Shown: piece after piece, positions 1 through 64,000 of the stretch | Numbering within the stretch: position 1 is the first letter of the stretch | Layout of the letters: every line of letters starts with the position of its first letter | Assembly (NCBI GenBank): GCA_965205975.1 | Contig: OZ242195.1 | Span: forward strand, 3,862,656-3,926,655 | Source: Candidatus Latescibacterota bacterium | GTDB taxonomy: Bacteria > Latescibacterota > UBA2968 | Direction: 5' to 3' | Length of the DNA stretch: 64,000 nucleotides | Notes under the pieces: generated by a model | What the model was told of the DNA's origin: nothing | The model's input: the letters and a program-made list of their open reading frames with translations, nothing else | Databases searched by the model: none | Made by a program: the position numbers and the translations under genes

Positions 1-324
1 CGAAGCTATAACTGTCGGCACTTGATTTGCCGATCTATCGAACATAACACTGGCTGCTGGCGTTCCCGCAATCTCGACAACACTGCTGGCAGTCACGACT
101 GGATAGCGCCCATCGTACACAAGCACATCGCATTCACCAACCCGCATCTCCTTAAAACCCTCGGGAACCTCCGAACACCGAAAAAGATATGTATCGTCAC
201 CGTCATAAAAAACAAGAGGAACCGCGAGCGGATCAAAGCCCGGCCACAATTCACCCCGTGCGGCCAGACGCTCAATCTCACGCGCCAAATCTGACACATG
301 TCTCCTATCTTTGGGAACACACAT
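1..324 (-). CDS. 3'-partial hypothetical CDS; only its N-terminal 108 codons lie in the window and it runs off the window start; its start overlaps the queF stop in TGATG
   Basis: The minus-strand frame is open from the ATG at 324-322 to position 1 with no stop: MCVPKDRRHVSDLAREIERLAARGELWPGFDPLAVPLVFYDGDDTYLFRCSEVPEGFKEMRVGECDVL... Start and stop overlap (TGATG) with the upstream queF, which suggests translational coupling. It is not in the ORF track because it is incomplete. Confidence 0.4.
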   Translation of the reverse strand, partial: MCVPKDRRHVSDLAREIERLAARGELWPGFDPLAVPLVFYDGDDTYLFRCSEVPEGFKEMRVGECDVLVYDGRYPVVTASSVVEIAGTPAASVMFDRSANQVPTVIAS

Positions 325-686
325 CAGACAGATCCCTCCTCATCTACCCGCTGATACGACGCCGTAATCTCGTGATCTATGCCCCCGCGAATATTGAAAC
401 GGCTGATCACCTCCATCTCGACCGGATCGCACAGATCTACCAGATCGTTCAAAATCTGATTCGTCACAGGCTCCATATAAATCCCCTGATCTCGGAACGA
501 CCAGAAATAGTGCTTCAGCGACCGCAACTCCACGCACCGCGGACCGGGAACATACCAGATCACAATCGTCGCAAAATCCGGCTGCCCCGTCTTGGGACAC
601 AACGACGTAAACTCCGGAAACGTAAACTCAATCGTATAACGCCGTTCCGGATTCGGATTATCAAACGCCTCTAATAGTGGACTCAT
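324..686 (-). CDS. queF: NADPH-dependent 7-cyano-7-deazaguanine (preQ0) reductase QueF, type I (T-fold)
   Basis: 120 aa. The motifs [15 protein letters not shown] (catalytic Cys region) and [13 protein letters not shown] (QueF E(S/L)K(S/A)hK(L/Y)(Y/F/W) motif) match Bacillus-type QueF, for example [24 protein letters not shown]. Confidence 0.85.
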   Translation of the reverse strand: [120 protein letters not shown]

Positions 687-765
687 ACTTCATCCTTCAC
701 ACTTCACATCTTATCTGCGTTCATCTGCGAAAAACGCTCAAATTACTCGCGTTTTTTTCTGCGGA

Positions 766-1110
766 TCATACCTCATCCTCACGCTCATACGCCACAGACA
801 CCCGCGTCTCAATCCCACCACGCACTGTAAAATCACCCGTCACATCCAACGTCAGCGGATCGCACGCCGCTACAAAATCATCCACAATTTTATTCACCAC
901 ACCCTCGTAAAACACCTTCTCATCCCGAAACGACCCCAAATACCGCTTCAGCGACATCTGCTCCACACACACCTCTCCCGGCACATAAGAAATCGAAACC
1001 GTCGCAAAAATCGGCTGCCCCGTCACCGCGTACAGCGCCGTAAACTCCGACGACTCAAAATCAATCGTATAAACCCGCCCGCGCTCGGGATTTTTAACGC
1101 ACGCTAACAT
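766..1110 (-). CDS. QueF-like T-fold paralog lacking the catalytic cysteine
   Basis: 115 aa taking the internal ATG (M43 of ORF 766..1236). It aligns with queF across its length: FESSEFTALYAVTGQPIFATVSISYVPGE matches [29 protein letters not shown], and it keeps EQMSLKRYLGSFR. The catalytic Cys is replaced by Tyr and the CPK triad by YAV. Confidence 0.7.
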   Translation of the reverse strand: MLACVKNPERGRVYTIDFESSEFTALYAVTGQPIFATVSISYVPGEVCVEQMSLKRYLGSFRDEKVFYEGVVNKIVDDFVAACDPLTLDVTGDFTVRGGIETRVSVAYEREDEV

Positions 1111-1114
1111 AAAA

Positions 1115-2281
1115 TCACTCAAATGGCACCAGACTCGCGCCCACCGGATCGGGATTCGTGGGCCGAATCGGCATCTCCTCATAAGAACGATAAGATATAT
1201 CCAGATGCGGCGTCTCAACCCGTCTGTACCCCTCATACCGCGAATCTATCAACGCCTCCAGCGCACCTGAAATCAACAACGTGCGCTCAACCGGATACTG
1301 CGGCTTACCCGTCAAAAACATCTGCTGAATATTCAAACTCAAATAACTAAAATGCGCATGCGGATTATCCGGCAAAAAAACGCGCATATTATCCACCTCT
1401 CCCCCGCGCCGCGCCGCAAAACCCCACCCCCGCGTGTACCCATTCAACATAAACGTCGCCGCCCTCAACCCATCTGCATACGCCAACAAAAAAACAGCCG
1501 GATTCTCGCAGTGATCGCGCACATCGCCATCTTCTTTCGCCTCAATATGCGCTATCGCCGCCGCGTACAAATCCCTATCCCACGCATCCGACGCCCAGAC
1601 ATCATCCCCCTCCAAACACTGCACCGCCACAATCCCCGTCTCCCCGCCCGCGCGGCGCTCAACCATACACTGCAGCGTCTCCAGCGCGTGAAAACCATAA
1701 GAATCAAGCCCACCAAAAGCCACCGACACCGCCGTCTCAATCTCCGTATCCAGTTCATACTCAAGCCACGGCTTTCGCCATGCAAGCGGCAGAGACGACC
1801 CCGCCATAAACGGCACATCGAGTTCCCGCGCGCGATCGCACATCCACTTTGCATCGTGCCAATTATACGACAGATGCTTATCGCTAAACACCGGCACAGA
1901 CCGCCCAGACGAAGCAAACACCCCGCAAATCTGCTCAAAAAAATACTTCCGCGGATACATATGTTGCTCCTTCTCATTCCACGGATAATCGCCATGCTCG
2001 CCAATCAGCAACACCCCATCCACCGCCAGCTTATCACCGCCCAAAGTCAAAGCCTGGTTAATACTCCCATACATCGGCACACCGAATTCCTCGGCAATCG
2101 CGCACCCGATATCGTCTCTGTAATGCACCTGATCCAGATACATCGACACCACATCCACCTCTGGTGGAAGCAACCCGTCATCTGTCGGAAACCCCTTCAA
2201 AAACTTCGTCACAATCACATCGGCGTGTGACCGCGGAAAATACGACGTAATCACCGCTGCAATTTTCTTTCGCTCGGCCAT
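1115..2281 (-). CDS. hypothetical protein, 389 aa; its 3' end lies 5 nt upstream of the QueF-like paralog (likely co-transcribed)
   Basis: Long ORF. I take the ATG at M23 (MAERKKIAAVITSYFPRSHADV...), which has a GGAGGA RBS 6 nt upstream. I recognise no family. Confidence 0.5.
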   Translation of the reverse strand: MAERKKIAAVITSYFPRSHADVIVTKFLKGFPTDDGLLPPEVDVVSMYLDQVHYRDDIGCAIAEEFGVPMYGSINQALTLGGDKLAVDGVLLIGEHGDYPWNEKEQHMYPRKYFFEQICGVFASSGRSVPVFSDKHLSYNWHDAKWMCDRARELDVPFMAGSSLPLAWRKPWLEYELDTEIETAVSVAFGGLDSYGFHALETLQCMVERRAGGETGIVAVQCLEGDDVWASDAWDRDLYAAAIAHIEAKEDGDVRDHCENPAVFLLAYADGLRAATFMLNGYTRGWGFAARRGGEVDNMRVFLPDNPHAHFSYLSLNIQQMFLTGKPQYPVERTLLISGALEALIDSRYEGYRRVETPHLDISYRSYEEMPIRPTNPDPVGASLVPFE

Positions 2282-2357
2282 GGCTTTCCTCCAATTGTGT
2301 GTCTCGTTATATAATCGTAAATTATACCACAAGGAGTATAACAACAATAAAAAAAAC

Positions 2358-2446
2358 CACTGGATCGCGGCTCAAGCATGCCCCTGCATGGTTTAAGCAG
2401 GGGACCATGCCGCGATGACGGGCGAGGCATGCCTCGCCCCTACAAT
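2358..2446. repeat. composite palindromic intergenic repeat (modules B+D+A)
   Basis: CTGGATCGCGGC...GCCGCGATGAC outer stem enclosing the CCCCTGCATGGTTTAAGCAGGGG hairpin, followed by the perfect palindrome GGGCGAGGCATGCCTCGCCC and then CTACA. The same modules recur about 25 times in the window. Confidence 0.85.
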
Positions 2447-2550
2447 GGATAACTGAACACTGACCGCTAAATATTCTTACATCCTCACACCCAAAATTTG
2501 GTATCTTAAAGCGTCCAAAACGCACTTTAACCATTACCGGGAGGAATATC

Positions 2551-3156
2551 TTGACCGAAGTCAAAGCCACCAACATCGTCTGGCACGAAGGCCATGTCGC
2601 GCGCAAACAGCGCGAAGACCTGCTCGAACAAAAAGGCGCACTCATCTGGCTCACCGGACTGCCCAGCTCGGGCAAAAGCACGATAGCATTCACCACAGAA
2701 CACGCCCTGATTGAACGCGGGCGCATGGCCTACGTACTCGACGGCGACAACATCCGCCATGGACTCAACAAAAACCTCGGATTCTCAGCCGAAGACCGCG
2801 CCGAAAACATCCGCCGCATCGGCGAAGTCGGCAAACTCTTTGCCGACACCGGCATCATCACCCTATCCAGCTTTGTAAGCCCCTATCGCACCGACCGCGA
2901 CGGCGTGCGCGAACTCATGGAAGACAAAAACTTCATCGAAGTATTCATCAACACCCCCCTCGACGTATGTGAAGAACGCGACCCAAAGGGCCTGTACAAA
3001 AAAGCGCGCACAGGTGAAATACCCAACTTCACCGGCATCTCTGACCCCTATGAACCGCCTGAAAATCCCGAACTCGTCATACACACCGTTGACAGCACCC
3101 CACAAGAGGCCGCATTGCAAATCATCGCCCTGCTCGAAACGCGCGGAAACATATAG
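2551..3156 (+). CDS. cysC: adenylyl-sulfate (APS) kinase
   Basis: P-loop LTGLPSSGKST and the APS kinase motifs YVLDGDNIRHGLNKNLGF and SFVSPY. TTG start with a GGGAGGA RBS. Confidence 0.9.
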   Translation: MTEVKATNIVWHEGHVARKQREDLLEQKGALIWLTGLPSSGKSTIAFTTEHALIERGRMAYVLDGDNIRHGLNKNLGFSAEDRAENIRRIGEVGKLFADTGIITLSSFVSPYRTDRDGVRELMEDKNFIEVFINTPLDVCEERDPKGLYKKARTGEIPNFTGISDPYEPPENPELVIHTVDSTPQEAALQIIALLETRGNI

Positions 3157-3161
3157 ACGAC

Positions 3162-3821
3162 ATGCCCATCATCGACCTCACCATGCCCATTGCCGACCAC
3201 TTTCGCTGGCCTGTTGAGCGCAGCCTCAAAAGCAGTTTTGAAACCGGCGACATGGCGCAAGTGACCCACATGGGATGGGCTGTCCACGGATTTACGCACG
3301 TCGATGCGCCGTGCCACATGTTCCCGGAAGGACCCACCACCAGCGACACCGAACTCGACCAAATCGTGGGACAGGCCGCAGTCGTCGATCTCTCGGGCAT
3401 CGCGCCGGAAACGCCGATCACCGAAGCGCAGATTCGCGCTGCCGGACAGCACATACGGTCTGGAGACATCGTCGTCATGAAAACGCGGTGGGACGAAATA
3501 GAATCGCATCAAACCCCCGAATTCTGGACCCGCGCGCCCTACATGTCGCGCCCCGCCGCAAAGTGGCTGCGCGCGCAAAACATCCGCGCCATAGCATTTG
3601 ACTTTCCGCAAGACTATCCCATACGCCAGTTGCTCAGTGGCGAGAGAGCACCCCTTTCCGAATTTGTAACCCACGACATCCTCTTGCGCGATGGCATCAT
3701 CCTCATCGAATACATCTGCAACACGGGCAGGATAGCTGCGGACCGCGTATCGTTCTTCGCCCTGCCCTTAAAAATCCCCGAAGCCGACGGCGCACCGGCT
3801 CGCGTCATCGCAATTCAATAA
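3162..3821 (+). CDS. cyclase family protein (kynurenine formamidase-like)
   Basis: HMGWAVHGFTHVDAPCHM is the cyclase-family HxGTHxDxPxH motif. About 219 aa. Confidence 0.75.
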   Translation: MPIIDLTMPIADHFRWPVERSLKSSFETGDMAQVTHMGWAVHGFTHVDAPCHMFPEGPTTSDTELDQIVGQAAVVDLSGIAPETPITEAQIRAAGQHIRSGDIVVMKTRWDEIESHQTPEFWTRAPYMSRPAAKWLRAQNIRAIAFDFPQDYPIRQLLSGERAPLSEFVTHDILLRDGIILIEYICNTGRIAADRVSFFALPLKIPEADGAPARVIAIQ

Positions 3822-3837
3822 CCCCTGGAAAATCACC

Positions 3838-5202
3838 ATGATCTACCACCAACTCTTCTCCCAAATTGACCGCACCGTACGCGTTGGCGTCATCGGCACC
3901 GGACACTACGCCACAGCCCTCATCACACAATCGCGCGTCGTCGATCAACTCCACGTACCCGTCGTCTGTGACACAAACCCTGACGCAGCCCAAAATGCAT
4001 ATCATCACGCCGGCCTGGACACCGACAAAACCATCATAGCCGACACCACCCAACAGGCAGCCAAAGCCATAGAACAGGGCAAACACGTCATCCTCACCGA
4101 CGCCATGCAAATGATGGACCTGCCCCTCGACGTCATCGTAGAATCCACGGGCGTCCCGAGTGCAGGCGCAAAACACGGCATAGAAGCCATACGACACGGC
4201 AAACACGTCGCCATGGTATCCAAAGAAACCGACGTCACCGTCGGACCCATCCTCAAACACCTCGCAGACAAAGCCGGACTCGTCTATACCGCTGTTGACG
4301 GCGACCAGCACGGCCTGCTCATGGGCCTTGTGCAATGGGCGCGCGGCCTGGGCCTCGAAGTACTCTGCGGAGGCAAATCACTGGACTCTGACCGCGTTTA
4401 CGACCCACAGACCAACGCCATCGTCTGGTCCAAAGGCAAAATCCAGATCCCCGACGAACAGATATTCTCCACCCAAAATCCCTCGGCCTACATCGCACAA
4501 CGCCGTCAAATCATGGGCGAACTCGGCGCCATCGCCGGTTACGACATCACCGAACTCACCATCGCCGCCAATGCCACCGGTCTCATCCCCGATATAGACA
4601 CCCTGCACACACCCGTAGTCCGCACCGTTGAAATACCCGAAGTCCTCGCACCCAGAGAAGACGGCGGCATCTTATCCCACCGCGGCGTCATCGACTGCGT
4701 CTCCTGCCTGCGCCAGGCAAATGAACCCGGCCTTGGCGGCGGCGTCTTCATCGTCATCGCCTGTGAAAACGCCTACTCCCGCCACATCCTCACCACCAAA
4801 GGACTCATCCCCAACAAAAAAGGCACCACAGCCCTCATCTACCGCCCCTATCACCTCTGCGGCGTTGAAACACCCATCACAACACTCGTCGCCGGCCTCT
4901 TAAACCTGCCCACGGGCACGACCGACTACCACCCATCCTTTGACGTTGTAGGCCGCGCAAAAGAACACCTCAAAGCCGGTGATCGGATCGGCAACGACCA
5001 CAGCAAAAACATCGAATACCTCATGCGCCCCGCGCTACCCGTCGCGCCCGACAACCCCCTCCCCTACCACATGGCCAACGGCAATACCCTCAGCCGGGAC
5101 ATCCCCGCTGGCACCTTCATCACAGCAAGCGCGATACAACCCAAAGACAACGACCCCCTCTGGACGCTTCGCAAAGAACAGGACGCGCATTTTCTAAAAT
5201 AA
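3838..5202 (+). CDS. NAD(P)-binding oxidoreductase, homoserine-dehydrogenase-like with a C-terminal SAF-like region (COG4091-type)
   Basis: N-terminal Rossmann motif VGVIGTGHYAT and a 454-aa architecture typical of predicted homoserine-dehydrogenase-like proteins. The family assignment is tentative. Confidence 0.5.
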   Translation: MIYHQLFSQIDRTVRVGVIGTGHYATALITQSRVVDQLHVPVVCDTNPDAAQNAYHHAGLDTDKTIIADTTQQAAKAIEQGKHVILTDAMQMMDLPLDVIVESTGVPSAGAKHGIEAIRHGKHVAMVSKETDVTVGPILKHLADKAGLVYTAVDGDQHGLLMGLVQWARGLGLEVLCGGKSLDSDRVYDPQTNAIVWSKGKIQIPDEQIFSTQNPSAYIAQRRQIMGELGAIAGYDITELTIAANATGLIPDIDTLHTPVVRTVEIPEVLAPREDGGILSHRGVIDCVSCLRQANEPGLGGGVFIVIACENAYSRHILTTKGLIPNKKGTTALIYRPYHLCGVETPITTLVAGLLNLPTGTTDYHPSFDVVGRAKEHLKAGDRIGNDHSKNIEYLMRPALPVAPDNPLPYHMANGNTLSRDIPAGTFITASAIQPKDNDPLWTLRKEQDAHFLK

Positions 5203-5243
5203 AAAAAACCGAGTACATCTTTGCAATGTACTCGGTTTTTCTC
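5201..5243. terminator. bidirectional Rho-independent terminator
   Basis: An A-tract, then the CCGAGTACAT / ATGTACTCGG stem, then TTTTTCTC. It sits between convergent genes (3838..5202 + and 5262..5849 -). Confidence 0.8.
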
Positions 5244-5261
5244 TAAATATTATCGACCTAC

Positions 5262-5849
5262 TCACCAAATCTCATCCAAATCCAGTTCAAATCCCCGCAA
5301 AACGGGATCGCCAGAAATGCGCGAAGGCTGCTCCAACTCCTCTATGGGCAAGCCAGCGCGATACACATAAACGCGCCGTGCATAAGGATCGATCAACCAC
5401 CCCAAACTAAGGCCATTATCGAGATATTCCCGCATCTTTTCCTGCAATGGAGCCAACTGATCACTTTCCGACCGCAATTCAATGACAAAATCGGGACATA
5501 ATGGAACAAACTTGCGTCGGTCTTCTGAAGACAATGCCATCAGCCGCGTATATTCAATCCACGCGGCATCGGGCGACCGCACCGCCCCATTGGGCAACTG
5601 AAACCCACCTGACGAATCAAAACTCGCACCCGTACCATCCCCTTTTGCCCAAAACCGCAACTGCATAGTAATCTCTGCATTGCGCTCGCTCGTCTCACCC
5701 CCCGCTGGTGGCATAATAATCACATCTCCCTGCGCATTGCGCTCAATGCAAACATCGCGATTGAGTTGGCAAAACGCATAAAAATCCTCATCACTCACCT
5801 CGATCACCGGCTGAAAATGCAAGACAGTTTCCATCTTTGCAATCTCCAT
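5262..5849 (-). CDS. Uma2-family (DUF820) putative restriction-endonuclease-fold protein
   Basis: 195 aa with a typical Uma2 signature (FYAFCQLNRDVCIERNAQGDVIIMPPAGGETSERNAEI). Confidence 0.7.
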   Translation of the reverse strand: MEIAKMETVLHFQPVIEVSDEDFYAFCQLNRDVCIERNAQGDVIIMPPAGGETSERNAEITMQLRFWAKGDGTGASFDSSGGFQLPNGAVRSPDAAWIEYTRLMALSSEDRRKFVPLCPDFVIELRSESDQLAPLQEKMREYLDNGLSLGWLIDPYARRVYVYRAGLPIEELEQPSRISGDPVLRGFELDLDEIW

Positions 5850-8530
5850 TATTGATCCTTCAAAAAACCCCGCAACACCGTATGCAAAATCCCCCCATTG
5901 CGATAATAATCGATCTCCACAGGCGTATCGATACGCACCGTTGCAGAAAACGACTTCACATTCCCATCCTCATCCGTCGCCGTCACCGTCACATCTTGCA
6001 AAGGCTGCAAATCATCGCTCAGCCCGGTAATGTCATACACCTCCCGCCCCGTAAGCCCCAGCGACTCGGCATTCTCCCCATCCACAAACTCCAGCGGCAA
6101 CACCCCCATACCCACCAGATTGCTGCGGTGAATGCGTTCAAAACTCTCCACAAGCACTGCGCGCACACCCAAAAGTAACGGACCCTTAGCCGCCCAATCG
6201 CGCGACGACCCCGAACCGTACTCCGCGCCCGCAATCACAATCGTCGGCACGCCCTCATCCACATACCGCATCGCCGCATCGTAAATACTCATCTGTTCAC
6301 CCGAAGGCAGATGCACCGTCACGCCGCCCTCTGTCCCTGGCGCCAGCGAATTGCGAATGCGAATATTCGCAAACGTACCCCGCATCATCACCTCGTGATT
6401 GCCCCGCCGCGAACCATAAGAATTGAAATCCTTTGGCTCAACCCCCTTTGAAATCAAAAACTGCCCCGCCGGACTATCCACCGCAATCGAACCCGCCGGA
6501 GAAATATGATCCGTCGTCACCGAATCGCCCAACCGCGCCAACACCCGCGCACCTCTAATATCTGTAATCGCGTCTAACTCCGGCGACAAATCCACAAAAA
6601 ACGGCGGCTCCTGCACATAAGTACTCTCCGCCTGCCACCCATAGAGATCTCCTTCTTGCCCGCCAACCGCATTCCACATCTCATTGCCTTCAAACACATT
6701 GCCGTAGCGCGCCTCAAACATATCCGGTTTGAGCGCCCTTGCAATCGTATCACCGATCTCATCCTGACTGGGCCAGAGATCGCGCAAAAACACCGCATTG
6801 CCATCCCCATCCAGCCCTATCGGCTCCGCAGTCAAATCCAAATCCACCCGCCCCGCCAGAGCATAAGCCACAACCAGCGGTGGCGACGCCAGATAATTCG
6901 CCTTCACATGCGGATGCACACGACCTTCAAAGTTGCGATTGCCACTCAACACCGACGCCGCCACCAGATCATCCTCGTGAATCGCGGCAACCACCGGATC
7001 GGGCAACGGCCCGCTATTTCCGATACACGTCGTACAACCATAACCCACCGTATGAAACCCGAGTTGCTCCAAATACGGCGTCAAACCCGCCTGATCGAGA
7101 TAATCCGACACCACGCGCGAACCCGGCGCCAGACTCGTCTTGACATGTGCGTGGACCTTCAAGCCCTTTTCCACCGCCTTCTTCGCCAACAAACCAGCGG
7201 CCACCATCACAGAGGGATTGCTCGTATTGGTACAACTCGTAATCGCCGCAATCACCACTGCCCCGTGCCCCAGCACGCCATTCATCCTCTTTTGAACCTC
7301 ATCATCATCCAGCCCAAAACCACTATTGCCCACCGGTGCGCGCAACGCGCCTTCAAACGCATCCTTCATCTGCTCCAGTGCAATGCGATCCTGCGGGCGT
7401 TTTGGACCCGCCAAGCTCGGCTCCACCGTACTCAAATCCAGTTCAAGCGTATCCGTAAACTGCGGCTCCGGCGTATCATCCGTTCGGAACAACCCCTGCT
7501 CCTTCGCGTACCGCTCAACCACATCCACCTCCGCCGCCGTGCGACCCGTGCGCGCCAAATAACGCAACGTCTCATCATCCACCGGGAAAAACCCCATCGT
7601 CGCCCCGTATTCCGGCGCCATATTGGCAATCGTCGCGCGATCAGCCAGCCCAATACCCGTCAACCCCGTACCGTAAAACTCGACAAACTTATCCACCACG
7701 CCCTTCTCGCGCAACATCTGAACCACCGTCAACGTCAAATCCGTCGCCGTCGTACCCTCGGGCAACTGCCCATCCAACTTGAACCCGACAACCTCGGGCG
7801 TCAGCATATAAATCGGCTGCCCCAGCATCACCGCCTCTGCCTCAATACCCCCCACACCCCAGCCCACCACACCCAGACCATTAATCATCGTCGTATGTGA
7901 ATCTGCCCCCACCAGACTATCGGGAAAAGCCACCCCATCCCGGGCAATAACCCCCTTTGCCAGATACTCGAGATTGACCTGATGCACAATACCCGTCAGC
8001 GGCGGCACCACCCTGAAACGCTCAAACGCATTGGCACCCCAGCGCAAAAACTCATACCGCTCCCGATTGCGATCAAACTCAATCTCTGCATTTCTGCGCA
8101 ACGCATCCGAATTTGCAAAACTATCCACCTGTACCGAATGATCCACCACCAGATCCACCGGAATCAACGGCTCAACGCGACTTGCATCGCCTCCCATACG
8201 CCCCATAGCCGAACGCAACGCCGCCAGATCCACCAGCGAAGGCACACCCGTAAAATCCTGCAACACAACCCGTGCAGGCTTAAACGGTATCTCTATCGGA
8301 TTGGGATCCGCCGCATTCCAATTCGCCAGCGTCCCCACATCTTCTTCGCGCACCTGATACCCATCCAAATTTCGCAGCGCCGCCTCGAGCAGCACCCGCA
8401 CGGAAAACGGCAAAGTCGATACTGCCCCAACCCCATCAACCTCCAACCGATCCAGCCGAAAAATTGCGAGATCACCCGCCATAGTAGAAAGTGTATCGCG
8501 CGAATTCAAAGGATTATGCGTTTGACTCAT
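5849..8530 (-). CDS. acnA: aconitate hydratase A
   Basis: 893 aa. Fe-S ligand regions ([20 protein letters not shown]) and aconitase family residues are present throughout. Confidence 0.95.
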
Positions 8531-8693
8531 AAACTGATTCCTCTTTTGATGTTATTCATTATCCAGATCGTACCGCTCTTTATACGCCATAAAAATACCC
8601 CCTATTAGTGGTTAATTAACAAGAGGTGATATACCAAATCTATGCGTATAAGTCAATAAAATCAACAAATTATTTGAATATCAAGCTTCAATG

Positions 8694-8927
8694 TCATGGA
8701 TCGCAAATAGGACGTTCTTTGTAATTGGGTGGCTCTCGAAAACCGCCCATAGCAACCTTACAAATCGGGAGAGACCCATCATCTTGAAGTATTCTAATCC
8801 TCTCTAAACAGAGTTCTTTAGAAGTATTGTCATATGGAGAAATTTTTAGAGGTCCTCCAGTTCTATGTAAAATCCAATACCACTTATCCATGTAATCATA
8901 GAAGTATATCGCTATGAATTCCAGCAT
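8694..8927 (-). CDS. hypothetical small protein in an AT-rich islet
   Basis: 77-aa ORF in a low-GC segment (about 8560-9520). No family recognised. Confidence 0.3.
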   Translation of the reverse strand: MLEFIAIYFYDYMDKWYWILHRTGGPLKISPYDNTSKELCLERIRILQDDGSLPICKVAMGGFREPPNYKERPICDP

Positions 8928-8942
8928 CTCTAACCTCCTTAT

Positions 8943-9161
8943 CTAAGGAAGCCACTTAATAAGTGCAACAATAACAGCAAGACCTCCAAATATCACTGTG
9001 AGCATCCATTTAGCGGAAATATCCATACGACTTGTCAGCTCACTTCGCATCTCTTTTATATCTTCCCGAATGCCTGAAACTTGCTCCTTGATGATCTCAA
9101 CATTGATCTCTACATCTCTTTCCAATTTAGTTAATCGGTGTTCTACCTCTTGATCATTCAT
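8943..9161 (-). CDS. small coiled-coil protein with a C-terminal TM helix (XhlA/hemolysin-like architecture)
   Basis: 72 aa. Heptad-rich N-terminus (LTKLERDVEINVEIIKEQVSGIREDIKEM) followed by the TM segment WMLTVIFGGLAVIVALI. It has the same architecture as ORFs 51408..51671 and 57490..57774. Confidence 0.5.
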   Translation of the reverse strand: MNDQEVEHRLTKLERDVEINVEIIKEQVSGIREDIKEMRSELTSRMDISAKWMLTVIFGGLAVIVALIKWLP

Positions 9162-9303
9162 TTGTTACTCCCCTTAGTGTGAAAAAGGTGCTGAATTATA
9201 TAAGGTAACGAAACCATTATACACTGTCAACACCTCCAACATCTTTAACCTATCTGACCGATAAAGGTTACTAAAGTATATCGTTCCCGTCGGATGATCG
9301 TCT

Positions 9304-9432
9304 TCAACGTACGCGCTCAAAGGCGGTATCATCTTCAGCAATGGTCTCTTCTTCTGTCCGGGATTCGACATGGTCAATGACCTCCTGGACGCGCTTCTGA
9401 TTCCAACCCTCGGGATATTTATTTTTATCCAT
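9304..9432 (-). CDS. small ORF (42 aa) with a conserved acidic C-terminus; possible TA-associated small protein
   Basis: MDKNKYPEGWNQKRVQEVIDHVESRTEEETIAEDDTAFERVR. It is not in the ORF track because it is under 60 aa. I prefer it over the overlapping 9174..9377 ORF, whose sequence is low-complexity. Confidence 0.3.
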   Translation of the reverse strand: MDKNKYPEGWNQKRVQEVIDHVESRTEEETIAEDDTAFERVR

Positions 9433-9644
9433 AGTTAAAGAAAAATACCACAACAACCCGTATTTTCAAACTCTTTTTGTACGCTTCGCACTTGATTGGA
9501 TTGGGAAGAATATATATTTTCTCTCGTTGCAGATTGTAAGGGCGAGGCATGCCTCGCCCCTACGGTTGCTTCACACTTCACGGACCCTCTTTTTTATTTG
9601 CATTCATCTGCGTTCATCTGCGTTCATCTGCGGATCACACTTCC

Positions 9645-11225
9645 ATGACCAACCAACGCTTTGTCGCACTCATCATCCTCGACGGCTGGGGATTAAACCC
9701 GCGCCGGGACCACAACGCCGTGGCCCTTGCCAGCACCCCGACAATGGACCGCATCTGGGCCAACTACGCCCACACCACCCTCAACACTTCGGGACGCGCA
9801 GTCGGACTACCCGACGGGTTAATGGGCAACTCCGAAGTCGGCCACCTCAACCTCGGTGCGGGACGCACCGTCATGCAAGCCATGACCCAGATCGACGACC
9901 GCATACGAGACGGCAGCCTGTACAAAAACGAAGCCTTAATCGCCGCCATAGACCGCATCAAAAACCACAACCGCAACCTCCACCTCATCGGCCTCGTCTC
10001 CGACGGCGGCGTACACTCATGGCCCGGACACTACGAGGGCCTCATCAAAATGGCAGCCGAGCGCGGCCTTCCCTCAAACCGCCTCTTCATCCACGCCTTC
10101 ACAGACGGACGCGACACACCGCCCCAAAGTGCAATCCACCGCATGCGCGAACTCCTCGCCATGTTCAAAACCCATGGCATTGGCCGCGTCGCATCCATAT
10201 CCGGGCGATATTACGCCATGGACCGCGACCACCGCTGGGAACGCACCCAAATAGCCTATGACCTCCTCACACAGGGCAAAGGCATCGCAGAAACCGACCC
10301 CATCACAGCCATACAAAACGCCTATAACAGGGGTGAAACCGACGAATTTATCAAACCCATCGCCATCGCCGGCAACCCCACCATAAAAGACGGAGACAGC
10401 GTCATCTTCTTCAACTTCCGCGGCGACAGACCCCGGCAACTCACCCGTGCCTTTACACTCAAAGACTTCGACGGCTTTCAACGCCATATCAGGCCCAGCG
10501 TACACTTCACCACCCTCACCCGATACGAAGCCGACGTACCCGTCACCGGCATCGCGTACCCCCCCGAAACCCTCTCGCAAAACATGCCCAACATCTGCGG
10601 ATCGGTCATCGCCCGGGCCAACAAACGACAACTACGCATCGCAGAAACAGAAAAATACGCCCACGTCACCTTCTTCTTCAACGGCCAACGGGAAACACCC
10701 TTTGACGGCGAAGAACGCATCCTCGTACCATCGCCCAAAGACGTCCCCACCTACGACCACAAACCCGAAATGAGCGCCTCTGAAATCGCAGACCGATTCA
10801 CAGAAGCCATTGCATCCAACCAATACGACGCCGCAATATGCAACTTTGCCAACCCCGACATGGTGGGCCACACCGGCATCCTCGAAGCCGCCATACAGGC
10901 CGTCACCACCGTTGACACCTGCCTGGACCGCGTCCTCAAAGCCATAGAAAACGCAAACGGCGCAGCCATCGTCACCGCTGACCACGGCAACGCCGAACAA
11001 ATGCTACATTACAACACCGGCGAACCCCACACCGCACACACCACCAACCCCGTACCCTTTGTACTCGTTGACCCCACCTACAAGGGAAAACTGCGCGACG
11101 GTGGCACCTTGCGCGACGTCGCCCCCACCCTGCTCGCCCTCCTCAACCTGCCAAAACCCGATGAAATGACTGGAAAGGATCTAAGGCAAAAGCAACCACC
11201 GATAAACACAGATGGACACAGATGA
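9645..11225 (+). CDS. gpmI: 2,3-bisphosphoglycerate-independent phosphoglycerate mutase
   Basis: LIILDGWG, GNSEVGHLNLGAGR, and the metal-binding TADHGN and GHTG motifs. The true start is M33 of the track ORF; the upstream extension is read through a repeat. The last ~10 codons (..NTDGHR) run into repeat module C. Confidence 0.92.
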   Translation: MTNQRFVALIILDGWGLNPRRDHNAVALASTPTMDRIWANYAHTTLNTSGRAVGLPDGLMGNSEVGHLNLGAGRTVMQAMTQIDDRIRDGSLYKNEALIAAIDRIKNHNRNLHLIGLVSDGGVHSWPGHYEGLIKMAAERGLPSNRLFIHAFTDGRDTPPQSAIHRMRELLAMFKTHGIGRVASISGRYYAMDRDHRWERTQIAYDLLTQGKGIAETDPITAIQNAYNRGETDEFIKPIAIAGNPTIKDGDSVIFFNFRGDRPRQLTRAFTLKDFDGFQRHIRPSVHFTTLTRYEADVPVTGIAYPPETLSQNMPNICGSVIARANKRQLRIAETEKYAHVTFFFNGQRETPFDGEERILVPSPKDVPTYDHKPEMSASEIADRFTEAIASNQYDAAICNFANPDMVGHTGILEAAIQAVTTVDTCLDRVLKAIENANGAAIVTADHGNAEQMLHYNTGEPHTAHTTNPVPFVLVDPTYKGKLRDGGTLRDVAPTLLALLNLPKPDEMTGKDLRQKQPPINTDGHR

Positions 11226-11419
11226 CAATCAAAACCAACGGCAAAAACTTCTGGATCACGGCTTTAAGCATGCCGCGATGACGGCTTTGTTTATGGAGCG
11301 GGAAAAGGATTTCCCTCCTACGGGACGGCACGACAGCACGGGGACCGTCCCCTACAACATACTGGATCTCGCCTCTTGCCTTTTATCCGTGTTTATCCGT
11401 GTTCATCGGTGGTTGCATT

Positions 11420-12844
11420 TCAACTGTATTCCTCCCAAACCGGAATCGTCCCCGCAGTTGAGCCATCTTTCACCAGAAGCTGTTCGCCATCTGTAAAACC
11501 TTCTGGACGCCCGACCAATTCCCCAATAAGACGAGACCGCCACATCGCGACCTCATCTGCCCACCCCGGATCATCCGCCAGATTACTCATCTCGCAGGGA
11601 TCATTTTCCACATCGAAAAACAGCTCTCGCCCCTGTCCTGGCAAATAAGCGAACTTGCGCTTGCCATCCGTCACATATTGCATCCCGCTATTCGACGTAG
11701 GCACACTCGCGCACTCGCCGTGAACATAATCTCGCCACGCCGCTTGTGAATCGCGAATAATCGGCAACACACTCTCCCCATCCACCGTATCCGGAACCGG
11801 AACGCCCACCGCATCGAGCAACGTCGGCATAATATCCATCAACTCTACCGGACGATCAATCACCTGCTCCTGCGGCAACCTCAAACTATCGGGAAACTTC
11901 ATCAACAACGGAACCCGCGCAGACGGCTCAAAAGGATTGCGCTTTCGCAACCACTGATGATCCCCCAACATCTCCCCGTGATCAGAAGCAAACACCACAA
12001 TCGTATTGTCCGGCAACACGCGACCACTAACCAGACGTGCGATCTGGTGATCGATATGCTCGACACACCCGTAATAACCCGCCCGCGTCGCCTTCATAAC
12101 TGGCGGATCCAAACACAACCGCCAGCACTCCGGCTGCAACCCCCGCACAGGACCGTCAAAAACCCGCGCCCAATCCCCCACATAAGGCTCTGGCAAATCC
12201 ATCGCCATATACTTATCAAAATAATGTGCGGGCGGCGTAACCGGCTGGTGCGGATGGATAAAATTGACCGCCAAAAACCACGGCTGATCCCCCCTTTGCG
12301 AATCGATAAACTCCAGCCCCTTCTGCGTACACCAGTTGGTAAAATGCAAATGCTCATCCAAATGCCACGGACGCCCTGGAAAACCATTGCTATACATCCC
12401 GTGCGCATCGGAAGCGCGGTGCCACGCCGCACCATTCTCGCGCACATATTTCTGATAATCATTATCAGCCCCTGAAATCGGACTATCCGCCCATTCCGCA
12501 GAATCAAACCCCAGTTCCCTCGCAGGCGGACCCCAGTGCGCCTTGCCGGACAGATGGGTGCGATACCCCGCATCGCGCAAAACCCCGGGCAAAGTCGGCC
12601 ACGGCAGCGGTGCTTTGGCATTTTGAAGCGCACCGTGATTGCTCGGCTTGCGCCCCGTAATCACCGTACGGCGAGCCGGCACACACACCGGACAAGCCGA
12701 ATAAGCGTGGCGAAAACGCACTCCCGACGCAGCCATAAAATCCAGATTCGGCGTCTGCAACACGGGATGGCCCTCAATACCCAGACAATCGCCGCGCTGC
12801 TGATCCGTCATAATAAGTAAAATATTTGGTCTCTTATCTGGCAT
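11420..12844 (-). CDS. sulfatase (Cys-type arylsulfatase family)
   Basis: PNILLIMTDQQRGD, CPVCVPARRT (the C-x-P-x-R formylglycine motif) and GKAHW. The ATG is at M19 of the track ORF. Confidence 0.88.
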   Translation of the reverse strand: MPDKRPNILLIMTDQQRGDCLGIEGHPVLQTPNLDFMAASGVRFRHAYSACPVCVPARRTVITGRKPSNHGALQNAKAPLPWPTLPGVLRDAGYRTHLSGKAHWGPPARELGFDSAEWADSPISGADNDYQKYVRENGAAWHRASDAHGMYSNGFPGRPWHLDEHLHFTNWCTQKGLEFIDSQRGDQPWFLAVNFIHPHQPVTPPAHYFDKYMAMDLPEPYVGDWARVFDGPVRGLQPECWRLCLDPPVMKATRAGYYGCVEHIDHQIARLVSGRVLPDNTIVVFASDHGEMLGDHQWLRKRNPFEPSARVPLLMKFPDSLRLPQEQVIDRPVELMDIMPTLLDAVGVPVPDTVDGESVLPIIRDSQAAWRDYVHGECASVPTSNSGMQYVTDGKRKFAYLPGQGRELFFDVENDPCEMSNLADDPGWADEVAMWRSRLIGELVGRPEGFTDGEQLLVKDGSTAGTIPVWEEYS

Positions 12845-13562
12845 TATAATCTCCTTTTTGAAAATGATGCATACAAATCGCGGCGGCAGCAGACACATTC
12901 AGAGACCCGATAGCACCGCGAGGGACAATGCGACATATTTCATCGCACTTATCGCGCGTCAGGCGTCGCATCCCGCTCTCCTCATTCCCCAGCACCAGAA
13001 GCCAGGAGCGATCCGCCGAAAACGCACCCAAATCCTTCTCCGCATGCTCAGAAGTCCCCAAAACCCACAAACCCGCATCCTTCGCCACATCCAACGCCCG
13101 GCTCAAATTGGTCTGAACAGAAAACGGAACATACTCGACACCCCCCGAAGCAACATCGTACGCCGCGCCGCTCATCGGAGCGGAACGATCTCGGGTAAGC
13201 AAAACACCGCGCACCCCAAAAAAAGCCGCCGTGCGAAAAACCGCCCCCAGATTTTGCGGATCCTGAACCGTATCCAGCGCCAAAAAAAGACCCGCATTAT
13301 CGGCAAACAGCTCCGCGAGATCACAACCCGGATGTTCTTTAACCGCAGCTTCTGCGTCTCCTCCGCGAGATCGATCCTGCCGCACAGCCCCCTGTTCGCT
13401 CCTCCCGAAAAACACGCGCACACCGACCTCCTCTGCCCGTTCCCGCACAGTACTCCACACGCTACCGCCCTGTTTGGCAGGCAATCGAATCTCGAAAATA
13501 TCCTGCGGACGCTTTTCTATCACCGCCAGAATACTGTGCGGATTTTTGAGATAAATCGGCAT
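12834..13562 (-). CDS. TrmH/SpoU-family RNA 2'-O-methyltransferase (RlmB-like)
   Basis: SpoU motifs LVLGNEESG (LGNExxG) and IPxxGxxxSLNVSAAAAI. The internal ATG (M64) gives 242 aa. It overlaps the sulfatase start by 11 nt. Confidence 0.75.
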   Translation of the reverse strand: MPIYLKNPHSILAVIEKRPQDIFEIRLPAKQGGSVWSTVRERAEEVGVRVFFGRSEQGAVRQDRSRGGDAEAAVKEHPGCDLAELFADNAGLFLALDTVQDPQNLGAVFRTAAFFGVRGVLLTRDRSAPMSGAAYDVASGGVEYVPFSVQTNLSRALDVAKDAGLWVLGTSEHAEKDLGAFSADRSWLLVLGNEESGMRRLTRDKCDEICRIVPRGAIGSLNVSAAAAICMHHFQKGDYNAR

Positions 13563-13569
13563 ACGATCT

Positions 13570-14055
13570 CTATTTGCTCTCAAACCTATCGACTCTCGGC
13601 ACGCGCTTCTCCAACTCAATCTGTGACGTGACGGACTTTGTTCCAGCGCCGTAAAAATAAACCAGATGCCCACCCGTATATCCCGCCGCGCACACCAGAC
13701 CCGCGGTAACAAGACCGAAAACGAGATACACATAGCGAACAAACCCGACAAATTTCTTTTTTAAAACAAAATGCGTGCGCACCAGCGCCAGAGCAAAAGC
13801 GAGGAACGTCGTAACCGTACCCAGCGTATCGTGATCCTCTAAATCTGCGGCAATACCATCGATATACTGCGCAACCTCGGCCGCACTATCCCCGGTAAGC
13901 ACGACTGGAATCGCGGTCAAAGCACCAAGCGAAAAAAGCAAATACCCCGCTCGCACAAAAAAGTCGCGATGACGTAATACCCCAACAGCATCGCAAACAA
14001 CGCCGATGATCAGCAATACAATGGGAAAATGTGCAACAAGAGGATGAATATCCAT
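13570..14055 (-). CDS. DUF2231-like integral membrane protein
   Basis: 161 aa with 4 predicted TM helices. The family assignment is tentative. Confidence 0.45.
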   Translation of the reverse strand: MDIHPLVAHFPIVLLIIGVVCDAVGVLRHRDFFVRAGYLLFSLGALTAIPVVLTGDSAAEVAQYIDGIAADLEDHDTLGTVTTFLAFALALVRTHFVLKKKFVGFVRYVYLVFGLVTAGLVCAAGYTGGHLVYFYGAGTKSVTSQIELEKRVPRVDRFESK

Positions 14056-14151
14056 AACAAAATAAAAAAACTATTTCAATCTCGCGAAAAATCCATTACA
14101 ATGGGCGGGTTAAAATACAAACAAACAAGACCTGCGACAAGGAAGGATTGC

Positions 14152-15483
14152 ATGAACGACCGACCAAACATCTTATTTATGCACTCGCACAACACCGGAA
14201 CCTATATCGAACCCTATGGACACGCTGTACCAACGCCACACCTGCAGCAACTGGCAGAACAAGGCGTCTTATTTCGTCGGGCGTATGCCACAGCCCCCAC
14301 CTGTTCGCCCAGCAGAGCCAGCTTCTTAACCGGCATGTACCCCCACTCCTGCGGCATGACAGGCCTTGCACACCGCGGCTTTGCCATGTCCAATTACGAC
14401 TGGCATGCAGCCCGCATCTTCAAGACACATGGCTACTTCACCGCAACCGCTGGCGTAGAGCATACTGCACCGGACCTGGATACAATTGGATACGACGAAA
14501 TCCTCTCCGGACTGGACACAAATTACCCCGGACAGCCCAAATGGATTGAACCCGCGGATGCCGTCGTAGATTTTTTGCAAAACGCCCCCCAACAACCCTT
14601 CTTCTTAAATTTGGGATTAAACGAAACGCACCGGCCATTTCACAGTGCCAACCCGGACAAACACCCCGCAGAACGCGAACAATACTGCATTCCCCCCCGT
14701 CCCCTGCCCGACACACCGGAAACCCGCGCCGACACAGCCGACTACAAAGCCTCTGCGCGCATCATGGACAACCACTACGGCAACGTACTCACAGCACTCG
14801 AAGAAACCGGCCTATCCGACAACACCCTCGTATTCTGCTTTGCCGACCACGGCCTGCAATTTCCGCGCAACATGTGCAACCTGACAGACCACGGCATTGG
14901 CGTGTACCTCATCATACGCGGACCGGGCGGATTTGAAGGCGGAAAAGTCATAAACGCGATGGTCAGCTTAATGGACCTGTTGCCCACCGCATATCGCGCT
15001 GCCGGCATAGAAATCCCCGCCCACGTACAGGGAAAATTCCTGCACCCTCTGATAAACGAAGACAGCCACCGGGAAGAAATCTTTTCAGAAGTCACCTATC
15101 ACGCCGCGTATGAACCCATGCGCAGCATCCGCACAGAGCGATACAAATATATTCGGCGATACGACAACCGCGACAAACTCGTATTGCCCAACGTCGATGA
15201 CACCCCCACAAAAGCCTTCTTACTCAATCAAAACTGGGAAAATTTGCCACGCGATCAGGAAATGTTGTACGACCTCATATTTGACCCCGATGAAACTCAC
15301 AACATCATCGACCGGGAAGACATGGCACCTGTGCGGAAAAACCTGAGCCATCGAATGCACGCATGGATGGCAGAAACAAATGACCCCCTCTTGCCAGACG
15401 GACACATCGCCGCACCGGGCGGTTCGCAGGTCAACAACTCCGATGGTCGCTCGCCGAATGAGGCGCCGGAGGTCGTGGCGTAG
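14152..15483 (+). CDS. sulfatase (Cys-type)
   Basis: PNILFMHSHNTG, CSPSRASFLTG (C-x-P-x-R), FADHG. The ATG is at M42 of the track ORF. Confidence 0.88.
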   Translation: MNDRPNILFMHSHNTGTYIEPYGHAVPTPHLQQLAEQGVLFRRAYATAPTCSPSRASFLTGMYPHSCGMTGLAHRGFAMSNYDWHAARIFKTHGYFTATAGVEHTAPDLDTIGYDEILSGLDTNYPGQPKWIEPADAVVDFLQNAPQQPFFLNLGLNETHRPFHSANPDKHPAEREQYCIPPRPLPDTPETRADTADYKASARIMDNHYGNVLTALEETGLSDNTLVFCFADHGLQFPRNMCNLTDHGIGVYLIIRGPGGFEGGKVINAMVSLMDLLPTAYRAAGIEIPAHVQGKFLHPLINEDSHREEIFSEVTYHAAYEPMRSIRTERYKYIRRYDNRDKLVLPNVDDTPTKAFLLNQNWENLPRDQEMLYDLIFDPDETHNIIDREDMAPVRKNLSHRMHAWMAETNDPLLPDGHIAAPGGSQVNNSDGRSPNEAPEVVA

Positions 15484-15513
15484 GCTGGATACTTTTTAAA
15501 AAGGAGACACCCC

Positions 15514-16611
15514 ATGAAAATGCAAGCATCGCTACTCTATGAACCGGGCAGGCCATTGGAAGTGGCGGACCTGGACCTGGAAGGACCAAAAGAAGACGAA
15601 GTCATGGTACGCATGATCGCCACCGGCGTATGTCACAGTTGTTTACACGTCGTAGATGGCAGCTGGACCGGATTTCCAATGCCAATGGTACTCGGCGATG
15701 AAGGGGCTGGAATAGTAGAAGAAATAGGACCCGGCGTTCGACATATAAAACCCGGCGACCACGTCATCCTATCCTGGGCATCCACATGCGGGCGCTGTCA
15801 CTACTGCGTAACCGGACTATCGCACCTGTGTGAACGCACTCCGCCGGGCAAAGGGGTATTAATGGACGGCACATCCAGAATGAAAATAAAAGGCCAAACC
15901 GTGTACCATTACGGACCCGCGTGCAGCTACGCCTCATACTCCGTCATGCCCGCCTCCTGTGCCGTCCCCATCCGGGAAGACATGCCCCTCGAAGTAGCCG
16001 CATTAATCGGCTGTTCGGTCATGACCGGCGTAGGCTCCGTCATCAACACCGCCGCCGTAACGCCCGGAGCCAGCATAGCCGTATTCGGCACCGGGGGAAT
16101 TGGCCTGAACGTCATACAGGGCGGAACCCTCGTACAGGCACACCCGATAATCGCAGTCGATATCAACCCCGCCAAACTGGAATACGCAAAATCCTTTGGC
16201 GCAACACACACCATCGACGCCAGCAAAGAAAATCCGGTCGAAGCCATAAAAGACCTCACCGGACGCGGGGCGGATTATTCATTTGTAGCAGTCGGCAACG
16301 CGCAAGTCATCAATCAAGCGTGGGACTGTCTGGCATCCAGGGGCCAGTGTCTGCTCATCGGCCTGCCCCCAACCGGCTCCACCGTGACATTTGACACCGA
16401 CAACCTCCAATCCAACGAACGCATCCTGCGCGGCTGCAAATACGGAAGCGCGAGAACCTGGGACGACTTCCCGCGCATGGTAGAACTCTATCTGGCTGGC
16501 AAACTAAAAATCGACGAACTCGTAACCCGGCGATTTGATCTCGAAGGCGCCAACGAAGCATTTGACGCCCTGGCCGCTGGAGAAGTCGCCCGGGGATTGA
16601 TCGTCTTCTAA
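15514..16611 (+). CDS. zinc-dependent alcohol dehydrogenase (MDR superfamily)
   Basis: GVCHSCLHVVDG (Zn ligands), GDHV, the structural-Zn CGRCHYC motif, and the Rossmann GTGGIG. Confidence 0.9.
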   Translation: MKMQASLLYEPGRPLEVADLDLEGPKEDEVMVRMIATGVCHSCLHVVDGSWTGFPMPMVLGDEGAGIVEEIGPGVRHIKPGDHVILSWASTCGRCHYCVTGLSHLCERTPPGKGVLMDGTSRMKIKGQTVYHYGPACSYASYSVMPASCAVPIREDMPLEVAALIGCSVMTGVGSVINTAAVTPGASIAVFGTGGIGLNVIQGGTLVQAHPIIAVDINPAKLEYAKSFGATHTIDASKENPVEAIKDLTGRGADYSFVAVGNAQVINQAWDCLASRGQCLLIGLPPTGSTVTFDTDNLQSNERILRGCKYGSARTWDDFPRMVELYLAGKLKIDELVTRRFDLEGANEAFDALAAGEVARGLIVF

Positions 16612-17034
16612 TTAAAGACTATCTACAGGACTGGAGGCAGGAAAAATAGTAGTAATAGCGTGCTGCGTAAGCGAATCTGAAAACGAAACCCGGGGAGAAT
16701 CGGTCCGGCTCGTATCCATAACAGCAGCCGGCGATTCGGGAGACCGTGTCGCCGCGGGATCGGGCTGCGACTTGCGGATACCCAAAACCGCAAACAGAAC
16801 AATCCCCATCGCGAAAGCCATCTGATAAACGGGCAAGCGCACCGGGAACCTGAAAAAACGCAATACATTGAACCCACCGCGTTCGCGCGCAGACATCTGG
16901 GCAACAACAGAATTGCGAATCGCCGGATCCGGTTCAAGACCCCCGGACCTGGGAACTGCAAGCACCTGGCTCAACATCCCATCTACATCTTTTTTATTAT
17001 TAAACTCAATAGGAATAACCCGCTTCATATCCAT
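16612..17034 (-). CDS. putative anti-sigma factor (single-pass membrane protein)
   Basis: 141 aa starting from the ATG that overlaps the sigma-factor stop. TM segment AFAMGIVLFAVLGI. Its position immediately downstream of an ECF sigma gene is the main argument. Confidence 0.45.
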   Translation of the reverse strand: MDMKRVIPIEFNNKKDVDGMLSQVLAVPRSGGLEPDPAIRNSVVAQMSARERGGFNVLRFFRFPVRLPVYQMAFAMGIVLFAVLGIRKSQPDPAATRSPESPAAVMDTSRTDSPRVSFSDSLTQHAITTIFPASSPVDSL

Positions 17035-17038
17035 CTCC

Positions 17039-17626
17039 TCATCCACACAGGGAATTTCGCCCCTGAAGTTTCTCTGCCAGCCTCTGCGTAACATGGTGAA
17101 GCCTCGACTTAACCGTACCCTCGGGACACCCGAGAATCTGGCTAATCTCTCGAATACTGCGACACTCTTGATGCCGCAACAAAAACGTCGTACGCTGATC
17201 CACACTGAGCTTATCCAGCTCATCCATCATCGCGCGCAGAAAAGCCCGTTCATCGCACGCCTTTTCTATCGCATGATCACCGTCAACCCACCCACAATGC
17301 ATATCGATATCGGGATCATTAACCACAATCTTGCGCACACTCTGCTTGCGATACTCGTTCTTGCACATATTGTGTGCAACCGTATAAAGCCAGGACGTAA
17401 AGGCATTACCCCGCTTAAAACGGGTGGACTTCTCGACAATTTTCAAAAACAAATCCTGCAGAAAATCCTGCGCCTTCTCCTCGTCCCCCCCCAGCATGCG
17501 ATGAAAATAGTAAAGCATCCGCTTGCTATATCGGGCATAGAGTTCGTCAAATGCGGCCGTATCGCCCCGCTGAATGCGGGACATGAGCTTTTCATCGGAA
17601 AGCGTGTGATATTTTCTCGGGAACAT
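17039..17626 (-). CDS. RNA polymerase sigma-70 factor, ECF subfamily
   Basis: Region 2 (FDELYARYSKRMLYYFHRMLG ... FTSWLYTVAHNMCKN) and region 4 (DQRTTFLLRHQECRSIREISQILGCPEGTVKSRLH). Confidence 0.88.
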   Translation of the reverse strand: MFPRKYHTLSDEKLMSRIQRGDTAAFDELYARYSKRMLYYFHRMLGGDEEKAQDFLQDLFLKIVEKSTRFKRGNAFTSWLYTVAHNMCKNEYRKQSVRKIVVNDPDIDMHCGWVDGDHAIEKACDERAFLRAMMDELDKLSVDQRTTFLLRHQECRSIREISQILGCPEGTVKSRLHHVTQRLAEKLQGRNSLCG

Positions 17627-17685
17627 AAAAATCCAGACGGTGCGTGATTTATAGCGCCTTTCTACCTATTGCATACCCCTGACAT

Positions 17686-17708
17686 TGCCAAAAAGTTCAA
17701 ACTTTTTT
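17686..17708 (-). promoter_or_regulatory. conserved promoter/operator motif TGCCAAAA(A/G)GTTCAAACTTTTT upstream of the ECF sigma operon
   Basis: A near-identical 23-mer recurs at 18438-18460. It contains the imperfect palindrome AAAAGTT-CA-AACTTTT. On the coding (minus) strand it reads TTGAAC-N17-TAnnnT. Confidence 0.4.
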
Positions 17709-18178
17709 TACTGCGTAACATCGGCTTCTACGACAAACTCGACCTTACAGTTCACAATATGAAATAACGCGAGCATTTGCCGAATGGATTTTCGATAATT
17801 GGTCTGATCGAGAAGGCGGTAGTATTGCGCGGGCGATGTACCGAGCCGACGAATAATCTCACGGGTGCTCAGCGGCGACCTCTCGACCGCCTCCCGAACC
17901 CGGCATGTCAACTCATAGAGCAACAAATCCGCCATATAACCGGGATCGCGATTGTATTCGAGCACATGATCGATATGAACCGTCCCCTCATCCCCGGAAG
18001 CGAGCACATAGACAAACCCCTCATTGTCCAACTCCGGATCCACATAAACGTTGACAACCCAGCGCCCTTTGCGCGGTATTGGTCGCACAACCGCATAGGG
18101 AAACACATAGGTATTATTGTACGTATAAACCTCAAAAGCCTTCTTCCGATTATTCGGCACAACTTTTCGAATTTTCAA
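17708..18178 (-). CDS. DUF2442-like protein with a C-terminal HTH extension
   Basis: N-terminus MKIRKVVP... resembles DUF2442. The C-terminal TREIIRRLGTSPAQYYRLLDQ looks like an HTH. Its start overlaps the upstream DUF4160 gene by 4 nt. Confidence 0.5.
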   Translation of the reverse strand: MKIRKVVPNNRKKAFEVYTYNNTYVFPYAVVRPIPRKGRWVVNVYVDPELDNEGFVYVLASGDEGTVHIDHVLEYNRDPGYMADLLLYELTCRVREAVERSPLSTREIIRRLGTSPAQYYRLLDQTNYRKSIRQMLALFHIVNCKVEFVVEADVTQ

Positions 18179-18369
18179 AGCGCACCCCTATCTTGCAATT
18201 CTCGTATATATTTTAAAATTTGACCCGTCGGCTTTCCCTTCATCGCCCTATTATTTTCCAAATCCCATTTAACGACCAGCTTACCCGACTGATAGACGTG
18301 AACGTGTCTTGGGGGATGGTCGCCAGCCCAAAACACAAAAATGAAATTTCCTCGCCGAATTCTACCCAT
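18175..18369 (-). CDS. DUF4160-family protein
   Basis: FWAGDHPPRHVHVYQSGKLVVKWDL matches the DUF4160 xDHxPPHxH signature. I take the internal ATG at M16. DUF4160 and DUF2442 genes are typically paired. Confidence 0.6.
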   Translation of the reverse strand: MGRIRRGNFIFVFWAGDHPPRHVHVYQSGKLVVKWDLENNRAMKGKPTGQILKYIRELQDRGAL

Positions 18370-18437
18370 TCTTAAATGTAACCATATACGGTTACATTTG
18401 TCAAGAGCGGGCAAAAAAAATTTGATTTATCCTATTG

Positions 18438-18460
18438 TGCCAAAAGGTTCAAACTTTTTC
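18438..18460 (-). promoter_or_regulatory. second copy of the TGCCAAAAGGTTCAAACTTTTT motif, upstream of the DUF4160-DUF2442/HTH operon
   Basis: 22 of 23 positions match the copy at 17686-17708. In minus orientation it reads TTGAAC-N17-TAAATC. Confidence 0.4.
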
Positions 18461-18530
18461 TATTTTTTATTTATATTGAGAGGGTGTATAATTTGATTTA
18501 TACAACCCCCTCAATTAAATCGGAGACACA

Positions 18531-19640
18531 ATGGACCGAGTAAAACGTCGCGACTTCATAAAAAAAGCTGGCCTTGCCGGCGGCGCTGCACTATTGGCGG
18601 GCTGTGCATCCCCACAAGAAACTGGGGCACCCGCTGTACAAACGCGCAAAAAATACGAATGGAAAATGGTCACAACCTGGTCGCCGCACTTCCCCATCCT
18701 GGGAGAATCCGCTGAACACATCGCCAAATGGACAGAAGAAATGTCCGAAGGCCAGCTCAAAATACAGGTCTATGGCGGCGGCGAACTCATCCCCCCCCTC
18801 GAAGGCTTTGACGCCGTAAGCGCGGGAACCGCGGAAATGTGTCACGGCGCCGCGTATTACTGGGCTGGAAAAGCGCAGGCAACCCAATTCTTCGCCTCTG
18901 TACCCTTTGGCATGAACGCCCAACAAATGAACGCCTGGATCACCAGTGGCGGAGGCCTCGCCTTATGGGAAGAACTCTACGCCCCATTTAACCTCATCCC
19001 CATCCCCGCAGGCAACACCGGCGTACAAATGGGTGGCTGGTTCAACCGAGAAATCAACGCCGTAAGCGACCTTCAGGGCCTCAAAATGCGCATCCCGGGC
19101 CTCGGCGGCAAAGTCATCTCCAAAGCTGGCGGCGCCGCAATATTATCAGCAGGAACAGAAATCTTCACCAACCTCGAACGCGGCGTCATCGACGCAACCG
19201 AATGGATCGGACCCTATCACGACTCACTCATGGGCTTTTACAAAGCCGCCAAATACTATTATTATCCCGGCTGGCACGAACCCGGCACCGTCATAGAACT
19301 CATCGTCAACAAATCCGCCTACGAAACCCTGCCCAAAAACCTGCAAGACATCGTGCGAACCGCTGCAGCCCGCGCAAATGCCTGGACACTATCGGAATTT
19401 GAAGCAAAAAACAACGCGCATCTGCAAACCCTCATAAAAGACCACAACGTCATACTAAAAAAATTCCCCGACGAAGTCCTCAGCACACTTCAAAAATACG
19501 CCGGAGAAGTCATAGATGAACTCGTCGCAGCCGATGCCATGAGCAAAAAAGTATATGAATCATTTGAAGCATTTCGCAAAAAAATGCACGGCTGGGCGGC
19601 GATATCGGAGAAAATCTATTACGAGAACTTGAGTGCATGA
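18531..19640 (+). CDS. dctP: TRAP transporter substrate-binding protein (DctP family) with a Tat/lipoprotein-type signal
   Basis: RRDFIKKAGLAGGAALLAGCAS signal and DctP-family residues throughout. 369 aa. Confidence 0.9.
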   Translation: MDRVKRRDFIKKAGLAGGAALLAGCASPQETGAPAVQTRKKYEWKMVTTWSPHFPILGESAEHIAKWTEEMSEGQLKIQVYGGGELIPPLEGFDAVSAGTAEMCHGAAYYWAGKAQATQFFASVPFGMNAQQMNAWITSGGGLALWEELYAPFNLIPIPAGNTGVQMGGWFNREINAVSDLQGLKMRIPGLGGKVISKAGGAAILSAGTEIFTNLERGVIDATEWIGPYHDSLMGFYKAAKYYYYPGWHEPGTVIELIVNKSAYETLPKNLQDIVRTAAARANAWTLSEFEAKNNAHLQTLIKDHNVILKKFPDEVLSTLQKYAGEVIDELVAADAMSKKVYESFEAFRKKMHGWAAISEKIYYENLSA

Positions 19641-19643
19641 CCG

Positions 19644-20963
19644 CTATCCCCCCAAATACTTTGGCAGAGAAGTCGCCATCTCGGGAAACGCGATCACGAG
19701 CGTCAGCCCAATCAGTTGAATAATAATAAACGGAATAATCCCCCGATAAATATGGCCCGTGCGGACCTCGGGAGGCGCGACCCCCTTCAGATAAAAAAGT
19801 GAAAAACCAAAAGGCGGCGTCAAAAAAGAAGTCTGTAAATTCATCGCAATCAAAATACCCAACCACAGAAGATCCACACCCAACGCAACAAAAATAGGCG
19901 CCACAACCGGAACAATAATAAACGTAATCTCGATAAAATCGATAAAAAAGCCCGCCACAAAAATCATAACCATCACAAGCGCGAGAAACGCGCCCGGACT
20001 CATATTCGCCGAAAGAATCAGATTCGTCAAATACGCATCCCCGTGCATACCGCGAAACACCAGACCAAACGCCGTAGCACCCACCAGAATAATAAAAACC
20101 ATACACGTCAGATGCGTCGTCTCCACCATCACCGACTTCAGCGTCGCATAAGAAAACTTCTTTTGCAGCACCGTCAAAAGCGTCGCGCCAAACGCACCCA
20201 CAGCCGCCGCCTCGGTAGGCGAAGCAATCCCCGCAAAAATAGACCCCAGAACCGCAACAACGAGAACAGCCGGCAGAACAAAAGCCTGAAAAACGCGCCG
20301 CACCATCGCCCTGCCGTGAAACTGCGCGAGTTCTTCCTCCGGCATCGCCGGTGCCCACTCGGACTTAAAAACCGCGACCAAAACGAGATAAACCACATAG
20401 AGCAATACCAGAACAAAACCCGGCACCACAGCACCCACAAACATATCCCCAATCGAAACATTCAGCACACTACCCAACAGCACCAGCACAATACTCGGCG
20501 GAATAATCTGCCCCAAAGTACCCGACGCCGAAATCGTCCCCGTCGCCACCTCCGCACGGTATCCCCGCTTCAGCATCGTTGGCAAACTCAGCAAACCCAT
20601 CGTAACCACAGTCGCGCCAACAATACCCGTAGAAGCCCCGAACAGCGCCCCCACAGCAACCACAGAAATCGCCAGCCCCCCGCGCAAATGACCAAAAAGC
20701 AACGCCATAGTTTCCAGCAAATTCTCAGCCAAACCGGACTTCTCCAGCATCACCCCCATAAACACAAACAAAGGCACGGCAATCAGCACATAATTCGTCA
20801 TCACGCCCCAAATACGCAGGGGCAATAGATTAAAAAAAACCGGACCAAACGTCAAATAGCCCAAAATAAAAGAAACACCACCGAGCGTAAACGCAACGGG
20901 AAAACCGAGCAAAAGAAGAAGAAAAAGAACGCCAAACAGAATCAGGGGCATCGCCTCGATCAT
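19644..20963 (-). CDS. dctM: TRAP transporter large permease
   Basis: 439 aa, polytopic, with typical DctM conservation (FLALVMVMIFVAGFFIDFIE...). Confidence 0.9.
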   Translation of the reverse strand: MIEAMPLILFGVLFLLLLLGFPVAFTLGGVSFILGYLTFGPVFFNLLPLRIWGVMTNYVLIAVPLFVFMGVMLEKSGLAENLLETMALLFGHLRGGLAISVVAVGALFGASTGIVGATVVTMGLLSLPTMLKRGYRAEVATGTISASGTLGQIIPPSIVLVLLGSVLNVSIGDMFVGAVVPGFVLVLLYVVYLVLVAVFKSEWAPAMPEEELAQFHGRAMVRRVFQAFVLPAVLVVAVLGSIFAGIASPTEAAAVGAFGATLLTVLQKKFSYATLKSVMVETTHLTCMVFIILVGATAFGLVFRGMHGDAYLTNLILSANMSPGAFLALVMVMIFVAGFFIDFIEITFIIVPVVAPIFVALGVDLLWLGILIAMNLQTSFLTPPFGFSLFYLKGVAPPEVRTGHIYRGIIPFIIIQLIGLTLVIAFPEMATSLPKYLGG

Positions 20964-21478
20964 CCATCCACCTCCTCATCCCGAATGGAAAGCAAAGACC
21001 GACACGCCAGCCCCAGCCCCTGTAGCAAAAGCAGAACAAAACCAAGGGGAATAGCCGCCTTCAGCACCCACCGCGCGGGCAGACCCCCCGGATCGGGTGA
21101 CGTCTCCCCAATGTGGAATGCACTAACCACAAAATACTGCGAACTCACAATCACAATAATGCAAAACGGAATCAAAAACAGAACGCTGCCAATCAGATTC
21201 ACCCACGCCTTCTTACGAGCGGAAAACCGGCTATAGAAAACATCCACGCGCACGTGTTGATCGTGCTTGAGCGAATACGCAGCACCAAGCAAAAAAATCA
21301 GCGCGAACAAATGCCATTCCAATTCCTGAACAGCCACCAGGCTATTCTTCAGCAAATAGCGGGTAAAAACATCGTAACAAACCACCGCCACCAGCACAGC
21401 GGTAAGCCACGCAATCGCCCTGCCAACGCGCTCATTTAAACCATCGACAAATCGGATATATGCTCTTAAAACCTGCAA
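20960..21478 (-). CDS. dctQ: TRAP transporter small permease
   Basis: 4-TM protein overlapping the dctM start by 4 nt. The ATG at 21577 in the track lies inside an upstream terminator hairpin, so I propose an internal TTG (L34) preceded by an AGGAG RBS. The start is uncertain. Confidence 0.7.
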   Translation of the reverse strand: MQVLRAYIRFVDGLNERVGRAIAWLTAVLVAVVCYDVFTRYLLKNSLVAVQELEWHLFALIFLLGAAYSLKHDQHVRVDVFYSRFSARKKAWVNLIGSVLFLIPFCIIVIVSSQYFVVSAFHIGETSPDPGGLPARWVLKAAIPLGFVLLLLQGLGLACRSLLSIRDEEVDG

Positions 21479-21560
21479 AATGCGCTCCTGAAAAAATGGT
21501 TCAAAGAATATAAATAAATTCGCATAGTAGAAGAGAAAAAACGAATACAAAACCAACAGC

Positions 21561-21601
21561 AAAAAGTCCGGATACACGATATGGTATCCGGACTTTTTTT
21601 T
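21561..21601. terminator. Rho-independent terminator (bidirectional: A-run, perfect 10-bp stem, T-run)
   Basis: AAAAAGTCCGGATAC-ACGATATG-GTATCCGGACTTTTTTTT. Confidence 0.85.
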
Positions 21602-21623
21602 AAAGTTCAGGCTTTGGGTATTC

Positions 21624-21989
21624 TCAAGTGTGGTATTTTCGGTAAAATTCTTTTACTATTTTGGATGTGCGTTTAGATTTACATAGACCTGCATGCATCC
21701 TATATAATAATTCATTGGATATAGTTTCTTGTTGCTTTCCCTGTCTTTTAATATATTCGACATTGGATTCTTTGATTATGCTCGCTTTTCCGTATAGAAC
21801 GACAGATTTTTTTCTTATGAAGGGATGTTCACCAGGTTGAATAATACAAGTCTCATCTGAATTTTTACGCCATGATGTGATATTCACTATTATTGCTTGT
21901 GGTGGGTCGCCCAAATAATCTGTTAAAAATATATGTAAATGATAGCCCCCACCATCTTCAAACAAATAACACTCGCCAGCTAATGACAT
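21624..21989 (-). CDS. uncharacterised small protein encoded immediately downstream of a Panacea-domain gene; candidate toxin
   Basis: 121 aa: MSLAGECYLFEDGGGYHLHIFLTDYLG... Its N-terminus is homologous to ORF 59733..59966 (MGLAGTCILAQDEIGIRKHLLIFVTDLV). AT-rich. Confidence 0.5.
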   Translation of the reverse strand: MSLAGECYLFEDGGGYHLHIFLTDYLGDPPQAIIVNITSWRKNSDETCIIQPGEHPFIRKKSVVLYGKASIIKESNVEYIKRQGKQQETISNELLYRMHAGLCKSKRTSKIVKEFYRKYHT

Positions 21990-21991
21990 AT

Positions 21992-22570
21992 TTATCCAAT
22001 TAACTTATCGTAAAATAGCATGACACGCATTTCGTCTTTTATTGCCATTAAATCTTCTCCGTCCCATCCTGTAACATTGAAAAGTGTAGTCCAGGATATT
22101 GGTGTAGAAGTCTCGCCAGATTCCTCAAATTCAGGTAGAGAATGCGTATATTCTTTTAACTCTTGAAAACTCATATTTCCGTACTTTTTAAATACATCAT
22201 TCATTAATTCAATTTCTATCTCGGATAATTCCCCATCATCTACATCAAATGTTTTCAACCTCACAATATGATCTGTTTGAGAATATGAAAAGTACTTTGA
22301 CCAATATTCTCCTTTCTTCTTTTCGCATGCAAGATCATAGGTATTACTCAACACAGGACCAAAAGGCATATTGAATGGCCTGTCAAATGTTACAAGGTCG
22401 CCAAATTTTTCTAAGCCACGCCGATCAATTAGATACATCAGTTTAATGAGCTTGTACAAATCAATTTTGCCACCATTGCGTTTTGCCAACAACGTAGCGA
22501 TTTGTACGGTTTTTAACTCCTTGAAAGCGGGAACATCACTGTCGGAAACAAAAACCTTATCCTTGACCAT
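21992..22570 (-). CDS. Panacea-domain (DUF4065, SocA/PanA-like antitoxin) protein
   Basis: DLYKLIKLMYLIDRRGLEKFGDLVTFDRPFNMPFGPVLSNTYDL is the Panacea core. The ATG is at M18, with an AAGGAGG RBS. The paralog is at 59957..60661. Confidence 0.7.
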   Translation of the reverse strand: MVKDKVFVSDSDVPAFKELKTVQIATLLAKRNGGKIDLYKLIKLMYLIDRRGLEKFGDLVTFDRPFNMPFGPVLSNTYDLACEKKKGEYWSKYFSYSQTDHIVRLKTFDVDDGELSEIEIELMNDVFKKYGNMSFQELKEYTHSLPEFEESGETSTPISWTTLFNVTGWDGEDLMAIKDEMRVMLFYDKLIG

Positions 22571-22845
22571 CTTGACCTCCTTACACAGGGGAATATAAGG
22601 GGAAGGTTTGAGGTTAGACACCTTATCCTATATTAAATATAGAGAACCGATACTCCTGCGTCAAATTTTAAGGAGAATCCCTATATCCCAAACTACGCTA
22701 TTTATTGAGTTTTAACTCCTCACCTACTTCAATCTTCGCGTCAATTTTTATTCTCGTCACGGCAGCAAAACATGATCCTTGATATGGAATCGTTTTTTGT
22801 GTAAATTTAATTTGTCATTTTAGATTTACACAAAAAAACGCGCTT

Positions 22846-24000
22846 ATGAATTACCGTCCTCGACAAATTGAACCCATCCTGTCCGACTATCTCAATGCAT
22901 TCCCTGTGGTCGGCATTACAGGACCTCGGCAATCTGGAAAATCCACGCTCCTCCAGCAGGTACTGCGCGATGCTTACACCTACGTCACCTTTGACGACAT
23001 AAGACAACTGGCATTATTTGAAGACGACCCCGAAAAATTTATGCAAATGTATCACCACCGCGTTATTTTTGACGAAGTTCAAAAAGCCCCTGCACTTTTC
23101 AACCACATCAAGCTCGCCGTTGATCGAGATCGCGATACCTATGGCAAATTTGTACTCACCGGATCCAGCCAATTCACGCTCATGCAAAATGTAGCGGACA
23201 GTCTGGCAGGGCGCATTGGTTTATTGTCACTTCTCCCCTTTGATCATCGAGAATTGCCCAAAGCACTTTGTGCAACAGCGATATGGCGCGGCTGTTATCC
23301 CGAACTGGTCACGCGCCATTATCGCAATGCCGACGATTGGTATGCCTCCTATATCGAAACCTACCTCGCACGCGATGTGCGAGACGTGGCACAAATTGGC
23401 AATCTGCGCGATTTTCGGAACTTGATCCAGTTACTCGCTGCAAATACGGCCCAGATACTCAACATGTCTCGCCTCGCCAGTGACCTCGGCGTAACAATGC
23501 CCACAATCAAACGGTGGATTTCCATATTAGAAATGTCCTATGTCATCTTTCTCTTGCCCCCTTATTTTCGGAACTTCGGCAAACGGGTTATCAAACGCCC
23601 CAAAATATATTTTTACGACACGGGCCTCGTATCGGCTCTCACGGGCATTCGGACTGAAGAAATGTATGACCGCGGACCCATGGCTGGTACACTCTTTGAA
23701 AATTATATCCTATCTCAAATCCTCAAACACCACAAACACACCAATCGACGTTGTGAATTTTATTTTTACCGAACCAGTCATGGCGTAGAAATCGATCTCG
23801 TTATCGACACGGGACAAACCCGTCATTTTGTCGAAATAAAAAAAACCGCGACCTTTAGACCTCGCCTGATAAAAACACTCCATACACTCGCTTCTCAAGC
23901 CGACACAGCGACACTGATCTATCAGGGAGAATCACTGCCCGATTACAGCGGTATTCGCATTTGCAACTGGTCGAATTACCTCACCCCAAAAAAGGAGTAA
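22846..24000 (+). CDS. AAA-family ATPase with a DUF4143 C-terminal domain
   Basis: Walker A GITGPRQSGKSTLL, Walker B VIFDEVQ, and the DUF4143 region (FYRTSHGVEIDLVID). Confidence 0.85.
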   Translation: MNYRPRQIEPILSDYLNAFPVVGITGPRQSGKSTLLQQVLRDAYTYVTFDDIRQLALFEDDPEKFMQMYHHRVIFDEVQKAPALFNHIKLAVDRDRDTYGKFVLTGSSQFTLMQNVADSLAGRIGLLSLLPFDHRELPKALCATAIWRGCYPELVTRHYRNADDWYASYIETYLARDVRDVAQIGNLRDFRNLIQLLAANTAQILNMSRLASDLGVTMPTIKRWISILEMSYVIFLLPPYFRNFGKRVIKRPKIYFYDTGLVSALTGIRTEEMYDRGPMAGTLFENYILSQILKHHKHTNRRCEFYFYRTSHGVEIDLVIDTGQTRHFVEIKKTATFRPRLIKTLHTLASQADTATLIYQGESLPDYSGIRICNWSNYLTPKKE

Positions 24001-24005
24001 CTGCC

Positions 24006-25436
24006 ATGCCAGAACAACCGAACATCCTCCTCTTCATCAGCGACCAACAGCGCACGGACACCTTGAAATGTTATGGCAACGACTGGATACAATCGCCGCA
24101 TCAAGACGCCCTTGCAGAGCGCAGCTTCGTCTTTGAAAACACCTACGTCACACAGCCCGTATGCACCCCTGCACGCGGATCCTTAATGACGGGTCTCTAC
24201 CCGCACAACCACGAATGCATGGTCAACCGCGACATATTGCGCGACGAAATCCCATCCATCGCGGAAATGCTACCCGACACCTATCGAAAAGCCATGTTTG
24301 GAAAATGGCACCTCGGCGACGACTCCGTGCGACAACACGGCTTTGACGAATGGATCAGCACAGAAGACGACCACCGCAACAAATACTCCCGCCCCGGCTT
24401 GCCTTTCAGCAGCTATTACTACTGGATGAAAGAACAGGGCATAGAACCCCAAAACAACAGCGCCACCGGAGAAATCATCTTCTCACCGCGCCAGCGATCC
24501 CAACTCCCCGCAGAATACCAGATGGCCACCTTCATCGCCAACCACTCCGAGCGATTCATCCGGGAAAACACACACCGCCCGTGGCTCCTCGTATTCAGCA
24601 CATTTGAACCACACCCCCCAATGACCGGACCCTACGACGGCATGTACGACCCCGATGCCCTACCCGTAGGTCCCACCTTCATGAAAAAACCAGAAGGACA
24701 CGCCCTGTTTAACCGCGCCCGCGCAGAACACTACCTCAGCAACAGAGTTGAAGGCCAGGACCTGCGACAAGAACAATCCTGGCGAAAACTGCGAGCGCAA
24801 TACTACGGCAACGTAAAAATCATCGACGACGCCATAGGCCGCATGGTACAGGCACTGGAAGAAACCGGACAAATGGAAAACACCATCTTTGCCGTCACCA
24901 GTGACCACGGTGAAATGGCAGGCGACCATGCCATGCTGGAAAAACGCGCATTCTACGAAGAATCTGCACGCGTACCCATGATCTTAAGCGTCCCGTGGCT
25001 CACACAAACGCAAGAGCGCATCGACGGCGTCTTTGGACACGCGGACCTGATCGCAACCCTCATAGAATTGGCCAATCAGCCACTCTCAGACGCCCTCCCG
25101 GGCCGCCCGTGTGCCGACGTCTTAAACGGCAGCGCCGACCTGCGCGACCACACCGCATTCATGGAATGGAACGGCATTGGCGACCGCAACCTGGGCAACC
25201 CCAAAATCAACCTCATGGCAACCTTGCCCTGGCGCTGTGCCGTAACCGGAGACCGGTGGAAACTCAACTTATGTGCCGGCGACCAGTGCGAATTATTTGA
25301 CCTGAACAACGACCCTTATGAAGAAACCAATCTCTTTGACGACCCTGCACACCGCGACCGGGCGCGGGAAATCGCGGCTCGCATTCGCCTGTGGCAACAC
25401 GAAACAAATGACCGCGCGCCCTTGCCAGCGATTTAA
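24006..25436 (+). CDS. sulfatase (Cys-type)
   Basis: PNILLFISDQQRTD, CTPARGSLMTG (C-x-P-x-R), GKWHLG, TSDHGEM. The ATG is at M16 of the track ORF, with an AAGGAG RBS. Confidence 0.88.
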   Translation: MPEQPNILLFISDQQRTDTLKCYGNDWIQSPHQDALAERSFVFENTYVTQPVCTPARGSLMTGLYPHNHECMVNRDILRDEIPSIAEMLPDTYRKAMFGKWHLGDDSVRQHGFDEWISTEDDHRNKYSRPGLPFSSYYYWMKEQGIEPQNNSATGEIIFSPRQRSQLPAEYQMATFIANHSERFIRENTHRPWLLVFSTFEPHPPMTGPYDGMYDPDALPVGPTFMKKPEGHALFNRARAEHYLSNRVEGQDLRQEQSWRKLRAQYYGNVKIIDDAIGRMVQALEETGQMENTIFAVTSDHGEMAGDHAMLEKRAFYEESARVPMILSVPWLTQTQERIDGVFGHADLIATLIELANQPLSDALPGRPCADVLNGSADLRDHTAFMEWNGIGDRNLGNPKINLMATLPWRCAVTGDRWKLNLCAGDQCELFDLNNDPYEETNLFDDPAHRDRAREIAARIRLWQHETNDRAPLPAI

Positions 25437-25739
25437 GATCGCAGACGGGAAGGCACACGCAGGGGCGAGGCATGCCTCGCCCCTACACGAATTAACAATA
25501 TCACCACCTTTACAATTTATCTTGCATATAAGAGGAGAATGACTATATTGCATATCGAGTGAGAACGCGGAATTGCGGGTATTAGTCATTCTTTCGCAGA
25601 GCCTCCCCTATCTCTGCTAACTGTGCCCTTCCTCACCTTCCGAGTATCTCGCTTTTTTTCCCTCTACAATTCGTTCCGACTCTCTATTTCTATCAGAGAG
25701 CGGTGTAGTTATGTTTCACATCTCTTAAGGAATCCCGTC

Positions 25740-25952
25740 ATGAACGACACGGCATTGTTAAAACTGCTGGCGGCTGGGATAGACGAAGACGTTGCTGCTA
25801 CACAACTGAACATTTCTCCCCAACAAGTTAAAGGACGAATCAGAGAATATTTGCAAGCAGGCATCTTAAATTGCAATGGCGAACGCGAAACCATCAACTG
25901 GAAAGCCTTTGGCAAATGGAAAAAACTGGCACAAACTGTTGAAACCGTATAG
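25740..25952 (+). CDS. hypothetical small protein (70 aa)
   Basis: MNDTALLKLLAAGIDEDVAATQLNISPQQVKGRIREYL... followed by an intrinsic terminator. The function is unknown. Confidence 0.35.
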   Translation: MNDTALLKLLAAGIDEDVAATQLNISPQQVKGRIREYLQAGILNCNGERETINWKAFGKWKKLAQTVETV

Positions 25953-25982
25953 AAAAAGCAAAATGGATTTATGTAACAAGAT

Positions 25983-26016
25983 GGGCAGTCGCATGTGTGC
26001 AACTGCCCGTTTTTTA
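25983..26016 (+). terminator. Rho-independent terminator
   Basis: GGGCAGT-CGCATGTGTGCA-ACTGCCC followed by GTTTTTTATC. It lies inside the track's N-terminal extension of the next ORF, which argues for a later start for that gene. Confidence 0.75.
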
Positions 26017-26031
26017 TCTGGAGAAAGAAGC

Positions 26032-27240
26032 GTGGGAATAGGTAAACGGTACACCTCCATACTCTTTCTTTTATACTTCGCTACATCTGTCTCAGCAACA
26101 CAGCTACAAATGGGTGTAGATGTATTTTTGGAACACCACACCCATCTGGTAGCGGACGCACGGGTTGGATTAATCACCAATCCCACCGGACGCACAAAAA
26201 CAGGCATCACCACAATCAATGCCTTGCAACAGCATCCCGACGTCAATCTCGTCGCCCTATTTGCACTTGAACACGGAATCAAAGCAAAAGCAAAAGCCGG
26301 CGAACACGTGCGCGACACGCAAATAGACAGCCTACCCGTATATTCCCTCTACGGAAGCGGCCGCTCCTTAAAATCCGCACTGGACAACATCGACGTCATA
26401 ATCTACGACATACAGGACGTAGGCAGCAGAGCCTACACCTACATCTGGAGCCTGAGCAAAATCATAAAAGCCGCGGGCGAACACGACAAGCGCGTCATCG
26501 TCCTCGACCGCCCCAATCCCCTCGGCGGGCGAACAATAGATGGTCCCATAACCGAAGAAAAATGGCGATCCTTAGTCGCGGGCTATTATCCAGTACCCCG
26601 CGCGTATGGACTCACAGTAGGCGAACTCGCGCGGTATCTCAACCGGGAACACCTGCTCGCGTGCTCCCTCACAGTCGTCCCCATGAAAGGATACCAGCGC
26701 AACACGCGCTGGACAGACATCGGACGCGAATGGATCCCGCCATCGCCCAACATCCCATCGCCTCAGGCTGCCATAACCTTTGCCGCAACCGGAACCATAG
26801 GCGCATTGGGAACCCTACACATCGGCGTTGGAACCGACATGTCCTTTCAAATCGTTGGCGCGCCGTGGATCAACGCAGAAAAAACAGCTCGCGACCTGAA
26901 CGCCATGCAACTGCCCGGCGTAGAATTTCAACCCATAACACTTACACCCGACACATGGCTCTTTCGCAACAAAAAAGTACAGGCTATATTCCTATACATA
27001 ACAGACCCCATCGCCTTTCGCCCAACGCGCACAGAAGTAGCCATACTCGCCCATCTCGTGGCAACATATCCCGAATTCAAAATCCCAAAAGACCGGTATG
27101 AACGCTTTGACCAAGCCATGGGAACCAGCACCGTACGCGAAGCCCTCTTAAAAGGCGACACCGCGCGGGAAATATGGGAGCGATGGAAAGGGGAATTGGA
27201 GAAATTCGCTACTGTGAGGGAAAAATACTTTTTGTATTAA
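26032..27240 (+). CDS. DUF1343-family protein (NamZ/YbbC-like exo-beta-N-acetylmuramidase family), secreted
   Basis: GTG start after a GGAGAAAG RBS, signal peptide GIGKRYTSILFLLYFATSVSA, and DUF1343-typical length and conservation (GLITNPTG..., DIQDVG). Confidence 0.6.
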   Translation: MGIGKRYTSILFLLYFATSVSATQLQMGVDVFLEHHTHLVADARVGLITNPTGRTKTGITTINALQQHPDVNLVALFALEHGIKAKAKAGEHVRDTQIDSLPVYSLYGSGRSLKSALDNIDVIIYDIQDVGSRAYTYIWSLSKIIKAAGEHDKRVIVLDRPNPLGGRTIDGPITEEKWRSLVAGYYPVPRAYGLTVGELARYLNREHLLACSLTVVPMKGYQRNTRWTDIGREWIPPSPNIPSPQAAITFAATGTIGALGTLHIGVGTDMSFQIVGAPWINAEKTARDLNAMQLPGVEFQPITLTPDTWLFRNKKVQAIFLYITDPIAFRPTRTEVAILAHLVATYPEFKIPKDRYERFDQAMGTSTVREALLKGDTAREIWERWKGELEKFATVREKYFLY

Positions 27241-27338
27241 ACCTTCTGGATCGCGGCTCAAAACCATGCCGCGATGACGGGCGGGTACGGGGACCCGCCC
27301 CTACAATCTGGATCGCAGATCAATAAAGGAACATCACA

Positions 27339-27995
27339 ATGCCCGGCATCATCTTCTGGGATGTTGATACCCAATACGACTTCATCATGCCCGACGGCAA
27401 ACTCTACGTCACCGCATCGGAAAAACGCTTGCCAAATCTCAAAAAACTCACAGACTATGCCAGACAGCGGGGCATCCCCATCTACGGCTCGGTTGACAAC
27501 CACCAGATAGCAGACCCTGAAATCTCCGACACCCCGGACTTTCAGGAGACCTTTCCGCCCCACTGCATAGCTGGAACCTCTGGACAAAAAAAAGTACCCG
27601 AAACCCAACCGCAAAACCCCCTCTGGATCGACCCGGACGCCTCGGGCGGCCTCATCGACCAAGTACAAAAACACCGCGGTGAAATCATCTTTCGCAAACA
27701 GCACTTTGACGTCTTCACCAACCCCAACGTCGAACCCGTACTCAACGCCATCAAACCCGACCGCATCGTCCTCTACGGCGTAGCCCTCGACGTCTGCAAC
27801 GCCTACGCAATTAACGGCTTCTTAAAACGCAACACAGCGCCCATACAACTCGTCCTGGACGCCGCACAAGCCATCGACCCCGAACGCGGCGACCGCATGG
27901 TAGCCGAATGGCGACAACAGGGCGTTGAAATCGTATCGACGGATGAAATTGTCAACCCTAAAAACGTAAAAGCAACCACAGATGAACACAGATAA
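27339..27995 (+). CDS. isochorismatase-family cysteine hydrolase
   Basis: IFWDVDTQYDF, the nucleophile context in VLYGVALDVCN, and the family length. The C-terminal 7 codons (ATTDEHR) are supplied by repeat module C. Confidence 0.7.
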   Translation: MPGIIFWDVDTQYDFIMPDGKLYVTASEKRLPNLKKLTDYARQRGIPIYGSVDNHQIADPEISDTPDFQETFPPHCIAGTSGQKKVPETQPQNPLWIDPDASGGLIDQVQKHRGEIIFRKQHFDVFTNPNVEPVLNAIKPDRIVLYGVALDVCNAYAINGFLKRNTAPIQLVLDAAQAIDPERGDRMVAEWRQQGVEIVSTDEIVNPKNVKATTDEHR

Positions 27996-28112
27996 ACACA
28001 GATGAAAAGCAAAAGCCTGCCCCTGCATGGTGTTGAGCAGGGGGCAAAAAACTCTGGATCGCGGCTAAAAACCATACCGCGATGACGGGCGACCACAAGG
28101 GTCGCCCCTACA
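27970..28112. repeat. composite intergenic repeat (modules C+D+B+A variant)
   Basis: AGCAACCACAGATGAACACAGATAAACACAGATGAAAAGCAAAAGC; the CCCCTGCATGGTGTTGAGCAGGGGG hairpin; CTGGATCGCGGC..GCCGCGATGAC; GGGCGACCACAAGGGTCGCCCCTACA. Confidence 0.85.
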
Positions 28113-28134
28113 CACTTCAACCTACACACTTCCC

Positions 28135-29919
28135 ATGAACGTCTTCCTCCGCCTCATCACATACATCCGCCCTTACCTGGGCCGCGTGTGCATCGGTATC
28201 GGCGCCACCCTCGTCATGATTGGCCTGGATGCCGCGCAACCCCTGCTCATGCGCGAAGTCATCGACAACATATTAACCCCTTACTTCACAGAAGGGAATT
28301 ATATTGGCGGCGACTTCTCCGACACAAAAATCGCAGCCGACTTCGACAGCCTCCAATTCTACGCCCTGCTCCTCCTCGGCATCTATATACTCCACACCAT
28401 CTTCAGCTTCATCAACCGCTACTTACTCAACCGAACGGGACAGGACATCCTCTTCAGCCTCCGCGTCCAGGTCTATGACCACCTCCAGCACCTGGGACTG
28501 CGTTTTTACAACGACCGCAGCACCGGCGAATTGATGTCGCGCGTAACCGCCGACGTCGAATCCCTCCAATACACCGTCACAGACACCCTGGAACGCGTAC
28601 TCGTAAATATCGCAACCATCGTCATCTACGGCATCATCCTCTTTGGCCTCAGCTTCGAACTCGCCCTCATTACCCTGTTGCCCATGCCTATATACAGCAT
28701 CCTCATCATCTTCTACAACCGCACCATACGCCCCTATTACACCATGGCACGCGAACGCATAGCCGACATCAGCGCCCTTTTGCAAGACAACCTCTCCGGC
28801 ATCCGCGTCATCAAATGCTTTGCCCGCGAAGGCCACGAACTCTCTCGCTTCACCCAAAAATGCAAAGCCTTCCTCACCATCAGCATCACCATCATCAAAA
28901 CCCGCGTCGCCTTCTTCCCCCTCGCCCGATTCATCATCTCCATGGGACCCCTCCTCGTCCTCCTCTTCGGCGGGCAACAAATCATCTCGGGCGACCTCAC
29001 CATCGGCACCCTCTTCGCCTTTCAAAGCTTTCTCTGGCGTTTCTACGGCCCCGTAGAAAGCCTCACCCGCATCAACGACACGATCGTACGCGCAGCCGCC
29101 TCAGCGCGTCGCATCTTTGAAATCCTGGACACCCAACCCGAAATAAAAGACACCCCCAATGCGCTCCCCTTTGACCGCCTGAACGGCAGCGTTGAATTTC
29201 AGAACGTCACCTTTGCCTACGAACACGGACCCCCTGTTCTCCAGGGCGTATCCCTCAGCGCACAACCCGGGCAACTCATCGGCCTCGTTGGCCCCAGCGG
29301 CGCGGGCAAAACCACCATCATCAACCTCATCTGCCGCTTCTATGACCCCGACTCTGGCACCGTGTGCGTTGACGGCCATGACCTCAAAAACATGCAACGC
29401 GCATCCTTGCGCAGCCAAATCGGCATGGTCTTACAAGAACCATTCCTCTTCAACGGAACCATCCGCGAAAACATCGCTTATGGCAAACTCAACGCCACCG
29501 AAACCGACATCATCAACGCCGCAATGATGGCCAACGCCCACGACTTCGTCTGCGGATTCCCGGACGCTTATGACACCCACATTGGCGAACGGGGCGTGCG
29601 CTTATCCGGCGGCGAAAAACAGCGCATCTCCATAGCCCGCGCCATCCTCAACGACCCGCGCATCCTCATCCTGGACGAAGCCACATCCTCTGTTGACACC
29701 GAAACCGAAATGCTCATACAAAACGCCCTCGAACGCCTCATGGAAGGCCGCACCACCTTTGCGATCGCCCATCGCTTATCCACCGTGCGCCGCGCCGACT
29801 GCCTCTACGTCATCGACCGCGGCAAAATCGTCGAATTCGGCACACACACCCAGCTACTCGCCAGCGACGGCCTCTACGCTCGCCTGTGCGACATGCAATT
29901 TGCCTTGGAAGAAGCGTGA
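28135..29919 (+). CDS. ABC transporter ATP-binding/permease fusion (MsbA-like type I exporter)
   Basis: 6-TM N-terminal domain. Walker A GPSGAGKTT, signature LSGGEKQR, Walker B ILILDEATSS, and the H-loop. Confidence 0.9.
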   Translation: MNVFLRLITYIRPYLGRVCIGIGATLVMIGLDAAQPLLMREVIDNILTPYFTEGNYIGGDFSDTKIAADFDSLQFYALLLLGIYILHTIFSFINRYLLNRTGQDILFSLRVQVYDHLQHLGLRFYNDRSTGELMSRVTADVESLQYTVTDTLERVLVNIATIVIYGIILFGLSFELALITLLPMPIYSILIIFYNRTIRPYYTMARERIADISALLQDNLSGIRVIKCFAREGHELSRFTQKCKAFLTISITIIKTRVAFFPLARFIISMGPLLVLLFGGQQIISGDLTIGTLFAFQSFLWRFYGPVESLTRINDTIVRAAASARRIFEILDTQPEIKDTPNALPFDRLNGSVEFQNVTFAYEHGPPVLQGVSLSAQPGQLIGLVGPSGAGKTTIINLICRFYDPDSGTVCVDGHDLKNMQRASLRSQIGMVLQEPFLFNGTIRENIAYGKLNATETDIINAAMMANAHDFVCGFPDAYDTHIGERGVRLSGGEKQRISIARAILNDPRILILDEATSSVDTETEMLIQNALERLMEGRTTFAIAHRLSTVRRADCLYVIDRGKIVEFGTHTQLLASDGLYARLCDMQFALEEA

Positions 29920-29922
29920 AAA

Positions 29923-30060
29923 AGCAACCACAGATGAACACAGATAAACACGGATGAAAGGCAAAAAGCGAAAGGCAAAATCAAAATCAAAACCTCTGGA
30001 TCGCGGCTAACACCATGCCGCGATGACAGACGGGACGGCACAGGGGCCGTCCCCTACGGA
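29923..30060. repeat. composite intergenic repeat (modules C+B+A variant)
   Basis: AGCAACCACAGATGAACACAGATAAACACGGATGAAAGGCAAAAAGC...; CTGGATCGCGGC..GCCGCGATGAC; GGGACGGCACAGGGGCCGTCCCCTAC. Confidence 0.85.
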
Positions 30061-30069
30061 GATCTCGAC

Positions 30070-30612
30070 ATGGACCTCATGGTACAACAACTCATCCCCG
30101 AAACCATTGACTTATGTCAAAACGGTGACAGCCTGATCCTCTTTGCCGACGGAGAAGAACTACACATCGATCACATCGTGCGATGTTTTCCCTTTTCCAC
30201 GCCCGATCAATGGATCAGCCTCCGCGACCGGGACAGAACCGAACTCGGCCTCTTGCCCACACTTGACGGATTAAATGCACAATCGCGGACACTCGTTGAA
30301 GAACACCTCAAAGACCGCTACGACATCCCCCAAATCCAGACCATACTCAACATCGAAAGCAACAAAGAAGGCGGCACAAACTGGGACATTGACACCAACG
30401 CGGGACCTATGAACTTCACACTCCGAGGCGACCAGAACCTCAACCTCAACGCATTTCCCGAAATCGTATTCACCGACGCCATAACGCGCAAACGCTACAA
30501 AATCCCCGACTATACCAAACTCGACCGCGCCAGCCAAAAAACCGCCCGCGCGTACCTGCCCATGAGCTCTCGCCACTACTCCGGGCGCCGCGGCGGCAGG
30601 AGTGGAAGGTAA
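30070..30612 (+). CDS. hypothetical protein (180 aa) downstream of the ABC exporter
   Basis: An ORF with a clean start. No family confidently recognised. Confidence 0.45.
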   Translation: MDLMVQQLIPETIDLCQNGDSLILFADGEELHIDHIVRCFPFSTPDQWISLRDRDRTELGLLPTLDGLNAQSRTLVEEHLKDRYDIPQIQTILNIESNKEGGTNWDIDTNAGPMNFTLRGDQNLNLNAFPEIVFTDAITRKRYKIPDYTKLDRASQKTARAYLPMSSRHYSGRRGGRSGR

Positions 30613-30802
30613 AAAAAACGGGCGACCACAGGGGGTCGCCCCTACAATACCTTCTGGATCGCACGGGACGGCACAGGGGCCGTCCCCTACACCATGCCTG
30701 CCCCTGTATGCTTTAAGCAGGGGCCGCGATGACATGCCTTTAACGTCTTGTATCTTACGTTTTATCGGTGTTTATCGGTGTTCATCTGTGGTTGCATTTC
30801 CC
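30613..30802. repeat. cluster of palindromic repeats (A variants, B, D, C reversed)
   Basis: GGGCGACCACAGGGGGTCGCCCCTACA; CTTCTGGATCGC..; GGGACGGCACAGGGGCCGTCCCCTACA; CCCCTGTATGCTTTAAGCAGGGG; the reversed C module TTATCGGTGTTTATCGGTGTTCATCTGTGGTTGCAT. Confidence 0.85.
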
Positions 30803-32260
30803 CTACTTCCCCCTTCTCGACCCCATCATCTTCGACGCGATCTCGACCTCCTCGGCAAACGCCTCTGCCTCATCGTCATACGTATCAAACGGATCGCGGA
30901 AACTCAAATGGAATTCATTTTCCAAATACACCGAATCCCAATCCACAATATACCGCACCCGATTTTGCGACAACGTCTTCACCATTGCCGCCCGCGCCTT
31001 TGCCCGCGTATCAGCCGGAGGCGCCCCACAAGCCTCTTCAACGCGCTCATCCGTCAGCACCCGCTGCATCTTACCCTGCTGCACCAGATCAAAATACAAC
31101 CCGCGATTGGGATCGATATTGTGATACTCCAAATCCAAACTCTGCAACCACGGATCGTTCCAACTCAAATTCTCCGACTCGCGAAACGCATCCAACAACC
31201 ACTTCTTAGCCACCCAGTCCAAACGATCTGTCAACTGCATCGGATCGGACTCCAGATCATCAAGTGTGCGCTCCCACTCATCCAGCACCCAATCTGACTC
31301 CTCATCCAAACCCCTCAAATGGCGTTGCGCCAAATCCAAATACGTGCGCTGTATATCAATAGCCGAAATAGACCGCCCATTCTGCCGATCCAGAATCCAC
31401 TTATGTGTCGGATCCCGCGAAATCTCCTTCAATGCCCACACCGGATCCCCCAGATCCACATCCTGAGGAAAAATTTTGCGCTCTAAGAGATTCAGCACCA
31501 TCGCAGTCGTACCAACCTTCAAAGCCGTCGCATACTCCGACATATTCGAATCGCCCACCAGAAGGTGCAAACGGCGGTACTTGCTGTGATCTGCCAGCGG
31601 TTCATCTCGCGTATTGATAATCGCGCGAGAAAACTGAATCCACTGATAAATCTCTGTAACAATATGATCGGCACGCTGAGAAATCTGGAAAGAAACCGCA
31701 TCCTCTGTATCGGCGGCATCTCGCACATTTTGCCCATAATAATAAAAACTATCATCATAACTGCCCACGCGACCTGCACCGCAAAAAATTTGGCGCGTCA
31801 CCAAGAACGGCAACAACGCGGGAATAACAACCGTTGAAAACGGCACATTGCGCCTGACCAGATAATTTTCATGACAGCCAAACGTCGCACCCGTATAATG
31901 ATCGATATTATTCTTCAAAAACGAAGCTTCTTTAGCCAACCCCAGCGCGTGCAATGCCCGATACAAAATACAATCGCCCGCCCGATCAAAAGCCACAATA
32001 TCCCACAACCCCATACACTCCGGCGTGGCGTATTCCAGATGCCCCATATCGATATAAACCCGCCCCGCATTAAACAAAAAACCCCCATTGCCCGGGGGTT
32101 CATCCCGTCCGCGATAGTGAATATCTACAATCCCTATTCGGTCAACGTGAAAAATGTGATCCTTTACCTTCACCGAAATCGTATCTGGACTCACAAAACC
32201 CTCGTGCTCGGGTGCCAAACACCCATACTCGGTTTCTATGCCAAAAATGCGATCTCTCAT
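30803..32260 (-). CDS. Pup-ligase-family protein (PafA/Dop homolog), paralog 2
   Basis: N-terminal MRDRIFGIETEYG is the Pup-ligase/deamidase signature, and the carboxylate-amine ligase fold has the expected length (485 aa). A second paralog lies at 34274..35797. Confidence 0.85.
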   Translation of the reverse strand: MRDRIFGIETEYGCLAPEHEGFVSPDTISVKVKDHIFHVDRIGIVDIHYRGRDEPPGNGGFLFNAGRVYIDMGHLEYATPECMGLWDIVAFDRAGDCILYRALHALGLAKEASFLKNNIDHYTGATFGCHENYLVRRNVPFSTVVIPALLPFLVTRQIFCGAGRVGSYDDSFYYYGQNVRDAADTEDAVSFQISQRADHIVTEIYQWIQFSRAIINTRDEPLADHSKYRRLHLLVGDSNMSEYATALKVGTTAMVLNLLERKIFPQDVDLGDPVWALKEISRDPTHKWILDRQNGRSISAIDIQRTYLDLAQRHLRGLDEESDWVLDEWERTLDDLESDPMQLTDRLDWVAKKWLLDAFRESENLSWNDPWLQSLDLEYHNIDPNRGLYFDLVQQGKMQRVLTDERVEEACGAPPADTRAKARAAMVKTLSQNRVRYIVDWDSVYLENEFHLSFRDPFDTYDDEAEAFAEEVEIASKMMGSRRGK

Positions 32261-32278
32261 GGGGGGGCCTCAATGATA

Positions 32279-32336
32279 GATGGGCGAGGCATGCCTCGCT
32301 CCTACAATCGGGCAACCACGAGGGTTGCCCCTACAA
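32279..32336. repeat. two tandem A-type hairpin repeats between prcA and the pafA-like gene
   Basis: GGGCGAGGCATGCCTCGCTCCTACAATC + GGGCAACCACGAGGGTTGCCCCTACAAT. Confidence 0.85.
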
Positions 32337-33122
32337 TATAAACGGTGCCAGCGCGGGCGCAATCTCTTCTGCATCGACATTGCGATATTTGTTTTTACCC
32401 ACCTGCGACCGCCCCAACACCACCGCCTCCACCTCCAAATCCACCAACGCCGTCTCAAGCACATCAGCCACATCGACCGCCCCAGCCACCTGCTCCAACT
32501 CGTCGGCATCTGTAGGTACCTCTTCCATCTTCCCAATCCATCGCCCGATTGCCCAGGCGCGAAGCGCAGCACCTGCGGCATCTGACAAAGACAACGCCTC
32601 CGTATCCAAACCCGACAACTCGCGCACCATCATCACATCTGCCTCCACAACACCCCCCACAGCAACACATCCCTCGTGCCGATAAAACGCACCATCGTAA
32701 TCCACCGTATAAAAAATCTGCGCCCCCTCCTGCCCATCCAACTCCGCCAGAAGCACCCGCGCCAAAAACGGAGACCGCACCACATCGTCAAACCCCGCCT
32801 TCATCGCAGGACCCAGACCAAAATACACAATCTGGCGCAACGTCACATCGTCCTCTGAATAATTAAACCCAATCGAATGCGCCATATCAATCGCAGCCTG
32901 CCTGAGCTTCTCGATATCCGTCGAATGCCCAATCGCCGCAAGTCCGATGCAGTCGTACACCTCAAACACCTTTTGCTGACTCTGCGACAGCGTCAGCAAC
33001 AAAATCCCATCCTCGTACCCAACACCCACAACCGGACTCCCCGTCCGAATCTGATCTTCGATATAATCGCGCCGATTCGCAACAGCCTCTGCCCAGCGAT
33101 ACGGCTCATCTGACAACATCAT
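32331..33122 (-). CDS. prcA: 20S proteasome alpha subunit
   Basis: 263 aa of Ntn-hydrolase family lacking the N-terminal Thr. It sits immediately downstream of the beta subunit with a 4-nt overlap. Confidence 0.8.
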   Translation of the reverse strand: MMLSDEPYRWAEAVANRRDYIEDQIRTGSPVVGVGYEDGILLLTLSQSQQKVFEVYDCIGLAAIGHSTDIEKLRQAAIDMAHSIGFNYSEDDVTLRQIVYFGLGPAMKAGFDDVVRSPFLARVLLAELDGQEGAQIFYTVDYDGAFYRHEGCVAVGGVVEADVMMVRELSGLDTEALSLSDAAGAALRAWAIGRWIGKMEEVPTDADELEQVAGAVDVADVLETALVDLEVEAVVLGRSQVGKNKYRNVDAEEIAPALAPFIL

Positions 33123-33922
33123 GCGCGTCCCGCCTCCTCCCCATCCACATATTGAACATAGAGCTGCCGCAACGCCTCGGTCTCGATCTCTTCCAGACCC
33201 GACGCCGTAATCGTCTTCACCGACGGAAAAATATCAGCCGACCGCTCGTATCGACCCGTCGCCGAATCGTATTCTGACGCTGTATCCAGAAGCTGAAGCG
33301 CGTGCCCGATAGCCGCATCGCGATCCATCTCCACAAACCGCCGACCGCTCCAGCGATTCAAATAATACATCGCCCCGCGAATCGCCGGCGACCCCGACCC
33401 CGTCGTCGTAAAATCGGCGCTCTCGAACTGCGCCCCCAGCGCATCGTAAAAATAAATTTTACCCCGCGCATCCACCTGATCATACGTCGCAAAAATGGGA
33501 ATCACAGCACCAATACCCTGCATCGCCATCGGCAAATTATCCTTAATCAACAGCGACAACCTGCGCAACTTCGCCTGCAAACTCATCTCCTGAAGCAAAC
33601 GACGGCGATAATACTGAAATGCATGCTCCAAAATTCGCGCAATCTCAAACGCAATAGACGGCGATCCCGAAATCGCCATCACAGAATACGCATCCAGATC
33701 AATCACCTTATCCGCGCGATCATAAAGCACCATATTGCCCGCTGTAGCGCGGCGATCACCTGCAACGAGCACCCCATCGGCATATTGAAATGCCAGAATC
33801 GTCGTCGCATCCGTCGGCTCAAAAGGCAAATCGCGCTCGGACTGAACATCGCCCAAATTTTCACCTGGGAACCGGTAGCCCGTCTGCCGCAGCAAATCGA
33901 CAAAATCCCCACCCGATTGCAT
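33119..33922 (-). CDS. prcB: 20S proteasome beta subunit
   Basis: Propeptide, then TTILAFQYADGVLVAGDRRAT (active-site Thr context) and GSGS. Confidence 0.85.
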   Translation of the reverse strand: MQSGGDFVDLLRQTGYRFPGENLGDVQSERDLPFEPTDATTILAFQYADGVLVAGDRRATAGNMVLYDRADKVIDLDAYSVMAISGSPSIAFEIARILEHAFQYYRRRLLQEMSLQAKLRRLSLLIKDNLPMAMQGIGAVIPIFATYDQVDARGKIYFYDALGAQFESADFTTTGSGSPAIRGAMYYLNRWSGRRFVEMDRDAAIGHALQLLDTASEYDSATGRYERSADIFPSVKTITASGLEEIETEALRQLYVQYVDGEEAGRA

Positions 33923-33925
33923 AAG

Positions 33926-34117
33926 CTACTCGCCTGTACGCTGGCGATAACGCCGCGCCTGATTGGGATCAACGCGCCGCATGCGCCGCAGCAAATCGCG
34001 CGTATCTGGCCGCTCCACCTTCGGGCGCGCAGGGCCACCATCGCCATCATCACCAGGACCAGGACCTCCCGGATCGACTGGCTTCGTCCGTCGCTCAAAC
34101 TGCAAGACCTTATCCAT
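33926..34117 (-). CDS. prokaryotic ubiquitin-like protein of the UBact type (Pup homolog ending in RTGE)
   Basis: 63 aa, Gly/Asp/Pro-rich and apparently disordered: MDKVLQFERRTKPVDPGGPGPGDDGDGGPARPKVERPDTRDLLRRMRRVDPNQARRYRQRTGE. The conserved C-terminal ...RQRTGE and the position between the dop/pafA-like gene and prcB both fit. Confidence 0.75.
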   Translation of the reverse strand: MDKVLQFERRTKPVDPGGPGPGDDGDGGPARPKVERPDTRDLLRRMRRVDPNQARRYRQRTGE

Positions 34118-34202
34118 CTACGGCCTCCTTAATGAAAAATGTCTGAATCAGGATTTACAGGATTATAGGATGAAAAACAAAATCAAAACCAACAGCAAAA
34201 TC

Positions 34203-34240
34203 TTCTGGATCGCGGCTTACACCCTGCCGCGATGACAATC
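34203..34240. repeat. B-type palindromic repeat
   Basis: CTTCTGGATCGCGGCTTACACCCTGCCGCGATGAC. Confidence 0.85.
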
Positions 34241-34273
34241 ACCCCTCACACTTCACACTTTCTCCTTCACACT

Positions 34274-35797
34274 TCACACTTTCTCCAACGCAGCTAAAAA
34301 ACTTTCCAACGTCTCCGAACGATCAAGCACCTCATTATAACGCTCTACCCGCTCCGCATCCACCAATAATTTCATATCCACTGCATGCTGGCGGCCATTG
34401 CGCTTAAACACAATGCGATCCCAGTTAATCGACGACACATAATCGCCGAACTTCTCCAAACTGCGCCCTCGAAAATACGCCCGCGTACCCGAAGGCGGTT
34501 CCGACATCGCCGCAGCCACCTCATCATCGCCCACCAGACGCACCATCTGCCCCTGCGACTCCAGCAAATAATACAAACCCGCATCCCGATCCACATTGCT
34601 ATACTCCAGATCCTGACTCTGCATCCAGAACAAATCATCGGGATTATCCCACGCCAGATTCTCCGCCTCGCAAAAACTATCGATCAACCACTTCTTCGTC
34701 ACCCAATCGCACACACCCACCAGATCCATCGGATCGCGGCTCAACTTCTCCAACACATCTTCCCACGCCGACAACACCCAATCCGTCTCTCGATCCCGCC
34801 CGGCAAACTCGCGCCGTGCCAAATTCAAAAACGCATCCTGAATCTCAACCGCGGGAACGAGGCGATGGCCGGGCCCCTCCACCTCAACCAACCACGCATG
34901 CGACTGATCCCGCGCGATATTCTTCATCGCCGCAATCGGATCCTTCAACCGATAATCCGGCAAACAATCCGCCTCAATCAAATCGATCACCAGCGCCGTT
35001 GTCCCCACCTTAAGCGCCGTAATATACTCCGACATATTGGCATCGCCCACAATTACATGCAACCGGCGATATTGCGCCGCATCTGCGTGGGGTTCATCGC
35101 GCGTATTCACAACCGGACGCTTGTGCATCGTATCCACACTCGCGATCACCTCAAAAAACTCCGCGCGCTGCGACAACTGATAAATCGGTGCGCGATCCTC
35201 CCGCTCAACCCCCACCTTGCCAGCCCCGCAAAAAATTTGCCGCGTGGGGAAAAACAACAACAACCCCTTCAATATACGCTCGAAAGGCACCGAGCGATCC
35301 ATCAAATAATTCTCGTGACACCCATAGCTATGCCCTTCAAAATCCGTATTATTCTTATACATCCGCACAGTGCCCTGATCGAGCATCTCCGTCCGCCGCT
35401 GCGCGCAAATATCCACAATGCGCTCCCCCGCCTTATCCTGTGCCACAAGCTCGAACAAACTTATGCACTCACCCGTCGAATACTCTGGATGCGTATGATC
35501 GTTGTAAAACCGGGACCCATTGTAAATAATCAAATCGCTCTTCAATTCCTTAAACGGAATCTTGCGCTTGCGATCCTGTTGCAAATGCACCTTTTCATCG
35601 ACATCATTCAACAGATTTTTAACTTCAAACCCCCGCTCATCCCGACGGGGATTCTCCAGCCGATAATCCCACAACGGAACAAACTTACCCTGCTGATAGC
35701 ACCGAATCAACTGCATTGACTCTTCCACCACATCGACCTTATCCACCTCGTCAATCGTGATTCCGTATTCTGTTTCTATACCGAATAAGCGCGTCAT
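34274..35797 (-). CDS. Pup-ligase-family protein (Dop/PafA homolog), paralog 1
   Basis: MTRLFGIETEYG at the N-terminus. 507 aa, homologous to 30803..32260 throughout (GCHENYL, RQIFCGAGKVG). Confidence 0.85.
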   Translation of the reverse strand: MTRLFGIETEYGITIDEVDKVDVVEESMQLIRCYQQGKFVPLWDYRLENPRRDERGFEVKNLLNDVDEKVHLQQDRKRKIPFKELKSDLIIYNGSRFYNDHTHPEYSTGECISLFELVAQDKAGERIVDICAQRRTEMLDQGTVRMYKNNTDFEGHSYGCHENYLMDRSVPFERILKGLLLFFPTRQIFCGAGKVGVEREDRAPIYQLSQRAEFFEVIASVDTMHKRPVVNTRDEPHADAAQYRRLHVIVGDANMSEYITALKVGTTALVIDLIEADCLPDYRLKDPIAAMKNIARDQSHAWLVEVEGPGHRLVPAVEIQDAFLNLARREFAGRDRETDWVLSAWEDVLEKLSRDPMDLVGVCDWVTKKWLIDSFCEAENLAWDNPDDLFWMQSQDLEYSNVDRDAGLYYLLESQGQMVRLVGDDEVAAAMSEPPSGTRAYFRGRSLEKFGDYVSSINWDRIVFKRNGRQHAVDMKLLVDAERVERYNEVLDRSETLESFLAALEKV

Positions 35798-35895
35798 AAT
35801 TCAGTCCCGAACCACCACCTGCGGGCGGGCACAAGACCCGCCCCTACAATTTTTCCATCTGCGTCCATCTGCGTCCATCTGCGTCTATCTGCGGA

Positions 35896-37536
35896 TCACA
35901 CCACACCATGCCCGCGGGTGCGTCGTTCTCGCCTGGGGCGAATCGGTGCTGCGCGCACCACATTTTCCGGATCGTAATCCAGCAACTTCAACCAATCCTC
36001 TGTATTATCCGTCGGCGGGAAAATCTCATTCTCGCTATACTCCGTCTCAATCCCCGCGAGCAAATCGTCAAAACCAATCCCATCTTCCGCGCCAGAAGCA
36101 ATACACCGCTTAATCGCAATCTCCTTCGCACGCTGCGCAATAGACTCGAGAATTGCCCCACTACACAGATCTCCGCGACTCAACACTTCCTTCCGACCGC
36201 TTCTAAGCGTCACCTCCAAAAAACGCGTATCATCGCGCCTGGCATATATCTCTGCAATCGCGCGCGCCACCAGATCGTCAACTGCTGCCCGCACATTGCC
36301 ATCATGCACATTTAACGCAGCCTCTGACAGCGGCAAATCAGCCGTCAAATAAATACCCAAAATCTCGCGCGCCGCATCCATATCCGGTCGAATAACCTTG
36401 ATCTTGCGATCAATTCTCCCCGGACGCAAAATCGCCGGATCGATCAAATCTGGACGATTGGACGTCAAAATAATCACCACATCTTGCAGTGACTCGATCC
36501 CATCCATCTCGGAACAAAACATCGGCACAACCGTATTTGAAATATTGTGCGACCGAATTGCCCGCCGCGTCCCCAAAACCGACTCTGCCTCGTCGATAAA
36601 CACCACCGGCAAAAATCCCTCGCGCCGCTTCTCCCGCGCCTGGGAGAAAATCTCGCGCACCTTGCGTTCAGACTCTCCCAACCACATATTCAAAATCTCA
36701 GGACCCTTAATATGCATAAAACACGCCTTGAGATTCAGGCCGTCTTCCTGCACCTGCCGCTCCAGATTGTACGCCGTCGCCTTCCCAATCAGCGTCTTGC
36801 CACACCCCGGCGGACCGTACAACAAAAACCCCTTGGGCGTACTGTACTGAAACCGCTTAAACAACTCTGGATGCAACACCGGCATCTCAATCGTATCTTT
36901 AATCGCCTGAATCGCATCCTTTTGTCCACCGATCTTCTCCCACGGCAAATCGGGCACTTCCTCCAAATAAAAATCCTTAACCTCGCACATCTTCTCCAGC
37001 GCCACGCGAAAATGCGGATCGATACGCACCTCTTCGCCCGCCTTCAAAGCCTCGGCCTCCAGATCTGCCCCTCGCAGCAGAACATGCGTCTGCGAACCGT
37101 GCTCTTGCCCCACCTGCAAACGCCCATCGTCCAGCACATCGACAATTTTGCCCACAGTCCCCGACGGAGACTCCCCCATATCGCCCACCACGGCAAACGC
37201 CTCATTGACCAGCACGCGCGTACCCACCCTCAAACTGCGGTCATCCAACCGCGAATCCACATTCGCATAATACTCCGCCCCCCCCACCGTAAGATACGCG
37301 ATACCATTCTCTGGCGGTGCCAACAGCGTCCCCACCCGATTGGCCGGAGCCGTCACCTTCTCCAGCGCCCCTTCCAGCTCCACAATCGTGCGCCTCGCCT
37401 CTTCAAACGTAATCTCATCTTCCTGAAGCTGCCGACGCAACTGGTACAACAGGGGCCGCCGTCGATCCGTCTCATCCATCGTCATCAAAATTTGATCGAT
37501 AATCGACAACGACTGAAACGTATGCTGCATATCCAC
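35896..37536 (-). CDS. proteasome-associated AAA+ ATPase (Mpa/ARC family)
   Basis: N-terminal coiled coil, an OB/inter-domain, and an AAA module with Walker A GPPGCGKT, Walker B VVFIDEAES and a second-region-of-homology SNRPDLIDPAILRPGRIDRKI. 546 aa. Confidence 0.85.
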   Translation of the reverse strand: MDMQHTFQSLSIIDQILMTMDETDRRRPLLYQLRRQLQEDEITFEEARRTIVELEGALEKVTAPANRVGTLLAPPENGIAYLTVGGAEYYANVDSRLDDRSLRVGTRVLVNEAFAVVGDMGESPSGTVGKIVDVLDDGRLQVGQEHGSQTHVLLRGADLEAEALKAGEEVRIDPHFRVALEKMCEVKDFYLEEVPDLPWEKIGGQKDAIQAIKDTIEMPVLHPELFKRFQYSTPKGFLLYGPPGCGKTLIGKATAYNLERQVQEDGLNLKACFMHIKGPEILNMWLGESERKVREIFSQAREKRREGFLPVVFIDEAESVLGTRRAIRSHNISNTVVPMFCSEMDGIESLQDVVIILTSNRPDLIDPAILRPGRIDRKIKVIRPDMDAAREILGIYLTADLPLSEAALNVHDGNVRAAVDDLVARAIAEIYARRDDTRFLEVTLRSGRKEVLSRGDLCSGAILESIAQRAKEIAIKRCIASGAEDGIGFDDLLAGIETEYSENEIFPPTDNTEDWLKLLDYDPENVVRAAPIRPRRERRTRGHGVV

Positions 37537-37675
37537 ATAGTCCTGAAGAAAATCTTCAGGTGACTTTCTCTGACGATCAGAATCATTGGTATTGATGGGT
37601 CACCTCCGGATCAGGATGTGCAGGAAAGATTTTCTGAAGAATACCATATCTCAAAACCCGTGTCAAGCCGCGAGA

Positions 37676-37700
37676 CGGGCGAGGCATGCCTCGCCCCTAC
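37676..37700. repeat. A-type palindromic repeat
   Basis: GGGCGAGGCATGCCTCGCCCCTAC. Confidence 0.9.
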
Positions 37701-38632
37701 TCCTTCTCCAACTTCTCTAACTTGCGCTCCATATCGATCTTAACCTCGGCGACAATATTGGCAATCGGATCCCGCTTCCCCGCTTTAATCACCACGGGCC
37801 TATCGATATTAAAATGCACCTTGTGCTCCATCACCAGGCCGCGCGTCGCATCGATCACCCACGACCCCCCGCCTGTACCCTTCCCATTGTAATACAAAGA
37901 AGCCGCACTCACATCGATCCACCCCGCGTACATCACCTCACTATCCTCATCGATATGCACCTCCACGCGCCCCTTCTCCTGCTTGATATTCTTCACCTCA
38001 TACGTACTCTTAATTTTAATCTCCGAATCGCGCCCCAGCATATCCATACTCGCAAAAGGACGCCAAAAAACGCGCTCCCCCGTCCAGGTATCGCCCTTAT
38101 TAACCGGACCCTCTGGCAAAACCGGTGCAAACGCCGGCATCGCCCCCTGGTACATATCCGTAATCAAATCCTGCCGCTCCACGCGAAACGCGGGAAAATC
38201 CGGCTCGAACTTCTGCGCTATGCCCTCGGGCGTCACCTGCCAGGTAAAAACCCTGTCATTAAACATATCAAACGTAAACGGAAACTGCTCATACGTCTGC
38301 TTCTCACCCAGAAAAATCGCTGCACTCGCCCCCTTTTTAATCTCAGCGCGGATCCCCATCACCCCTTCGGGAATCGTCCGCCCCGGCAATGCCCGGGGCA
38401 CAACCACCTCTTCATGGCTGCGCCACTCATTATCTATAATCACGCGAATATGCCCGCTCCGCATCACAATCTGCTCGCCCTGATTGCTGTAATACTCCAC
38501 CCGGAACTTGTGCTTATATCGCGCCTTGCGTCCTTCCGGAAACTTCAATGCCAGCACAGTGGGTTGCGCCCAACAATCGGCGGCAACACCGGCGAGTAAC
38601 CCGAGAACAATCGTTAATTTCCACATAAGCAC
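37697..38632 (-). CDS. secreted hypothetical protein (signal peptide)
   Basis: MWKLTIVLGLLAGVAADCWAQP signal. 311 aa. No family recognised. Confidence 0.5.
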   Translation of the reverse strand: MLMWKLTIVLGLLAGVAADCWAQPTVLALKFPEGRKARYKHKFRVEYYSNQGEQIVMRSGHIRVIIDNEWRSHEEVVVPRALPGRTIPEGVMGIRAEIKKGASAAIFLGEKQTYEQFPFTFDMFNDRVFTWQVTPEGIAQKFEPDFPAFRVERQDLITDMYQGAMPAFAPVLPEGPVNKGDTWTGERVFWRPFASMDMLGRDSEIKIKSTYEVKNIKQEKGRVEVHIDEDSEVMYAGWIDVSAASLYYNGKGTGGGSWVIDATRGLVMEHKVHFNIDRPVVIKAGKRDPIANIVAEVKIDMERKLEKLEKE

Positions 38633-38674
38633 CTCCTAAACGATCACGGATGAAAGCCTGCCCCTCATCTCATA

Positions 38675-38898
38675 CCAACTCAGGTGGTAAAGATGCTTCG
38701 GCTGCGCTCAGCATGACAAAACACCACTCGCCAACTCAGGTGGAACAGATGCTTCGGCTGCGCTCAGCATGACAAAACACCACTCGCCAACTCAGGTGGA
38801 ACAGATGCTTCGGCTGCGCTCAGCATGACAAAACACCACTCGCCAACTCAGGTGGAACAGATGCTTCGGCTACGCTCAGCATGACAAAACACCGGACA
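38675..38898. repeat. 56-bp tandem repeat x4 (non-coding period) in the upstream region of the secreted-protein gene
   Basis: Unit CCAACTCAGGTGGAACAGATGCTTCGGCTGCGCTCAGCATGACAAAACACCACTCG. Copies begin at 38675, 38731, 38787 and 38843 with 1-3 mismatches. Confidence 0.9.
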
Positions 38899-38933
38899 TC
38901 CGTAACATCAGGTATTAATTTTAAAACAGCTTC

Positions 38934-39947
38934 CTACCTCCTACTTCGCGTGCGCTTCACCCGCACGGGGCGCCCGCCTTTTTCTGCCGACTCCCATGCG
39001 GCCTCGGTCAACTGAATCACGCGCAAACCGCACACGGGCGGCACCTGAACTTCATCGCGTCCCAAAATCGCATCCACAAAATTTTGATCTGGACTCACAA
39101 ACCGCGACGGCAAACTATCCGCATCCACCTCTACCGGTGCGCTGCCGCCGTATTTGCACGTCACCTTTCCATTGCGGGAATAAATCGCCCCCTTTGTGCC
39201 CCAAATCGTAATATCCTCCCACATCCCCGGACCGGGACCTGTACCCACAACAGAAAAATTCGCCAACGCACCATTTTCAAACACAATCGACAGCGCCGAA
39301 TTGATATCCACCTCTGTATCCAGATAATCCATAAACGCCGACACGCGCGCAGGCGCCTGATCCACCATCCACAGCACAATATCCAGCAAATGGCTCCCCG
39401 AATCATTCAACTGCCCCCCGCCCGACAGCGCGTGAACCTGTCGCCACTTCCCCTGTTGATTCGCATACCAGTGCTGATCTTGCATCGCCTGAATAAACTG
39501 AACCTCTCCGATCTCCCCCGCCTGAATCTGATTCCGCATAAACCGAAACGTCGGCGCCAGATGCCGTTGATAGGACACCATCAAAACGCGATCCACCTCC
39601 TCGGCCTTATCCATCACCTGAAACGCGTGATCAACCGTACACACCATCGGCTTCTCTGTCAGCACATGCAGACCCTTATCCAGACTATCCATAATCTGTT
39701 CAAAATGCAACGTATGCGGCGTAGAAATCTCTGTCGCATCCATCGCCACCTCATTCAGCATCTCCTTGTGATCTGCAAACCTCGGCAACTGCTCTGCCTG
39801 GGGCACGCGCTCAAACAACCTTGCAAAACTCGCCTCACTCGGATCTGCCAGCGCCACAACCTCCACATCCTGCATCTTCATCAACCGCCCGAGGTGACCG
39901 CCCATATTGCCACCACACCCGATCAAGCCCATTCGCACCTTCTCCAT
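38934..39947 (-). CDS. Gfo/Idh/MocA-family NAD(P)-dependent oxidoreductase
   Basis: MEKVRMGLIGCGGNMGGHLGRL Rossmann N-terminus and family conservation. 337 aa. Confidence 0.85.
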   Translation of the reverse strand: MEKVRMGLIGCGGNMGGHLGRLMKMQDVEVVALADPSEASFARLFERVPQAEQLPRFADHKEMLNEVAMDATEISTPHTLHFEQIMDSLDKGLHVLTEKPMVCTVDHAFQVMDKAEEVDRVLMVSYQRHLAPTFRFMRNQIQAGEIGEVQFIQAMQDQHWYANQQGKWRQVHALSGGGQLNDSGSHLLDIVLWMVDQAPARVSAFMDYLDTEVDINSALSIVFENGALANFSVVGTGPGPGMWEDITIWGTKGAIYSRNGKVTCKYGGSAPVEVDADSLPSRFVSPDQNFVDAILGRDEVQVPPVCGLRVIQLTEAAWESAEKGGRPVRVKRTRSRR

Positions 39948-39964
39948 TTATGTCTCCTTTTAAA

Positions 39965-40028
39965 TGCAACCACAGATGAACACAGATAAACACGGATAAA
40001 TGACGGGCGAGGCATGCCTCGCCCCTAC
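39965..40028. repeat. C-module direct repeat plus A-type hairpin
   Basis: GCAACCACAGATGAACACAGATAAACACGGATAAATGAC + GGGCGAGGCATGCCTCGCCCCTACA. Confidence 0.9.
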
Positions 40029-40225
40029 AGGTGTTCACACTTCAACCATCGTGCTCGAATATAGTTTCACATATATAATACCGCAATAACAAAAAAAAGG
40101 CCACTGGACAAAATGTCCAGTAGCCTTTTTAAATCGGCACCGTCCCAGGAATCGGCGCCATCCTCACGGGCGTAAAATTTTACGCCCCTACAATCATCTG
40201 CGTACATCTGCGTACATCTGCGGAT

Positions 40226-42268
40226 CTATTTCAACAACAGCATCTTCTGGATCGCGGTATTTGGACCCGCTTTGATCTTGGCAATATAAACGCCACTACC
40301 AACACTGCGGCCCATAAAGTCCTTCGCATCCCACTGGACGCTATAGCGACCCGCTGTATAATGCTGACTCACGAGATGACGAATCTCCTGCCCAATCGCA
40401 TCGTAAATGATAATTGACACATCTGCGTCAGCGGGCAAATCGTAGGAAATCGTCGTTCTCGGATTAAACGGATTGGGATAAACAGCCGACGCAAATTCTG
40501 TGGGCAGAATGAAACGCGCGCCCAACAGCACCTCAATCGGATTCGACAGATTAACCGTCCCATCCAGATCAACCTGCTCGAGAACATAATAAACGATCTC
40601 AGCAGCCGGAAGGCTCGTATCCTCAAACATATAATCCATCAACTGATCGGTCGTACCGGCACCCGCGATAAGCTCGCTGACCACCTCGTAGGTCTCTCCA
40701 TCCGTACTGCGAAGCACGCGGAAACCCGCATTATTGGTCTGCGAAGCCGTCGCCCAATTGAGCACCACGCGGTTTTCGACCACGGATCCGACAAACGACG
40801 ACAACTCAATCGGCACCTGCTCGTCAAACTGAACCGTCACCTCCTGAGAAGCCATGCCATCGGAAGCCGTCACCTTCACAACAGCCGAACCGAGACCTGT
40901 CGCAGTCAAAACATAGACATTCTGCATATCCATTTCCGGGTGGCCATCAATCATAGCCGCGCCTTCTACAGTATGCGCAAAAGTAATCTTCGCACCCTCG
41001 GCAAAACCCAGAGCTGTAATTTTAATCGTCGCAGAATCACCGCGCGGAATCGTCGCAATATGCGCAGACACCTCCAGCCGCGGACCGAAATTATACATCA
41101 CCGGTGCGGGATTCATCAGCATAGTCTCTTCGCCAGAACCGAGAACTGCTCTAAACGACTCGACAGAAACCGTAAACGGCACAGCCTCTTCACCCGTCGT
41201 CAGCTTCAGCGTGCCCAAAAAACCACCATTGGACAGCATCACAGCTTCTTCGGAACCGACATCGATCTGATTACCGGAAATACCCAACAGCGTCATACCC
41301 TCAGCAGGGTCAAAACCCGTAATCATCGCCGCAGAAGCCGGATCAATGACAAAAACGATACTCGCACCGCCGAGACCGCCATCTACATCACCTGCAAACA
41401 CCTCAATAGCGATCTCTTGATTGGCATCGGCACTGCCCGCGAGCATGCCATCATCCATCATATTCATCATGTCCATGCCTGCGATATCCAGCGCGGGAAT
41501 CCGCATCTCGACAAACTTAATCTCAACCGGATCGGTCGAAGCCATACCATCACTCGCCGTCACCGTTGCCGTTGCCGGACCACTCGCCGTCAGTGTCAAC
41601 GTGGCACCTTCTTGAGCATGCATAATATTATCGAGCATCATACCCTGCACATCAAACGCAATCGTCGCATCGGCGGGGAAATTCACAGCCGTCACCGTCG
41701 CCGTGCCCGTGCCACCTGGCGGCACCGGAACCGTAGTCGCACTTGCATCCAACCTGGGAACAGCATTGAAAGACAAGGGCGCCATCATCGCCGTGGTAAT
41801 ATTATCCGTATCTGTAGGATTGGCAGCACCGGCCAGATTCATAATACTGACACCAACGGTAAATTCGGTACTCGCCATCAAACCCTCTACGGGCGACAGC
41901 GTAACAGTCCCGAAATAATCGTTGGTCAAAGTACCAGAAGGAACAGCACCAAAAGAAACGGTACTCGCCGTTGTACCCAGCGCAAAAAATCCCGTAGCAG
42001 GAGCCGCGCTTGTGACCGTCAGCTTATCCGTATCAAAAGTCACCACACCACCGACAATGGGACCTGCCAGCCCGGTAATAAATATTTCAACGACAACATC
42101 GGTACCCGCAACAGCAGTACCCGATGTATTGCCATCATTCATCTTATTGTCACTGGCATCAATGTCAACTGCCACAACAGCATTTGCATTGGGACCCGCA
42201 GAAGCTTGCCCCACAAAAGCCAGCAACATAAGAGCAGTAAAAAATAACAATCCTTTTTTCAAAAACAT
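40226..42268 (-). CDS. secreted cell-surface protein with a T9SS-type C-terminal sorting domain
   Basis: Signal MFLKKGLLFFTALMLLAFVGQASA. Thr/Ala/Val-rich Ig-like repeats. C-terminal YPNPFNPRTTISYDLPADADVSIIIYDAIGQEIRHL...GVYIAKIKAG...KMLLLK (Por-secretion-tail-like). I take the ATG at M29 of the track ORF. Confidence 0.75.
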   Translation of the reverse strand: MFLKKGLLFFTALMLLAFVGQASAGPNANAVVAVDIDASDNKMNDGNTSGTAVAGTDVVVEIFITGLAGPIVGGVVTFDTDKLTVTSAAPATGFFALGTTASTVSFGAVPSGTLTNDYFGTVTLSPVEGLMASTEFTVGVSIMNLAGAANPTDTDNITTAMMAPLSFNAVPRLDASATTVPVPPGGTGTATVTAVNFPADATIAFDVQGMMLDNIMHAQEGATLTLTASGPATATVTASDGMASTDPVEIKFVEMRIPALDIAGMDMMNMMDDGMLAGSADANQEIAIEVFAGDVDGGLGGASIVFVIDPASAAMITGFDPAEGMTLLGISGNQIDVGSEEAVMLSNGGFLGTLKLTTGEEAVPFTVSVESFRAVLGSGEETMLMNPAPVMYNFGPRLEVSAHIATIPRGDSATIKITALGFAEGAKITFAHTVEGAAMIDGHPEMDMQNVYVLTATGLGSAVVKVTASDGMASQEVTVQFDEQVPIELSSFVGSVVENRVVLNWATASQTNNAGFRVLRSTDGETYEVVSELIAGAGTTDQLMDYMFEDTSLPAAEIVYYVLEQVDLDGTVNLSNPIEVLLGARFILPTEFASAVYPNPFNPRTTISYDLPADADVSIIIYDAIGQEIRHLVSQHYTAGRYSVQWDAKDFMGRSVGSGVYIAKIKAGPNTAIQKMLLLK

Positions 42269-42320
42269 TTGCAAAACTCCTTCGCTGAAAACTACTCCTT
42301 GTAAGTTCTGAGGGGAAATA

Positions 42321-42350
42321 GGTAGGGGCGAAAGATTTTTCACCCCTACC
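42321..42350. repeat. intergenic palindromic hairpin GGTAGGGG-N14-CCCCTACC between two giant genes
   Basis: GGTAGGGGCGAAAGATTTTTCACCCCTACC. Confidence 0.6.
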
Positions 42351-42358
42351 AAAACGAA

Positions 42359-45300
42359 TTACTTGAGCAGCATCAGCTTCCGCACATCCTGGAACTTCCC
42401 TGCCGAAATCTGGTAGAAATAAATTCCACTCGAAACCGGCATCCCACGATCATCCATACCGTCCCAACGGACCTGATATCGACCGACCGACTGCGGTTCA
42501 GCAACCATAAGTGTCCGAACCACCTGACCCACCACATTGTAAATCTGGAGCGTCACATCGGCAGACTCGGCCAATTCATAACCGATCGTTGTTTCGGGGT
42601 TAAACGGATTGGGGAAATTCTGGAGCAGTGCAAACTCTGTAGGCGTCGTCTGAATATCCAGCACACTGCCAGCCAGTGGATTGGCGAGTTGGCTCGGATC
42701 GAAAACCAGACCATTGGCAATCTCGAATCGCGCATTATCTTCAAAATCGCGCAACACGCGGAACACCAACCGAACGATATCGCCATCACCAGAAACCTCT
42801 GAGCCATTCACGATCGCATTCATAACGTGAACCTGCCCGGCCTCAGGCGACCAACCCCTCAACAGCGGGGTCTCGCCACCTGTTGACGTCAGCAAATCCT
42901 CAGTAGCTGGCACAGCTTCTACAAACTCGAACGTCTCAGCGTCGTAGTGCAGCACAAACCCATAACCCATCAGAGCCTGTACATTGGCCAGAGACACATC
43001 CACAAACATCGTCTCGCCAGCCACCACGCGATCACTGCCCAAACGCAACGACAACTCGGCAGCCTCATTCACGCCAAGAACAGGCGTAACCAGAGACTTA
43101 CCAGCCGGACCTGTCGCCTCTTTGCCATAAGAGCCAAAGAACAGAATGAAGTCATCGAAATTAACCACAGCATCGTCATTCAGATCAGCCTGAATAAAGA
43201 CTCGCCATTCCTCGCGCGTCGAGGTGGCCTCACTTGTATTAAACGCCATCGTAAAGGCCACAAAATCTTCAAAGTCAACCAACAGCGGCGTCATAGCCCC
43301 GTACCTATCGAGCTTCACGACAAAAACGGGATTGCCATCGGCATCCGCAAACAGCTTGCGCTTCGGTGCAAGTTCAACCACCAGAGGCGGTACAATCGAC
43401 GTCATGTTGGTGCCGTCCATCACAACCACATCTATCAGCACCGCAGGCACGCCCTGATCAATCAGAGACTCAATCAAAACCTGGGGAACCGTTAAACTGG
43501 TCGAACCAGGAGGAAGAACCCCTCCAACCACTGCGGTAACATCAATCGGCGGTGCTTCTGAACCGACGACACTGGCCATAACCCTGTAGCCCGTCACATG
43601 CGGAACCATAATCGCGTGACCGCGATACATCACAGCATCCATACCGCCATCATCTGCGGACGCCGTCCAGGTAATAACCCCGGTATCCGGATCAGCAGCA
43701 ACATCGGTCACAGCAGCAGGAGCCGTATCATCTACTGCACCCGCCATACCACCATCGTTTGCCACGACAATTGGAGACGAAACAATGGGACCAAGATGAC
43801 CATCTGTGCGGATATTCTGCGGAACAGCCAAATCGCCACCAATGAGAACACTCAAATCGGGATCCAGAGCCGCAAACACCACATTCTTCCTGCCGCCAGT
43901 AAGCGAATTAATATAATCAGCAGAAGGCATCAACATCTCGCTGAGCGCATTCTCGGTCACAACCAGATTGGGATCAACACCCAAAAGCTGAACGATCGCC
44001 TGCACGCTCTCTTTGGAGAACACGCGCTTGCCAGCAGGCGTAATCACTTCCTCGCTCGACTCCTGGCCCGATTCCGCTGCAACGCCCCAGCGCGTCGCGT
44101 TGTTATCCGTCACCGGAACAACCGCGCGCGTAATACCCGCTTCATCATTGTCCATCGCGTCAACAACAGCCCAGGACATCCACGTTGCAACCGGCGTATC
44201 GGTCGTCACCACATTGCCATCGGCATCCAGCGCGGTATTCACCATCATCTCGCGATAAATGCGATACTGACTCACATCCGCGTGATTTGCCGAATTGGCA
44301 AAACTAACCATCACATAATGACCGTTATCGCCTTCATTATCCTGCACAACCACACTGCTGGGTGCAGCGGGCAGTGCCTGCTCGAACGCAACCTCAACCG
44401 CAGACGTCGTAACGCCCGCGCCAGAAGCCGTCACAGAAACAGAAACCGTACCCGTAGCAGTCAGTGTCAGCACATTGCCATCTGCCGACGTCGTAAGATT
44501 GGGATGGCTCGCCGGATCGACATTAAACGTAATATCGGCACCTTCGGGGAAACCCGCCGCAACGACCATTGCCATTGCACTGGGAACCTCAGCTTGCGGA
44601 ACCATGACAACATCAGGCGCATCTGAACCAACAGTGGGCATCGCCCGGAACAGAATACTAATCGCCTCAGTCGTATCATCAGCATCAGAAGCCGTCACCG
44701 TCACCGTAGCAGACCCCATACCGCTCCCCGTAATCGTCACCATATCACCATCGGTATCGGCGTTAATCGTAGCGGTACCGGAAGAGCTAATCGCATAAGT
44801 AATCGCACCTTCCAGACCCGTTGCAGAAACCGTCACCGACTTCTCTCCACCCTCGGGAATAATAACATCATCTTCACTCGCCGTCAGGTAAGGATCGGGA
44901 TCCGTAAACGTAAGCGTAAGCGAAGCAGAAGACGTACCATCGGTCGCCGTCACCGTCACCGTGCCAGCCGAAGCCGTCGTAATCGTCAAATTGGCACCAT
45001 CTTCCATCGACGTAAAATCGGCAGTCGCTTCATAAGAATAGTCAATCTCGGCACCTTCTTCAAAATTCATAGCCGTAATCGACACCGAAGCCTCGGTACC
45101 AAAATCTTCAAACGTAATCGCGGTCTCTCCATCAGCAGTCACCAACTCCGGCACGGGACCACCGCTAACCACCACAGCATCGCCAGCAGCAGCGGCAACT
45201 CTCATCCCACCCGATGTAAACACAGTAACCGAAGCACTAATGGAAACCTCCGACCCATCGTAAGCAGGGCCCAGAGTCAACACCACAGTGCCATAACTGC

Positions 45301-46045
45301 CGTCTGTCAACGTCGTTGGCGCGCCAATAAGCGTAAGGCTCATACCGACAATACCGTCTGGAGACACGACCAAACCGCCAGCAGGATCGCCACCAGTGAT
45401 CGCCGCCACAGCGGGATCAACCGCAATGCTAATCTCGGCACCAACTGTTGCAGCCTCCAACCCATCAACAGCGACATTGACAACAATATTATCACCTGCA
45501 GCAACAGGTCCCTCGCCGTCACGCGTCAGAGAAACGGACAAATTATCATAAGACGGCGTCATACCAGTGCCGCCATTACCATTGCCATCACCATTGCCAC
45601 CAGTCCCACCTTCATTAAACACAAGTGCTCCGGGAAGTGGAACAGTAATAGCAACATCATTGAGTTTAATTGACGCAATGCCAATAGAAAATTCCACATC
45701 CGTTACATCTGAGGCTGTGGTAAAGGTAAAAGACGCACTTGCGGGCACTGCTGTCGCCTGAATGGCAACCAGGCTTCCACTATTACCAGAAACAAGGCCA
45801 GTAAAGTCATCAGCAGAAGCGGCAGTCAATGTTACAGAATTATCAACAGCGAACTCAACCGCTATGGCATTCACGGATGCGGTAAGACCCATCTGGGACA
45901 CAACAACCGTAATTTCCGTGCCCGATCCTGAAACCGTGGTGGAGCCATCCCCACCAACAGCGAGCGACACCTGCGCAGAAGCCTGCCCTGCAAACATCAG
46001 CAATGCCAAAGCAGTCGTAAACAAAAGACTTTTTTTCAAAAACAT
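42359..46045 (-). CDS. giant secreted surface protein (1228 aa): Ig-like repeats, dockerin-like Ca-binding repeats, a cohesin-like module, and a T9SS C-terminal sorting domain
   Basis: Signal MFLKKSLLFTTALALLMFAGQASA. Dockerin-like FEDFVAFTMAF ... DLNDDAVVNFDDFILFFGSYG. Cohesin-like GVNEAAELSLRLGSDRVVAGETMFVDVSLANVQALMGYGFVLHYDAETFEFV. C-terminal NFPNPFNPETTIGYELAESADVTLQIYNVVGQVVRTL...SGIYFYQISAGKFQDVRKLMLLK. Confidence 0.8.
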   Translation of the reverse strand: MFLKKSLLFTTALALLMFAGQASAQVSLAVGGDGSTTVSGSGTEITVVVSQMGLTASVNAIAVEFAVDNSVTLTAASADDFTGLVSGNSGSLVAIQATAVPASASFTFTTASDVTDVEFSIGIASIKLNDVAITVPLPGALVFNEGGTGGNGDGNGNGGTGMTPSYDNLSVSLTRDGEGPVAAGDNIVVNVAVDGLEAATVGAEISIAVDPAVAAITGGDPAGGLVVSPDGIVGMSLTLIGAPTTLTDGSYGTVVLTLGPAYDGSEVSISASVTVFTSGGMRVAAAAGDAVVVSGGPVPELVTADGETAITFEDFGTEASVSITAMNFEEGAEIDYSYEATADFTSMEDGANLTITTASAGTVTVTATDGTSSASLTLTFTDPDPYLTASEDDVIIPEGGEKSVTVSATGLEGAITYAISSSGTATINADTDGDMVTITGSGMGSATVTVTASDADDTTEAISILFRAMPTVGSDAPDVVMVPQAEVPSAMAMVVAAGFPEGADITFNVDPASHPNLTTSADGNVLTLTATGTVSVSVTASGAGVTTSAVEVAFEQALPAAPSSVVVQDNEGDNGHYVMVSFANSANHADVSQYRIYREMMVNTALDADGNVVTTDTPVATWMSWAVVDAMDNDEAGITRAVVPVTDNNATRWGVAAESGQESSEEVITPAGKRVFSKESVQAIVQLLGVDPNLVVTENALSEMLMPSADYINSLTGGRKNVVFAALDPDLSVLIGGDLAVPQNIRTDGHLGPIVSSPIVVANDGGMAGAVDDTAPAAVTDVAADPDTGVITWTASADDGGMDAVMYRGHAIMVPHVTGYRVMASVVGSEAPPIDVTAVVGGVLPPGSTSLTVPQVLIESLIDQGVPAVLIDVVVMDGTNMTSIVPPLVVELAPKRKLFADADGNPVFVVKLDRYGAMTPLLVDFEDFVAFTMAFNTSEATSTREEWRVFIQADLNDDAVVNFDDFILFFGSYGKEATGPAGKSLVTPVLGVNEAAELSLRLGSDRVVAGETMFVDVSLANVQALMGYGFVLHYDAETFEFVEAVPATEDLLTSTGGETPLLRGWSPEAGQVHVMNAIVNGSEVSGDGDIVRLVFRVLRDFEDNARFEIANGLVFDPSQLANPLAGSVLDIQTTPTEFALLQNFPNPFNPETTIGYELAESADVTLQIYNVVGQVVRTLMVAEPQSVGRYQVRWDGMDDRGMPVSSGIYFYQISAGKFQDVRKLMLLK

Positions 46046-46115
46046 TACAAACTCCTCTATTGAAAATGGAATCGGGAAGCCTCACATTTGGGAAACTTCC
46101 CGATCCATCGGCGAA

Positions 46116-49100
46116 TTACTTGAGCAGCATCAGCTTCCGCACATCGCTGAACTTTCCGTCTGCCGCAATCTGGTAGAAGTAAATTCCACTCGAAACCGGC
46201 ACACCGCGCTCATCCATACCATTCCAGCGGATCTGATAGCGACCCGCATTCTGTGCCTCAGAAGCGACCAGCGTCCGAACCACCTGACCCAACACATTGT
46301 AAATCTGGAGCGTCACGTCAGCGGACTCGGCCAAATCGTACTTAATGGTCGTATCCGGGTTAAATGGATTGGGGAAGTTCTGGTGCAAAGCGAACTCTCT
46401 GGGTGTGCTCTGGAGTTCCAACACACCCGCGACCACCGCCGGGTTCTGCAACTGACTCGGGTCAAAGACCAGACCGTTGGCAATCTCAAACCGGGCGTTA
46501 TCCTCGAACTCATACAACACGCGGAACACAAACCGGACAATGTCGCCACCGCCGGAAACCGCTGTACCATTATACATACCCGTGGCAACTTCAACCTGAC
46601 CGTCGCCCGCGATGTGATGGAACAACGTCTCGCCACCTGTTGACGTGAGCAAATCCTCATCGGCCTGAGCAACACTCACGAACTCGAACTTCGCAGCATC
46701 GTAATTGAGCGTGAACCCATAACCGATCACAGATGCGACATTGGCAAGCGATACATCGACAGCCACCAACTCGCCAGCAACCACGCGCTCGCTACCCAGA
46801 CTCAGTGAGAACTCAGCATTCTCGTTTACGCCGGGAGCCAGAACGATAGGCTTAGACGCCGGACCATCAATTGTCCTGCCCCAAGAAGTAATAAACAGGA
46901 GGAAGTCAGCCACATCAACCGTGTCATCATCGTTGATATCAGCCTGAGGATTGTAATTCGCATCACCAGGACTGCTACCCCACGCAGCAACAAGGGCAAG
47001 GAAGTCATCCACGCCAACCGTGCCAGAAGACTTGGCAATCAGATAAACGGGATCGCCATTTGCATCGACATAACTGCGACGACCCATTTGCTCTTCATGG
47101 ACAATATCAAGACTCGTCGAATACTGACCACTCGTAGCCGTCACCGACACAGTGCCTGACCCGGTCAGGGTAATAGACTGTGTAGCATAGCCACTGGCAT
47201 CTGCTGTCGCTTCTGTCTCATCACCGTCAACGTTAAAGGTAACCGTATCGCCCTCGTCCAGACCTTCTGCACGAGCCGTTACCTCTACCTCGCCACCAGC
47301 GGGAATCGTGACAGTTTCACCAGCCTGATCCCCATCCATACCGGGAACCCAGAGCGTAATGGAAAGATCCAGAGGCGCGCTAATGGTAAAACTCTCAGTA
47401 GCTTTGATATCCCTACTCCGCATATCAGCATCGTCTAAGGACGCATTCGCGACCAAGACCTGAACCGCCACACTCTTCTTGTTATCAGGTGCTACGAGTT
47501 CAAACGTCTCACCTGCCAACGGAATCGGCCATTCAAATAGAGAAGGCAGATCATCAAGCGCGGGATTGGAACGGAACGTAACGTCAACATCATCATATTT
47601 GAGGACTTTCGCCGTAATGGCAGCGGCCGTTTTGACGACATTTGCATCCAACAGATTCAAGGTGTCTGCAACATTGGCTGGAGCCTGCTTAAAAGCCTTC
47701 AAAGAGGGGTTGCCATACTTATCAGTCGGAACCACTCGGAGAGTGAAATCACCCCAGACCGATGTCGCAGCGCCTACTACGCCTTCTTCCCAAGCAGTTA
47801 TTTCAAAGTCGGCGAAGTCAGCGGCGTCAACAGTAATATCTACTGACTCGGTAATGGTCGCAACACCGTCAGCGCCCATTTCTGTCACAGCAACCGTGAA
47901 AGTACCTGCCTTTTCTGATATCACCACGATACCCTCGAACACGCCTGCAGTCCAGGTATCGCCATTCAGCGTAGCAGAACCGTCTCCATTATCCGTGACA
48001 CCCGTGCCTCCGAAAGATACCTCGGACACCATGTTACCATCGGAATCCGTAGCGGAGACCATCACACCGTCTGCAGAGTAGGTAACAGCCGTCTTTTTCA
48101 ATGTTGCGTCACGCGCCGTAACTTCCAAATGCAACGCCTGACCAGCAATCACAGCAGGCTTATTCTTATTTCCGCCACCAGTGGTAGTGGTAACAAGCAC
48201 AAACTGATCAGCCGAAGGATTAACGATATTGTTGTCAAACGTCAAACCTAATTGCCTGCCACTGGTACCTACATAACCAGCCTTGTCTCGAACATAGACT
48301 TGCAGATCATATACGTCGTCCTGCTGAAGCATTTCGTCTCCGAGGAACGAGATCCTGATATTCTGTCCCACCGTGGACTTCTGAGCAGCAGTACCCGCTA
48401 CTTCGAGAATACCATCACTACCCTCGTAGCGAACCAAAATCGAATCCGCTGCTTCGCTAATACGGAAAACCGGATGCTGTGTCCCGCCGCCAATCTTATT
48501 ATCGGACAGGTCATCAGTATTGGGGAACAATCTCGAAACTGTGGGTGCCAGGTTGTCGAAAATTGCTTGTCCGGCATTTCCAGATGTACCTTTTTTAGGC
48601 GAGACCGTCCCCAGGTTACCAACCTCGTCTCTTACACCAATTTTGAGATTGGCTGCTGCACCCTTATTATACTTCTTCAGCACTCCTGGGTGTTGAGTGG
48701 CCTTGAGAGTAGCATTTCCCTTCCGATGCGTAAGCGCTCCCAAGTCCGCCTGCAAACCTGCATCGTCCGCAGAAAAATCAATATCTTCCAATATAAGGCT
48801 ATCTGCGCCAATGACGATGAACGATTCATGGTTTGTAGCTTCATCAGAACTGAAGTTCAGCGGGTTGAGATCAAGGTCCACATCATCACCTTCTCCGATA
48901 AATGAGTAGAGTTGCGTCGATAGTGATGTGTAGTGCTTATGAGAACTATCGGGATGCGCGATCGTAATTTTCGGCGGCTTGGAATCCAGCGTAAATACCG
49001 CAGACAATCCGCCGTCGGCAACATCTGCATCCAATTCAGTCTGGGTATATTGATCGCCTTTGTTACCAGCTTTATCCGTCACCTGTGCCCGCGCACGCAC

Positions 49101-50528
49101 CATCATATTATCGGCTTCAAGCAGATCATTCTTCTTAACTTTATCAGCCGCATAAGCTGTGGTAGCTTTGCGCTTAAACTGGTTCGCCGACACTGTGAAC
49201 TTATGGCTCACTTCACCGCCAGCATCCAATATTTCTCTAGCCATAAACGTCTTAGAAAACCCAACCAGAGGTGCATCTGCAGCGACGACCGGTACTTCAT
49301 CACCACTGCCCATTTGATCAGGAGTTGGATCCCTCACATCTTCTCCCGTATCGATGATTTCAACCAGCACGCTGGTATCGTTGAAAATACCATTGATGGT
49401 CACGCTCAACGTAATCTGGTCCTTGATGCCAGCTGTTGTTGTCCCACCAACACCATTTTTGTTAGCAATTTTATGCGTCAAGGCACTAACAACATCGCCA
49501 CCAGGTGCAACGCGGTCAATTTTTATCAGCCTTCCATCACCGACCACATCATCAAAAGCCGAATGAATCTTTGTTTCGGTGTCCCGGCTCTCAATCTGGT
49601 TATTTGCACTAAGATCACCGCTGGTCAATGTAGCAACAGCATACACCTTGGACAAATCCGCATCCGTGCCAGCAGTTCCCGGTGGTATTGTAAGCACGAA
49701 CTCAAGCGTGTCATAGTGGCCCGTTCGGGATCTCTCTGTATAGAATGCCTGAGTGCCTGCACCGCCGGCGTCTGCTTCCAGGGTATCCTTTTTTACATCT
49801 TCCAGACCCAAACTGCTGAGTTGATTGTTTGTGCCCTGTGAAATTGTCATGGAATAGTATGCCGTAGCAGAGGCAGGGCGTTTACTACCAGTAGTTGCAT
49901 CTACATTATCACCATCCTGAGACTCATCAAACAACCCAACCGAAATCGAAGAAAAGTTACCCCAGGGGAAGGACGGGCCCTGTCTGCGAAGCAACCGAAC
50001 CTTAACCTTGCCTTCGATTCCCGTCCACTCCTTAGATGGTGGCACGATTTCAACGCGGAATCCCGAAACAGAATTAGCGGCGGGCGTGCCAACAGCCACC
50101 GCGTTATCGTTTATTTCAAGGGTAGCAGTCTGACTCTCGAAATTAGGTGCAGAAGCCGTCACTGTGACTGTTATATCTTGATCATCTTTATCCTGTGTGA
50201 TACCCGCGAAAACCAGTACACCATCTGTTGAGGTACCAGTTACATTGCCCGAAGTAACCGGCACTTCGACATCAACGGAGGGCCTGCCATCATAGGCACC
50301 TCGCATAGATGGCGCAGTTACTCTCACAGTAACCGTCGTGTCATTGTCAGGAGCGGTTTCGAAAGTCACATTCACGGACGCTGTCACTGTCGAGCTTGCG
50401 ACATTATCCTGTATAGTAGTCGGATTAAGCGTAAGCGTGATTGTGTTTTGTGCAAAACTATCTGGCACTCCGATGCCCACCATGAGCAAAAGAGCCGCCA
50501 AAAAGCCAATTGTTTTGTGAAAATTCAT
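46116..50528 (-). CDS. giant secreted surface protein (1470 aa) with the same C-terminal dockerin-like / cohesin-like / T9SS-tail architecture
   Basis: Signal MNFHKTIGFLAALLLMVGIGVPDSFA. GVDDFLALVAAWG...DINDDDTVDVADFLLFITSWG (dockerin-like). GVNENAEFSLSLGSERVVAGELVAVDVSLANVASVIGYGFTLNYDAAKFEFV. C-terminal tail near-identical to that of 42359..46045. Confidence 0.8.
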   Translation of the reverse strand: MNFHKTIGFLAALLLMVGIGVPDSFAQNTITLTLNPTTIQDNVASSTVTASVNVTFETAPDNDTTVTVRVTAPSMRGAYDGRPSVDVEVPVTSGNVTGTSTDGVLVFAGITQDKDDQDITVTVTASAPNFESQTATLEINDNAVAVGTPAANSVSGFRVEIVPPSKEWTGIEGKVKVRLLRRQGPSFPWGNFSSISVGLFDESQDGDNVDATTGSKRPASATAYYSMTISQGTNNQLSSLGLEDVKKDTLEADAGGAGTQAFYTERSRTGHYDTLEFVLTIPPGTAGTDADLSKVYAVATLTSGDLSANNQIESRDTETKIHSAFDDVVGDGRLIKIDRVAPGGDVVSALTHKIANKNGVGGTTTAGIKDQITLSVTINGIFNDTSVLVEIIDTGEDVRDPTPDQMGSGDEVPVVAADAPLVGFSKTFMAREILDAGGEVSHKFTVSANQFKRKATTAYAADKVKKNDLLEADNMMVRARAQVTDKAGNKGDQYTQTELDADVADGGLSAVFTLDSKPPKITIAHPDSSHKHYTSLSTQLYSFIGEGDDVDLDLNPLNFSSDEATNHESFIVIGADSLILEDIDFSADDAGLQADLGALTHRKGNATLKATQHPGVLKKYNKGAAANLKIGVRDEVGNLGTVSPKKGTSGNAGQAIFDNLAPTVSRLFPNTDDLSDNKIGGGTQHPVFRISEAADSILVRYEGSDGILEVAGTAAQKSTVGQNIRISFLGDEMLQQDDVYDLQVYVRDKAGYVGTSGRQLGLTFDNNIVNPSADQFVLVTTTTGGGNKNKPAVIAGQALHLEVTARDATLKKTAVTYSADGVMVSATDSDGNMVSEVSFGGTGVTDNGDGSATLNGDTWTAGVFEGIVVISEKAGTFTVAVTEMGADGVATITESVDITVDAADFADFEITAWEEGVVGAATSVWGDFTLRVVPTDKYGNPSLKAFKQAPANVADTLNLLDANVVKTAAAITAKVLKYDDVDVTFRSNPALDDLPSLFEWPIPLAGETFELVAPDNKKSVAVQVLVANASLDDADMRSRDIKATESFTISAPLDLSITLWVPGMDGDQAGETVTIPAGGEVEVTARAEGLDEGDTVTFNVDGDETEATADASGYATQSITLTGSGTVSVTATSGQYSTSLDIVHEEQMGRRSYVDANGDPVYLIAKSSGTVGVDDFLALVAAWGSSPGDANYNPQADINDDDTVDVADFLLFITSWGRTIDGPASKPIVLAPGVNENAEFSLSLGSERVVAGELVAVDVSLANVASVIGYGFTLNYDAAKFEFVSVAQADEDLLTSTGGETLFHHIAGDGQVEVATGMYNGTAVSGGGDIVRFVFRVLYEFEDNARFEIANGLVFDPSQLQNPAVVAGVLELQSTPREFALHQNFPNPFNPDTTIKYDLAESADVTLQIYNVLGQVVRTLVASEAQNAGRYQIRWNGMDERGVPVSSGIYFYQIAADGKFSDVRKLMLLK

Positions 50529-51100
50529 CCTATCGACCTCCTAAAAAAAAGTCAGGATCGAGTAAATGATTGTTTACGAACGTTTTGATTCTACTGCGAA
50601 ACTGCATCATCTCGCGCTGTCCATCGCGCTGTTTAAGACCGGACCCCAGAACAGGGTGAGAGCCGCGACCTTTGCGACACAGCGGAGAAGTTGATCGGGT
50701 TTCAAACCCGACCCTACGAAAATCCAAATTTATATCCCTCCCTTCAACAGACTTGTTTTCATTTCTTTTAATTCCTTTCAATACAACAAGTTACGAACAA
50801 CTATGAATTAACCATTTTATTCAAGTACCTCCTTCCAAAAACAGCCTAACACACACCAATGCAACATCCTCACAATGGCGTTAAGGAGTAATGCGTTAGG
50901 AAAAATCAACACCCTTTCTGTTTTGTTTGATGTTTGATTCATGGGAACTGCTCCACCTTAAATATATGACGGGCTAATTATATGCAATCAAAATGGTAGT
51001 GTCAAGCGTTTTTTCTTCGGTAATGATATGATAATAAAAAAGAAACGCAAAGGCAATCAGAAACGGTGTACAACTGGTCGATTCCCAGACCAGTTCATCA

Positions 51101-51350
51101 GGATGTACAGGATTAAAGGATGTACAGGATGAAAGGCAAAAGCAAAAGGCAAAAAGCATCCGCAGATGACGCAGATGACGCGGATGAAAAGGCGAAAGGC
51201 AAAGGCAACCACAGATGAACACCGATGAACACGGATGAAAAGGCGAAAGGCAGAGGCGAATCCGCAGATGACGCAGATGACACAGATAAAAGGCAAAGGC
51301 AAAAGCAAACCTTCTGGATCGCGGGTAACACCACCCCGCGATGACACCTT
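51101..51350. repeat. array of short direct repeats plus a B-type palindromic repeat
   Basis: CAGGATGTACAGGAT..., CCGCAGATGACGCAGATGACGCGGATGAAAAGGCGAAAGGCAAAGGCAACCACAGATGAACACCGATGAACACGGATGAAAAGGCGAAAGGC..., CTTCTGGATCGCGGGTAACACCACCCCGCGATGAC. Confidence 0.85.
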
Positions 51351-51407
51351 AGAGGCAAAGGCAAAAGCAAAATCTTCTCCAGTGGTAGCGCATCCGAGAC
51401 ACCTTTT

Positions 51408-51671
51408 TTATCCGAGTTTGACAAGAATGAGCGTTCCGAGTGTGATCAACGTTGTAAGCTGCGTGCTGATCAAAATACCGATAAGCCAGCGAAAATCTGT
51501 TCTGGCGGTTTGGCGTGTTTCGGCAAAGCCATGCTCAACCTTTTGCTCAAGGCTGGTCAAGCGCGTCTCAAGGCTGGTCAAGCGCGTGGCGATTTGCTCA
51601 GTAATGCCTTCAACCCGCGATAGGCGGGCGTCAAACTCGGACAGCTTGTTTTCAACGGTTGGAAGCTGCAT
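51408..51671 (-). CDS. small coiled-coil protein with a C-terminal TM helix (paralog of 57490..57774)
   Basis: MQLPTVENKLSEFDARLSRVEGITEQIATRLTSLETRLTSLEQ... followed by TM LIGILISTQLTTLITLGTLILV. It aligns with the MQLPSAESRMADIDTRMSRIEGIVDQIVQRLTSMDARMTSIEQ paralog. Confidence 0.55.
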   Translation of the reverse strand: MQLPTVENKLSEFDARLSRVEGITEQIATRLTSLETRLTSLEQKVEHGFAETRQTARTDFRWLIGILISTQLTTLITLGTLILVKLG

Positions 51672-51742
51672 TGTAAAAACTCCAGTGAAAGGAATATACG
51701 GTTTAAGGAATATAAGGAATATGGGGGAAGAACAAAAGTAAA

Positions 51743-53383
51743 TTACCTGCTTTCAGCCGCGAAGCGGATACCATTATTGGGTGGGGGTTCTGGCGCATTG
51801 GGATTGACTTGCTTCATAATCTGATCCAAATTCCCGACAACTATCGGATTGTACGCCTCCCATTGACGGATCGGCGCATCATTCTCGTCTCGGCGCCAGA
51901 TCTGGACATCGCCGAATTGCTTCTCCACTGTATAGCCGGGAATAGTGAGATTGGTATTCTCCGACACAATATGGCTGACCGAAGCCGCAGTTATCTCCAG
52001 ACCCTTGTTTATCGCACGCCCTGAATACGCATCGTAAAACGGTATCTCCCGGTGCAAATAGTAGTAGCCAGGAAGGTTGTAATAAGGTCGGTCGGCCTGC
52101 CACACCCCCAGAACACCGGGCACGCGGGCGAGATAGCGATACGCGGCAAAAATCGGATCCTGATCGCGGATGAACCCCACCTTCCCCGTCTCTTTGGAAA
52201 AAGCGCGATAAATCTGAACCTGTGAAGGCAGCGCATTCAGAACCCCGCCTATTGAAATTGCCGCGAACAAACCCCCCACCAATCCCCAAACGCGCACATG
52301 CCCACCAAATCGCGCCACCACATCTGCACCGAGCAAAAGCCACAGCGGAACAACCGCAAAAACGAACCGGTACTCCTTGTGCGCCTGAACAGAATGAATG
52401 AGCAACACCAGAGCGACCATCGCCAGAACAAACCCATAACGCCGCACATCGCGCAATGCGACAACCACACACAGCGCACCCAACCCCACACTCGCCAGCA
52501 AAAGCCACCACAAAAACTGGTATCCCGGGGACTCGCCAGCGCGCCCCTGATCAAAGATGAGATTAAAACGGATATTCGCAACATAGGAATGAAATAAACC
52601 GCCATCCCACGTCATCGCATCGAACACCCCCACCGCCAGCAAAAACGCACCCGCAGCAACCAATAGCTGAACCTTCTTCTCCGTCCTCAAAAAGAACACA
52701 CCCAAAAGCAACAATGCAATCGGCGCGTACTGCACTCGTATCGCCGCCGCCAGCACCGCCACAAGTGCCATCAACCAGACCGTCCCCATCCTGTGTACCG
52801 ACGACCGCGCACACATCACCAGCAACGCCATCAACAGGGCCGTAGCCACAAACTCCGTCATCGGCTTGTGGGCAAACCCCACCAACTCATACCAGAAAGC
52901 ACCAGCCAATAATGCAACCCGCGCCGAAGTCTCCCCAAAATGCCGCCGCGCAAAAAAATACATCCCCACTGGAATCAACAGAGAAATTGCACAAAACATC
53001 AGCTTGACACCGCCCACATACCAGAACGGCTCATCGAGTCCCACCAGATCAAACACCTTCAACACCCCCGCAACCATGCCCGGCACCAGCCATGCACGCG
53101 CCCCGTAAAAAAACTCCCAATACGTAACCCCATTCCCAAAAACCAGACGATGCGCCGGCTCCAAATACTGCATAATTTCATCCGGGTGCAAAACAAAATC
53201 GCCACACAGCGCAATCGCCGCACGCACCGCGAATGCCAAAACAAGCACTGGCAACAAAAACTTCCACGGACGCTCATCGGACACCTGCAAATGCAACACG
53301 CGATCCACCAAAGGGACCAACGACCTCTGCCGATCCCCGCGCGGATCGCGGCGCGTCCTCCTTGTCTTCCTTCTGTTTGCCAT
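51743..53383 (-). CDS. GT-C-fold membrane glycosyltransferase, ALG9/PIG-B-like mannosyltransferase family (GT22-like)
   Basis: Polytopic. The LHPDEIMQYLEPAHRLVFGNGVTYWEF motif is typical of the Glyco_transf_22 / mannosyltransferase family. The polybasic N-terminus MANRRKTRRTRR is shared with the gene at 54288..55844. Confidence 0.6.
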   Translation of the reverse strand: MANRRKTRRTRRDPRGDRQRSLVPLVDRVLHLQVSDERPWKFLLPVLVLAFAVRAAIALCGDFVLHPDEIMQYLEPAHRLVFGNGVTYWEFFYGARAWLVPGMVAGVLKVFDLVGLDEPFWYVGGVKLMFCAISLLIPVGMYFFARRHFGETSARVALLAGAFWYELVGFAHKPMTEFVATALLMALLVMCARSSVHRMGTVWLMALVAVLAAAIRVQYAPIALLLLGVFFLRTEKKVQLLVAAGAFLLAVGVFDAMTWDGGLFHSYVANIRFNLIFDQGRAGESPGYQFLWWLLLASVGLGALCVVVALRDVRRYGFVLAMVALVLLIHSVQAHKEYRFVFAVVPLWLLLGADVVARFGGHVRVWGLVGGLFAAISIGGVLNALPSQVQIYRAFSKETGKVGFIRDQDPIFAAYRYLARVPGVLGVWQADRPYYNLPGYYYLHREIPFYDAYSGRAINKGLEITAASVSHIVSENTNLTIPGYTVEKQFGDVQIWRRDENDAPIRQWEAYNPIVVGNLDQIMKQVNPNAPEPPPNNGIRFAAESR

Positions 53384-53545
53384 TTCGTCTCCGTGAGCGG
53401 AAAACTTACACCAATCTATTAACCAAAATAAAAAACAAACGCCTCACGGGTCGGCAAAAAGACCTGGGAGGCACTTAAAAAAAGATAGAACCTTCTGGAT
53501 CACGCGGGACGGCACAGGGGCCGTCCCCTACAACACCAGACTGCG
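53384..53545 (-). promoter_or_regulatory. duplicated ~150-bp leader/promoter cassette (copy 1) with a terminator-like hairpin in the 5' UTR, plus a B/A repeat
   Basis: Near-identical copies at 55845-56030 and 57041-57150. In mRNA sense it reads GCCTCCCAGGTCTTTTTGCCGACCCGTGAGGC, then GUUUGUUUUUUAUUUU, then ...CCGCTCACGGAGACGAA-ATG. Confidence 0.6.
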
Positions 53546-53589
53546 ATGACGGTGATGGATTATTGGCGTCAGGCTTCAGGGCAATCGCG

Positions 53590-54108
53590 TCACGCATCCA
53601 ACACGTGCTCAAATGCCTCAAGACTGGACACCTGAACCGCCGAGCGAAGCAACTGCTTCAGGCGCTGCAAATCATCAATCGCGGCAATGCGCGTGGATAG
53701 CGGGTGCGCTTCACGCAGATCAAATCGAATCTCCAACACGTCGAGGATATCTTCGAGCTTACTTCTTCTTTCACCTTCCTCAATACCCTGTTGCTTGATG
53801 TATTGTGTAAACGACGATTCGCGCATGATGGCGTCCATAAGACCCTCCTGTAAGAGAATGCGATTGATCAGTGCCTCATCATACTCTAACCCACTCAATA
53901 TCATCAACCGCTCCAAAATGTCAACCTTTATTGATTCATCCACCCGCAAAGCATTTGCAGCGTCAACACAGTGATGCAGCCACGCCTCTGAATCTATGCC
54001 AACAGGACGCTTCATCAACGATGCAAATGGAAACAAGCCCGAAGGTCCACCATCAAGAATATCCTGTCCTTCTATCTCACTCAACCGAATCACTGTGTAT
54101 TCTAACAA
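53590..54108 (-). pseudogene. N-terminally truncated Rpn-family (YhgA-like recombination-promoting nuclease / putative transposase) gene fragment
   Basis: Its 172 aa align with residues ~125-321 of the full-length paralog 57875..58840 (VIRLSEIEGQDILDGGPSGLFPF...). It lacks the N-terminal PD-(D/E)XK nuclease region and the GIEQ repeat. The upstream sequence 54170-54290 matches the upstream region of the intact copy. Confidence 0.6.
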
Positions 54109-54287
54109 AACGCGACGGCCGAGAAAATCCTGGATATAATATCCCGGATCGCGCCGACCTGCATTGCGCCCCTAACTTGAATGCAGGAATCACTTTGAGA
54201 GATACATATAAATGGAACGCGCTGGGCGTTAAGCGTGTAAGTTTTGATCTATGGAGGATGGGATATCGTGAAAAATATGTACCTTTA

Positions 54288-55844
54288 TCACTCCCGTGGA
54301 GAAAGATAGAGAATCGGCATTTTCTTGTTGATATATGCTTGCATCAACCTTTTTTTAAGCGCCCTCTCCCGCTCAAAATTGGCGATATGGTAGGCAATCT
54401 GTGGCCTCGTCCACTGCCAAAGACTATCCTTGTCGGGATTGTTATCGCGCGTCTCGTTCCACCACTGCTCGGTCCATCCCGTCACACTATAACTATAAGC
54501 CCCGATGAATTGCACCGTAACGGACCAAATCAACAAAGCACCAAACAGCACCCGCATGCGACGGTTGGCAACAACCCGCTCAATAATCGGAACCATCAAC
54601 AGCGCAAAAAATGGAACCGTATCCACAATAGACCGATAACCATAAGCCGAGCCGCCCCACCAATCGTACCACATAGACGCCACCAGAATCAGCAACACAG
54701 TCGCCACTTGCAGGGGAAGCAAAGGTCGGTAGCGAGAATCTCGCCACGCCAACACCGCGCCGACAACGCCGAACAACAGCACAGGAGAAAAGAAAACCAA
54801 CCCTCGCGACGGACTGATAAAAAGCCCCGGCAGGCTCTCCCACACGGGACTCTGCCAGAGATCGTCAGACCCCGTAGTCGCAAGCGCGATATTCTTCGAC
54901 GTAATGGTCTGCCCAAACTCGAGAATATTACCAAAGTAGTAGCCATTGTACGCTGCCAGGATAACGGCGAAAGGCACCCCCCCAAGCACAAAAGCAACGA
55001 ACCCGCGGCGATTCACCCACAACAAATACGCCCCCACGCAAACAACCACCACAGCACTCGTCGGACGGCACAAAACCGCCATGCCAAGAGCCGCACCACA
55101 ATAAGCCGCATAGCACTCTCGCACTGAGATACCAAACAAAAAATAAGCACCAAGACTTAAAAAAAACGTATTCGCCGGATGCTGCCAAAGTGCCTGACTG
55201 CTAATGGGCCACGCGCAACTGCCCAGCCCAAACGCCAGAGCCACCAGAAACGCAGGTATGGGCGCGACAAAGCGACGCGCCGACAAAAAAATGAACAACG
55301 TCGCAAATGCGACCAGCAAAGAAGCGGTCAAGGCACCGCCGTGCCACCACCAGTACCGATCGGATTCAACATCGACAAAAAAATCGAGAACCGCATAAAT
55401 CGGCAGCCCGACAACCGCCGATCCAATCCCAAAAGCGTTGACATACACATCGGGCCGCGTGGTCTGGGCAAGATAGTAGCCTCCTCTGGCTTTTAATTGG
55501 CCCTTCTCGTACAGATCATTGACCTCCTGATCCCAGGCGTTGACAGTGACACGAAGCGGATTCTCACCGGGCCGTTCCAGTGTCCATAAAAAAGCCCCCG
55601 GCGCATCTGGCGGACTGAGCGAAAAGGTGTTGCGCTTTAGCAGATTCACGCTAAGCAGCATATTGCCTTCCTGATCACCACCAGGGAGAAAATCGCCATT
55701 GCTCACGTACGCCCCAAAGCAACCGACGAACAGGAGAACCGGCAGAAAGTATTTCGACAAAGCCACTCTCCCCCCAGCCTGCGCAGTCGGCGTTGCGCCT
55801 GGTCTTTCGAGACGCGTCCTTCTCGTTTTCCTTCTTCTTGCCAT
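54288..55844 (-). CDS. GT-C-fold membrane glycosyltransferase (ArnT/PMT_2-like family)
   Basis: Polytopic, 518 aa from the ATG at M31 (MARRRKTRRTRLERPG...). Architecture is characteristic of GT-C glycosyltransferases. Its first ~12 codons and ~150 bp of upstream DNA are shared with the gene at 51743..53383. Confidence 0.55.
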   Translation of the reverse strand: MARRRKTRRTRLERPGATPTAQAGGRVALSKYFLPVLLFVGCFGAYVSNGDFLPGGDQEGNMLLSVNLLKRNTFSLSPPDAPGAFLWTLERPGENPLRVTVNAWDQEVNDLYEKGQLKARGGYYLAQTTRPDVYVNAFGIGSAVVGLPIYAVLDFFVDVESDRYWWWHGGALTASLLVAFATLFIFLSARRFVAPIPAFLVALAFGLGSCAWPISSQALWQHPANTFFLSLGAYFLFGISVRECYAAYCGAALGMAVLCRPTSAVVVVCVGAYLLWVNRRGFVAFVLGGVPFAVILAAYNGYYFGNILEFGQTITSKNIALATTGSDDLWQSPVWESLPGLFISPSRGLVFFSPVLLFGVVGAVLAWRDSRYRPLLPLQVATVLLILVASMWYDWWGGSAYGYRSIVDTVPFFALLMVPIIERVVANRRMRVLFGALLIWSVTVQFIGAYSYSVTGWTEQWWNETRDNNPDKDSLWQWTRPQIAYHIANFERERALKKRLMQAYINKKMPILYLSPRE

Positions 55845-56030
55845 TTCATCTCCGTGAGCGGAAAACTTACACCAATCTATAACCAATATAAAAAACAAAC
55901 GCCTCACGGGTCGGCAAAAAGACCTAAGAGGCACTTGAAGAAAGAGAGAACCTTCTGGATCGCGCGGGACGGCACGGGGCCTGCCCCGTAATGTCTCTAT
56001 ACGGGGACCGTCCCCTACTATGCCGTGATG
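55845..56030 (-). promoter_or_regulatory. duplicated leader/promoter cassette (copy 2) plus a B/A-type repeat
   Basis: CTCCGTGAGCGGAAAACTTACACCAATCTATAACCAATATAAAAAACAAACGCCTCACGGGTCGGCAAAAAGACCTAAGAGGC...CTTCTGGATCGCGCGGGACGGCACGGGGCC... Confidence 0.6.
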
Positions 56031-56135
56031 TCACAGATGACAAGCTGGGTATTGGTTCTTGATTTTCAGTCCCAGGTTTTATATTTTTTTCGCAACAATC
56101 TATATCTTCCAAACCATTATTAAAGGATTTTAGAC

Positions 56136-56387
56136 ATGAATAAAACGATAAAAACAAAAGTAACAGCCCAAGGGGTTTTGATCCCTCGGCAGTTGTTAGA
56201 AGGAATCGAAGAAGTGGAAATAAAAAAAGAAAATGATGTAATTACAATTATGCCGACGGGACAGATAAATTCCAACGGTAGCCGTTCACAGCTTGATCCC
56301 ATTTGGAATCTGGGAGAAAATCCAGTGGAATGTGATATTTCAGATGCTTCCGAACAGCATGACAAATATTTGTATGGAACATCTTGA
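56136..56387 (+). CDS. vapB: type II antitoxin VapB (AbrB/MazE-fold)
   Basis: 83 aa. It overlaps a downstream PIN-domain gene by 4 nt. AT-rich islet. Confidence 0.7.
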   Translation: MNKTIKTKVTAQGVLIPRQLLEGIEEVEIKKENDVITIMPTGQINSNGSRSQLDPIWNLGENPVECDISDASEQHDKYLYGTS

Positions 56388-56800
56388 TGAACTCAAATAT
56401 ATTCTTTCTTGATACAGGTTATCTCATTGCCCTTGAAGCTTCAAACGACAAAAATCATACACGCGCAAAAAATCATTGGCAAAATCTTATTCGCTCGCGC
56501 CCGTCTTTAGTGACCACTTCCTTTGTATTTGATGAAGCGGTCACTTTTTTTAACAGTCGAAATCGACATGATAAAGCAGTTGAAGTTGGCTCGCGTCTCT
56601 TGAACAGTCCTTCCATTCGGTTAATCCAGGTGGATGATTCTCTTTTTCGCAAAGGTTGGGAATATTTCGAGCAACATTCAGATAAGCTCTACTCTTTGAC
56701 AGATTGCATTTCATTTGTTGTCATGCAACAACAAAAAATTCAGACCGCCCTAACTTTTGATAGACACTTTACGCAAGCCAATTTTTTGACCATTCCCTAA
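56384..56800 (+). CDS. vapC: type II toxin VapC (PIN-domain ribonuclease)
   Basis: FLDTGYLIAL (first acidic residue) ... FVFDEAVTFF ... LTDCISFVVM ... FDRHF: the PIN acidic quartet pattern. 138 aa. Confidence 0.8.
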   Translation: MMNSNIFFLDTGYLIALEASNDKNHTRAKNHWQNLIRSRPSLVTTSFVFDEAVTFFNSRNRHDKAVEVGSRLLNSPSIRLIQVDDSLFRKGWEYFEQHSDKLYSLTDCISFVVMQQQKIQTALTFDRHFTQANFLTIP

Positions 56801-56880
56801 ATCTCCAGTGCTGTAACGTCAAGTCATCTTATGTCTTAATGTTTTAACTGCTCTCATCTCTTTTAAGCACTTCTCGACAC

Positions 56881-57040
56881 AGATCATTAGAACACATCTG
56901 CAAGTGGCAATTGCCAGCCGGGCACGACATCGCCGCCATCAATAAGACCCTCCTGTAAGAGAATGCGATTGATCAGTGTCTGATCATAGGCTAACCCACT
57001 CAATATCATCAGCCGACCCAAAATGTCAACCTTTCTTTAG
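56881..57040 (-). pseudogene. internal fragment of an Rpn-family gene fused to leader cassette copy 3
   Basis: 56930-57040 is about 85% identical to 53820-53940, which encodes ...MDAIMRE..LINRILLQEGL... It is followed upstream by leader copy 57041-57110 and a B repeat at 57111-57150. Confidence 0.5.
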
Positions 57041-57176
57041 CCGAGATAAAAAAATAAACGCCTCACGGGTCGGCAAAAAGACCTAAGAGGCACTTGAAGA
57101 AAGATAGAACCTTCTGGATCGCGGCTTTAATCATGCCGCGATGACAACAACAGCACAACGTCAATATCGCGCATTA

Positions 57177-57455
57177 TTATTTCAGCCCAACCTCTCGACG
57201 CAAGTCGTCAACGGATTGGGCGGGTTCTGTACCGGCTTTTGCTCGATTTAGCGCTGTTGCCAATCGTTCCGCATTTTTGGGTGAGCTGAGAAGATGAGCG
57301 GTTTCTATGAGACTGGCAAGCTCAGACGCAGAAATCAAAGCAACATCTTCATGCCCCGGACGGGTGATAATGACGTAATCACTGTCATCCGTCACATCTT
57401 TGCAGAGACTGGCGAGCCTATCGCGTGCCTGAGTATAGGAAAATGTTCTGGTCAT
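57177..57455 (-). CDS. yefM: Phd/YefM-family type II antitoxin (orphan; no toxin gene downstream)
   Basis: 92 aa: MTRTFSYTQARDRLASLCKDVTDDSDYVIITRPGHEDVALISASELASLIETAHL is the YefM fold signature. The position where a toxin gene would be expected downstream is occupied by a B-type repeat. Confidence 0.75.
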   Translation of the reverse strand: MTRTFSYTQARDRLASLCKDVTDDSDYVIITRPGHEDVALISASELASLIETAHLLSSPKNAERLATALNRAKAGTEPAQSVDDLRREVGLK

Positions 57456-57489
57456 ATTATTTGAAATATAAGGAATAACAAAGCCCGCC

Positions 57490-57774
57490 CTATTTGGGGA
57501 GATTCATCAAAATGGTAATTGACGTGCCGAAAATGGCGATCAGAACCGTCAAAAGAAGTCCAACCGTCCATTTTAAATGGCTGGTCATGCGGGTTTCTAT
57601 ACTGTTCAAACGGTTGTCCACACGGGTTGACAATTCGCGTTGGCTTTGCTCAATGCTGGTCATGCGAGCGTCCATGCTGGTCAAACGCTGCACGATCTGA
57701 TCAACAATCCCTTCTATTCGACTCATGCGCGTATCGATATCGGCCATTCTGCTTTCTGCTGACGGAAGCTGCAT
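57490..57774 (-). CDS. small coiled-coil protein with a C-terminal TM helix (paralog of 51408..51671)
   Basis: 94 aa taking the ATG at M6 (MQLPSAESRMADIDTRMSRIEGIVDQ...), then TM WTVGLLLTVLIAIFGTSITILM. Confidence 0.55.
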   Translation of the reverse strand: MQLPSAESRMADIDTRMSRIEGIVDQIVQRLTSMDARMTSIEQSQRELSTRVDNRLNSIETRMTSHLKWTVGLLLTVLIAIFGTSITILMNLPK

Positions 57775-57874
57775 TGTGTGTCCTATCATTTTCGAATGAT
57801 ACGTTTAAGCGCGCGGAACCTGGCCCCGTAGCTATAATATATTGAAGACGATGATAAATATGAAGGAAATCGCG

Positions 57875-58840
57875 TCACCCATCCAACGCTTGCTCAAATG
57901 CCTCAAGATTGGACACCTGGATCGCCGCACGGTGCAACTGCTTGAGACGTTGCAAATCATCAATCGCGGCAATGCGTTTGGATAGCGGGTGTGCTTCACG
58001 CAGGTCAAATCGAATCTCCAACACGTCGAGAATATCTTCAATCGCGCGTTGCCTGCCCCCTTGCTCAATACCTTGCTCAATACCTTGCTCAATACCCTGC
58101 TCAATACCTTGCTCAATACCTTGCTCAATACCCTGCTCAATACCTTGCTCAATACCTAATTGCTTGATGTATTGTGCAGACAATGATTCGCGCATAATGG
58201 CATCCATAAGACCCTCCTGTAATAGAATACGATTGATCAGTGTCGGATCATACGCTAACCCACTCAATATCATCAACCTGCCTAAAAAGTCAACCTTTAT
58301 TGATTCATCCACCGGCAGCGCATTCGTCGCGTCAACACAGTGACGCAGCCACGCCTCTGAATCTATGCCAGACGGACGCTTCATCAACGGCACGAACGGA
58401 AACAAGCCCGAAGGTCCACCATCAAGAATATCCTGTCCCTCTATTTCACTCAGCCGAATCACGCTATATTTGATCACAGCAAGATGGCCGGACATTTTAT
58501 GAATAAAGTGCCCCGGATCGCGCCGACCTGCATTGCGTCGCAAGTAGATCACACTGGAATAAATCGGCAGGTTGTGCTGCTCTATCGCACGTATCATATA
58601 GCCCGCCATGCGCAGCGGCATAGACGGATCGTCAGTGGTTTGAAACTCCGTATGGATCAACGCCTCCTCACCTGCGATAAGGACGCGGATAAGGCTGTCC
58701 ATGTGTCGTGTTTCAACGGTGTTTTGCTCTGTGTCGAGGATGTCGAGGACTTCTACATCGTCCTGTCCGAATGTGAGGCGGATGAAGTCTTTGGGGTAGG
58801 TTTGGATGAGGTCTTTAGAGATGGTGTCATATTCGGCCAT
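57875..58840 (-). CDS. Rpn-family recombination-promoting nuclease / putative transposase (YhgA-like), with an internal (GIEQ)x8 repeat
   Basis: 321 aa. N-terminal PD-(D/E)XK-like region (DSLIRVLIAGEEALIHTEFQ), a C-terminal DUF4351-like region, and a 12-bp in-frame tandem repeat at ~58040-58140. Confidence 0.7.
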   Translation of the reverse strand: MAEYDTISKDLIQTYPKDFIRLTFGQDDVEVLDILDTEQNTVETRHMDSLIRVLIAGEEALIHTEFQTTDDPSMPLRMAGYMIRAIEQHNLPIYSSVIYLRRNAGRRDPGHFIHKMSGHLAVIKYSVIRLSEIEGQDILDGGPSGLFPFVPLMKRPSGIDSEAWLRHCVDATNALPVDESIKVDFLGRLMILSGLAYDPTLINRILLQEGLMDAIMRESLSAQYIKQLGIEQGIEQGIEQGIEQGIEQGIEQGIEQGIEQGGRQRAIEDILDVLEIRFDLREAHPLSKRIAAIDDLQRLKQLHRAAIQVSNLEAFEQALDG

Positions 58841-59098
58841 GTGGCATGCCTCGCGTCTGATGGGTGAATTTGATCAGACACAAAGCAAATATCAGGCCAA
58901 CATCACTGAATTGAGCGATACATTGTATGGACAGAAGCTCAAATAGCCGCATCAGGCGTTTAATATGCTGTAACCTGAATGCAGGAAGCACCTTTGGAGA
59001 TACATACACATGGAACGCGCTGAAAGGTAAGAGTGTAAGTTTTGATCCATGAAGAATGGGATATCGTGAAAAATATGTACCTTATTATTATAACGCAA

Positions 59099-59719
59099 TC
59101 ATTTCTCGATACTGTGTTCAAGCCGGCCGATCTCGTCGCGCAGCCTGGCGGCTTCTTCGTACTCTTCCAGCGCAACCGCCTCTTGCAAACGCGCCTTGAG
59201 CGCATCTACCTGCTGCGTCACCTGATCGGGTGCCTCTTCAGTGGATTCATCCTCTCCTGCAGCCCTTATAAAAGCAGCAATATTCTCAACGCCTTCAATG
59301 GGTGCCTCGGCCTCTTGCATCTCGACCGACAGCCCCGCCTCCTCAATCACCTGATCTGCCACAAAAATCGGGGCATCAACGCGCAACGCCAATGCCAGCG
59401 CATCGCTCGGACGCGAATCAATACAAATCGATTCCCCATCGCGGACAAGCGTAATCTCCGCAAAAAACGTCTCGTCTTTCAACGCACTGACCAGCACCTG
59501 CTCGACGTGTACATCGAACCCCTCTAAAATATCACACAACAAATCATAGGCAATCGGGCGCGGCGGCGGCTCATCGTGAAGCGCTATAGAAATCGCAACC
59601 GCCTCAAAATTGCCAATCGCAATGGGCAAAAAGACCTTCTGGTCCTTATCCTTTAGCCAGACCAGCGGATGACTGCTATTGGGTTCAAGCTGCACGGCAA
59701 TCACTTCCATTTCTGTCAT
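59099..59719 (-). CDS. bifunctional nuclease (BFN/DUF151) domain protein with a C-terminal UVR motif
   Basis: IALHDEPPPRPIAYDL..FAEITLVRDGE..IDSRPSDALALALR and C-terminal ALEEYEEAARLRDEIGRLE (UvrB/C-like). The ATG is at M13 of the TTG-initiated track ORF. Confidence 0.7.
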   Translation of the reverse strand: MTEMEVIAVQLEPNSSHPLVWLKDKDQKVFLPIAIGNFEAVAISIALHDEPPPRPIAYDLLCDILEGFDVHVEQVLVSALKDETFFAEITLVRDGESICIDSRPSDALALALRVDAPIFVADQVIEEAGLSVEMQEAEAPIEGVENIAAFIRAAGEDESTEEAPDQVTQQVDALKARLQEAVALEEYEEAARLRDEIGRLEHSIEK

Positions 59720-59732
59720 GCGAGAAATCCTT

Positions 59733-59966
59733 TTAGATGAGGGAATTAGATACAATATCGAATATAAAAGTCTCGAACCTCAAATCTCGTATATTTAGAT
59801 TTTTGCAACCCTGCAATAACACGAGCCAACACATATTGACGGCAATTGCAAAATACTCTGTCTCGTTACTCCGAACAACAGGAACAAGGTCAGTCACAAA
59901 AATAAGCAGATGTTTACGGATTCCAATTTCATCTTGAGCAAGAATACAGGTGCCCGCTAATCCCAT
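59733..59966 (-). CDS. small ORF downstream of the second Panacea-domain gene; N-terminally homologous to 21624..21989 (candidate toxin, possibly truncated)
   Basis: MGLAGTCILAQDEIGIRKHLLIFVTDLV aligns with MSLAGECYLFEDGGGYHLHIFLTDYL. 77 aa. It overlaps the Panacea gene stop by 10 nt. Confidence 0.4.
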   Translation of the reverse strand: MGLAGTCILAQDEIGIRKHLLIFVTDLVPVVRSNETEYFAIAVNMCWLVLLQGCKNLNIRDLRFETFIFDIVSNSLI

Positions 59967-60661
59967 GCATGTCCAATCATTTTTTCAAAATCCGCTCTGA
60001 TAGCCAAATCTTCTCGTATATCCAATATATCATCCTCATCCCATCCAACAGCACGCAACCAATTATTCCACTCAATAGGTCGAGCAGTGTTACCCGTATC
60101 TTCATACTCTGCCAATTTGTGCGTCTGTTGAGATATTTCATGAAAAGACATATGTCCAACTTCTTCTATCACTTTGTTGATATATTCCATATTCGCTTCA
60201 GACAACGCACCTGTACCAACTTCAACATCTCGCAACTTTACAAGATGTTTGGTATCAAGCCCCCAAAATACCTTATTCCAATACCTACCATTGCCTTCTT
60301 TTATCAATCTATATGTACAGCTCAATAACGGTCCAAACTTCATATTACAAGGACGATCAAAAGTGATGGGATAACCGCGGTCCTCCAGAGACTTTCGATC
60401 TATCAAATAGATTATCTTGAGCAATTTGCCCATATCCATCTTATTGTTAAATTTCTTTACCAATAAGGCAGCAACCTGCACTGTTTTTCTCTCATCAAAA
60501 TCAGGAAGTTTCAAGTCGTCAACGTGAGAGGACCGTAATGTTGCCAGACTCGTTGGACAAGATTCGAGGTAACACCAGTGTACAGGGTTCCGTTGCGTTT
60601 GCTCGCCATGATATATACGCAGGGTTGGTTCATTCCTTAAATATTCTGGATCGCGGCTCAA
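59957..60661 (-). CDS. Panacea-domain (DUF4065, PanA-like antitoxin) protein, paralog 2
   Basis: MGKLLKIIYLIDRKSLEDRGYPITFDRPCNMKFGPLLSCTYRL aligns along its length with 21992..22570. AT-rich islet. The start is uncertain. Confidence 0.65.
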   Translation of the reverse strand: MSRDPEYLRNEPTLRIYHGEQTQRNPVHWCYLESCPTSLATLRSSHVDDLKLPDFDERKTVQVAALLVKKFNNKMDMGKLLKIIYLIDRKSLEDRGYPITFDRPCNMKFGPLLSCTYRLIKEGNGRYWNKVFWGLDTKHLVKLRDVEVGTGALSEANMEYINKVIEEVGHMSFHEISQQTHKLAEYEDTGNTARPIEWNNWLRAVGWDEDDILDIREDLAIRADFEKMIGHAWD

Positions 60662-60965
60662 CTACATAGCCTGCCCCGTAGTGATTCTATACGGGGCCGC
60701 GATGACGAGTGCCACCGCATAGGCATGTGTCGTAATAGCCTGCTCTGGAATGTTTTAATCCAGAGATTCTATACGGCAGGCTTTGCTCGACACCTCTGGA
60801 TTAATGAATTCATTAAAAATAATGAAGTATAAACAGACAAAAAGCAAGCGGAAATAGTCTGTCCCCTTTATTAACACCTCAAGGGACAGATAAAACCTTC
60901 TGGATCGCGGCTCAAGCATGTCCCTGCATGGTGTTGAGCAGGGAACCCATACCGCGATGACGGCG
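60641..60965. repeat. two B/D-type composite palindromic repeats flanking an AT-rich spacer
   Basis: TTCTGGATCGCGGCTCAACTACATAGCCTGCCCCGTAGTGATTCTATACGGGGCCGCGATGAC and CTTCTGGATCGCGGCTCAAGCATGTCCCTGCATGGTGTTGAGCAGGGAACCCATACCGCGATGAC. Confidence 0.85.
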
Positions 60966-61077
60966 GTACCCTCTTCTCCCTTCACACTTCATTCTTCTCC
61001 CTTCTCTTGACAGCCCGCGCGTCGCATCGTATCATTAAACCCGTATTCACGCAACCCATAACCTCAGGAGAATCGCT

Positions 61078-62019
61078 ATGTCCTCCCCCTGCTGCGGTGC
61101 GAGCAGACCTGTCTCATCCAAAAAAAGAAAAACGCGCAAACAAAAAAACAGGCGCAGAAATGACACACCCCTCAAAAACATGATCCGCATATCGGGCGGC
61201 ACATTTCTCATGGGAACAGACAGCGACGAAGGCTTCGCAGAAGACGGCGAAGGACCCATGAGAGAAGTCACAATCGATCCCTTTTACCTCGATGCGTGCG
61301 CCGTCACCAACGCCGACTTTGCCAAATTCGTCCGCACAACCGCGTACAAAACCGAAGCCGAACGCTTTGGCTGGTCCTTTGTATTCCACCTCTTTGTACC
61401 TCCCAACACCGCATCGCACATCTCGCAAACCGTCGTAGATACCCCCTGGTGGTTTGCTGTTGACGGCGCCTGCTGGCACCGCCCCGAAGGACCGGGAACA
61501 AATGTCAACAACCGCTGGAACCACCCCGCCATCCACATCTCGTGGAACGACGCCGTCGCCTATTGCAACTGGACGGGAAAACGCCTGCCCACAGAAGCCG
61601 AATGGGAATTTGCCGCACGGGGCGGCTTAAACAGCATGCGCTACCCCTGGGGAGACGACCTCGAACCCAACGGCAAACACATGTGCAACATCTGGCAGGG
61701 CACATTCCCCGAAGAAAACACCAGAGCAGATGGGCACATCGGCACCGCACCCGTCACCTCATACCCCCCCAACAACTACGGCATCTACAACATCTCGGGC
61801 AACGTCTGGGAATGGTGCAGCGACTGGTTCAGCCCCACCTTTCACCTCAAAAGCACCTCTGTAAACCCCACGGGACCCCACATCGGACAGGCGAAAAGCA
61901 TGCGCGGCGGCTCCTACCTTTGCCACGACTCCTACTGCAACCGATACCGCGTTGCTGCCCGCAGCGCAAACACCCCGGACAGCTCCACGGGCAATCTGGG
62001 GTTTCGGTGTGCGAGGTGA
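61078..62019 (+). CDS. formylglycine-generating enzyme (FGE/SUMF1 family), the sulfatase-maturing enzyme
   Basis: RISGGTFLMGTD, WEWCSDWF, and RGGSYLCHDSYCNRYRVAARS (Cu-binding Cys pair) are typical of aerobic FGE. AGGAG RBS. Confidence 0.88.
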   Translation: MSSPCCGASRPVSSKKRKTRKQKNRRRNDTPLKNMIRISGGTFLMGTDSDEGFAEDGEGPMREVTIDPFYLDACAVTNADFAKFVRTTAYKTEAERFGWSFVFHLFVPPNTASHISQTVVDTPWWFAVDGACWHRPEGPGTNVNNRWNHPAIHISWNDAVAYCNWTGKRLPTEAEWEFAARGGLNSMRYPWGDDLEPNGKHMCNIWQGTFPEENTRADGHIGTAPVTSYPPNNYGIYNISGNVWEWCSDWFSPTFHLKSTSVNPTGPHIGQAKSMRGGSYLCHDSYCNRYRVAARSANTPDSSTGNLGFRCAR

Positions 62020-62020
62020 G

Positions 62021-62105
62021 GCGCGAATAGACGAATCAACGAATAGACGAATCAACGAATAGACGAATCAACGAATAGACGAATCAACGAATAGACGAAT
62101 CGGCG
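62021..62105. repeat. 16-bp tandem repeat (ACGAATAGACGAATCA) x5
   Basis: CGAATAGACGAATCAACGAATAGACGAATCAACGAATAGACGAATCAACGAATAGACGAATCAACGAATAGACGAATCGGCGAACAGAC. Confidence 0.9.
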
Positions 62106-62112
62106 AACAGAC

Positions 62113-62153
62113 AAAAAAAGCGGAAGACGCAAACACGTCTTCCGCTTTTTTTC
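62113..62153. terminator. bidirectional Rho-independent terminator
   Basis: AAAAAAAGCGGAAGACG-CAAACA-CGTCTTCCGCTTTTTTTC, sitting between the convergent FGE and rplI genes. Confidence 0.85.
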
Positions 62154-62179
62154 ACACTTCCTACTTCACACTTCACACT

Positions 62180-62623
62180 TCACTCTCTAACCACCCACAC
62201 CTTCACAGACACCACAACCCCTGCATAAAGCCGAATGGGCACATCATATACCCCCAGTGCTCGAATCGGCTCTTCAAGCTCTATGTCTCGGCGATCAATA
62301 TCGAACCCCAGATCACTGAGCGCAGCTGCTATTTGCTGTGCCGTCACCGATCCAAAAATGCGATCCTCTTCGCCAGCCTTAACCGCCACATTGCACGAAA
62401 CCTCTTTCAAAGCCTCTGCCAGCGACTCGGCACCGCGCGTTTCACGCGCGCGTTGGGCTTCGCGTTGCTGGCGCACCTTCTCGTACACCGCCATATTTTG
62501 CTCATTTGCAATCAGCGCCACCGAACGAGGCAGCAAAAAATTTCGCGCATAGCCATCCTTCACCTCAACCACATCGCCAGCATTGCCCAGCGCATCCACA
62601 TCTGCTGTAAGAATAATTTTCAT
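62180..62623 (-). CDS. rplI: 50S ribosomal protein L9
   Basis: MKIILTADVDALGNAGDVVEVKDGYARNFLLP is the L9 N-domain signature. The ATG is at M12 of the track ORF. Confidence 0.9.
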   Translation of the reverse strand: MKIILTADVDALGNAGDVVEVKDGYARNFLLPRSVALIANEQNMAVYEKVRQQREAQRARETRGAESLAEALKEVSCNVAVKAGEEDRIFGSVTAQQIAAALSDLGFDIDRRDIELEEPIRALGVYDVPIRLYAGVVVSVKVWVVRE

Positions 62624-62676
62624 AATATATTCCCGGAATATTAAGCGGGCGGGCACGGAGGCACCGCCCCTACAAT

Positions 62677-62928
62677 CTAACGAATCGAATCATTCACATA
62701 AGGCATAAGCGCGAGGAAGCGGGCGTGCTTAATCGCGCGCACCAATGCGCGCTGCCCCTTTGCACACGTACCCGTCATACGCCGGGGAACAATTTTCCCG
62801 CGCTCGGTAACAAACCGGCGCAACAAACGCTCATTCTTATAATGAACATCCAAACGGTGTGCTTCAAAATGGCAGGCCCCTGTATGACCCTCGCAAATAT
62901 GGCAAACCTTCACTCGTCCTCTATTCAT
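62677..62928 (-). CDS. rpsR: 30S ribosomal protein S18
   Basis: ...[50 protein letters not shown]. Confidence 0.9.
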
Positions 62929-63287
62929 TGGGCAACCTCCTCTTCGATAACATCTTCAGACAATTCTTCAGCCGCCTCTTCAGCGTCATCCTCTTCCTCT
63001 TGAGGAGGAATTTCAGTCTGAAGAATCAGATGCCGCAAAACAGCCTCATCCAAACGGCACGCCCGCTCAACATCCGCAATCGCGCCCGGATCGGCCTGAA
63101 AATAAAAAATTGTATAGTCGCCCTGCTGCCGCTTTTGAATCTCATAAGCGAGCCTGCGCACGCCCCAGCGGTCAATATTGACCACCGTAGCGCCCTGATC
63201 GGCGAGCAATGACGCATAGCGTTCGACCGTCTCATCCGCATTCTCCTGCGTACCGACAATCAAAACCATCTCGTACTCTCGTGACAT
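62925..63287 (-). CDS. rpsF: 30S ribosomal protein S6
   Basis: [11 protein letters not shown]...[30 protein letters not shown], with an acidic C-terminal tail. It overlaps rpsR by 4 nt. Confidence 0.88.
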
Positions 63288-63348
63288 AAACTATCCCCCA
63301 TGGACGTGTGGTTCAGAAAACCGTGTTCTGAACGAGGAAAAAAAGCGC

Positions 63349-63500
63349 GAATCTGCGAATCTACGAATCTACGAATCTACGAATCTACGAATCTGCGAAT
63401 CTACGACGGAGTTTGTAACGACTTTGGGTGGTTGAGCGGGGTTCGTCTATTCGTCTATTCGTCTATTCGTCTATTCGTCTATTCGTCTATTCGTCTATTC
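63349..63500. repeat. two octamer tandem-repeat tracts, (CGAATCTA)x~8 and (CGTCTATT)x~9, upstream of rpsF
   Basis: GCGAATCTGCGAATCTACGAATCTACGAATCTACGAATCT... and GGTTCGTCTATTCGTCTATTCGTCTATTCGTCTATTCGTCTATTCGTCTATT... The second is the reverse complement of the AATAGACG unit seen at 62021-62105. Confidence 0.9.
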
Positions 63501-63502
63501 GT

Positions 63503-64000
63503 TCACACCAACATTGGAGCCAGAATCAGCGAAACCACCGACATCAACTTAATCAAAATATTCAACGCGGGACCAGACGTATCTTTTAACGGATCGCCAA
63601 CCGTATCGCCAACCACGGCAGCTTTATGCGCCTCGGACCCCTTACCCCCCAAATTGCCCCCCTCAATCAACTTCTTCGCATTGTCCAGCGCCCCCCCACT
63701 ATTTGCCATCATCAGCGCCAGCAACACACCCGACACAGTCGCACCCGCCAGCATACCGCCCAACGCCTCGGCCCCCAGAACAAAGCCCACCAGCACCGGC
63801 GTCAAAACAGCCACCAGCCCCGGCACCACCATCTCGCGCAAAGCCGCGACAGAACTGATATCGACACAGCGACGCGTATCCGGCTTGCCCGTCCCCTCCA
63901 TCAACCCTGGAATCTCGCGGAACTGCCGACGCACCTCTTCAACCATCTTAAACGCCGCATTGCCCACACTCGTCATCGTCAACGCCGCCACGCAAAAAGG
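63503..64000 (-). CDS. hppA: K+-insensitive/H+-translocating pyrophosphatase, 5'-partial (only the C-terminal part is in the window)
   Basis: [33 protein letters not shown] is the V-PPase C-terminal signature. The ORF continues beyond position 64000. Confidence 0.85.

Follow-up and report, generated by a model that had tools for sequence, protein, structure and literature searches.

The window (the whole 64-kb stretch of DNA analysed) comes from Candidatus Latescibacterota and contains the following genes, in the order mpa-dop-ubact-prcB-prcA-pafA:

35896..37536, minus strand: Mpa/ARC-type proteasomal AAA+ unfoldase (546 aa; profile matches)
34274..35797, minus strand: Dop-type enzyme (507 aa, MTRLFGIETEYG; Pup_ligase 509 bits)
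33926..34117, minus strand: UBact, a Pup-like tag (63 aa, ending ...RYRQRTGE)
33119..33922, minus strand: 20S β subunit PrcB (267 aa; PF00227 89 bits)
32331..33122, minus strand: divergent 20S α subunit PrcA (263 aa; PF00227 37 bits)
30803..32260, minus strand: PafA-like paralog (485 aa, MRDRIFGIETEYG; Pup_ligase 486 bits)

An ORF check recovered all six minus-strand reading frames at exactly the coordinates of the original prediction, and the HMM searches that it had proposed matched every gene to the expected Pfam and NCBIfam families, far beyond chance. The claim of a full, co-directional locus is thus upheld, and the six genes, whose identity and intactness are directly apparent, are an intact and ordinary copy of a UBact (Pup-like) tagging and proteasome operon. 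We consider it very probable that this chromosomal Latescibacterota operon encodes a UBact tag-and-degrade pathway and that the hairpins interspersed in it belong to a genome-wide family of REP-like mobile repeats. The non-actinobacterial host deduced from T9SS sorting domains and sulfatases was also borne out, and both of these are present in the window. No pafBC, bpa/pafE or cpa gene was found among the window ORFs scanned. The window as a whole shows an extreme strand compositional skew.

Relationship to known tagging systems

Loci in public genomes that are 95-97% identical to that of the window are all from Latescibacterota. Within this phylum, L001-L012, L057 and L062 encode Dop-type proteins 94-97% identical to the one described here, the other proteins being 88-100% identical. 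The six-gene order is the same in ~65 of the 78 loci fetched, which derive from Latescibacterota, Verrucomicrobiota, Armatimonadota and MAGs labelled Gemmatimonadota. Operons of this kind are already annotated in databases and are carried by many non-actinobacterial bacteria. NCBI names the small protein ‘ubiquitin-like protein UBact' and already labels Latescibacterial proteins as UBact; the phylum is reportedly absent from those named in the 2017 UBact paper of Lehmann et al. An early notice of non-actinobacterial Pup-like systems (Iyer, Burroughs, Aravind 2008, PMC2588565) had already listed Methylacidiphilum, which is represented among the homologous loci (L064, L065). The UBact conjugation and proteasome loci of Gram-negative bacteria were then described by Lehmann, Udasin, Livneh and Ciechanover (2017, BBRC 483:946, as cited in PMC5751360). 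The window locus does not differ in any essential respect from these known loci, which likewise have non-actinobacterial hosts, a disordered tag ending in RTGE with UBact profile matches above the cutoffs, and a tag gene flanked by a Dop-type gene and prcB, mpa lying further upstream and a second member of the Pup-ligase family further downstream; what sets the copy in this lineage apart is the many REP-like repeats scattered through it. Its genes and their order also correspond to those of the actinobacterial Pup-proteasome (Mycobacterium, Rhodococcus, Corynebacterium), with which it shares a catalytic Asp, a GhExE motif and a Thr1 β subunit. The five large proteins nonetheless all score under NCBIfam's actinobacterial equivalog cutoffs.

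The N-terminal half of UBact is disordered and rich in Gly, Pro and Asp, while the C-terminal half is Arg-rich and conserved. The protein scored 70 bits against PF20513 and 80 bits against NF033388 (cutoff 35), and, unlike actinobacterial Pup, had no match to Pfam Pup at E<=0.1, in agreement with its earlier placement in the UBact class. Its conserved C-terminal 30 residues have a net charge of +5, compared with about −9 for M. tuberculosis Pup. The tag ends in RTGE where actinobacterial Pup has GGE or GGQ; a Gly-Glu end for ligation through the γ-carboxylate is common to the two systems. Because the tag is encoded with a terminal Glu, no deamidation step would be needed. The original prediction was correct that this Glu is directly encoded, but it is not the special feature it was taken for: among the best 120 of 257 UBact homologs terminal Glu is the majority state (97), 96 ending in RTGE and 22 in RTGQ. 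A terminal Glu is likewise known from Pup, where Dop then serves chiefly as a depupylase and is required by such species for depupylation only (review, PMC12288473).

The ubact start codon has its own upstream Shine-Dalgarno sequence, AAGGAGG, 3 nt separate the ubact stop codon from prcB, and prcA starts inside prcB, with an overlap of 4 nt. PrcB has a 39-residue propeptide with a DA|TTILAF cleavage context, and alignment to Rhodococcus and Mycobacterium β subunits places Thr1 (TTILAF), Asp17 and Lys33 in the expected positions, confirming that the predicted Thr1 context is that of a proteasome β subunit. The protein scored 109 bits against the Rhodococcus subunit and 173 bits against TIGR03690 (cutoff 192). 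PrcA scored 84 bits against TIGR03691 (cutoff 139) and 52-56 bits against the M. tuberculosis and Rhodococcus α subunits (Rhodococcus 56).

The unfoldase has the architecture of actinobacterial Mpa, comprising an N-terminal coiled coil, two OB domains, an AAA domain and a C-terminal tail, which is basic here. It retains Walker A (GPPGCGKT), Walker B (FIDEAES) and pore-loop (WLG) motifs, and matched Pfam AAA (114 bits), Prot_ATP_ID_OB_N (50 bits) and Prot_ATP_ID_OB_C (53 bits), as well as TIGR03689 pup_AAA (459 bits, under the 505-bit cutoff). Residues 43-527 align to M. tuberculosis Mpa structures with 337-338 bits. The extreme C-terminus differs: UBact-type Mpa proteins end in [GSKR]-[VI]-[VI] (...GHGVV in this case), of which [VI][VI] is conserved across 70 loci, in contrast to the actinobacterial GQYL motif, which is essential in mycobacteria (PMC12288473).

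We found no experiment on any UBact system in the searchable literature, and all activities of the operon products are therefore inferred from homology with the actinobacterial Pup-proteasome. By this analogy, the PafA-like ligase would attach UBact to target-protein lysines by an isopeptide bond. The Mpa/ARC hexamer would capture the disordered tag through its N-terminal coiled coils, unfold the substrate and feed it into the PrcA/PrcB 20S core for cleavage at the Thr1 active site, while the Dop-type enzyme would take the tag off again, permitting depupylation and recycling. That the locus is instead a degenerating or non-functional remnant, or that the small ORF encodes something other than a conjugated tag, perhaps a proteasome cofactor or chaperone, appears highly improbable. 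Such a reading could appeal to the lack of biochemical proof of UBact conjugation and to the strong divergence of the α subunit noted above, but it is difficult to reconcile with six intact ORFs that retain their catalytic motifs and with a gene order and tight coupling kept across phyla. Furthermore, the last 30 residues of UBact are nearly invariant and strictly end in Gly-Glu or Gly-Gln, as γ-carboxylate chemistry requires, and conservation of the tag goes together with that of a ligase-type and a hydrolase-type paralog.

Two Pup-ligase-family paralogs

The Pup_ligase scores listed above place both paralogs firmly in this family. Which of them is the ligase and which the de-conjugase had been regarded as unresolved. 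The assignment can, however, be largely settled from their sequences, since alignment reveals a Dop-loop and Dop residues in the upstream paralog and their replacement by PafA residues, with no loop, in the downstream paralog. The upstream protein contains the GIETEYG motif, the catalytic-Asp motif N-D100-H-T-H-P-E-Y-S-T, H237 and W459. Its Dop-loop (residues ~36-90) is ~11 residues longer than that of actinobacterial Dop, but the key aromatics are common to both: W43 and Y45 align with Dop W47 and F49, and H237 and W459 are the counterparts of H231 and W453 in the published π-stack. At the discriminating positions of Table 1 of Hecht et al., S27 and DH(T)HPEYST are outright Dop states, Ile31 replaces the Val31 of Dop conservatively, and neither enzyme has the residues present at the Val/Leu position (Asn99) and the Pro/Ala position (Gly109). 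The Dop model of NCBIfam scored 450 bits against 346 for PafA, and Acidothermus Dop matched over its full length with 391 bits versus 253 for PafA. An HMM of the upstream clade gave actinobacterial Dops 455-491 bits, compared with 344-357 from the downstream-clade HMM. The AF2 model (pLDDT 82.5) has TM scores of 0.83-0.85 to Dop structures and 0.71-0.76 to PafA. These data indicate that the upstream paralog is probably the UBact depupylase (or a deamidase for tags with a terminal Gln).

The downstream paralog is the probable UBact-protein ligase, as it lacks the Dop-loop and contains PafA-diagnostic residues. Its motifs are GIETEYG, the catalytic-Asp motif I-D71-M-G-H-L-E-Y-A-T-P, QRADH199...FS211R and IVD440W, and it is PafA-like at His199, Ser211, Asp440 and Ala78. 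It also has an insertion before the α-loop and a C-terminal DPF tail. The NCBIfam PafA model (379 bits) covers residues 4-469, compared with only residues 61-448 for Dop (370 bits). In a low-confidence AF2 model (pLDDT 55.5), residues 199-210 form a helix, and the best fold matches are, by a small margin, PafA structures.

Overall, however, the downstream paralog is not closer to Corynebacterium PafA than to Dop, with phmmer scores of 255 bits for PafA and 303 bits for Dop. Cg PafA in turn scored 353 bits on the HMM of the UBact Dop-type clade but 314-327 bits on that of the PafA-like clade. The protein lacks the one-residue insertion of PafA after the catalytic Asp, having D-M-G-H in place of D-V-G-S-H, the conserved His of DEPHAD is replaced by Leu, and its α-loop core, HIVTEIYQWIQFSR, is unlike WEGxSSA of actinobacterial PafA; the insertion before the α-loop is in the same place but without sequence resemblance. 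In neighbour-joining bootstraps the three actinobacterial sequences clustered together in 138 of 200 replicates, and the orthology split was recovered in 44. These observations could suggest that the pair stems from a duplication of its own, separate from the Dop/PafA split of actinobacteria, the downstream enzyme being a convergent Dop-loop-less ligase rather than a PafA ortholog. We regard this as unlikely. The tree was built by a distance method with a single, N-terminally truncated PafA, so long-branch attraction is likely, and in a maximum-likelihood analysis the PafA and Dop of Nitrospirae each fell inside the actinobacterial cluster of that enzyme (Hecht et al., PMC7947786). The downstream paralog shares the DPF tail with PafA and has the PafA states His188, Ser200, Asp439 and Ala72 at positions experimentally shown to switch activity, while an Armatimonadota member of its clade, L075, carries the PafA-type D-x-VGSH insertion.

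Intergenic repeats and candidate transcription signals

The spacers and flanks of the operon contain the following elements:

37638..37666, minus strand: candidate operon promoter (TTGACA, 17 nt, TG-TATTCT), ~100 nt upstream of mpa
35823..35847, minus strand: GTAG-prefixed REP-like palindrome in the mpa-dop spacer (GTAGGGGCGGGTCTTGTGCCCGCCC; no T-run after it)
34202..34236, minus strand: second dispersed element in the dop-ubact spacer, a TCATCGCGGC...GCCGCGATCCAGAAG hairpin with GCGATCCAGAAG copies
32282..32334, minus strand: two GTAG-prefixed REP-like palindromes in tandem that occupy the prcA-pafA spacer (no T-run after them)
30611..30690, minus strand: REP-like hairpin cluster downstream of pafA (−66.6 kcal/mol, z = −4.2)

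The hairpins that the original prediction placed in the prcA-pafA and mpa-dop spacers therefore exist. Those between prcA and pafA are GTAGGGGCAACCCTCGTGGTTGCCC (32310-32334) and GTAGGAGCGAGGCATGCCTCGCCC (32282-32305) on the minus strand, and the TAG stop codon of prcA falls within the GTAG of the first. This spacer folds with −31 kcal/mol (z = −2.1). In the mpa-dop spacer, four tandem 10-bp CGCAGATGGAC units (35853-35893) precede the palindrome.

A dedicated role in processing or attenuation, which had also been proposed, is unsupported, because the family is dispersed and its positions in the operon differ among close relatives. The REP-like element occurs 12 times in the window in a single orientation (0.04 expected), with stem variants GCGAGGCATGCCTCGC, GCGACCC..GGTCGC and GCGGG...CCCGC; GCGATCCAGAAG is also present in 12 copies, all on the minus strand (0.3 expected). 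Among relatives whose proteins are 95-97% identical the REP site lies between mpa and dop (L001), dop and ubact (L003, L004, L007, L009) or prcA and pafA (L002, L005, L010), and no element was found inside the operon in L008, L057 and L062. Relatives at 86-92% identity have the operon without it, the operons of L013-L015 and L019 contain none, and the prcA-pafA spacer varies from 11 to 132 nt with or without a REP. The intergenic hairpins thus belong to a mobile REP-like repeat that occurs genome-wide and are not conserved parts of the system.

It is quite unlikely that the hairpins serve the operon in RNA processing, attenuation or differential stability and so control the stoichiometry of mpa, dop, ubact-prcBA and pafA. 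Stable stem-loops do lie on the transcribed strand in two spacers, the terminal copy resembles an intrinsic terminator, and E. coli REP elements can stabilise upstream mRNA segments. Set against this, some of the copies adjoin unrelated plus-strand genes, to which they are antisense, no internal copy is followed by a T-run, the complete mpa-dop spacer is no more stably folded than shuffled sequences (z = +0.9), and the element shifts or is missing in the relatives described above. The hairpins may still incidentally stabilise or punctuate the transcript.

Like Proteobacterial REPs, the window repeats are short, GC-rich imperfect palindromes with a conserved 5′ GTAG. They are also intergenic and multicopy, form tandem clusters in places and change position from one close relative to the next, as do REPs and BIMEs, and one orientation prevails relative to the compositional (replication) strand. 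They differ in having several stem variants and in their host phylum, Latescibacterota. Proteobacterial REP/BIME elements are mobilised by RAYT (TnpA-REP) transposases; the 64-kb window contains no RAYT gene.

In the cluster downstream of pafA, the last hairpin (30620-30645) is followed by T8, giving a terminator-like GGGCGACCCCCTGTGGTCGCCC then GTTTTTTTT, and this REP-like copy probably terminates the operon. At the other end, the candidate promoter upstream of mpa has 10 of 12 consensus matches and an extended −10 TG, an assignment by consensus match only.

Gene content of the operon

Profile searches identified all six genes of a complete UBact-type locus with two paralogs of the Pup-ligase family, as the original prediction had proposed, and the minus-strand open reading frames it described, with their N-termini, the TTILAF context and the RQRTGE terminus, were all correct. 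The operon comprises the following genes:

35896-37536, minus strand, mpa, proteasomal AAA+ ATPase (AAA 114 bits, both proteasomal-ATPase OB domains, TIGR03689 459 bits)
34274-35797, minus strand, upstream paralog of the Pup-ligase family (Pup_ligase profile, 509 bits)
33926-34117, minus strand, UBact (PF20513 70.4 bits, cutoff 27.8; NF033388 80.2 bits, cutoff 35)
33119-33922, minus strand, prcB, proteasome beta subunit (above the PF00227 cutoff)
32331-33122, minus strand, prcA, proteasome alpha subunit (above the PF00227 cutoff)
30803-32260, minus strand, downstream paralog of the Pup-ligase family (Pup_ligase profile, 486 bits)

The genes are closely packed, with 3 nt between the ubact stop and prcB and a 4-nt overlap of prcB and prcA. 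A promoter-like site (TTGACA, 17 nt, TG-TATTCT) lies ∼100 nt upstream of mpa, and ∼160 nt downstream of the last gene there is a GC hairpin with T8 after it. In this Latescibacterota bacterium the UBact-proteasome operon is intact and typical. No pafBC, bpa or cpa accessory genes were present among the window ORFs scanned.

The Mpa homolog matches the structure of M. tuberculosis Mpa over residues 43-527 (338 bits) and displays the coiled coil, double OB and AAA architecture by which Mpa/ARC proteins are recognized. PrcB aligns with the Rhodococcus beta subunit (109 bits), including Thr1, Asp17 and Lys33, and its TTILAF motif follows a 39-residue propeptide, bearing out the predicted Thr1 context. 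PrcA aligns with the Rhodococcus alpha subunit at 56 bits and keeps the lysine of the QKVFEVYD segment, which we take to correspond to Lys52 of M. tuberculosis PrcA. All five large proteins score below the NCBIfam actinobacterial equivalog cutoffs, the values for the core being 173 against 192 (beta) and 84 against 139 (alpha).

The small protein (63 aa) ends in RQRTGE directly before the stop codon, an end of the R-[TS]-G-[EQ] type that marks UBact. The matches to both UBact profiles, the T-G-E terminus and the lack of any Pfam Pup hit at E≤0.1, UBact being the only family reported, place it in the UBact class rather than with actinobacterial GGQ/GGE Pup, as originally proposed. Among its best 120 homologs 96 end in RTGE, 22 in RTGQ and 1 in RSGE, a Glu terminus in 97 and a Gln terminus in 22. 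The encoded terminal Glu had been singled out as dispensing with deamidation and implying a division of labour between ligase and depupylase; the reasoning is right but not new. Glu, found in 97 of 120 homologs, is the norm. Pup with an encoded Glu is well known, and Dop is then read as chiefly a depupylase and recycler (PMC12288473).

Activities predicted for the two paralogs

Hecht et al. (PMC7947786) list what distinguishes Dop from PafA and which changes turn either activity into the other. PafA and Dop references were rebuilt from PDB alignments, and both paralogs were aligned to them together with homologs from 16 loci. The upstream paralog aligns with Acidothermus Dop over its full length (391 bits). 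As had been suggested, both paralogs were inspected for the Dop-loop insertion, which is found only in the upstream protein; the loop aligns with residues 36-83 of Acidothermus Dop and is 11 residues longer than in actinobacterial enzymes. Within it Trp43 and Tyr45 match Dop Trp47 and Phe49, while His237 and Trp459 match Dop His231 and Trp453, which form a pi-stack with the loop tryptophan (PMC8599861). In Dop the loop comprises ∼40 residues, and its conserved tryptophan inserts into the nucleotide pocket. Trp43, Tyr45, His237 and Trp459 are invariant in 39 homologs. The catalytic-Asp motif, D100-H-T-H-P-E-Y-S-T-G, is of the Dop form (D-H-A-H-P-E-Y-S-T-P in Dop) and has no insertion, and Ser27 and Ile31 are present. 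The protein departs from Dop-type residues at Asn99 (for Val), Gly109 (for Pro) and Ile31 (for Val31).

Profile and structural comparisons point the same way. The upstream paralog scores 450.3 bits on the Dop model TIGR03688, below the cutoff of 492.3 and 105 bits above its PafA score. Reciprocally, an HMM of the upstream clade gives actinobacterial Dops 455-491 bits and that of the other clade 344-357 bits, a preference of ∼110-135 bits; this reciprocal scoring settles the matter for Dop, though not for PafA. The AF2 model (pLDDT 82.5) superimposes on Dop structures with TM scores of 0.83-0.85, versus 0.71-0.76 for PafA, and at the alpha-loop equivalent residues 212-214 make a short helical turn and residues 217-221 a strand. 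These sequence and model data identify the product of 34274-35797 as a Dop-type enzyme.

In the downstream paralog a short unrelated segment takes the place of the Dop-loop. Residues specific to PafA are Ala72, Thr73 and Ala74, an insertion of Val65, Gly66 and Ser67, Asp439 and, in the alpha-loop, His188, Trp190, Glu191, Gly192, Ser194, Ser195, Ala196, Arg199 and Ser200 (Table 1 of Hecht et al., PMC7947786). The downstream protein has the PafA state at His199, Ser211, Asp440 and Ala78, equivalent to PafA His188, Ser200, Asp439 and Ala72, and also contains Thr79 (in EYAT). Ahead of the alpha-loop it has an insertion where PafA has one, and its C-terminal tail, with a DPF motif, aligns only with PafA. 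The one-residue insertion is missing (D-M-G-H, not D-V-G-S-H), Ala74 is replaced by Pro, and Leu occupies the position of His in DEPHAD. The core of the alpha-loop reads VTEIYQWIQF in place of WEGVSSATTR. A PafA-type D-x-V-G-S-H insertion does occur in L075, a related Armatimonadota locus whose protein forms a clade with the downstream paralog in 200 of 200 bootstrap replicates. The PafA side of the alignment consists of a single N-terminally truncated reference, with positions 37 and 41 outside the aligned part.

Overall similarity does not separate the two families for this protein, which scores 379.4 bits on the PafA model TIGR03686 (cutoff 551.3) and 369.7 on the Dop model, and which phmmer matches to Dop (303 bits) above PafA (255 bits). 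In neither the reciprocal HMM test nor a neighbour-joining (NJ) tree does it group with Corynebacterium (Cg) PafA. The bootstrapped NJ tree, probably affected by long branches, gives no resolved placement, because the only actinobacterial PafA it includes is the N-terminally truncated one rebuilt from PDB alignments. In the AF2 model (pLDDT 55.5) residues 199-210 form a helix at local pLDDT below 50, a helix at this point being typical of PafA and a loop of Dop. Foldseek ranks PafA first by a narrow margin, lending weak support given the low confidence of the model.

With a similarity to Dop at least as high as to actinobacterial PafA, the protein may have arisen independently, or through very early neofunctionalization, from a Dop-like ancestor, and the downstream clade does have its own invariant alpha-loop (HIVTEIYQWIQFSR). 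Orthology to PafA is the more likely reading from the aligned sequences, given the discrete characters in common with PafA and a published maximum-likelihood tree that includes Nitrospirae proteins (PMC7947786). The absence of the Dop-loop, the PafA states, the insertion ahead of the alpha-loop, the DPF tail and the L075 insertion together make the product of 30803-32260, with reasonable confidence, the candidate ligase. The original prediction had left open which paralog is the ligase and which the de-conjugase; loop, residues, HMM scores and fold now settle the Dop-type enzyme, while residue signatures, not overall similarity, indicate the PafA-like one. This residue-level assignment tells which gene to try as ligase and which as depupylase. 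Current annotation does not distinguish the two, since NCBI names both 'proteasome accessory factor PafA2 family protein' (30803-32260 and 34274-35797; proteins P0144, P0145, P0245 and P0250), and JGI names members of both groups 'proteasome accessory factor A', with 'Pup amidohydrolase' used only for some Dop-type members.

Distribution and departures from the mycobacterial model

A scan of one genome per species recovered 454 stretches encoding Dop-type relatives, the closest of which (88-97% identical) are all from Candidatus Latescibacterota MAGs or complete chromosomes. In tblastn searches with all six proteins the order mpa-dop-ubact-prcB-prcA-pafA was present in ∼65 of 78 fetched loci, including MAGs labelled Gemmatimonadota, Handelsmanbacteria and Planctomycetota as well as Verrucomicrobiota (Methylacidiphilum) and Armatimonadota. 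The operon is flanked by genes for an ABC exporter, DUF1854, NamZ, sulfatases, a TRAP transporter, aconitase and large T9SS-tailed proteins. The proposal of a non-actinobacterial host stands, and the T9SS tails and sulfatases cited for it do occur in the flanks. Ordinary chromosomal flanks, together with a base composition that is uniform across locus and surroundings, argue that the operon is native and vertically inherited within the phylum. Nothing suggests horizontal acquisition, for composition and skew match the flanks and identity declines smoothly within the phylum.

The system itself is already known and carries little weight as a discovery. Non-actinobacterial Pup-like systems, including that of Methylacidiphilum, were described bioinformatically by Iyer et al. 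in 2008 (PMC2588565), and UBact was named by Lehmann et al. in 2017, as cited in PMC5751360; the tag has its own Pfam and NCBIfam models. Databases hold proteins 94-99% identical to UBact and to both paralogs, the three products searched, and the small protein of Latescibacteria is listed at NCBI as 'ubiquitin-like protein UBact'. For experimental work on UBact, or for Pup systems in Latescibacteria, the searchable literature yielded passing citations only, and no experimental report of UBact-lysine conjugation. UBact tagging has, as far as that literature shows, never been demonstrated experimentally. The practical value of the locus is modest and lies in its use as a template for such a demonstration.

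The Mpa homolog ends in RTRGHGVV and does not contain the C-terminal GQYL docking motif, which is essential in mycobacteria (PMC12288473). This was surveyed in the mpa genes of the fetched loci (L001-L078; window positions 35896-35960), from Latescibacterota, Verrucomicrobiota, Armatimonadota and MAGs labelled Gemmatimonadota. In each of the 70 complete Mpa homologs encoded at UBact loci the last two residues are [VI][VI] or, rarely, a close variant (AI, II), and none has GQYL or a penultimate Tyr. The tail consists of [GSKR]-[VI]-[VI]-COOH after a basic or hydrophilic linker of 15-20 residues that follows a DYDPENVV motif. The tag also differs, the conserved C-terminal 30 residues of UBact having a net charge of +5, compared with about −9 in M. 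tuberculosis Pup.

The differences in Mpa tail, charge and equivalog scores from the mycobacterial model suggest altered tag recognition and core docking. That the UBact branch amounts to a mechanistically shifted variant of the Pup system, and not a relabelled copy, is a reading we consider unlikely. Three features would speak for it: the charge-inverted, Arg-rich recognition helix of the tag (+5 against the acidic Pup), an unfoldase that would dock on a very divergent alpha ring through its conserved C-terminal [VI][VI] rather than through GQYL or an HbYX-type penultimate Tyr, and a ligase paralog that may be an independent or very early derivative of a Dop-like ancestor. Were it true, this well-conserved operon of Latescibacterota would lend itself to a first biochemical reconstitution of UBact tagging. 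The deviations are traits common to the family of the known system and not peculiarities of this window, and the non-GQYL tail and basic tag are concrete differences from the mycobacterial model to expect.

Dispersed repeats and strand bias

The hairpins within the operon had been proposed as processing or attenuation sites, a role that the data do not support. Matches to GTAGGGGCR...YGCCC number 12 in the window against 0.04 expected, and every one is on the minus strand:

2420-2443, minus strand, REP-like copy
9540-9563, minus strand, REP-like copy
25463-25486, minus strand, REP-like copy
27279-27304, minus strand, REP-like copy
28087-28111, minus strand, REP-like copy
30620-30645, minus strand, REP-like copy
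32310-32334, minus strand, REP-like copy
35823-35847, minus strand, REP-like copy
37677-37700, minus strand, REP-like copy
40005-40028, minus strand, REP-like copy
40168-40191, minus strand, REP-like copy
62647-62673, minus strand, REP-like copy

Among near-identical Latescibacterota loci with 95-97% identical proteins, the copies inside the operon occupy the mpa-dop spacer (L001), the dop-ubact spacer (L003, L004, L007 and L009) or the prcA-pafA spacer (L002, L005 and L010), or are missing (L008, L057 and L062); no copy lies in the operon of relatives at 86-92% identity. None of the internal copies has a T-run, and shuffled sequence folds as well as the mpa-dop spacer taken as a whole; terminators or attenuators were rejected on these grounds and because positions vary. 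With a 5' GTAG, a GC-rich palindrome, many dispersed intergenic copies and positions that differ between relatives, the in-operon hairpins are REP-like mobile insertions. No RAYT transposase was present among the window ORFs scanned. The copy followed by T8 after pafA is the sole one whose sequence looks like a functional terminator.

Some copies adjoin plus-strand genes and are antisense to their transcription. As all 12 lie on the minus, G-rich strand whatever the direction of the neighbouring gene, orientation follows the DNA strand and not transcription, as expected of mobilization through single-stranded DNA at the replication fork. The TAG of the 5' GTAG provides the stop codon of prcA (...APFIL*; 32331-32334) and of a DUF6263-like gene at 37697-38632 (...LEKE*; 37697-37700); in both, the repeat abuts or has reshaped the 3' coding end. 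The 3' end of pafA reads ...AAG TAG GGG.

Two further repeats are dispersed in the window. One, with a copy in the dop-ubact spacer (…GCGATCCAGAAG), is a hairpin in which TCATCGCGGC and GCCGCGAT enclose the loop, with CCAGAAG after it. Its 12-mer has 12 matches where 0.3 are expected, 8 of them exact and 4 with a single mismatch; all are on the minus strand, REP copies often lie beside them, and those at 40244 and 60643 appear to fall inside coding sequence. The other is a 10-bp tandem unit, C[AG]CAGATG[AG]AC, with 26 matches against 4 expected, in short runs located right after or before genes on both strands; the mpa-dop spacer holds four units. Translated, the unit yields the recurring 'ICVHLWL'-type pseudo-peptides of spurious ORFs.

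Second element, minus strand, 12-mer starts: 11248, 27243, 29993, 30651, 34202, 40244, 51311, 53492, 55952, 57111, 60643, 60897
10-bp tandem unit, short runs: 9602-9632, 27977-28007, 29929-29949, 30780-30790, 35853-35893, 39971-39991, 40202-40222, 51210-51230

Strand composition is extremely asymmetric: the plus strand of the whole window has a GC skew of about −0.3 and an AT skew of about +0.2. With the plus strand as reference, and for genes on either strand, third-codon GC skew is mostly −0.4 to −0.74 (−0.09 to −0.36 in three genes) and third-codon AT skew lies for the most part between +0.3 and +0.65, with extremes of −0.02 and +0.85. The asymmetry, seen also in L001-L012, L057 and L062, is as large in the nearest Latescibacterota relatives (0.21-0.30), falls to 0.14-0.22 in the next clade and is ∼0 in distant members. 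It suggests a very strong mutational bias between replication strands that is specific to the lineage, and accounts for the many long spurious antisense ORFs. GC content falls to 0.43 at 22-24 kb of the window, a patch containing a SocA/Panacea-domain antitoxin-like gene (21992-22621, minus strand) and a DUF4143/AAA_14 ATPase gene (22846-24000, plus strand). This pair, and a Uma2-family putative endonuclease gene (5262-5849, minus strand) that adjoins aconitase, may be small mobile or defence-related inserts.

Follow-up and report, generated by a model that had tools for sequence, protein, structure and literature searches.

A hypervariable genomic islet with divergent Rpn-type genes and a repeated head cassette before unrelated GT-C glycosyltransferase genes in an uncultured marine bacterium

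The window is a stretch of 64,000 nt, whose own coordinates are used throughout, and the part analyzed here spans positions 51408–59083. This region is a hypervariable islet of an uncultured marine bacterium, the relatives of which are labeled Gemmatimonadota or Ca. Latescibacterota. On the housekeeping side, the islet is flanked by rpsF-rpsR-rplI, an FGE-sulfatase gene, and a BFN/UVR nuclease gene, and on the other side by genes for giant T9SS-type surface proteins. Its first part is an accessory stretch resembling a defence island; it contains Rpn units, toxin-antitoxin pairs, and genes for small coiled-coil membrane proteins, and a REP-like hairpin comes after each module. The second part is a cluster of GT-C glycosyltransferase (GT) genes, whose content varies among relatives. 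All genes involved in the repeats lie on the minus strand. The features are listed below.

51408–51671, minus strand: second coiled-coil/transmembrane protein, 87 aa, downstream of GT1; paralog of 57490–57789
51743–53383, minus strand: GT1, GT22 (Alg9-like) GT-C glycosyltransferase, 546 aa, leader MANRRKTRRTRR; PF03901 (Glyco_transf_22), 115 bits
53384–53550, minus strand: cassette copy 1, with a REP-like hairpin with nested GC hairpin (53489–53550), terminator-like hairpin and U-run (53428–53476), spacer variant 1, and ribosome-binding site
53580–54168, minus strand: N-terminally truncated Rpn copy (ORF 53590–54108, 172 aa), 84% identical to the full copy
54173–54285, minus strand: elemA copy 2, beginning 2 nt past the GT2 stop; left end of the second duplicated unit
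54288–55844, minus strand: GT2, PMT_2/GT39-like GT-C glycosyltransferase, 518 aa, leader MARRRKTRRTRL; homologs pass the PMT_2 threshold
55845–55990, minus strand: cassette copy 2, with nested GC-rich hairpins, REP motif CGCGATCCAGAAGGTT, terminator-like hairpin and U-run (55888–55936), spacer variant 1, and GGAGA ribosome-binding site
56136–56800, plus strand: toxin-antitoxin pair of VapB-like and VapC (PIN) genes, flanked by cassette copies 3 and 2; PIN, 54 bits
56937–57037, minus strand: internal Rpn fragment, 89–91% identical to 58201–58301 and 53834–53932
57039–57149, minus strand: cassette copy 3, with a REP-like hairpin (57108–57145), terminator-like hairpin and U-run (57046–57095), and the start of spacer variant 2
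57177–57455, minus strand: orphan Phd/YefM antitoxin gene; PF02604, 64 bits
57490–57789, minus strand: small XhlA-like protein, 99 aa, coiled-coil with a transmembrane segment at the C-terminus, directly downstream of Rpn; Pfam XhlA, E 1.4e-6, under the family cutoff
57875–58840, minus strand: full-length Rpn-like gene, 321 aa, with an N-terminal PD-(D/E)XK nuclease domain and a C-terminal helical domain
58059–58154, minus strand: 12-nt tandem repeat encoding 8 x GIEQ in the Rpn C-terminal helix; copy number varies among paralogs and orthologs
58205–58222, minus strand: internal AGGAGG ribosome-binding site, 5 nt ahead of the Met212 ATG; putative RpnS-type internal start
58971–59083, minus strand: elemA copy 1, 113 nt, with the full Rpn gene starting about 130 nt downstream

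Comparison of the window with itself by BLASTN, together with a repeat search, recovered every repeat named in the preliminary description, with identities of 84–92% (E from 1e-24 to 1e-122). The cassette and the first 12 or so codons were found before both GT genes, as described (53346–53528 and 55807–55987, 89.6% over 183 nt, E 1e-62). The third cassette copy was also present, but the range given for it, 57041–57110, was too narrow: positions 57034–57123 matched 55876–55964 (92.2% over 90 nt, E 2e-29), and with the REP-like hairpin counted the copy occupies 57039–57149. Conversely, the internal Rpn fragment had been drawn too long, at 56881–57040; only 56937–57037 was similar to both other Rpn copies, and 56859–56968 matched a Uma2 gene of the relative L006 at the 3' end and in the adjoining flank. 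The full-length and truncated Rpn copies were 84.3% identical between 53773–54168 and 58142–58537 and 84.4% identical between 53580–53790 and 57865–58075. The upstream element of about 110 bp, here termed elemA, likewise proved to be duplicated (86.7% identity); the same element lies ahead of Rpn copies in L002, L004, L007, and L014, and the Rpn unit probably has its 5' region or promoter there.

Since the copies differ by 8–16%, collapsed assembly repeats are excluded. Repeats in metagenome-derived assemblies can be chimeric; however, a comparable architecture was present in the independent assembly L002, and a 5.56-Mb contig encodes a protein identical to GT1 of the window. The accessory genes, each with a trailing hairpin, superficially recall integron cassettes, but a search of 49–62 kb gave no inverted repeat of 30 nt or longer, and no target-site duplications or integrase gene were seen. 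In addition, REP-like hairpins also lie between housekeeping-type genes across the window, and the cassette core is single-copy in relatives. The repeats are thus highly unlikely to stem from misassembly or from a mobile element with an outward promoter, such as a MITE, an IS, or an integron cassette.

The Pfam match of GT1 agreed with its earlier description as GT22-like. GT2 itself had no Pfam match, and its PMT_2-like nature was supported through homologs of 59–70% identity, which scored 27–30 bits against the PMT_2 cutoff of 26.1. Past the leader, BLASTP detected no similarity between the two proteins (best E 0.73), in agreement with the view that they are unrelated. However, the orthologs of both GTs share the leader MA[KR]RRKTRRTRR clade-wide, which contradicts the proposal that the common 12-codon leader was created at this locus. 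The leader is also common to GT1 and GT2 where the genes adjoin without Rpn between them, namely in L001, L006, L008, and L013; in these pairs (gap of 27–105 nt), the cassette is missing before GT1, which has only its ribosome-binding site and leader codons. The 12 leader codons may be translated; against this, gene callers at times place the GT start 22–26 codons downstream, and the leader is purine-rich, so that stop codons are hard to accommodate in it in any case. In a distant clade, the sequence MSKRNRSQ...PWSVRLRS leads GT2 in L005 and GT1 in L010, each being the first gene after gtrA; the leader is positional there.

The cassette opens with a REP-like hairpin. A terminator-like hairpin and its U-run come next, then a spacer of about 45 nt that holds the ribosome-binding site, and last 12 polybasic codons. 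The cassette is present in a single copy in seven relatives, always heading the variable GT-C cluster before whichever gene leads it, versus three copies in the window. It precedes GT2 in L001, L006, and L008, GT1 in L007, L011, and L014, and a PIG-V-type GT in L004/L015 (PF04188, 25.2 bits; cutoff 22.4). Thus, one cassette does head unrelated GT genes, which across genomes belong to three GT-C families (PMT_2-like, GT22, and PIG-V-like). Copy 1 and GT1 formed a single contiguous alignment with L007 (86.7% over 1762 nt), copy 2 had orthologous single copies ahead of GT2 in L001, L006, and L008, and copy 3 matched the upstream sequence of GT2 in L008 (94% over 100 nt). A 20-mer search for the cassette core in species-representative genomes yielded one related genome only, with one copy. 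The idea of a shuffled promoter piece does not agree with the finding that in seven relatives the cassette is native to the GT cluster, heading it in a single copy; apart from the REP-like hairpin that forms its 5' part, the cassette is not free-moving.

The cassette of L002 (type B) differs in sequence from that of the window (type A); the two types are unalignable between genomes, and copies within a genome are near-identical. A strong hairpin followed by a U-run was predicted in both types (folding z-scores of −1.2 to −3.4), and in L007 and L014 an insertion lengthens the hairpin stem. The hairpin may serve as an intrinsic-terminator-like insulator or attenuator; a simple terminator scan did not pick it up. 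No sigma-70-like promoter was found in the cassette, from which GT1 could conceivably obtain a promoter of its own. The stable hairpin and U-run about 45 nt ahead of the ATG in both types would suit a cis-regulatory RNA, that is, a riboswitch- or attenuator-type leader held similar by purifying selection and not by duplication. We consider this explanation improbable: no Rfam family matched at E ≤ 1, the combination of unalignable types between genomes with near-identical copies within them is a signature of duplication or conversion, no cassette precedes GT1 in the adjoining GT2-GT1 pairs, and copy 3 heads no gene. As the sole cause of the similarity, it is largely refuted.

The nuclease genes had been assigned to the Rpn type, and their sequence features indicate that they are divergent members of this family. 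The full-length protein scored below the curated cutoffs (31 bits against 52.1 for TIGR01784 and 12 bits against 21 for PF04754), yet its catalytic residues (D/D/ExQ/R) are in place, and so are the internal start and the 4-aa repeat. TIGR01784 was matched by 19 of 44 diverse homologs, and PADLOC gave no match for the window protein. In the homolog alignment, D48, E65, and Y81 were invariant, and D5, Q67, and R77 were kept in at least 90% of sequences. The predicted structure (AF2 mean pLDDT of 95) had XisH, NucS, and BamHI as its top Foldseek matches. Variable 4-aa repeats in Rpn and small RpnS homologs have been described (PMC10400941), and the homologs examined here were 293, 297, 301, 305, 309, or 313 aa long. 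The GIEQ repeat begins 17 residues past M212 (range of 8–20 in PMC10400941), and ttacaggagggtcttATGGA, which covers the internal ribosome-binding site and ATG, was invariant in 10/10 Rpn copies; adjacent synonymous sites vary. In the truncated copy, the nuclease core is gone and the C-terminal domain is kept, with one repeat unit only. Its dN/dS was 0.15–0.25 versus the other copies, and that of the free-standing short ORFs of L001 and L006 was 0.08. Judged by these ratios, free-standing C-terminal Rpn copies are under purifying selection, and the truncated copy is possibly a free-standing RpnS-like protein. In the internal fragment, the internal ATG is mutated. Inspection of its junction with cassette copy 3 revealed a motif of about 12 nt, AAAGGTTGaCAtTTT, common to spacer variant 2 and the Rpn coding sequence.

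Small coiled-coil genes similar to that at 57490–57789 follow Rpn units in L001, L004, and L007. The second such gene of the window is 69% identical at the nucleotide level to 57645–57777 and had only weak Pfam coiled-coil matches. The YoeB partner of the window YefM is absent, and YefM-YoeB pairs occur in L006 and L014; the VapBC module lies downstream of GT1 in L008 (91% over 833 nt). A synteny comparison showed that relatives about 95% nucleotide-identical in the flanking genes differ in Rpn number and position, toxin-antitoxin genes, and GT content. Their Rpn units lie before the GT cluster, between GT2 and GT1, or after GT1. The locus is therefore a rearrangement hot spot, as had been suggested. 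Together with the Rpn-type genes and the cassette before several GT-C families, this part of the preliminary description stands, whereas the origin of the leader and cassette at this locus does not.

In the window, the duplicated unit consists of elemA, Rpn, the cassette, and 12 codons, and stands ahead of both GT2 and GT1; Rpn DNA is present inside it and at one junction, that of copy 3. The unit from elemA to the 12 codons is likewise doubled before both GTs in L002, and the junction of the GT2 stop with elemA is common to the two genomes (one contiguous 1675-nt alignment, 89%). The two cassette copies of L002 are 95.2% identical over 228 nt, and the adjoining Rpn copies 78%.

The explanation that we favor, with somewhat more confidence than doubt, is duplication of the native head of the GT cluster with an Rpn unit, from which three cassette copies resulted. 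The cassette would be the native cluster head, and its REP-like element would belong to the upstream module. The segment of elemA, Rpn, intergenic cassette, and 12 codons would have been duplicated in direct orientation, so that it now stands ahead of GT2 and GT1, with the left junction exactly after the GT2 stop and the right junction within leader codons that both GTs already had. The second Rpn copy would subsequently have lost its nuclease half, and a further duplication plus deletion may have fused cassette copy 3 to the Rpn fragment via microhomology, leaving a relic. GT1 would thereby be separated from GT2 by an Rpn remnant and a terminator-like hairpin, keeping the 5' control region of GT2, and the direct repeats would expose GT2 to loop-out loss. 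Since cassette-GT1 (L007, L011, L014) and cassette-GT2 (L001, L006, L008) haplotypes both circulate, the window could alternatively be a recombinant of the two. Moreover, the contrast of 95% and 78% in L002 is not predicted by one duplication of a single age; later gene conversion or very unequal rates would be needed.

The REP-like element is an imperfect palindrome of about 38 nt (GTCATCGCGG-loop-CCGCGATCCAGAAGGTT). Its motif, AACCTTCTGGATCGCG, has 12 copies in the window versus 0.02 expected by chance, all on one strand, and bounds every cassette copy on the left; the right cassette boundary is the pre-existing shared leader. With such boundaries, homologous recombination or tandem duplication followed by deletion suffices. 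A REP-like repeat follows nearly every accessory gene in L006, where a gene for an IS200/Y1-type transposase (37.6 bits) adjoins the array site, and L002 has a tandem array of these repeats. These observations favor a passive process, in which REP-like repeats, multi-copy Rpn paralogs, and the short shared leader would be the homologous sequences between which RecA-dependent gene conversion and unequal crossing-over take place, with the triplicated cassette a neutral by-product without function. This process is a serious contender, although we hold it to be slightly short of an even chance, as it leaves unexplained the exact left junction after the GT2 stop, which has no visible homology, and the copy-3 microhomology junction. 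The contrast within L002 also points to a 5' region that is under selection or undergoes targeted conversion.

It is also plausible that the rearrangements were caused by Rpn. Double-strand breaks made by resident Rpn nucleases, with RecA-independent template switching or microhomology joining, would then account for the duplications and cassette fusions. RpnA is a non-specific endonuclease, the overexpression of which raises RecA-independent recombination (PMC5350276), and Zhong et al. speculated that RpnL may start the events that make duplicated rpn genes and small homologs (PMC10400941). Rpn DNA in every duplicated unit and at the copy-3 junction with its microhomology of about 12 nt, as well as the varying position of the Rpn unit at this locus across relatives, would fit such a process. 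However, this support is correlative, and leader sharing occurs without a nearby Rpn (L005, L010, L013). Most repeat boundaries are REP-like repeats or the pre-existing leader, for which ordinary homologous recombination is enough, and in E. coli without the four active rpn paralogs (rpnA-D), basal RecA-independent recombination was unchanged (PMC5350276). On balance, we rate a nuclease-driven origin as rather unlikely. The locus is a fairly ordinary, yet instructive, case of genome-island reshuffling.

The closest reference system is formed by the Rpn (YhgA-like, COG5464/PF04754/TIGR01784) recombination-promoting nucleases and their intragenic RpnS antitoxins (Kingston 2017, PMC5350276; Zhong 2023, PMC10400941). 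The window protein shares their PD-(D/E)XK N-terminal domain, its D5, D48, E65, Q67, and R77 corresponding to D11, D63, E82, Q84, and R94 of RpnA; the core spacing from D48 to R77 is close, whereas D5–D48 is 9 residues shorter than D11–D63. Also in common are a helical C-terminal domain in which 4-aa (12-nt) repeats vary in number, a conserved internal start (ribosome-binding site plus ATG) located 17 residues ahead of the repeat, several copies per genome, tandem arrays, free-standing small C-terminal homologs, and a site among toxin-antitoxin and defence-type genes. Terminal inverted repeats and target-site duplications are lacking in both; according to published work, genomic regions are duplicated directly in tandem to form rpn arrays, and this leaves no target-site duplications (PMC10400941). 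Unlike the described Rpn proteins, the window protein lies under the TIGR01784 and PF04754 cutoffs, lacks a PADLOC match, belongs to an uncultured FCB-group lineage, and regularly has a small, XhlA-like membrane protein with a coiled coil as its partner. In addition, a neighboring gene has its 5' control region and its first 12 codons carried along in the duplicated unit here.

The hairpins resemble REP/BIME elements in being imperfect palindromes of about 38 nt just downstream of genes, in one orientation relative to transcription and 12 per 64 kb, with nested hairpin insertions, tandem arrays in a relative, and a Y1_Tnp gene by the array site in L006. In contrast to REP systems with Y1 (IS200-like) transposases, the window yielded no Y1 transposase gene, and a link between repeat and transposase is conjectural.

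As in variable surface-glycan clusters (O-antigen, capsule), a head (the cassette) and a tail (GT1, then surface-protein genes) are conserved and the GT content is swapped among close relatives; PMT_2-like, GT22, PIG-V-like, and other GTs interchange, and gtrA is a neighbor in the distant clade. The cluster might, as a guess, glycosylate the adjacent giant T9SS proteins. Unlike surface-glycan clusters, it contains GT-C membrane transferases exclusively, is very small (1 to about 6 genes), and has non-homologous GT genes with at least 12 first codons in common. Finally, chimeric genes that arise by tandem duplication then deletion, with capture of a 5' end or promoter, similarly have the same promoter-proximal DNA and N-terminal codons on non-homologous bodies; direct repeats flank the intervening gene here too, and the presence or absence of GT2 among relatives is consistent with loop-out. 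Unlike such genes, the pattern recurs in two genomes with two unrelated cassette sequences, and a fixed positional leader with a changing gene body is found in the distant clade as well.

Self-BLASTN of the window, together with a repeat finder, recovered all repeats listed in the preliminary description; within 51.4–59.1 kb they were 84–92% identical, that is, above the ~80% floor set there. The genes concerned lie on the minus strand without exception. Two glycosyltransferase genes, GT1 (51743–53383) and GT2 (54288–55844), are each preceded by a copy of a cassette made up of a non-coding head and 12 leader codons (copies 1 and 2, respectively), copy 3 is a relic, and a 113-nt element, elemA, is located upstream of the Rpn copies.

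Repeats of the locus (window coordinates)
53346–53528 versus 55807–55987, minus strand: cassette and first ~12 codons, 89.6% over 183 nt, E 1e-62
57034–57123 versus 55876–55964, minus strand: match of cassette copy 3, 92% over 90 nt
56937–57037, minus strand: internal Rpn fragment, 89–91% to both other copies
57865–58537 versus 53580–54168, minus strand: full versus shortened Rpn gene, 84%
58971–59083 versus 54173–54285, minus strand: elemA pair, 86.7%

The third cassette copy exists, with its extent corrected to 57039–57149, and so does the Rpn fragment fused to it, which measures ~100 nt rather than 160. Since the copies diverge by 8–16%, collapsed assembly repeats were ruled out and an assembly artefact was rejected as the source of the repeats. 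A protein identical to that of GT1 is encoded on a 5.56-Mb contig. On alignment, the likeness between the two cassettes ran from the GC-rich hairpin to codon 12 of GT1 and GT2 (MANRRKTRRTRR and MARRRKTRRTRL) and ended there. No BLASTP similarity was found between GT1 and GT2 past the leader. GT1 belongs to family GT22 (PF03901, 115.4 bits against a cutoff of 23.8, E 4.9e-33). The GT2 protein of the window had no Pfam match even at E 10; its designation as PMT_2/GT39-like rests on intermediate homologs of 59–70% identity, which matched PMT_2 (PF13231) with 26.9–29.8 bits against a cutoff of 26.1, one of them being named GT39 by NCBI.

On the coding strand, a cassette copy consists of a REP-like palindrome, a stable U-run hairpin, a spacer of ~45 nt, and an ATG followed by 12 purine-rich codons. 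The hairpin, AAGUGCCUC..GGUC-loop-GACC..GAGGCGUUU, directly followed by GUUUUUUAU, was present in all three window copies. Locus L002 of a related genome carries a second, unrelated cassette sequence (type B, as opposed to type A of the window), in which GGGGACGGUCUC...GAGACGGUCCCC and then U8 likewise form a GC-rich hairpin with a U-run. The cassette hairpin with its U-run has the form of an intrinsic (Rho-independent) terminator, termination itself being putative. A simple terminator scan did not pick it up, probably owing to its internal loop. The spacer is AT-rich, ends in a GGAGA ribosome-binding site, and occurs in two variants. The sigma-70 promoter scan detected no sigma-70-like promoter in the cassette.

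Several known element types were considered for the cassette. A riboswitch or known structured RNA leader was rejected, as no Rfam covariance model matched at E <= 1 on either strand of 50500–60000. An integron cassette with attC was rejected because no integrase gene was seen in the window region or in the syntenic loci; inspection of the REP-like repeat sequences revealed no R''/R' core consensus of attC, and the repeats, rather than being confined to an array, also occur between housekeeping-type genes across the 64 kb. An IS or MITE was rejected too, given that 49–62 kb contained no inverted-repeat pairs of >=30 nt and that the cassette core is single-copy in relatives.

The REP-like palindrome has the form GTCATCGCGG-loop-CCGCGATCCAGAAGGTT, and in certain copies the loop itself contains another GC-rich hairpin (GTAGGGGACGGCCCC..GCCGTCCC). 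Its core motif occurs 12 times in the 64-kb window (0.02 expected), on a single strand only, and usually just 3' of stop codons, typically by 30–60 nt. The motif starts, in plus-strand coordinates, are 11245, 27240, 29990, 30648, 34199, 40241, 51308, 53489, 55949, 57108, 60640, and 60894. In L002, related units of ~49 nt form a tandem array of ~1.1 kb at the syntenic site (3004–4150); at the array site, L006 harbors a gene for an IS200/Y1-type transposase (Y1_Tnp, 37.6 bits; 2061–2594). A Y1_Tnp gene, which is one mark of REP elements, was found in this relative only.

Homolog searches placed the locus among uncultured marine bacteria that carry the labels Gemmatimonadota or Ca. Latescibacterota. 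Eleven related loci were retrieved, eight of which, from seven genomes, were syntenic. One flank comprised rpsF-rpsR-rplI, an FGE-sulfatase gene, and a BFN/UVR gene; the opposite flank encoded giant cohesin/FlgD_ig/Por_Secre_tail proteins. The flanks were ~95–96% identical in L001, L004, and L006 and 87–95% in L002 and L007, and the content between the flanks was different in each genome.

Gene content of related loci
L001: shortened Rpn, XhlA-like, coiled-coil genes, YefM, cassette-GT2, 45 nt, GT1
L006: YefM-YoeB, Rpn, YefM-YoeB, cassette-GT2, 105 nt, GT1
L008 (short TARA scaffold without flank coverage): cassette-GT2, 48 nt, GT1, VapBC
L007: Rpn, XhlA-like, cassette-GT1, followed by a larger glycan cluster; GT2 absent
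L011 (10-kb contig without upstream flank coverage): Uma2, cassette-GT1a, PIG-V-like GT, three further genes, GT1b
L004/L015: Rpn, small gene, Rpn, cassette-PIG-V-like GT (PF04188 score over the cutoff), two further genes, GT1
L014: toxin-antitoxin genes, cassette-GT1, elemA-Rpn, shortened Rpn

The cassette was found once in each of these genomes (7/7), always before the first GT gene, whatever its family. Among species-representative genomes, a 20-mer of the cassette core matched one related genome, in one copy; a further isolated match lay in a Brevifollis contig that is otherwise unlike the region. A 24-nt cassette pattern had no matches in the JGI metagenomes. The single-copy position at the cluster head in relatives and the rarity of the 20-mer indicate that the cassette, minus its REP-like hairpin, is the native head of a variable GT-C cluster and not a dispersed element.

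The leader part has a wider distribution. Across dozens of protein clusters formed at 90% identity, GT1 and GT2 orthologs start with MA[KR]RRKTRRTRR, and this leader is also found where the GT genes adjoin without Rpn between them. In the adjoining-gene genomes, the sequence shared by GT1 and GT2 is limited to the ribosome-binding site and the leader codons (~50 nt). The 12-codon leader is old and clade-wide and did not arise at this locus. Some GT orthologs are annotated as starting 22–26 codons downstream; in the one case followed at the DNA level, L014, the leader was present and in frame. Translation of the leader in general is putative. In a distant clade, a 33-residue leader, MSKRNRSQ...PWSVRLRS, precedes GT2 in L005 and GT1 in L010, and in both loci the gene carrying it is the first after gtrA. 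This occurrence of one leader on GT2 and on GT1 means that the leader is positional, with the gene body behind it changing.

Some further observations concern these clades. The leaders of L005 (10001–13445) and L010 (6001–7731) look swapped, and the 33-aa leader of L005 GT2 is shared with GT1 of L010 and at least 14 other protein clusters. The start of L005 GT1, MAKKKAKKTRCEKPGLTPTAS, resembles the GT2 N-terminus ...RERPGATPTAQ. The 292-aa neighbor of the GT pair in L005 proved unrelated to Rpn. When the L007 leader was read as a GT2/GT1 crossover hybrid, the informative sites were mixed. In L013 (8420–11671), a GT2-GT1 pair with a shared leader and a 27-nt spacer represents a second occurrence within one 5.19-Mb genome, which encodes two GT1 paralogs (P0269, P0294). 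This second copy has uvrC on one side and a phage-type integrase gene on the other; its site is unrelated, so the pair moves as a unit.

The multiple copies in the window can be explained by local events. A unit of elemA, Rpn, intergenic cassette, and 12 codons stands before GT2 and before GT1 in both the window and L002, and the GT2-stop/elemA junction is common to the two in a single contiguous 1675-nt alignment. The two type B cassettes of L002 were 95.2% identical over 228 nt, private leader variants included, and the Rpn copies adjoining them were only 78% identical. The presence of two unrelated cassette types, each near-identical within its genome, points to duplication and/or gene conversion; independent conservation would not yield two genome-specific types. 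The simplest history would be duplication followed by deletion. A direct tandem-type duplication would have copied the region upstream of and including GT2, the duplicated GT2 body would then have been deleted as far as the GT1 leader, and the second Rpn copy would have been stripped of its nuclease half, a gap of about 434 bp in the window. A VapBC pair lies between copies 3 and 2, and its counterpart in L008 is downstream of GT1 (91% over 833 nt), a difference in position that fits such a history. Copy 3 has spacer variant 2, as do L008 and L004, and at its joint with the Rpn fragment a ~12-nt motif, AAAGGTTGaCAtTTT, occurs in both partners. Recombination between circulating cassette-GT1 and cassette-GT2 haplotypes is an alternative history. 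On balance, we lean towards the structural and evolutionary explanation by duplication and deletion.

The nuclease genes were filed as divergent members of the Rpn family, with predicted nuclease activity. The 321-aa protein of the window scored 31.1 bits (E 2e-7) with TIGR01784 against a cutoff of 52.1, and 12.1 bits with PF04754 against 21. Among 44 diverse full-length homologs, TIGR01784 was matched by 19 at E <= 1e-3 (best 5.5e-14), DUF4351 by four, and PF04754 by one; NCBI labels some proteins of 78–79% identity as "Rpn family." In the family alignment, D48, E65, and Y81 were invariant and D5, K9, Q67, and R77 were conserved in at least 90% of sequences. The catalytic residues of RpnA are D11, D63, E82, Q84, and R94 (PMC5350276), and in the alignment their equivalents varied little or not at all. 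E-x-Q and the 10-residue interval from Q to R are the same as in RpnA, and the D-to-E distance is 17 residues versus 19. The catalytic D...D...E-x-Q pattern of the PD-(D/E)XK core, with its downstream R, is thus present. For the confident AF2 model (pLDDT 95), the top PDB matches, all of them weak, were PD-(D/E)XK proteins; a PDB sequence search with the family profile gave only a low-complexity match to the GIEQ repeat. PADLOC matched no model and gave no meaningful matches.

The C-terminal helix contains eight GIEQ units encoded by a 12-nt tandem repeat (58059–58154). The shortened copy has one unit, paralogs and orthologs have from 1 to about 13, and homolog lengths change in 4-aa steps, in keeping with the variable 4-aa (12-nt) repeat of the Rpn family. 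For RpnC, neutralization has been published to depend on a matching repeat number; the two window copies have 8 and 1. An AGGAGG lying 5 nt 5' of the Met212 ATG was unchanged in 10/10 copies, in which nearby synonymous sites vary; this ATG is a putative internal translation start for an RpnS-like product. The GIEQ repeat begins 17 residues past Met212, the published range being 8–20 residues (PMC10400941). Free-standing C-terminal ORFs were found in the window (172 aa), L002 (174 aa), L001 (108 aa), and L006 (104 aa), four genomes in all, with dN/dS of 0.08–0.25, as low as in full-length copies.

Small genes accompany these units. Coiled-coil proteins are encoded in the window (57490–57789 and 51408–51671, both with a C-terminal transmembrane segment too), L001 (6307–6591), L004 (2306–2578), and L007 (9485–9802), repeatedly directly 3' of Rpn units or GT1. 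Two had sub-threshold Pfam XhlA matches, and they may be partners of the Rpn unit. One GT1 ortholog, P0249, opens with the N-terminal part of a protein of this kind, another 5' fusion. An orphan Phd/YefM antitoxin gene is located at 57177–57455, with the REP element and cassette copy 3 beginning 27 nt past its stop; in L006 and L014, YoeB comes after it. Between the FGE-sulfatase gene and the BFN/UVR gene is a SocA/Panacea-domain antitoxin-like gene (59957–60661, 68 bits) that is absent at the L001 site; just upstream of it (about 60530–60660), a short ORF starting MASKRNGTLYTGVTSNLVQRVWQH resembles, by eye, the N-terminus of a GIY-YIG nuclease.

Repeats were also observed elsewhere in the window. 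Paralogous segments at 42355–43193 and 46112–46947 (73%) lie inside neighboring giant surface-protein genes with T9SS-type C-termini, and another pair was found at 31067–31623 and 34544–35115 (66% identity). A 107-nt tandem duplication (38675–38781 and 38787–38893, 97%) is intergenic between 37697–38632 and 38934–39947. Inverted ~62-nt repeats with a 7-nt internal periodicity (62024–62115 and 63441–63503) lie on either side of the rplI-rpsR-rpsF block; L007 and L013 have comparable heptamer arrays. GC skew was negative in 63 of 64 one-kb windows across 1–64000 (about -0.1 to -0.39).

The preliminary description tentatively attributed the shuffling of promoters and 5' coding ends to Rpn activity. 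Its observation was confirmed and its interpretation in part: the duplications are real, and the link to Rpn is correlative. That Rpn causes the shuffling is plausible, seeing that every duplicated unit contains Rpn DNA, as does one microhomology junction, and that Rpn units occupy different slots of one locus across genomes. However, most boundaries fall at REP-like repeats or a prior shared leader, for which ordinary homologous recombination is enough, and leaders were also exchanged without Rpn nearby (L005/L010, L013). We consider an active role of Rpn in the rearrangements, although compatible with the structural explanation, rather unlikely. A further, unlikely reading casts the head cassette with its polybasic leader as a fixed "docking site" serving both expression and recombination: behind a single conserved 5' control region, GT-C bodies (PMT_2-like, GT22, PIG-V-like) would be exchanged, duplicated, or looped out. 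Surface glycosylation would thereby be diversified, possibly that of the giant T9SS proteins next door, at a rate raised by breaks from the co-resident Rpn nucleases. If true, this would amount to a homology-guided gene-cassette exchange system coupled to a defense nuclease.

In conclusion, known phenomena are seen again here, well resolved: local duplication that gives rise to Rpn arrays, variable islets rich in REP repeats, and 5'-end capture via duplication and deletion. The unusual by-product is that non-homologous GT-C genes have one control region and N-terminal leader in common, and two genomes show this, each with a sequence version of its own; duplication took the control region of a neighbor, along with its first codons, onto a gene without homology to it, and an operon split by an inserted defense gene can leave both halves under identical 5' regions. 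The compact, highly variable GT-C cluster beside giant surface proteins is a probable hot spot of surface-glycan diversification, and the locus, with its natural variants, offers a concrete place to ask whether Rpn nucleases promote genome rearrangement in nature. In published Rpn systems, the gene of an RpnL toxin contains that of its RpnS antitoxin, the first helix of the C-terminal domain holds 4-aa repeats in variable number, small homologs also stand alone, and rpn arrays are made by tandem direct duplication with no target-site duplications (PMC10400941). The window genes share a putative internal start site, the 4-aa repeat, the stand-alone small homologs, and the array pattern with that system, and thus provide a clear natural case, from an uncultured phylum, of what was proposed for the E. 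coli Rpn genes, namely local direct duplication, the shedding of RpnS-like copies, and variation of the 12-nt repeat.

Follow-up and report, generated by a model that had tools for sequence, protein, structure and literature searches.

A probable remnant of a Panacea-based toxin-antitoxin operon in a Candidatus Latescibacterota genome

Genes and gene remnants at the locus

We examined a 64,000-nucleotide window of a Candidatus Latescibacterota genome, which carries on its minus strand, at 59733-60661, an ORF with a Panacea domain (PF13274, E 1.4e-18; score 68.3 bits, cutoff 25.7) and, after it, a 77-aa ORF. As called mechanically, the Panacea-domain ORF is 234 aa long (59957-60661) and overlaps the 77-aa ORF (59733-59966) by 10 nt. 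The preliminary description had taken this pair for a second Panacea plus small-ORF module, paralogous to one at 21624-22570, and we agree: PF13274 is found in both, and the two Panacea ORFs are 42% identical over 201 aa (E 2e-57).

The start codon of the 234-aa ORF as called, a TTG at 60661, sits within a palindromic repeat, and the first ~40 codons are not Panacea sequence; they are the remnant of a GIY-YIG nuclease gene read in an alternative frame. The Panacea (PanA-like antitoxin) coding sequence itself occupies 59957..60538 on the minus strand, where codons 9-201 and the stop are intact and in frame (93% amino acid identity to protein P0005) and the native start codon is absent. The GIY-YIG remnant lies at 60511..60633 (minus strand), with codons 1-31 genuine and an out-of-frame tail running to a TGA; the 95-aa GIY-YIG protein of a related contig covers it by tblastn over residues 1-36 at 89%. 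Read from the sequence, an in-frame TTG (60512..60514, minus strand) overlaps this stop codon as TTGA and may serve as a coupled restart, which would give a Panacea protein of 185 aa.

The 77-aa ORF (59733..59966, minus strand) is the product of a chimaeric pseudogene and is identical to database protein P0022. Codons 1-43 (59838..59966, minus strand) are the true N-terminus of a PanT-like toxin with a predicted MazF-type fold, beginning at an ATG at 59966 that overlaps the Panacea stop by 10 nt, and the rest is out-of-frame read-through. The toxin's last 29 codons persist at 59749-59837, in a frame different from that of the ATG at 59966; together with the original stop (59746-59748) they make up a C-terminal remnant (codons 107-135, 59746..59837, minus strand). 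A tblastn search with the intact 135-aa orthologue covers both pieces, residues 1-48 at 92% and residues 103-135 at 85% (E 6e-14).

The locus was described earlier as flanked by two palindromic repeats upstream and a BFN/UVR nuclease gene downstream, and all three are present. The REP-like repeats lie on the minus strand at about 60636..60720 (the copy that contains the TTG at 60661) and about 60890..60975 (z -3.3). The bifunctional-nuclease-domain gene (59099..59719, minus strand, likely ATG at 59719; Pfam BFN_dom E 7e-36, UVR E 2e-8) is syntenic in four related contigs (L007, L009, L012, and L025) and is a conserved chromosomal neighbor outside the toxin-antitoxin module. An Rfam search of 59000-61200 found no RNA families.

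Comparison with an intact relative

The metagenomic contig L009, ~95% identical to the window locus, encodes in order a GIY-YIG protein of 95 aa (PF01541, E 1e-16), a Panacea protein of 201 aa, a small protein of 135 aa, and the BFN/UVR protein. This contig preserves the ancestral, intact arrangement of the locus. Intact orthologues of the 135-aa protein form ten clusters, and a Panacea-based search for the locus in JGI metagenomes returned only two relatives, 33% identical.

Against L009, whose sequence is colinear with the flanks of both lesions at ~95% identity, the window has two deletions. The first removed 187 nt (3 x 62 + 1, so the frame shifts too) after codon 43 of the toxin gene. Its junction at 59837..59838 on the minus strand (window 59838|59837 = L009 1189|1377) marks the loss of L009 1190-1376, or codons 44-106, and an AAT microhomology is present at the breakpoints; the toxin codons upstream of it align to L009 1061-1189 at ~96% identity. 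The second removed 237 nt and joined GIY-YIG codon 31 to Panacea codon 9, at 60539..60540 on the minus strand (window 60540|60539 = L009 250|488). The missing segment, L009 251-487, held GIY-YIG codons 32-95 (two thirds of the gene), the intergenic region, and the Panacea ATG with codons 1-8.

These comparisons refine the earlier account of the decay. The small ORF is indeed truncated, by the 187-nt internal deletion. A frameshift had been offered as one explanation; the deletion does shift the frame and leaves the C-terminus in another one, but the lesion is a large deletion and not a simple frameshift. The other proposal, decay of the toxin with the antitoxin retained, is in essence right, the toxin being destroyed and Panacea codons 9-201 kept, with the refinement that the antitoxin gene was itself hit by the 237-nt deletion. 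The locus thus lacks intact, expressible toxin and antitoxin genes, the toxin missing codons 44-106 and being frameshifted, the antitoxin missing its ATG and codons 1-8. On this sequence the locus is best described as a PanAT module remnant rather than a working module.

The intact paralogous module

The window's other copy is intact, with a Panacea antitoxin gene at 21992..22570 (minus strand; PF13274 E 2.4e-18; syntenic orthologues in L001-L003 and L013) and, directly after it, a gene for a 121-aa toxin of predicted MazF-type fold (21624..21989, minus strand). A terminator-like hairpin (21561-21598) follows the toxin gene and a promoter-like site (22636-22664) lies upstream of the module.

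Similarity between the N-termini of the 77-aa ORF and this 121-aa paralogue had been singled out beforehand for a check against shuffled sequences, and it is significant: residues 1-28 match with 14 of 28 identical (E 9e-6), and none of 5000 shuffles reached the Smith-Waterman score of 54 (shuffled mean 22.6 +/- 3.9). In residues 45-77 the ORF does not resemble the paralogue (1468 of 5000 shuffles score as well). The paralogue's own C-terminus (residues 94-119) matches window positions 59755-59832 in a different frame, with a tblastn E of 0.025 against the whole window and a score of 54 that no shuffle in 5000 equaled. The ORF does depart from the paralogue after the HL-IF-TD motif, as had been noted, yet this is natural subfamily divergence, and the real break falls after residue 43/44. 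The 135-aa and 121-aa toxin subfamilies can be aligned over their whole length, with ~40% identity (~38% for the window's two toxins). When the two modules of the window were aligned globally with MAFFT, their length difference fell at the 3' end and the internal deletion was masked; tblastn and the orthologue alignment resolved it.

The Panacea FGP motif reads FGPV in the intact module, FGPL in the degenerate one, FGPV in L009, and FGPI in L007; among these loci the G-P pair never changes, and differing hydrophobic residues take the third position. [quoted passage not shown] Besides its core, the Panacea protein has a conserved extension of ~50 aa at the C-terminus.

The toxin family and its predicted fold

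Sequence searches place the small proteins in no named family. Pfam, NCBIfam, and PADLOC have no family for either the 77-aa or the 121-aa protein, and the window small protein has no Pfam match even at E<=1. Membership in the MazF/PemK family, taken as a match to PF02452 (PemK_toxin) above the gathering threshold, was not found at the sequence level, as only one of 144 family members matched that model (E 0.0025). Sequence-profile searches of the PDB gave no matches with family alignment A5 and four unrelated weak matches with alignment A3.

Structure prediction points to a specific fold. The AlphaFold2 model of the 121-aa paralogue (pLDDT 96.7, pTM 0.89) was compared with the PDB by Foldseek, and the best 47 of the 50 listed matches were MazF/MoxT/Kid endoribonucleases (probability up to 1.00, TM 0.5-0.6); CcdB appeared once among the 50, at rank 48. 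A model built from a shallower alignment gave the same MazF-type answer, and the top matches in BFVD were PemK-like. The small protein is accordingly predicted to have the MazF/PemK fold, a MazF/CcdB-type SH3-like barrel. An hhalign comparison of alignment A5 with a four-sequence MazF/EndoA/Kid alignment gave a probability of 55.9% and E 1.1e-4 over 101 colinear columns. Under this same alignment, T38, within a conserved VN-x-T-T motif, pairs with MazF T52, while MazF R29 pairs with L18, beside a nearly invariant H17. R29 and T52 are catalytic residues of E. coli MazF. Because the catalytic Arg29 has no conserved arginine counterpart here, RNase chemistry is not assured, and a CcdB-like or other activity on the MazF-type fold is possible.

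The family is large. An exhaustive profile search recovered 2083 representative proteins at E<=1e-3, mostly ~120-140 aa long among the 150 matches listed, making this a family without a Pfam model that forms about 2,000 clusters when grouped at 50% identity. A word-indexed search with the 121-aa protein had returned four relatives, and the reading of a tiny family that it suggested was discarded. A Panacea gene is followed by the 121- or 135-aa gene in L001-L003, L009, L010, and L013, and by remote homologues in L018, L020, L023, and L024; for each of the three remote members sampled whose upstream sequence could be read (four contigs), the gene immediately 5' is a Panacea gene. The two-gene module, with its adjacent or overlapping small partner, therefore recurs across lineages.

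Toxin loss in related loci

Among ten Panacea-anchored related loci, the toxin has been inactivated at least six separate times. It is lost in eight of the ten, and all of these but L015 have an uninterrupted Panacea frame (seven loci), the window's own Panacea gene being counted as frame-keeping even though it lacks codons 1-8. The lesions differ: L007 and L008 have in common a 334-nt toxin deletion, L011 has an in-frame TAG, L012 and L025 have their sequence replaced after codon 27, and in L015 and L026 the toxin is gone and IS transposases adjoin.

Between L007 and L008, which retain the Panacea ATG alongside their common toxin deletion, Panacea dN/dS is 0.22 (P 2e-5 in a binomial test against neutrality). 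For the window compared with L009 it is 0.15 over codons 9-201 (11 nonsynonymous and 17 synonymous differences), a value that mostly reflects the time before the deletions and has little bearing on present constraint of the window ORF. Counts on the 27-codon toxin remnants were too small for dN/dS to inform.

Discussion

We consider it very probable that 59733-60661 represents what is left of a degenerate chromosomal PanAT operon, a toxin-antitoxin system of type II, in which part of the toxin gene and the antitoxin start have been deleted. In its intact form, as in L009, the operon consists of two genes, one for a standalone Panacea antitoxin of ~200 aa and, overlapping its end by 10 nt, one for a 135-aa toxin. 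By analogy with a validated MazF-like PanT, the toxin would most likely have stopped growth through RNA cleavage and a block of translation, and its Panacea partner would have held it inactive through direct binding. The segment lost with the 187-nt deletion covers the greater part of the beta-barrel; five of the family's eight nearly invariant positions lie in it, as does the threonine aligned to MazF T52. No functional toxin can come from what remains, and the 77-aa ORF arose as an accidental chimaera. The 237-nt deletion joined the GIY-YIG gene's 5' third directly to Panacea codon 9, removing the antitoxin's own start and upstream region. What is left of the Panacea gene has either been silenced recently, making it a pseudogene, or persists as an orphan antitoxin whose translation starts at the downstream TTG, coupled to the GIY-YIG remnant.

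The second of these fates is possible, although we lean somewhat against it. The GIY-YIG promoter and start would drive expression, with re-initiation at the TTG at 60514, and the product, kept by selection after the toxin's death, would confer immunity ("anti-addiction") against homologous PanT toxins entering the cell or serve as a back-up neutralizer of the toxin at 21624-21989. Consistent with this, the TTGA stop/start overlap is visible in the window, codons 9-201 are intact with low dN/dS against L009, most toxin-less loci (7/8) keep the Panacea frame, and the L007 and L008 genes, ATG included, stayed constrained after the deletion they inherited from a common ancestor. Against it, the native ATG, first eight codons, and whole upstream intergenic region are missing, a scan upstream of the truncated gene found no plausible promoter, and a Shine-Dalgarno-like sequence before the TTG is not evident by eye. 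Since the window deletions appear recent, the intact ORF may simply have lacked time to decay; and cross-neutralization between the two modules is not expected, because their antitoxins are only 42% and their toxins ~38% identical.

Two further readings compete with the main one. Both deletions were deduced from one assembled contig, a single 5.56-Mb sequence from an uncultured lineage, so a mis-assembly, or a minority variant in the consensus of a metagenome-assembled genome, could hide a module that is truly intact. An exact look-up found no contigs encoding the 77-aa product, which occurs on one contig only, and the deletion junction had no match in the JGI metagenome collection. We nevertheless regard such an artefact as quite unlikely: the lesions are clean deletions of 187 and 237 nt with short microhomology rather than homopolymer indels, the flanks remain colinear with L009, and similar but distinct toxin deletions are seen in contigs that were assembled independently, from other samples (L007, L008, L012, L025, L015, L026, and protein P0004), so that toxin decay is a real trait of the clade. 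The product's occurrence on a single contig tells against the 77-aa ORF encoding a small protein with a new function, such as a toxin fragment from the N-terminus that still binds Panacea and acts as a regulator or decoy. The ORF might be translated, since it keeps its native ATG and the 10-nt overlap with the Panacea stop, and over its first 43 residues it shares 98% identity with the intact orthologue. Yet residues 45-77 are the former C-terminus out of frame and similar to nothing, the retained residues correspond in the model to the first two to three barrel strands, which would be unlikely to fold alone, and the segment is wholly lost in L007, L008, and L026; we judge this reading highly improbable.

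The intact arrangement closely resembles a known one. Kurata et al., 2022 (PNAS, PMC8832971) described standalone PanA proteins paired, in antitoxin-toxin order, with MazF-like PanT clusters recognized by HHpred, and validated one MazF-like pair, from Pseudomonas moraviensis, as a translation-inhibiting toxin-antitoxin system. As in their pairs of PanA without an N-terminal domain and MazF-like PanT (clusters T5/T6, which include WP_083201923.1 and WP_116809181.1), the antitoxin here is a single Panacea domain (PF13274/DUF4065) of ~200 aa without an N-terminal DNA-binding domain, and the antitoxin gene comes before the toxin gene, the two slightly overlapping or slightly apart. The toxin, likened to theirs by description, is likewise ~120-135 aa with no conserved-domain match and a predicted MazF/PemK-like fold. 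Unlike T5/T6 modules, the window copy is a remnant, with an internally deleted toxin and an antitoxin lacking its start, in Candidatus Latescibacterota.

The MazF/PemK/Kid toxins (PF02452; MazEF, PemIK, Kis-Kid) are of similar size and, according to the model, have the same SH3-like barrel with C-terminal helices; the present family differs from them in having no significant PF02452 match, two extra C-terminal helices, a nearly invariant His-Leu, no conserved counterpart of R29, and a Panacea partner in place of an AbrB- or RHH-type MazE/PemI antitoxin. With SocAB of Caulobacter crescentus, the type VI system whose antitoxin founded the Panacea domain, the locus has the SocA_Panacea domain in common. 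SocA is a ClpXP adaptor that degrades SocB, and SocB has been reported to target the DNA-replication sliding clamp. Because the partner here has a predicted MazF fold, we judge such an adaptor mechanism less likely than direct binding of type II. Degenerate chromosomal toxin-antitoxin loci and orphan "anti-addiction" antitoxins offer a further parallel: inactivation strikes the toxin first and leaves the antitoxin ORF in place, as here, and the relatives add recurrent independent toxin lesions and purifying selection on the surviving antitoxin. This is a general evolutionary pattern and not a defined family, and an anti-addiction function here is putative.

The analysis bears on annotation, in that the deposited 77-aa ORF (P0022) is a toxin pseudogene rather than a gene, and the 234-aa TTG-start ORF is a 5'-truncated Panacea gene rather than a gene as called. 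The intact paralogue defines a sizeable family of toxins with a predicted MazF fold and no Pfam model, which is useful for toxin-antitoxin annotation and could serve to test how a standalone Panacea domain neutralizes a MazF-like toxin. A broader proposition, which we hold as doubtful, is that this Latescibacterota clade has repeatedly purged the MazF-fold PanT while selection kept the standalone Panacea gene as an orphan, the toxin family being apparently partnered by Panacea only. If true, the orphan Panacea gene would be a natural anti-addiction or immunity gene against incoming PanT, or would have a toxin-independent role, such as that of a sensor. The toxin-antitoxin remnant in this Latescibacterota genome is itself real and ordinary, the pairing of PanA with a MazF-like PanT being already known, and it leaves current understanding of toxin-antitoxin biology unchanged. 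It offers a base-resolved example of how a chromosomal toxin-antitoxin locus may decay, toxin first and through a microhomology-flanked deletion, and such decay recurs within one uncultured phylum.

Decay of one of two Panacea modules

At 59733-60661 the minus strand carries a decayed copy of a toxin-antitoxin (TA) module whose type is already known, a Panacea-domain antitoxin (PanA) with a MazF-fold partner toxin (PanT), lying in the same window as an intact paralogue; the combination was previously undescribed in Candidatus Latescibacterota. The two ORFs of the preliminary description are both in the ORF listing on this strand, a 234-aa ORF with a TTG start (59957-60661) and a 77-aa ORF (59733-59966) overlapping it by 10 nt. 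Pfam assigns SocA_Panacea (PF13274) to the former (E 1.4e-18) and to the ORF at 21992-22621 (E 2.4e-18). Downstream, a 218-aa minus-strand ORF (probable ATG at 59719) matches BFN_dom and UVR in Pfam and is the BFN/UVR gene named there.

The proposed paralogy with the module at 21624-22570 also holds: the Panacea proteins of the two modules share 42% identity across 201 residues (E 2e-57), and residues 1-28 of the 77-aa ORF match the 121-aa ORF at 21624-21989 (14/28 identical, E 9e-6). The Smith-Waterman score of this N-terminal similarity is 54, against 22.6 +/- 3.9 for shuffles (0/5000 as high). No similarity was found for residues 45-77, where 1468 of 5000 shuffles score equally, and the C-terminal 26 residues of the 121-aa paralogue match 59755-59832 in another reading frame (0/5000 shuffles as good; its top non-self tblastn match across the whole window). 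Since both termini are kept, in two frames and with too little DNA between them, we infer an internal out-of-frame deletion.

Homologues of the window's Panacea protein led to L009, a 1564-nt ENA metagenome contig about 95% identical in DNA. On this contig a GIY-YIG gene of 95 aa (PF01541, E 1e-16) is intact; it is joined by a Panacea gene that starts with ATG and encodes 201 aa, an intact small gene of 135 aa that overlaps the Panacea gene, and the beginning of a BFN gene. Alignment blocks place two deletions in the window. One, in the toxin (window 59838/59837 = L009 1189/1377), removes 187 nt spanning codons 44-106 of the 135-aa gene, with AAT common to both breakpoints; as 187 is 3 x 62 + 1, the frame is shifted as well. 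The first 43 toxin codons (59838-59966, minus) and the last 29 with the original stop (59746-59837, minus) are left in different frames, so the 77-aa ORF is a chimaera of the true N-terminus and frame-shifted read-through. The other, at the antitoxin 5' end (window 60540/60539 = L009 250/488), removes 237 nt that held codons 32-95 of the GIY-YIG gene, the sequence between the two genes and the first 8 codons of Panacea. It leaves a GIY-YIG remnant of 31 genuine codons and an out-of-frame tail (60511-60633, minus); the 95-aa orthologues are intact in L009 and in the related loci L012 and L025. By alignment to L009, the genuine Panacea coding sequence is 59957-60538 (minus). The mechanical 234-aa ORF begins at a TTG (60661) within a palindromic repeat, and its first ~40 codons are the GIY-YIG remnant read in an alternative frame. 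The suggestion that the toxin had decayed with the antitoxin-like gene retained is thus supported and can be sharpened to exact deletions.

A putative toxin family with a MazF-like fold

Intact 135-aa orthologues form ten clusters in the databases. Their subfamily can be aligned with the 121-aa one over its full length at ~40% identity, and no Pfam, NCBIfam or PADLOC model matched either protein. A family profile run against 1.84 billion representative proteins found 2083 relatives at E<=1e-3 and 274 at <=1e-10, mostly ~120-140 aa long among the 150 matches listed. Pfam is near-silent on 144 family members, one of which matches PemK_toxin (E 0.0025).

An AlphaFold2 model of the 121-aa paralogue from a deeper alignment (pLDDT 96.7, pTM 0.89) had MazF/MoxT/Kid-type endoribonucleases as the top 47 of the 50 Foldseek PDB matches listed, with CcdB once, at rank 48 (best probability 1.00, TM 0.5-0.6). 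A viral-library structure search placed PemK-like proteins at the top, and a model from a shallower alignment gave the same fold. Using hhalign against a small MazF/EndoA/Kid alignment, we obtained 101 colinear columns (E 1.1e-4, probability 56%), pairing conserved T38 (motif VN-x-T-T) with E. coli MazF T52, and L18, beside nearly invariant H17, with R29. The model, Foldseek and hhalign results point to a MazF-like fold; the family is MazF-like by predicted fold, and a candidate by sequence membership and catalytic equivalence. The 187-nt deletion takes the VN-x-T-T motif, the next strands and helix, and 5/8 nearly invariant family positions; the window's toxin copy cannot be functional.

Recurrent toxin loss in related loci

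Among ten Panacea-anchored loci we count at least six independent toxin-inactivating events. The toxin gene is intact in L009 and L010. Besides the window's 187-nt deletion, L007 and L008 have a common 334-nt deletion (L009 1050-1383) joining the Panacea 3' end to the last 27 toxin codons, L011 has an in-frame TAG at toxin codon 58, and in L012 (3753-4419) and L025 (1341-1604) the toxin breaks off after codon 27, with UPF0175 and Phd/YefM antitoxin genes coming next. The toxin is absent from L015, with an IS256-type transposase within Panacea, and from L026, with an adjoining DDE transposase. In L007 (5011-5121) and L008 (2264-2374), a 36-aa ATG ORF combines an alternative-frame Panacea 3' end with the last two helices of the toxin, probably by accident. 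Seven residues differ between the two loci in the 27 toxin-derived codons.

Relatives of the intact module decay too: in P0004, a database protein, a deletion has joined the C-terminus of Panacea to the final 39 residues of the toxin, and the toxin at L014 3564-3927 is frameshifted. At L004 472-1052, the Panacea gene is fragmented beside an intact toxin, which may be sequencing error because the contig has 4x coverage.

Chromosomal context

All related genome loci are from Candidatus Latescibacterota MAGs. The order rpsF-rpsR-rplI ... (GIY-YIG)-Panacea-(toxin)-BFN is common to the window, L007 and L012, and in part to L009 and L025 around the module, which argues for an old chromosomal resident, not a recent arrival. 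An intact 92-aa Phd/YefM paralogue lies ~2 kb from the decayed module (57177-57455, minus), and the region resembles a hotspot of TA fragments.

The window also contains a palindromic, REP-like dispersed element (core TTGAGCCGCGATCCAGAA), present in 11 copies over the 64 kb when <=3 mismatches are allowed, against a chance expectation of 0.1; every copy is on the minus strand. Two adjoin the module as nested hairpins (60636-60720 and 60890-60975; z -2.3 and -3.3); the others are near 2358, 11249, 27244, 27306, 28052, 29994, 34203, 51312 and 57112. A 321-aa ORF (57875-58840, minus) without a Pfam match at E<=0.01 contains the peptide GIEQ repeated perfectly in tandem, (GIEQ)x8; elsewhere in the window, a tblastn fragment (~53776-53832) hints at a related sequence.

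Panacea pairing and proposed mechanism

Orthologues of the intact module occur as Panacea and 121-aa pairs in syntenic position in related genomes, and the remote family members P0032, P0036 and P0170 all lie directly 3' of a Panacea gene (3/3 of those sampled on four contigs, leaving out P0100, whose contig L022 has too little upstream sequence). This architecture matches exactly the standalone ('noNTD') PanA proteins of Kurata et al., 2022 (PMC8832971), which have antitoxin/toxin order, small gaps or overlaps, and T5/T6 toxin clusters that lack conserved-domain matches and that HHpred likens to MazF/PemK; validation was obtained for the pair from P. moraviensis, whose toxin inhibits protein synthesis. 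Direct toxin neutralisation by standalone Panacea has been demonstrated (Ernits et al., 2023, PMC10440598). On these precedents, the intact module is most likely a type II TA system, in which the toxin, probably an RNase, would block translation and PanA would hold it by direct binding. The window's intact module looks complete, with both genes intact, a promoter-like site (22636-22664) and a 15-bp terminator-like hairpin (21561-21598). Both Panacea paralogues have a conserved ~50-residue C-terminal extension past the Pfam domain (59957-60108, residues ~152-201; 21992-22140) with the motif ...GWD-x-ED/E-L/I...; by analogy with the Phd-C-type extensions described in other PanA proteins, toxin neutralisation could reside here.

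State of the decayed copy

Panacea stays constrained. Between L007 and L008, whose shared deletion means that their divergence postdates toxin loss, dN/dS is 0.22 (19 nonsynonymous, 20 synonymous; binomial P 2e-5 against neutrality); the value of 0.15 for the window and L009 mostly covers time preceding the window's deletions. In the window, Panacea codons 9-201 are intact, the native start and upstream region are missing, and no promoter-like site was found upstream. The GIY-YIG remnant ORF ends in a TGA that shares bases with an in-frame TTG at 60512-60514 (TTGA), and one may speculate that coupled re-initiation at this TTG could yield a Panacea protein shortened by only ~16 N-terminal residues, which are poorly conserved. 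That this Panacea gene is an orphan antitoxin still expressed is a serious possibility, somewhat less probable than its recent silencing.

Assembly error could also produce two deletions, and a search of JGI metagenomes did not recover the deletion junction; we nevertheless consider an artefact very unlikely, since the lesions are large, clean and flanked by microhomology, and analogous ones are present in independent assemblies. Still harder to credit is a functional neo-protein encoded by the 77-aa ORF: its tail is out of frame and similar to nothing, and its product is recorded once in the databases (P0022, on a 5.56-Mb contig). Two points about this decayed PanA-PanT module are of modest interest: the repeated loss of the toxin with the antitoxin kept, and a large family of MazF-fold toxins, as predicted by modelling, that lacks a Pfam entry.
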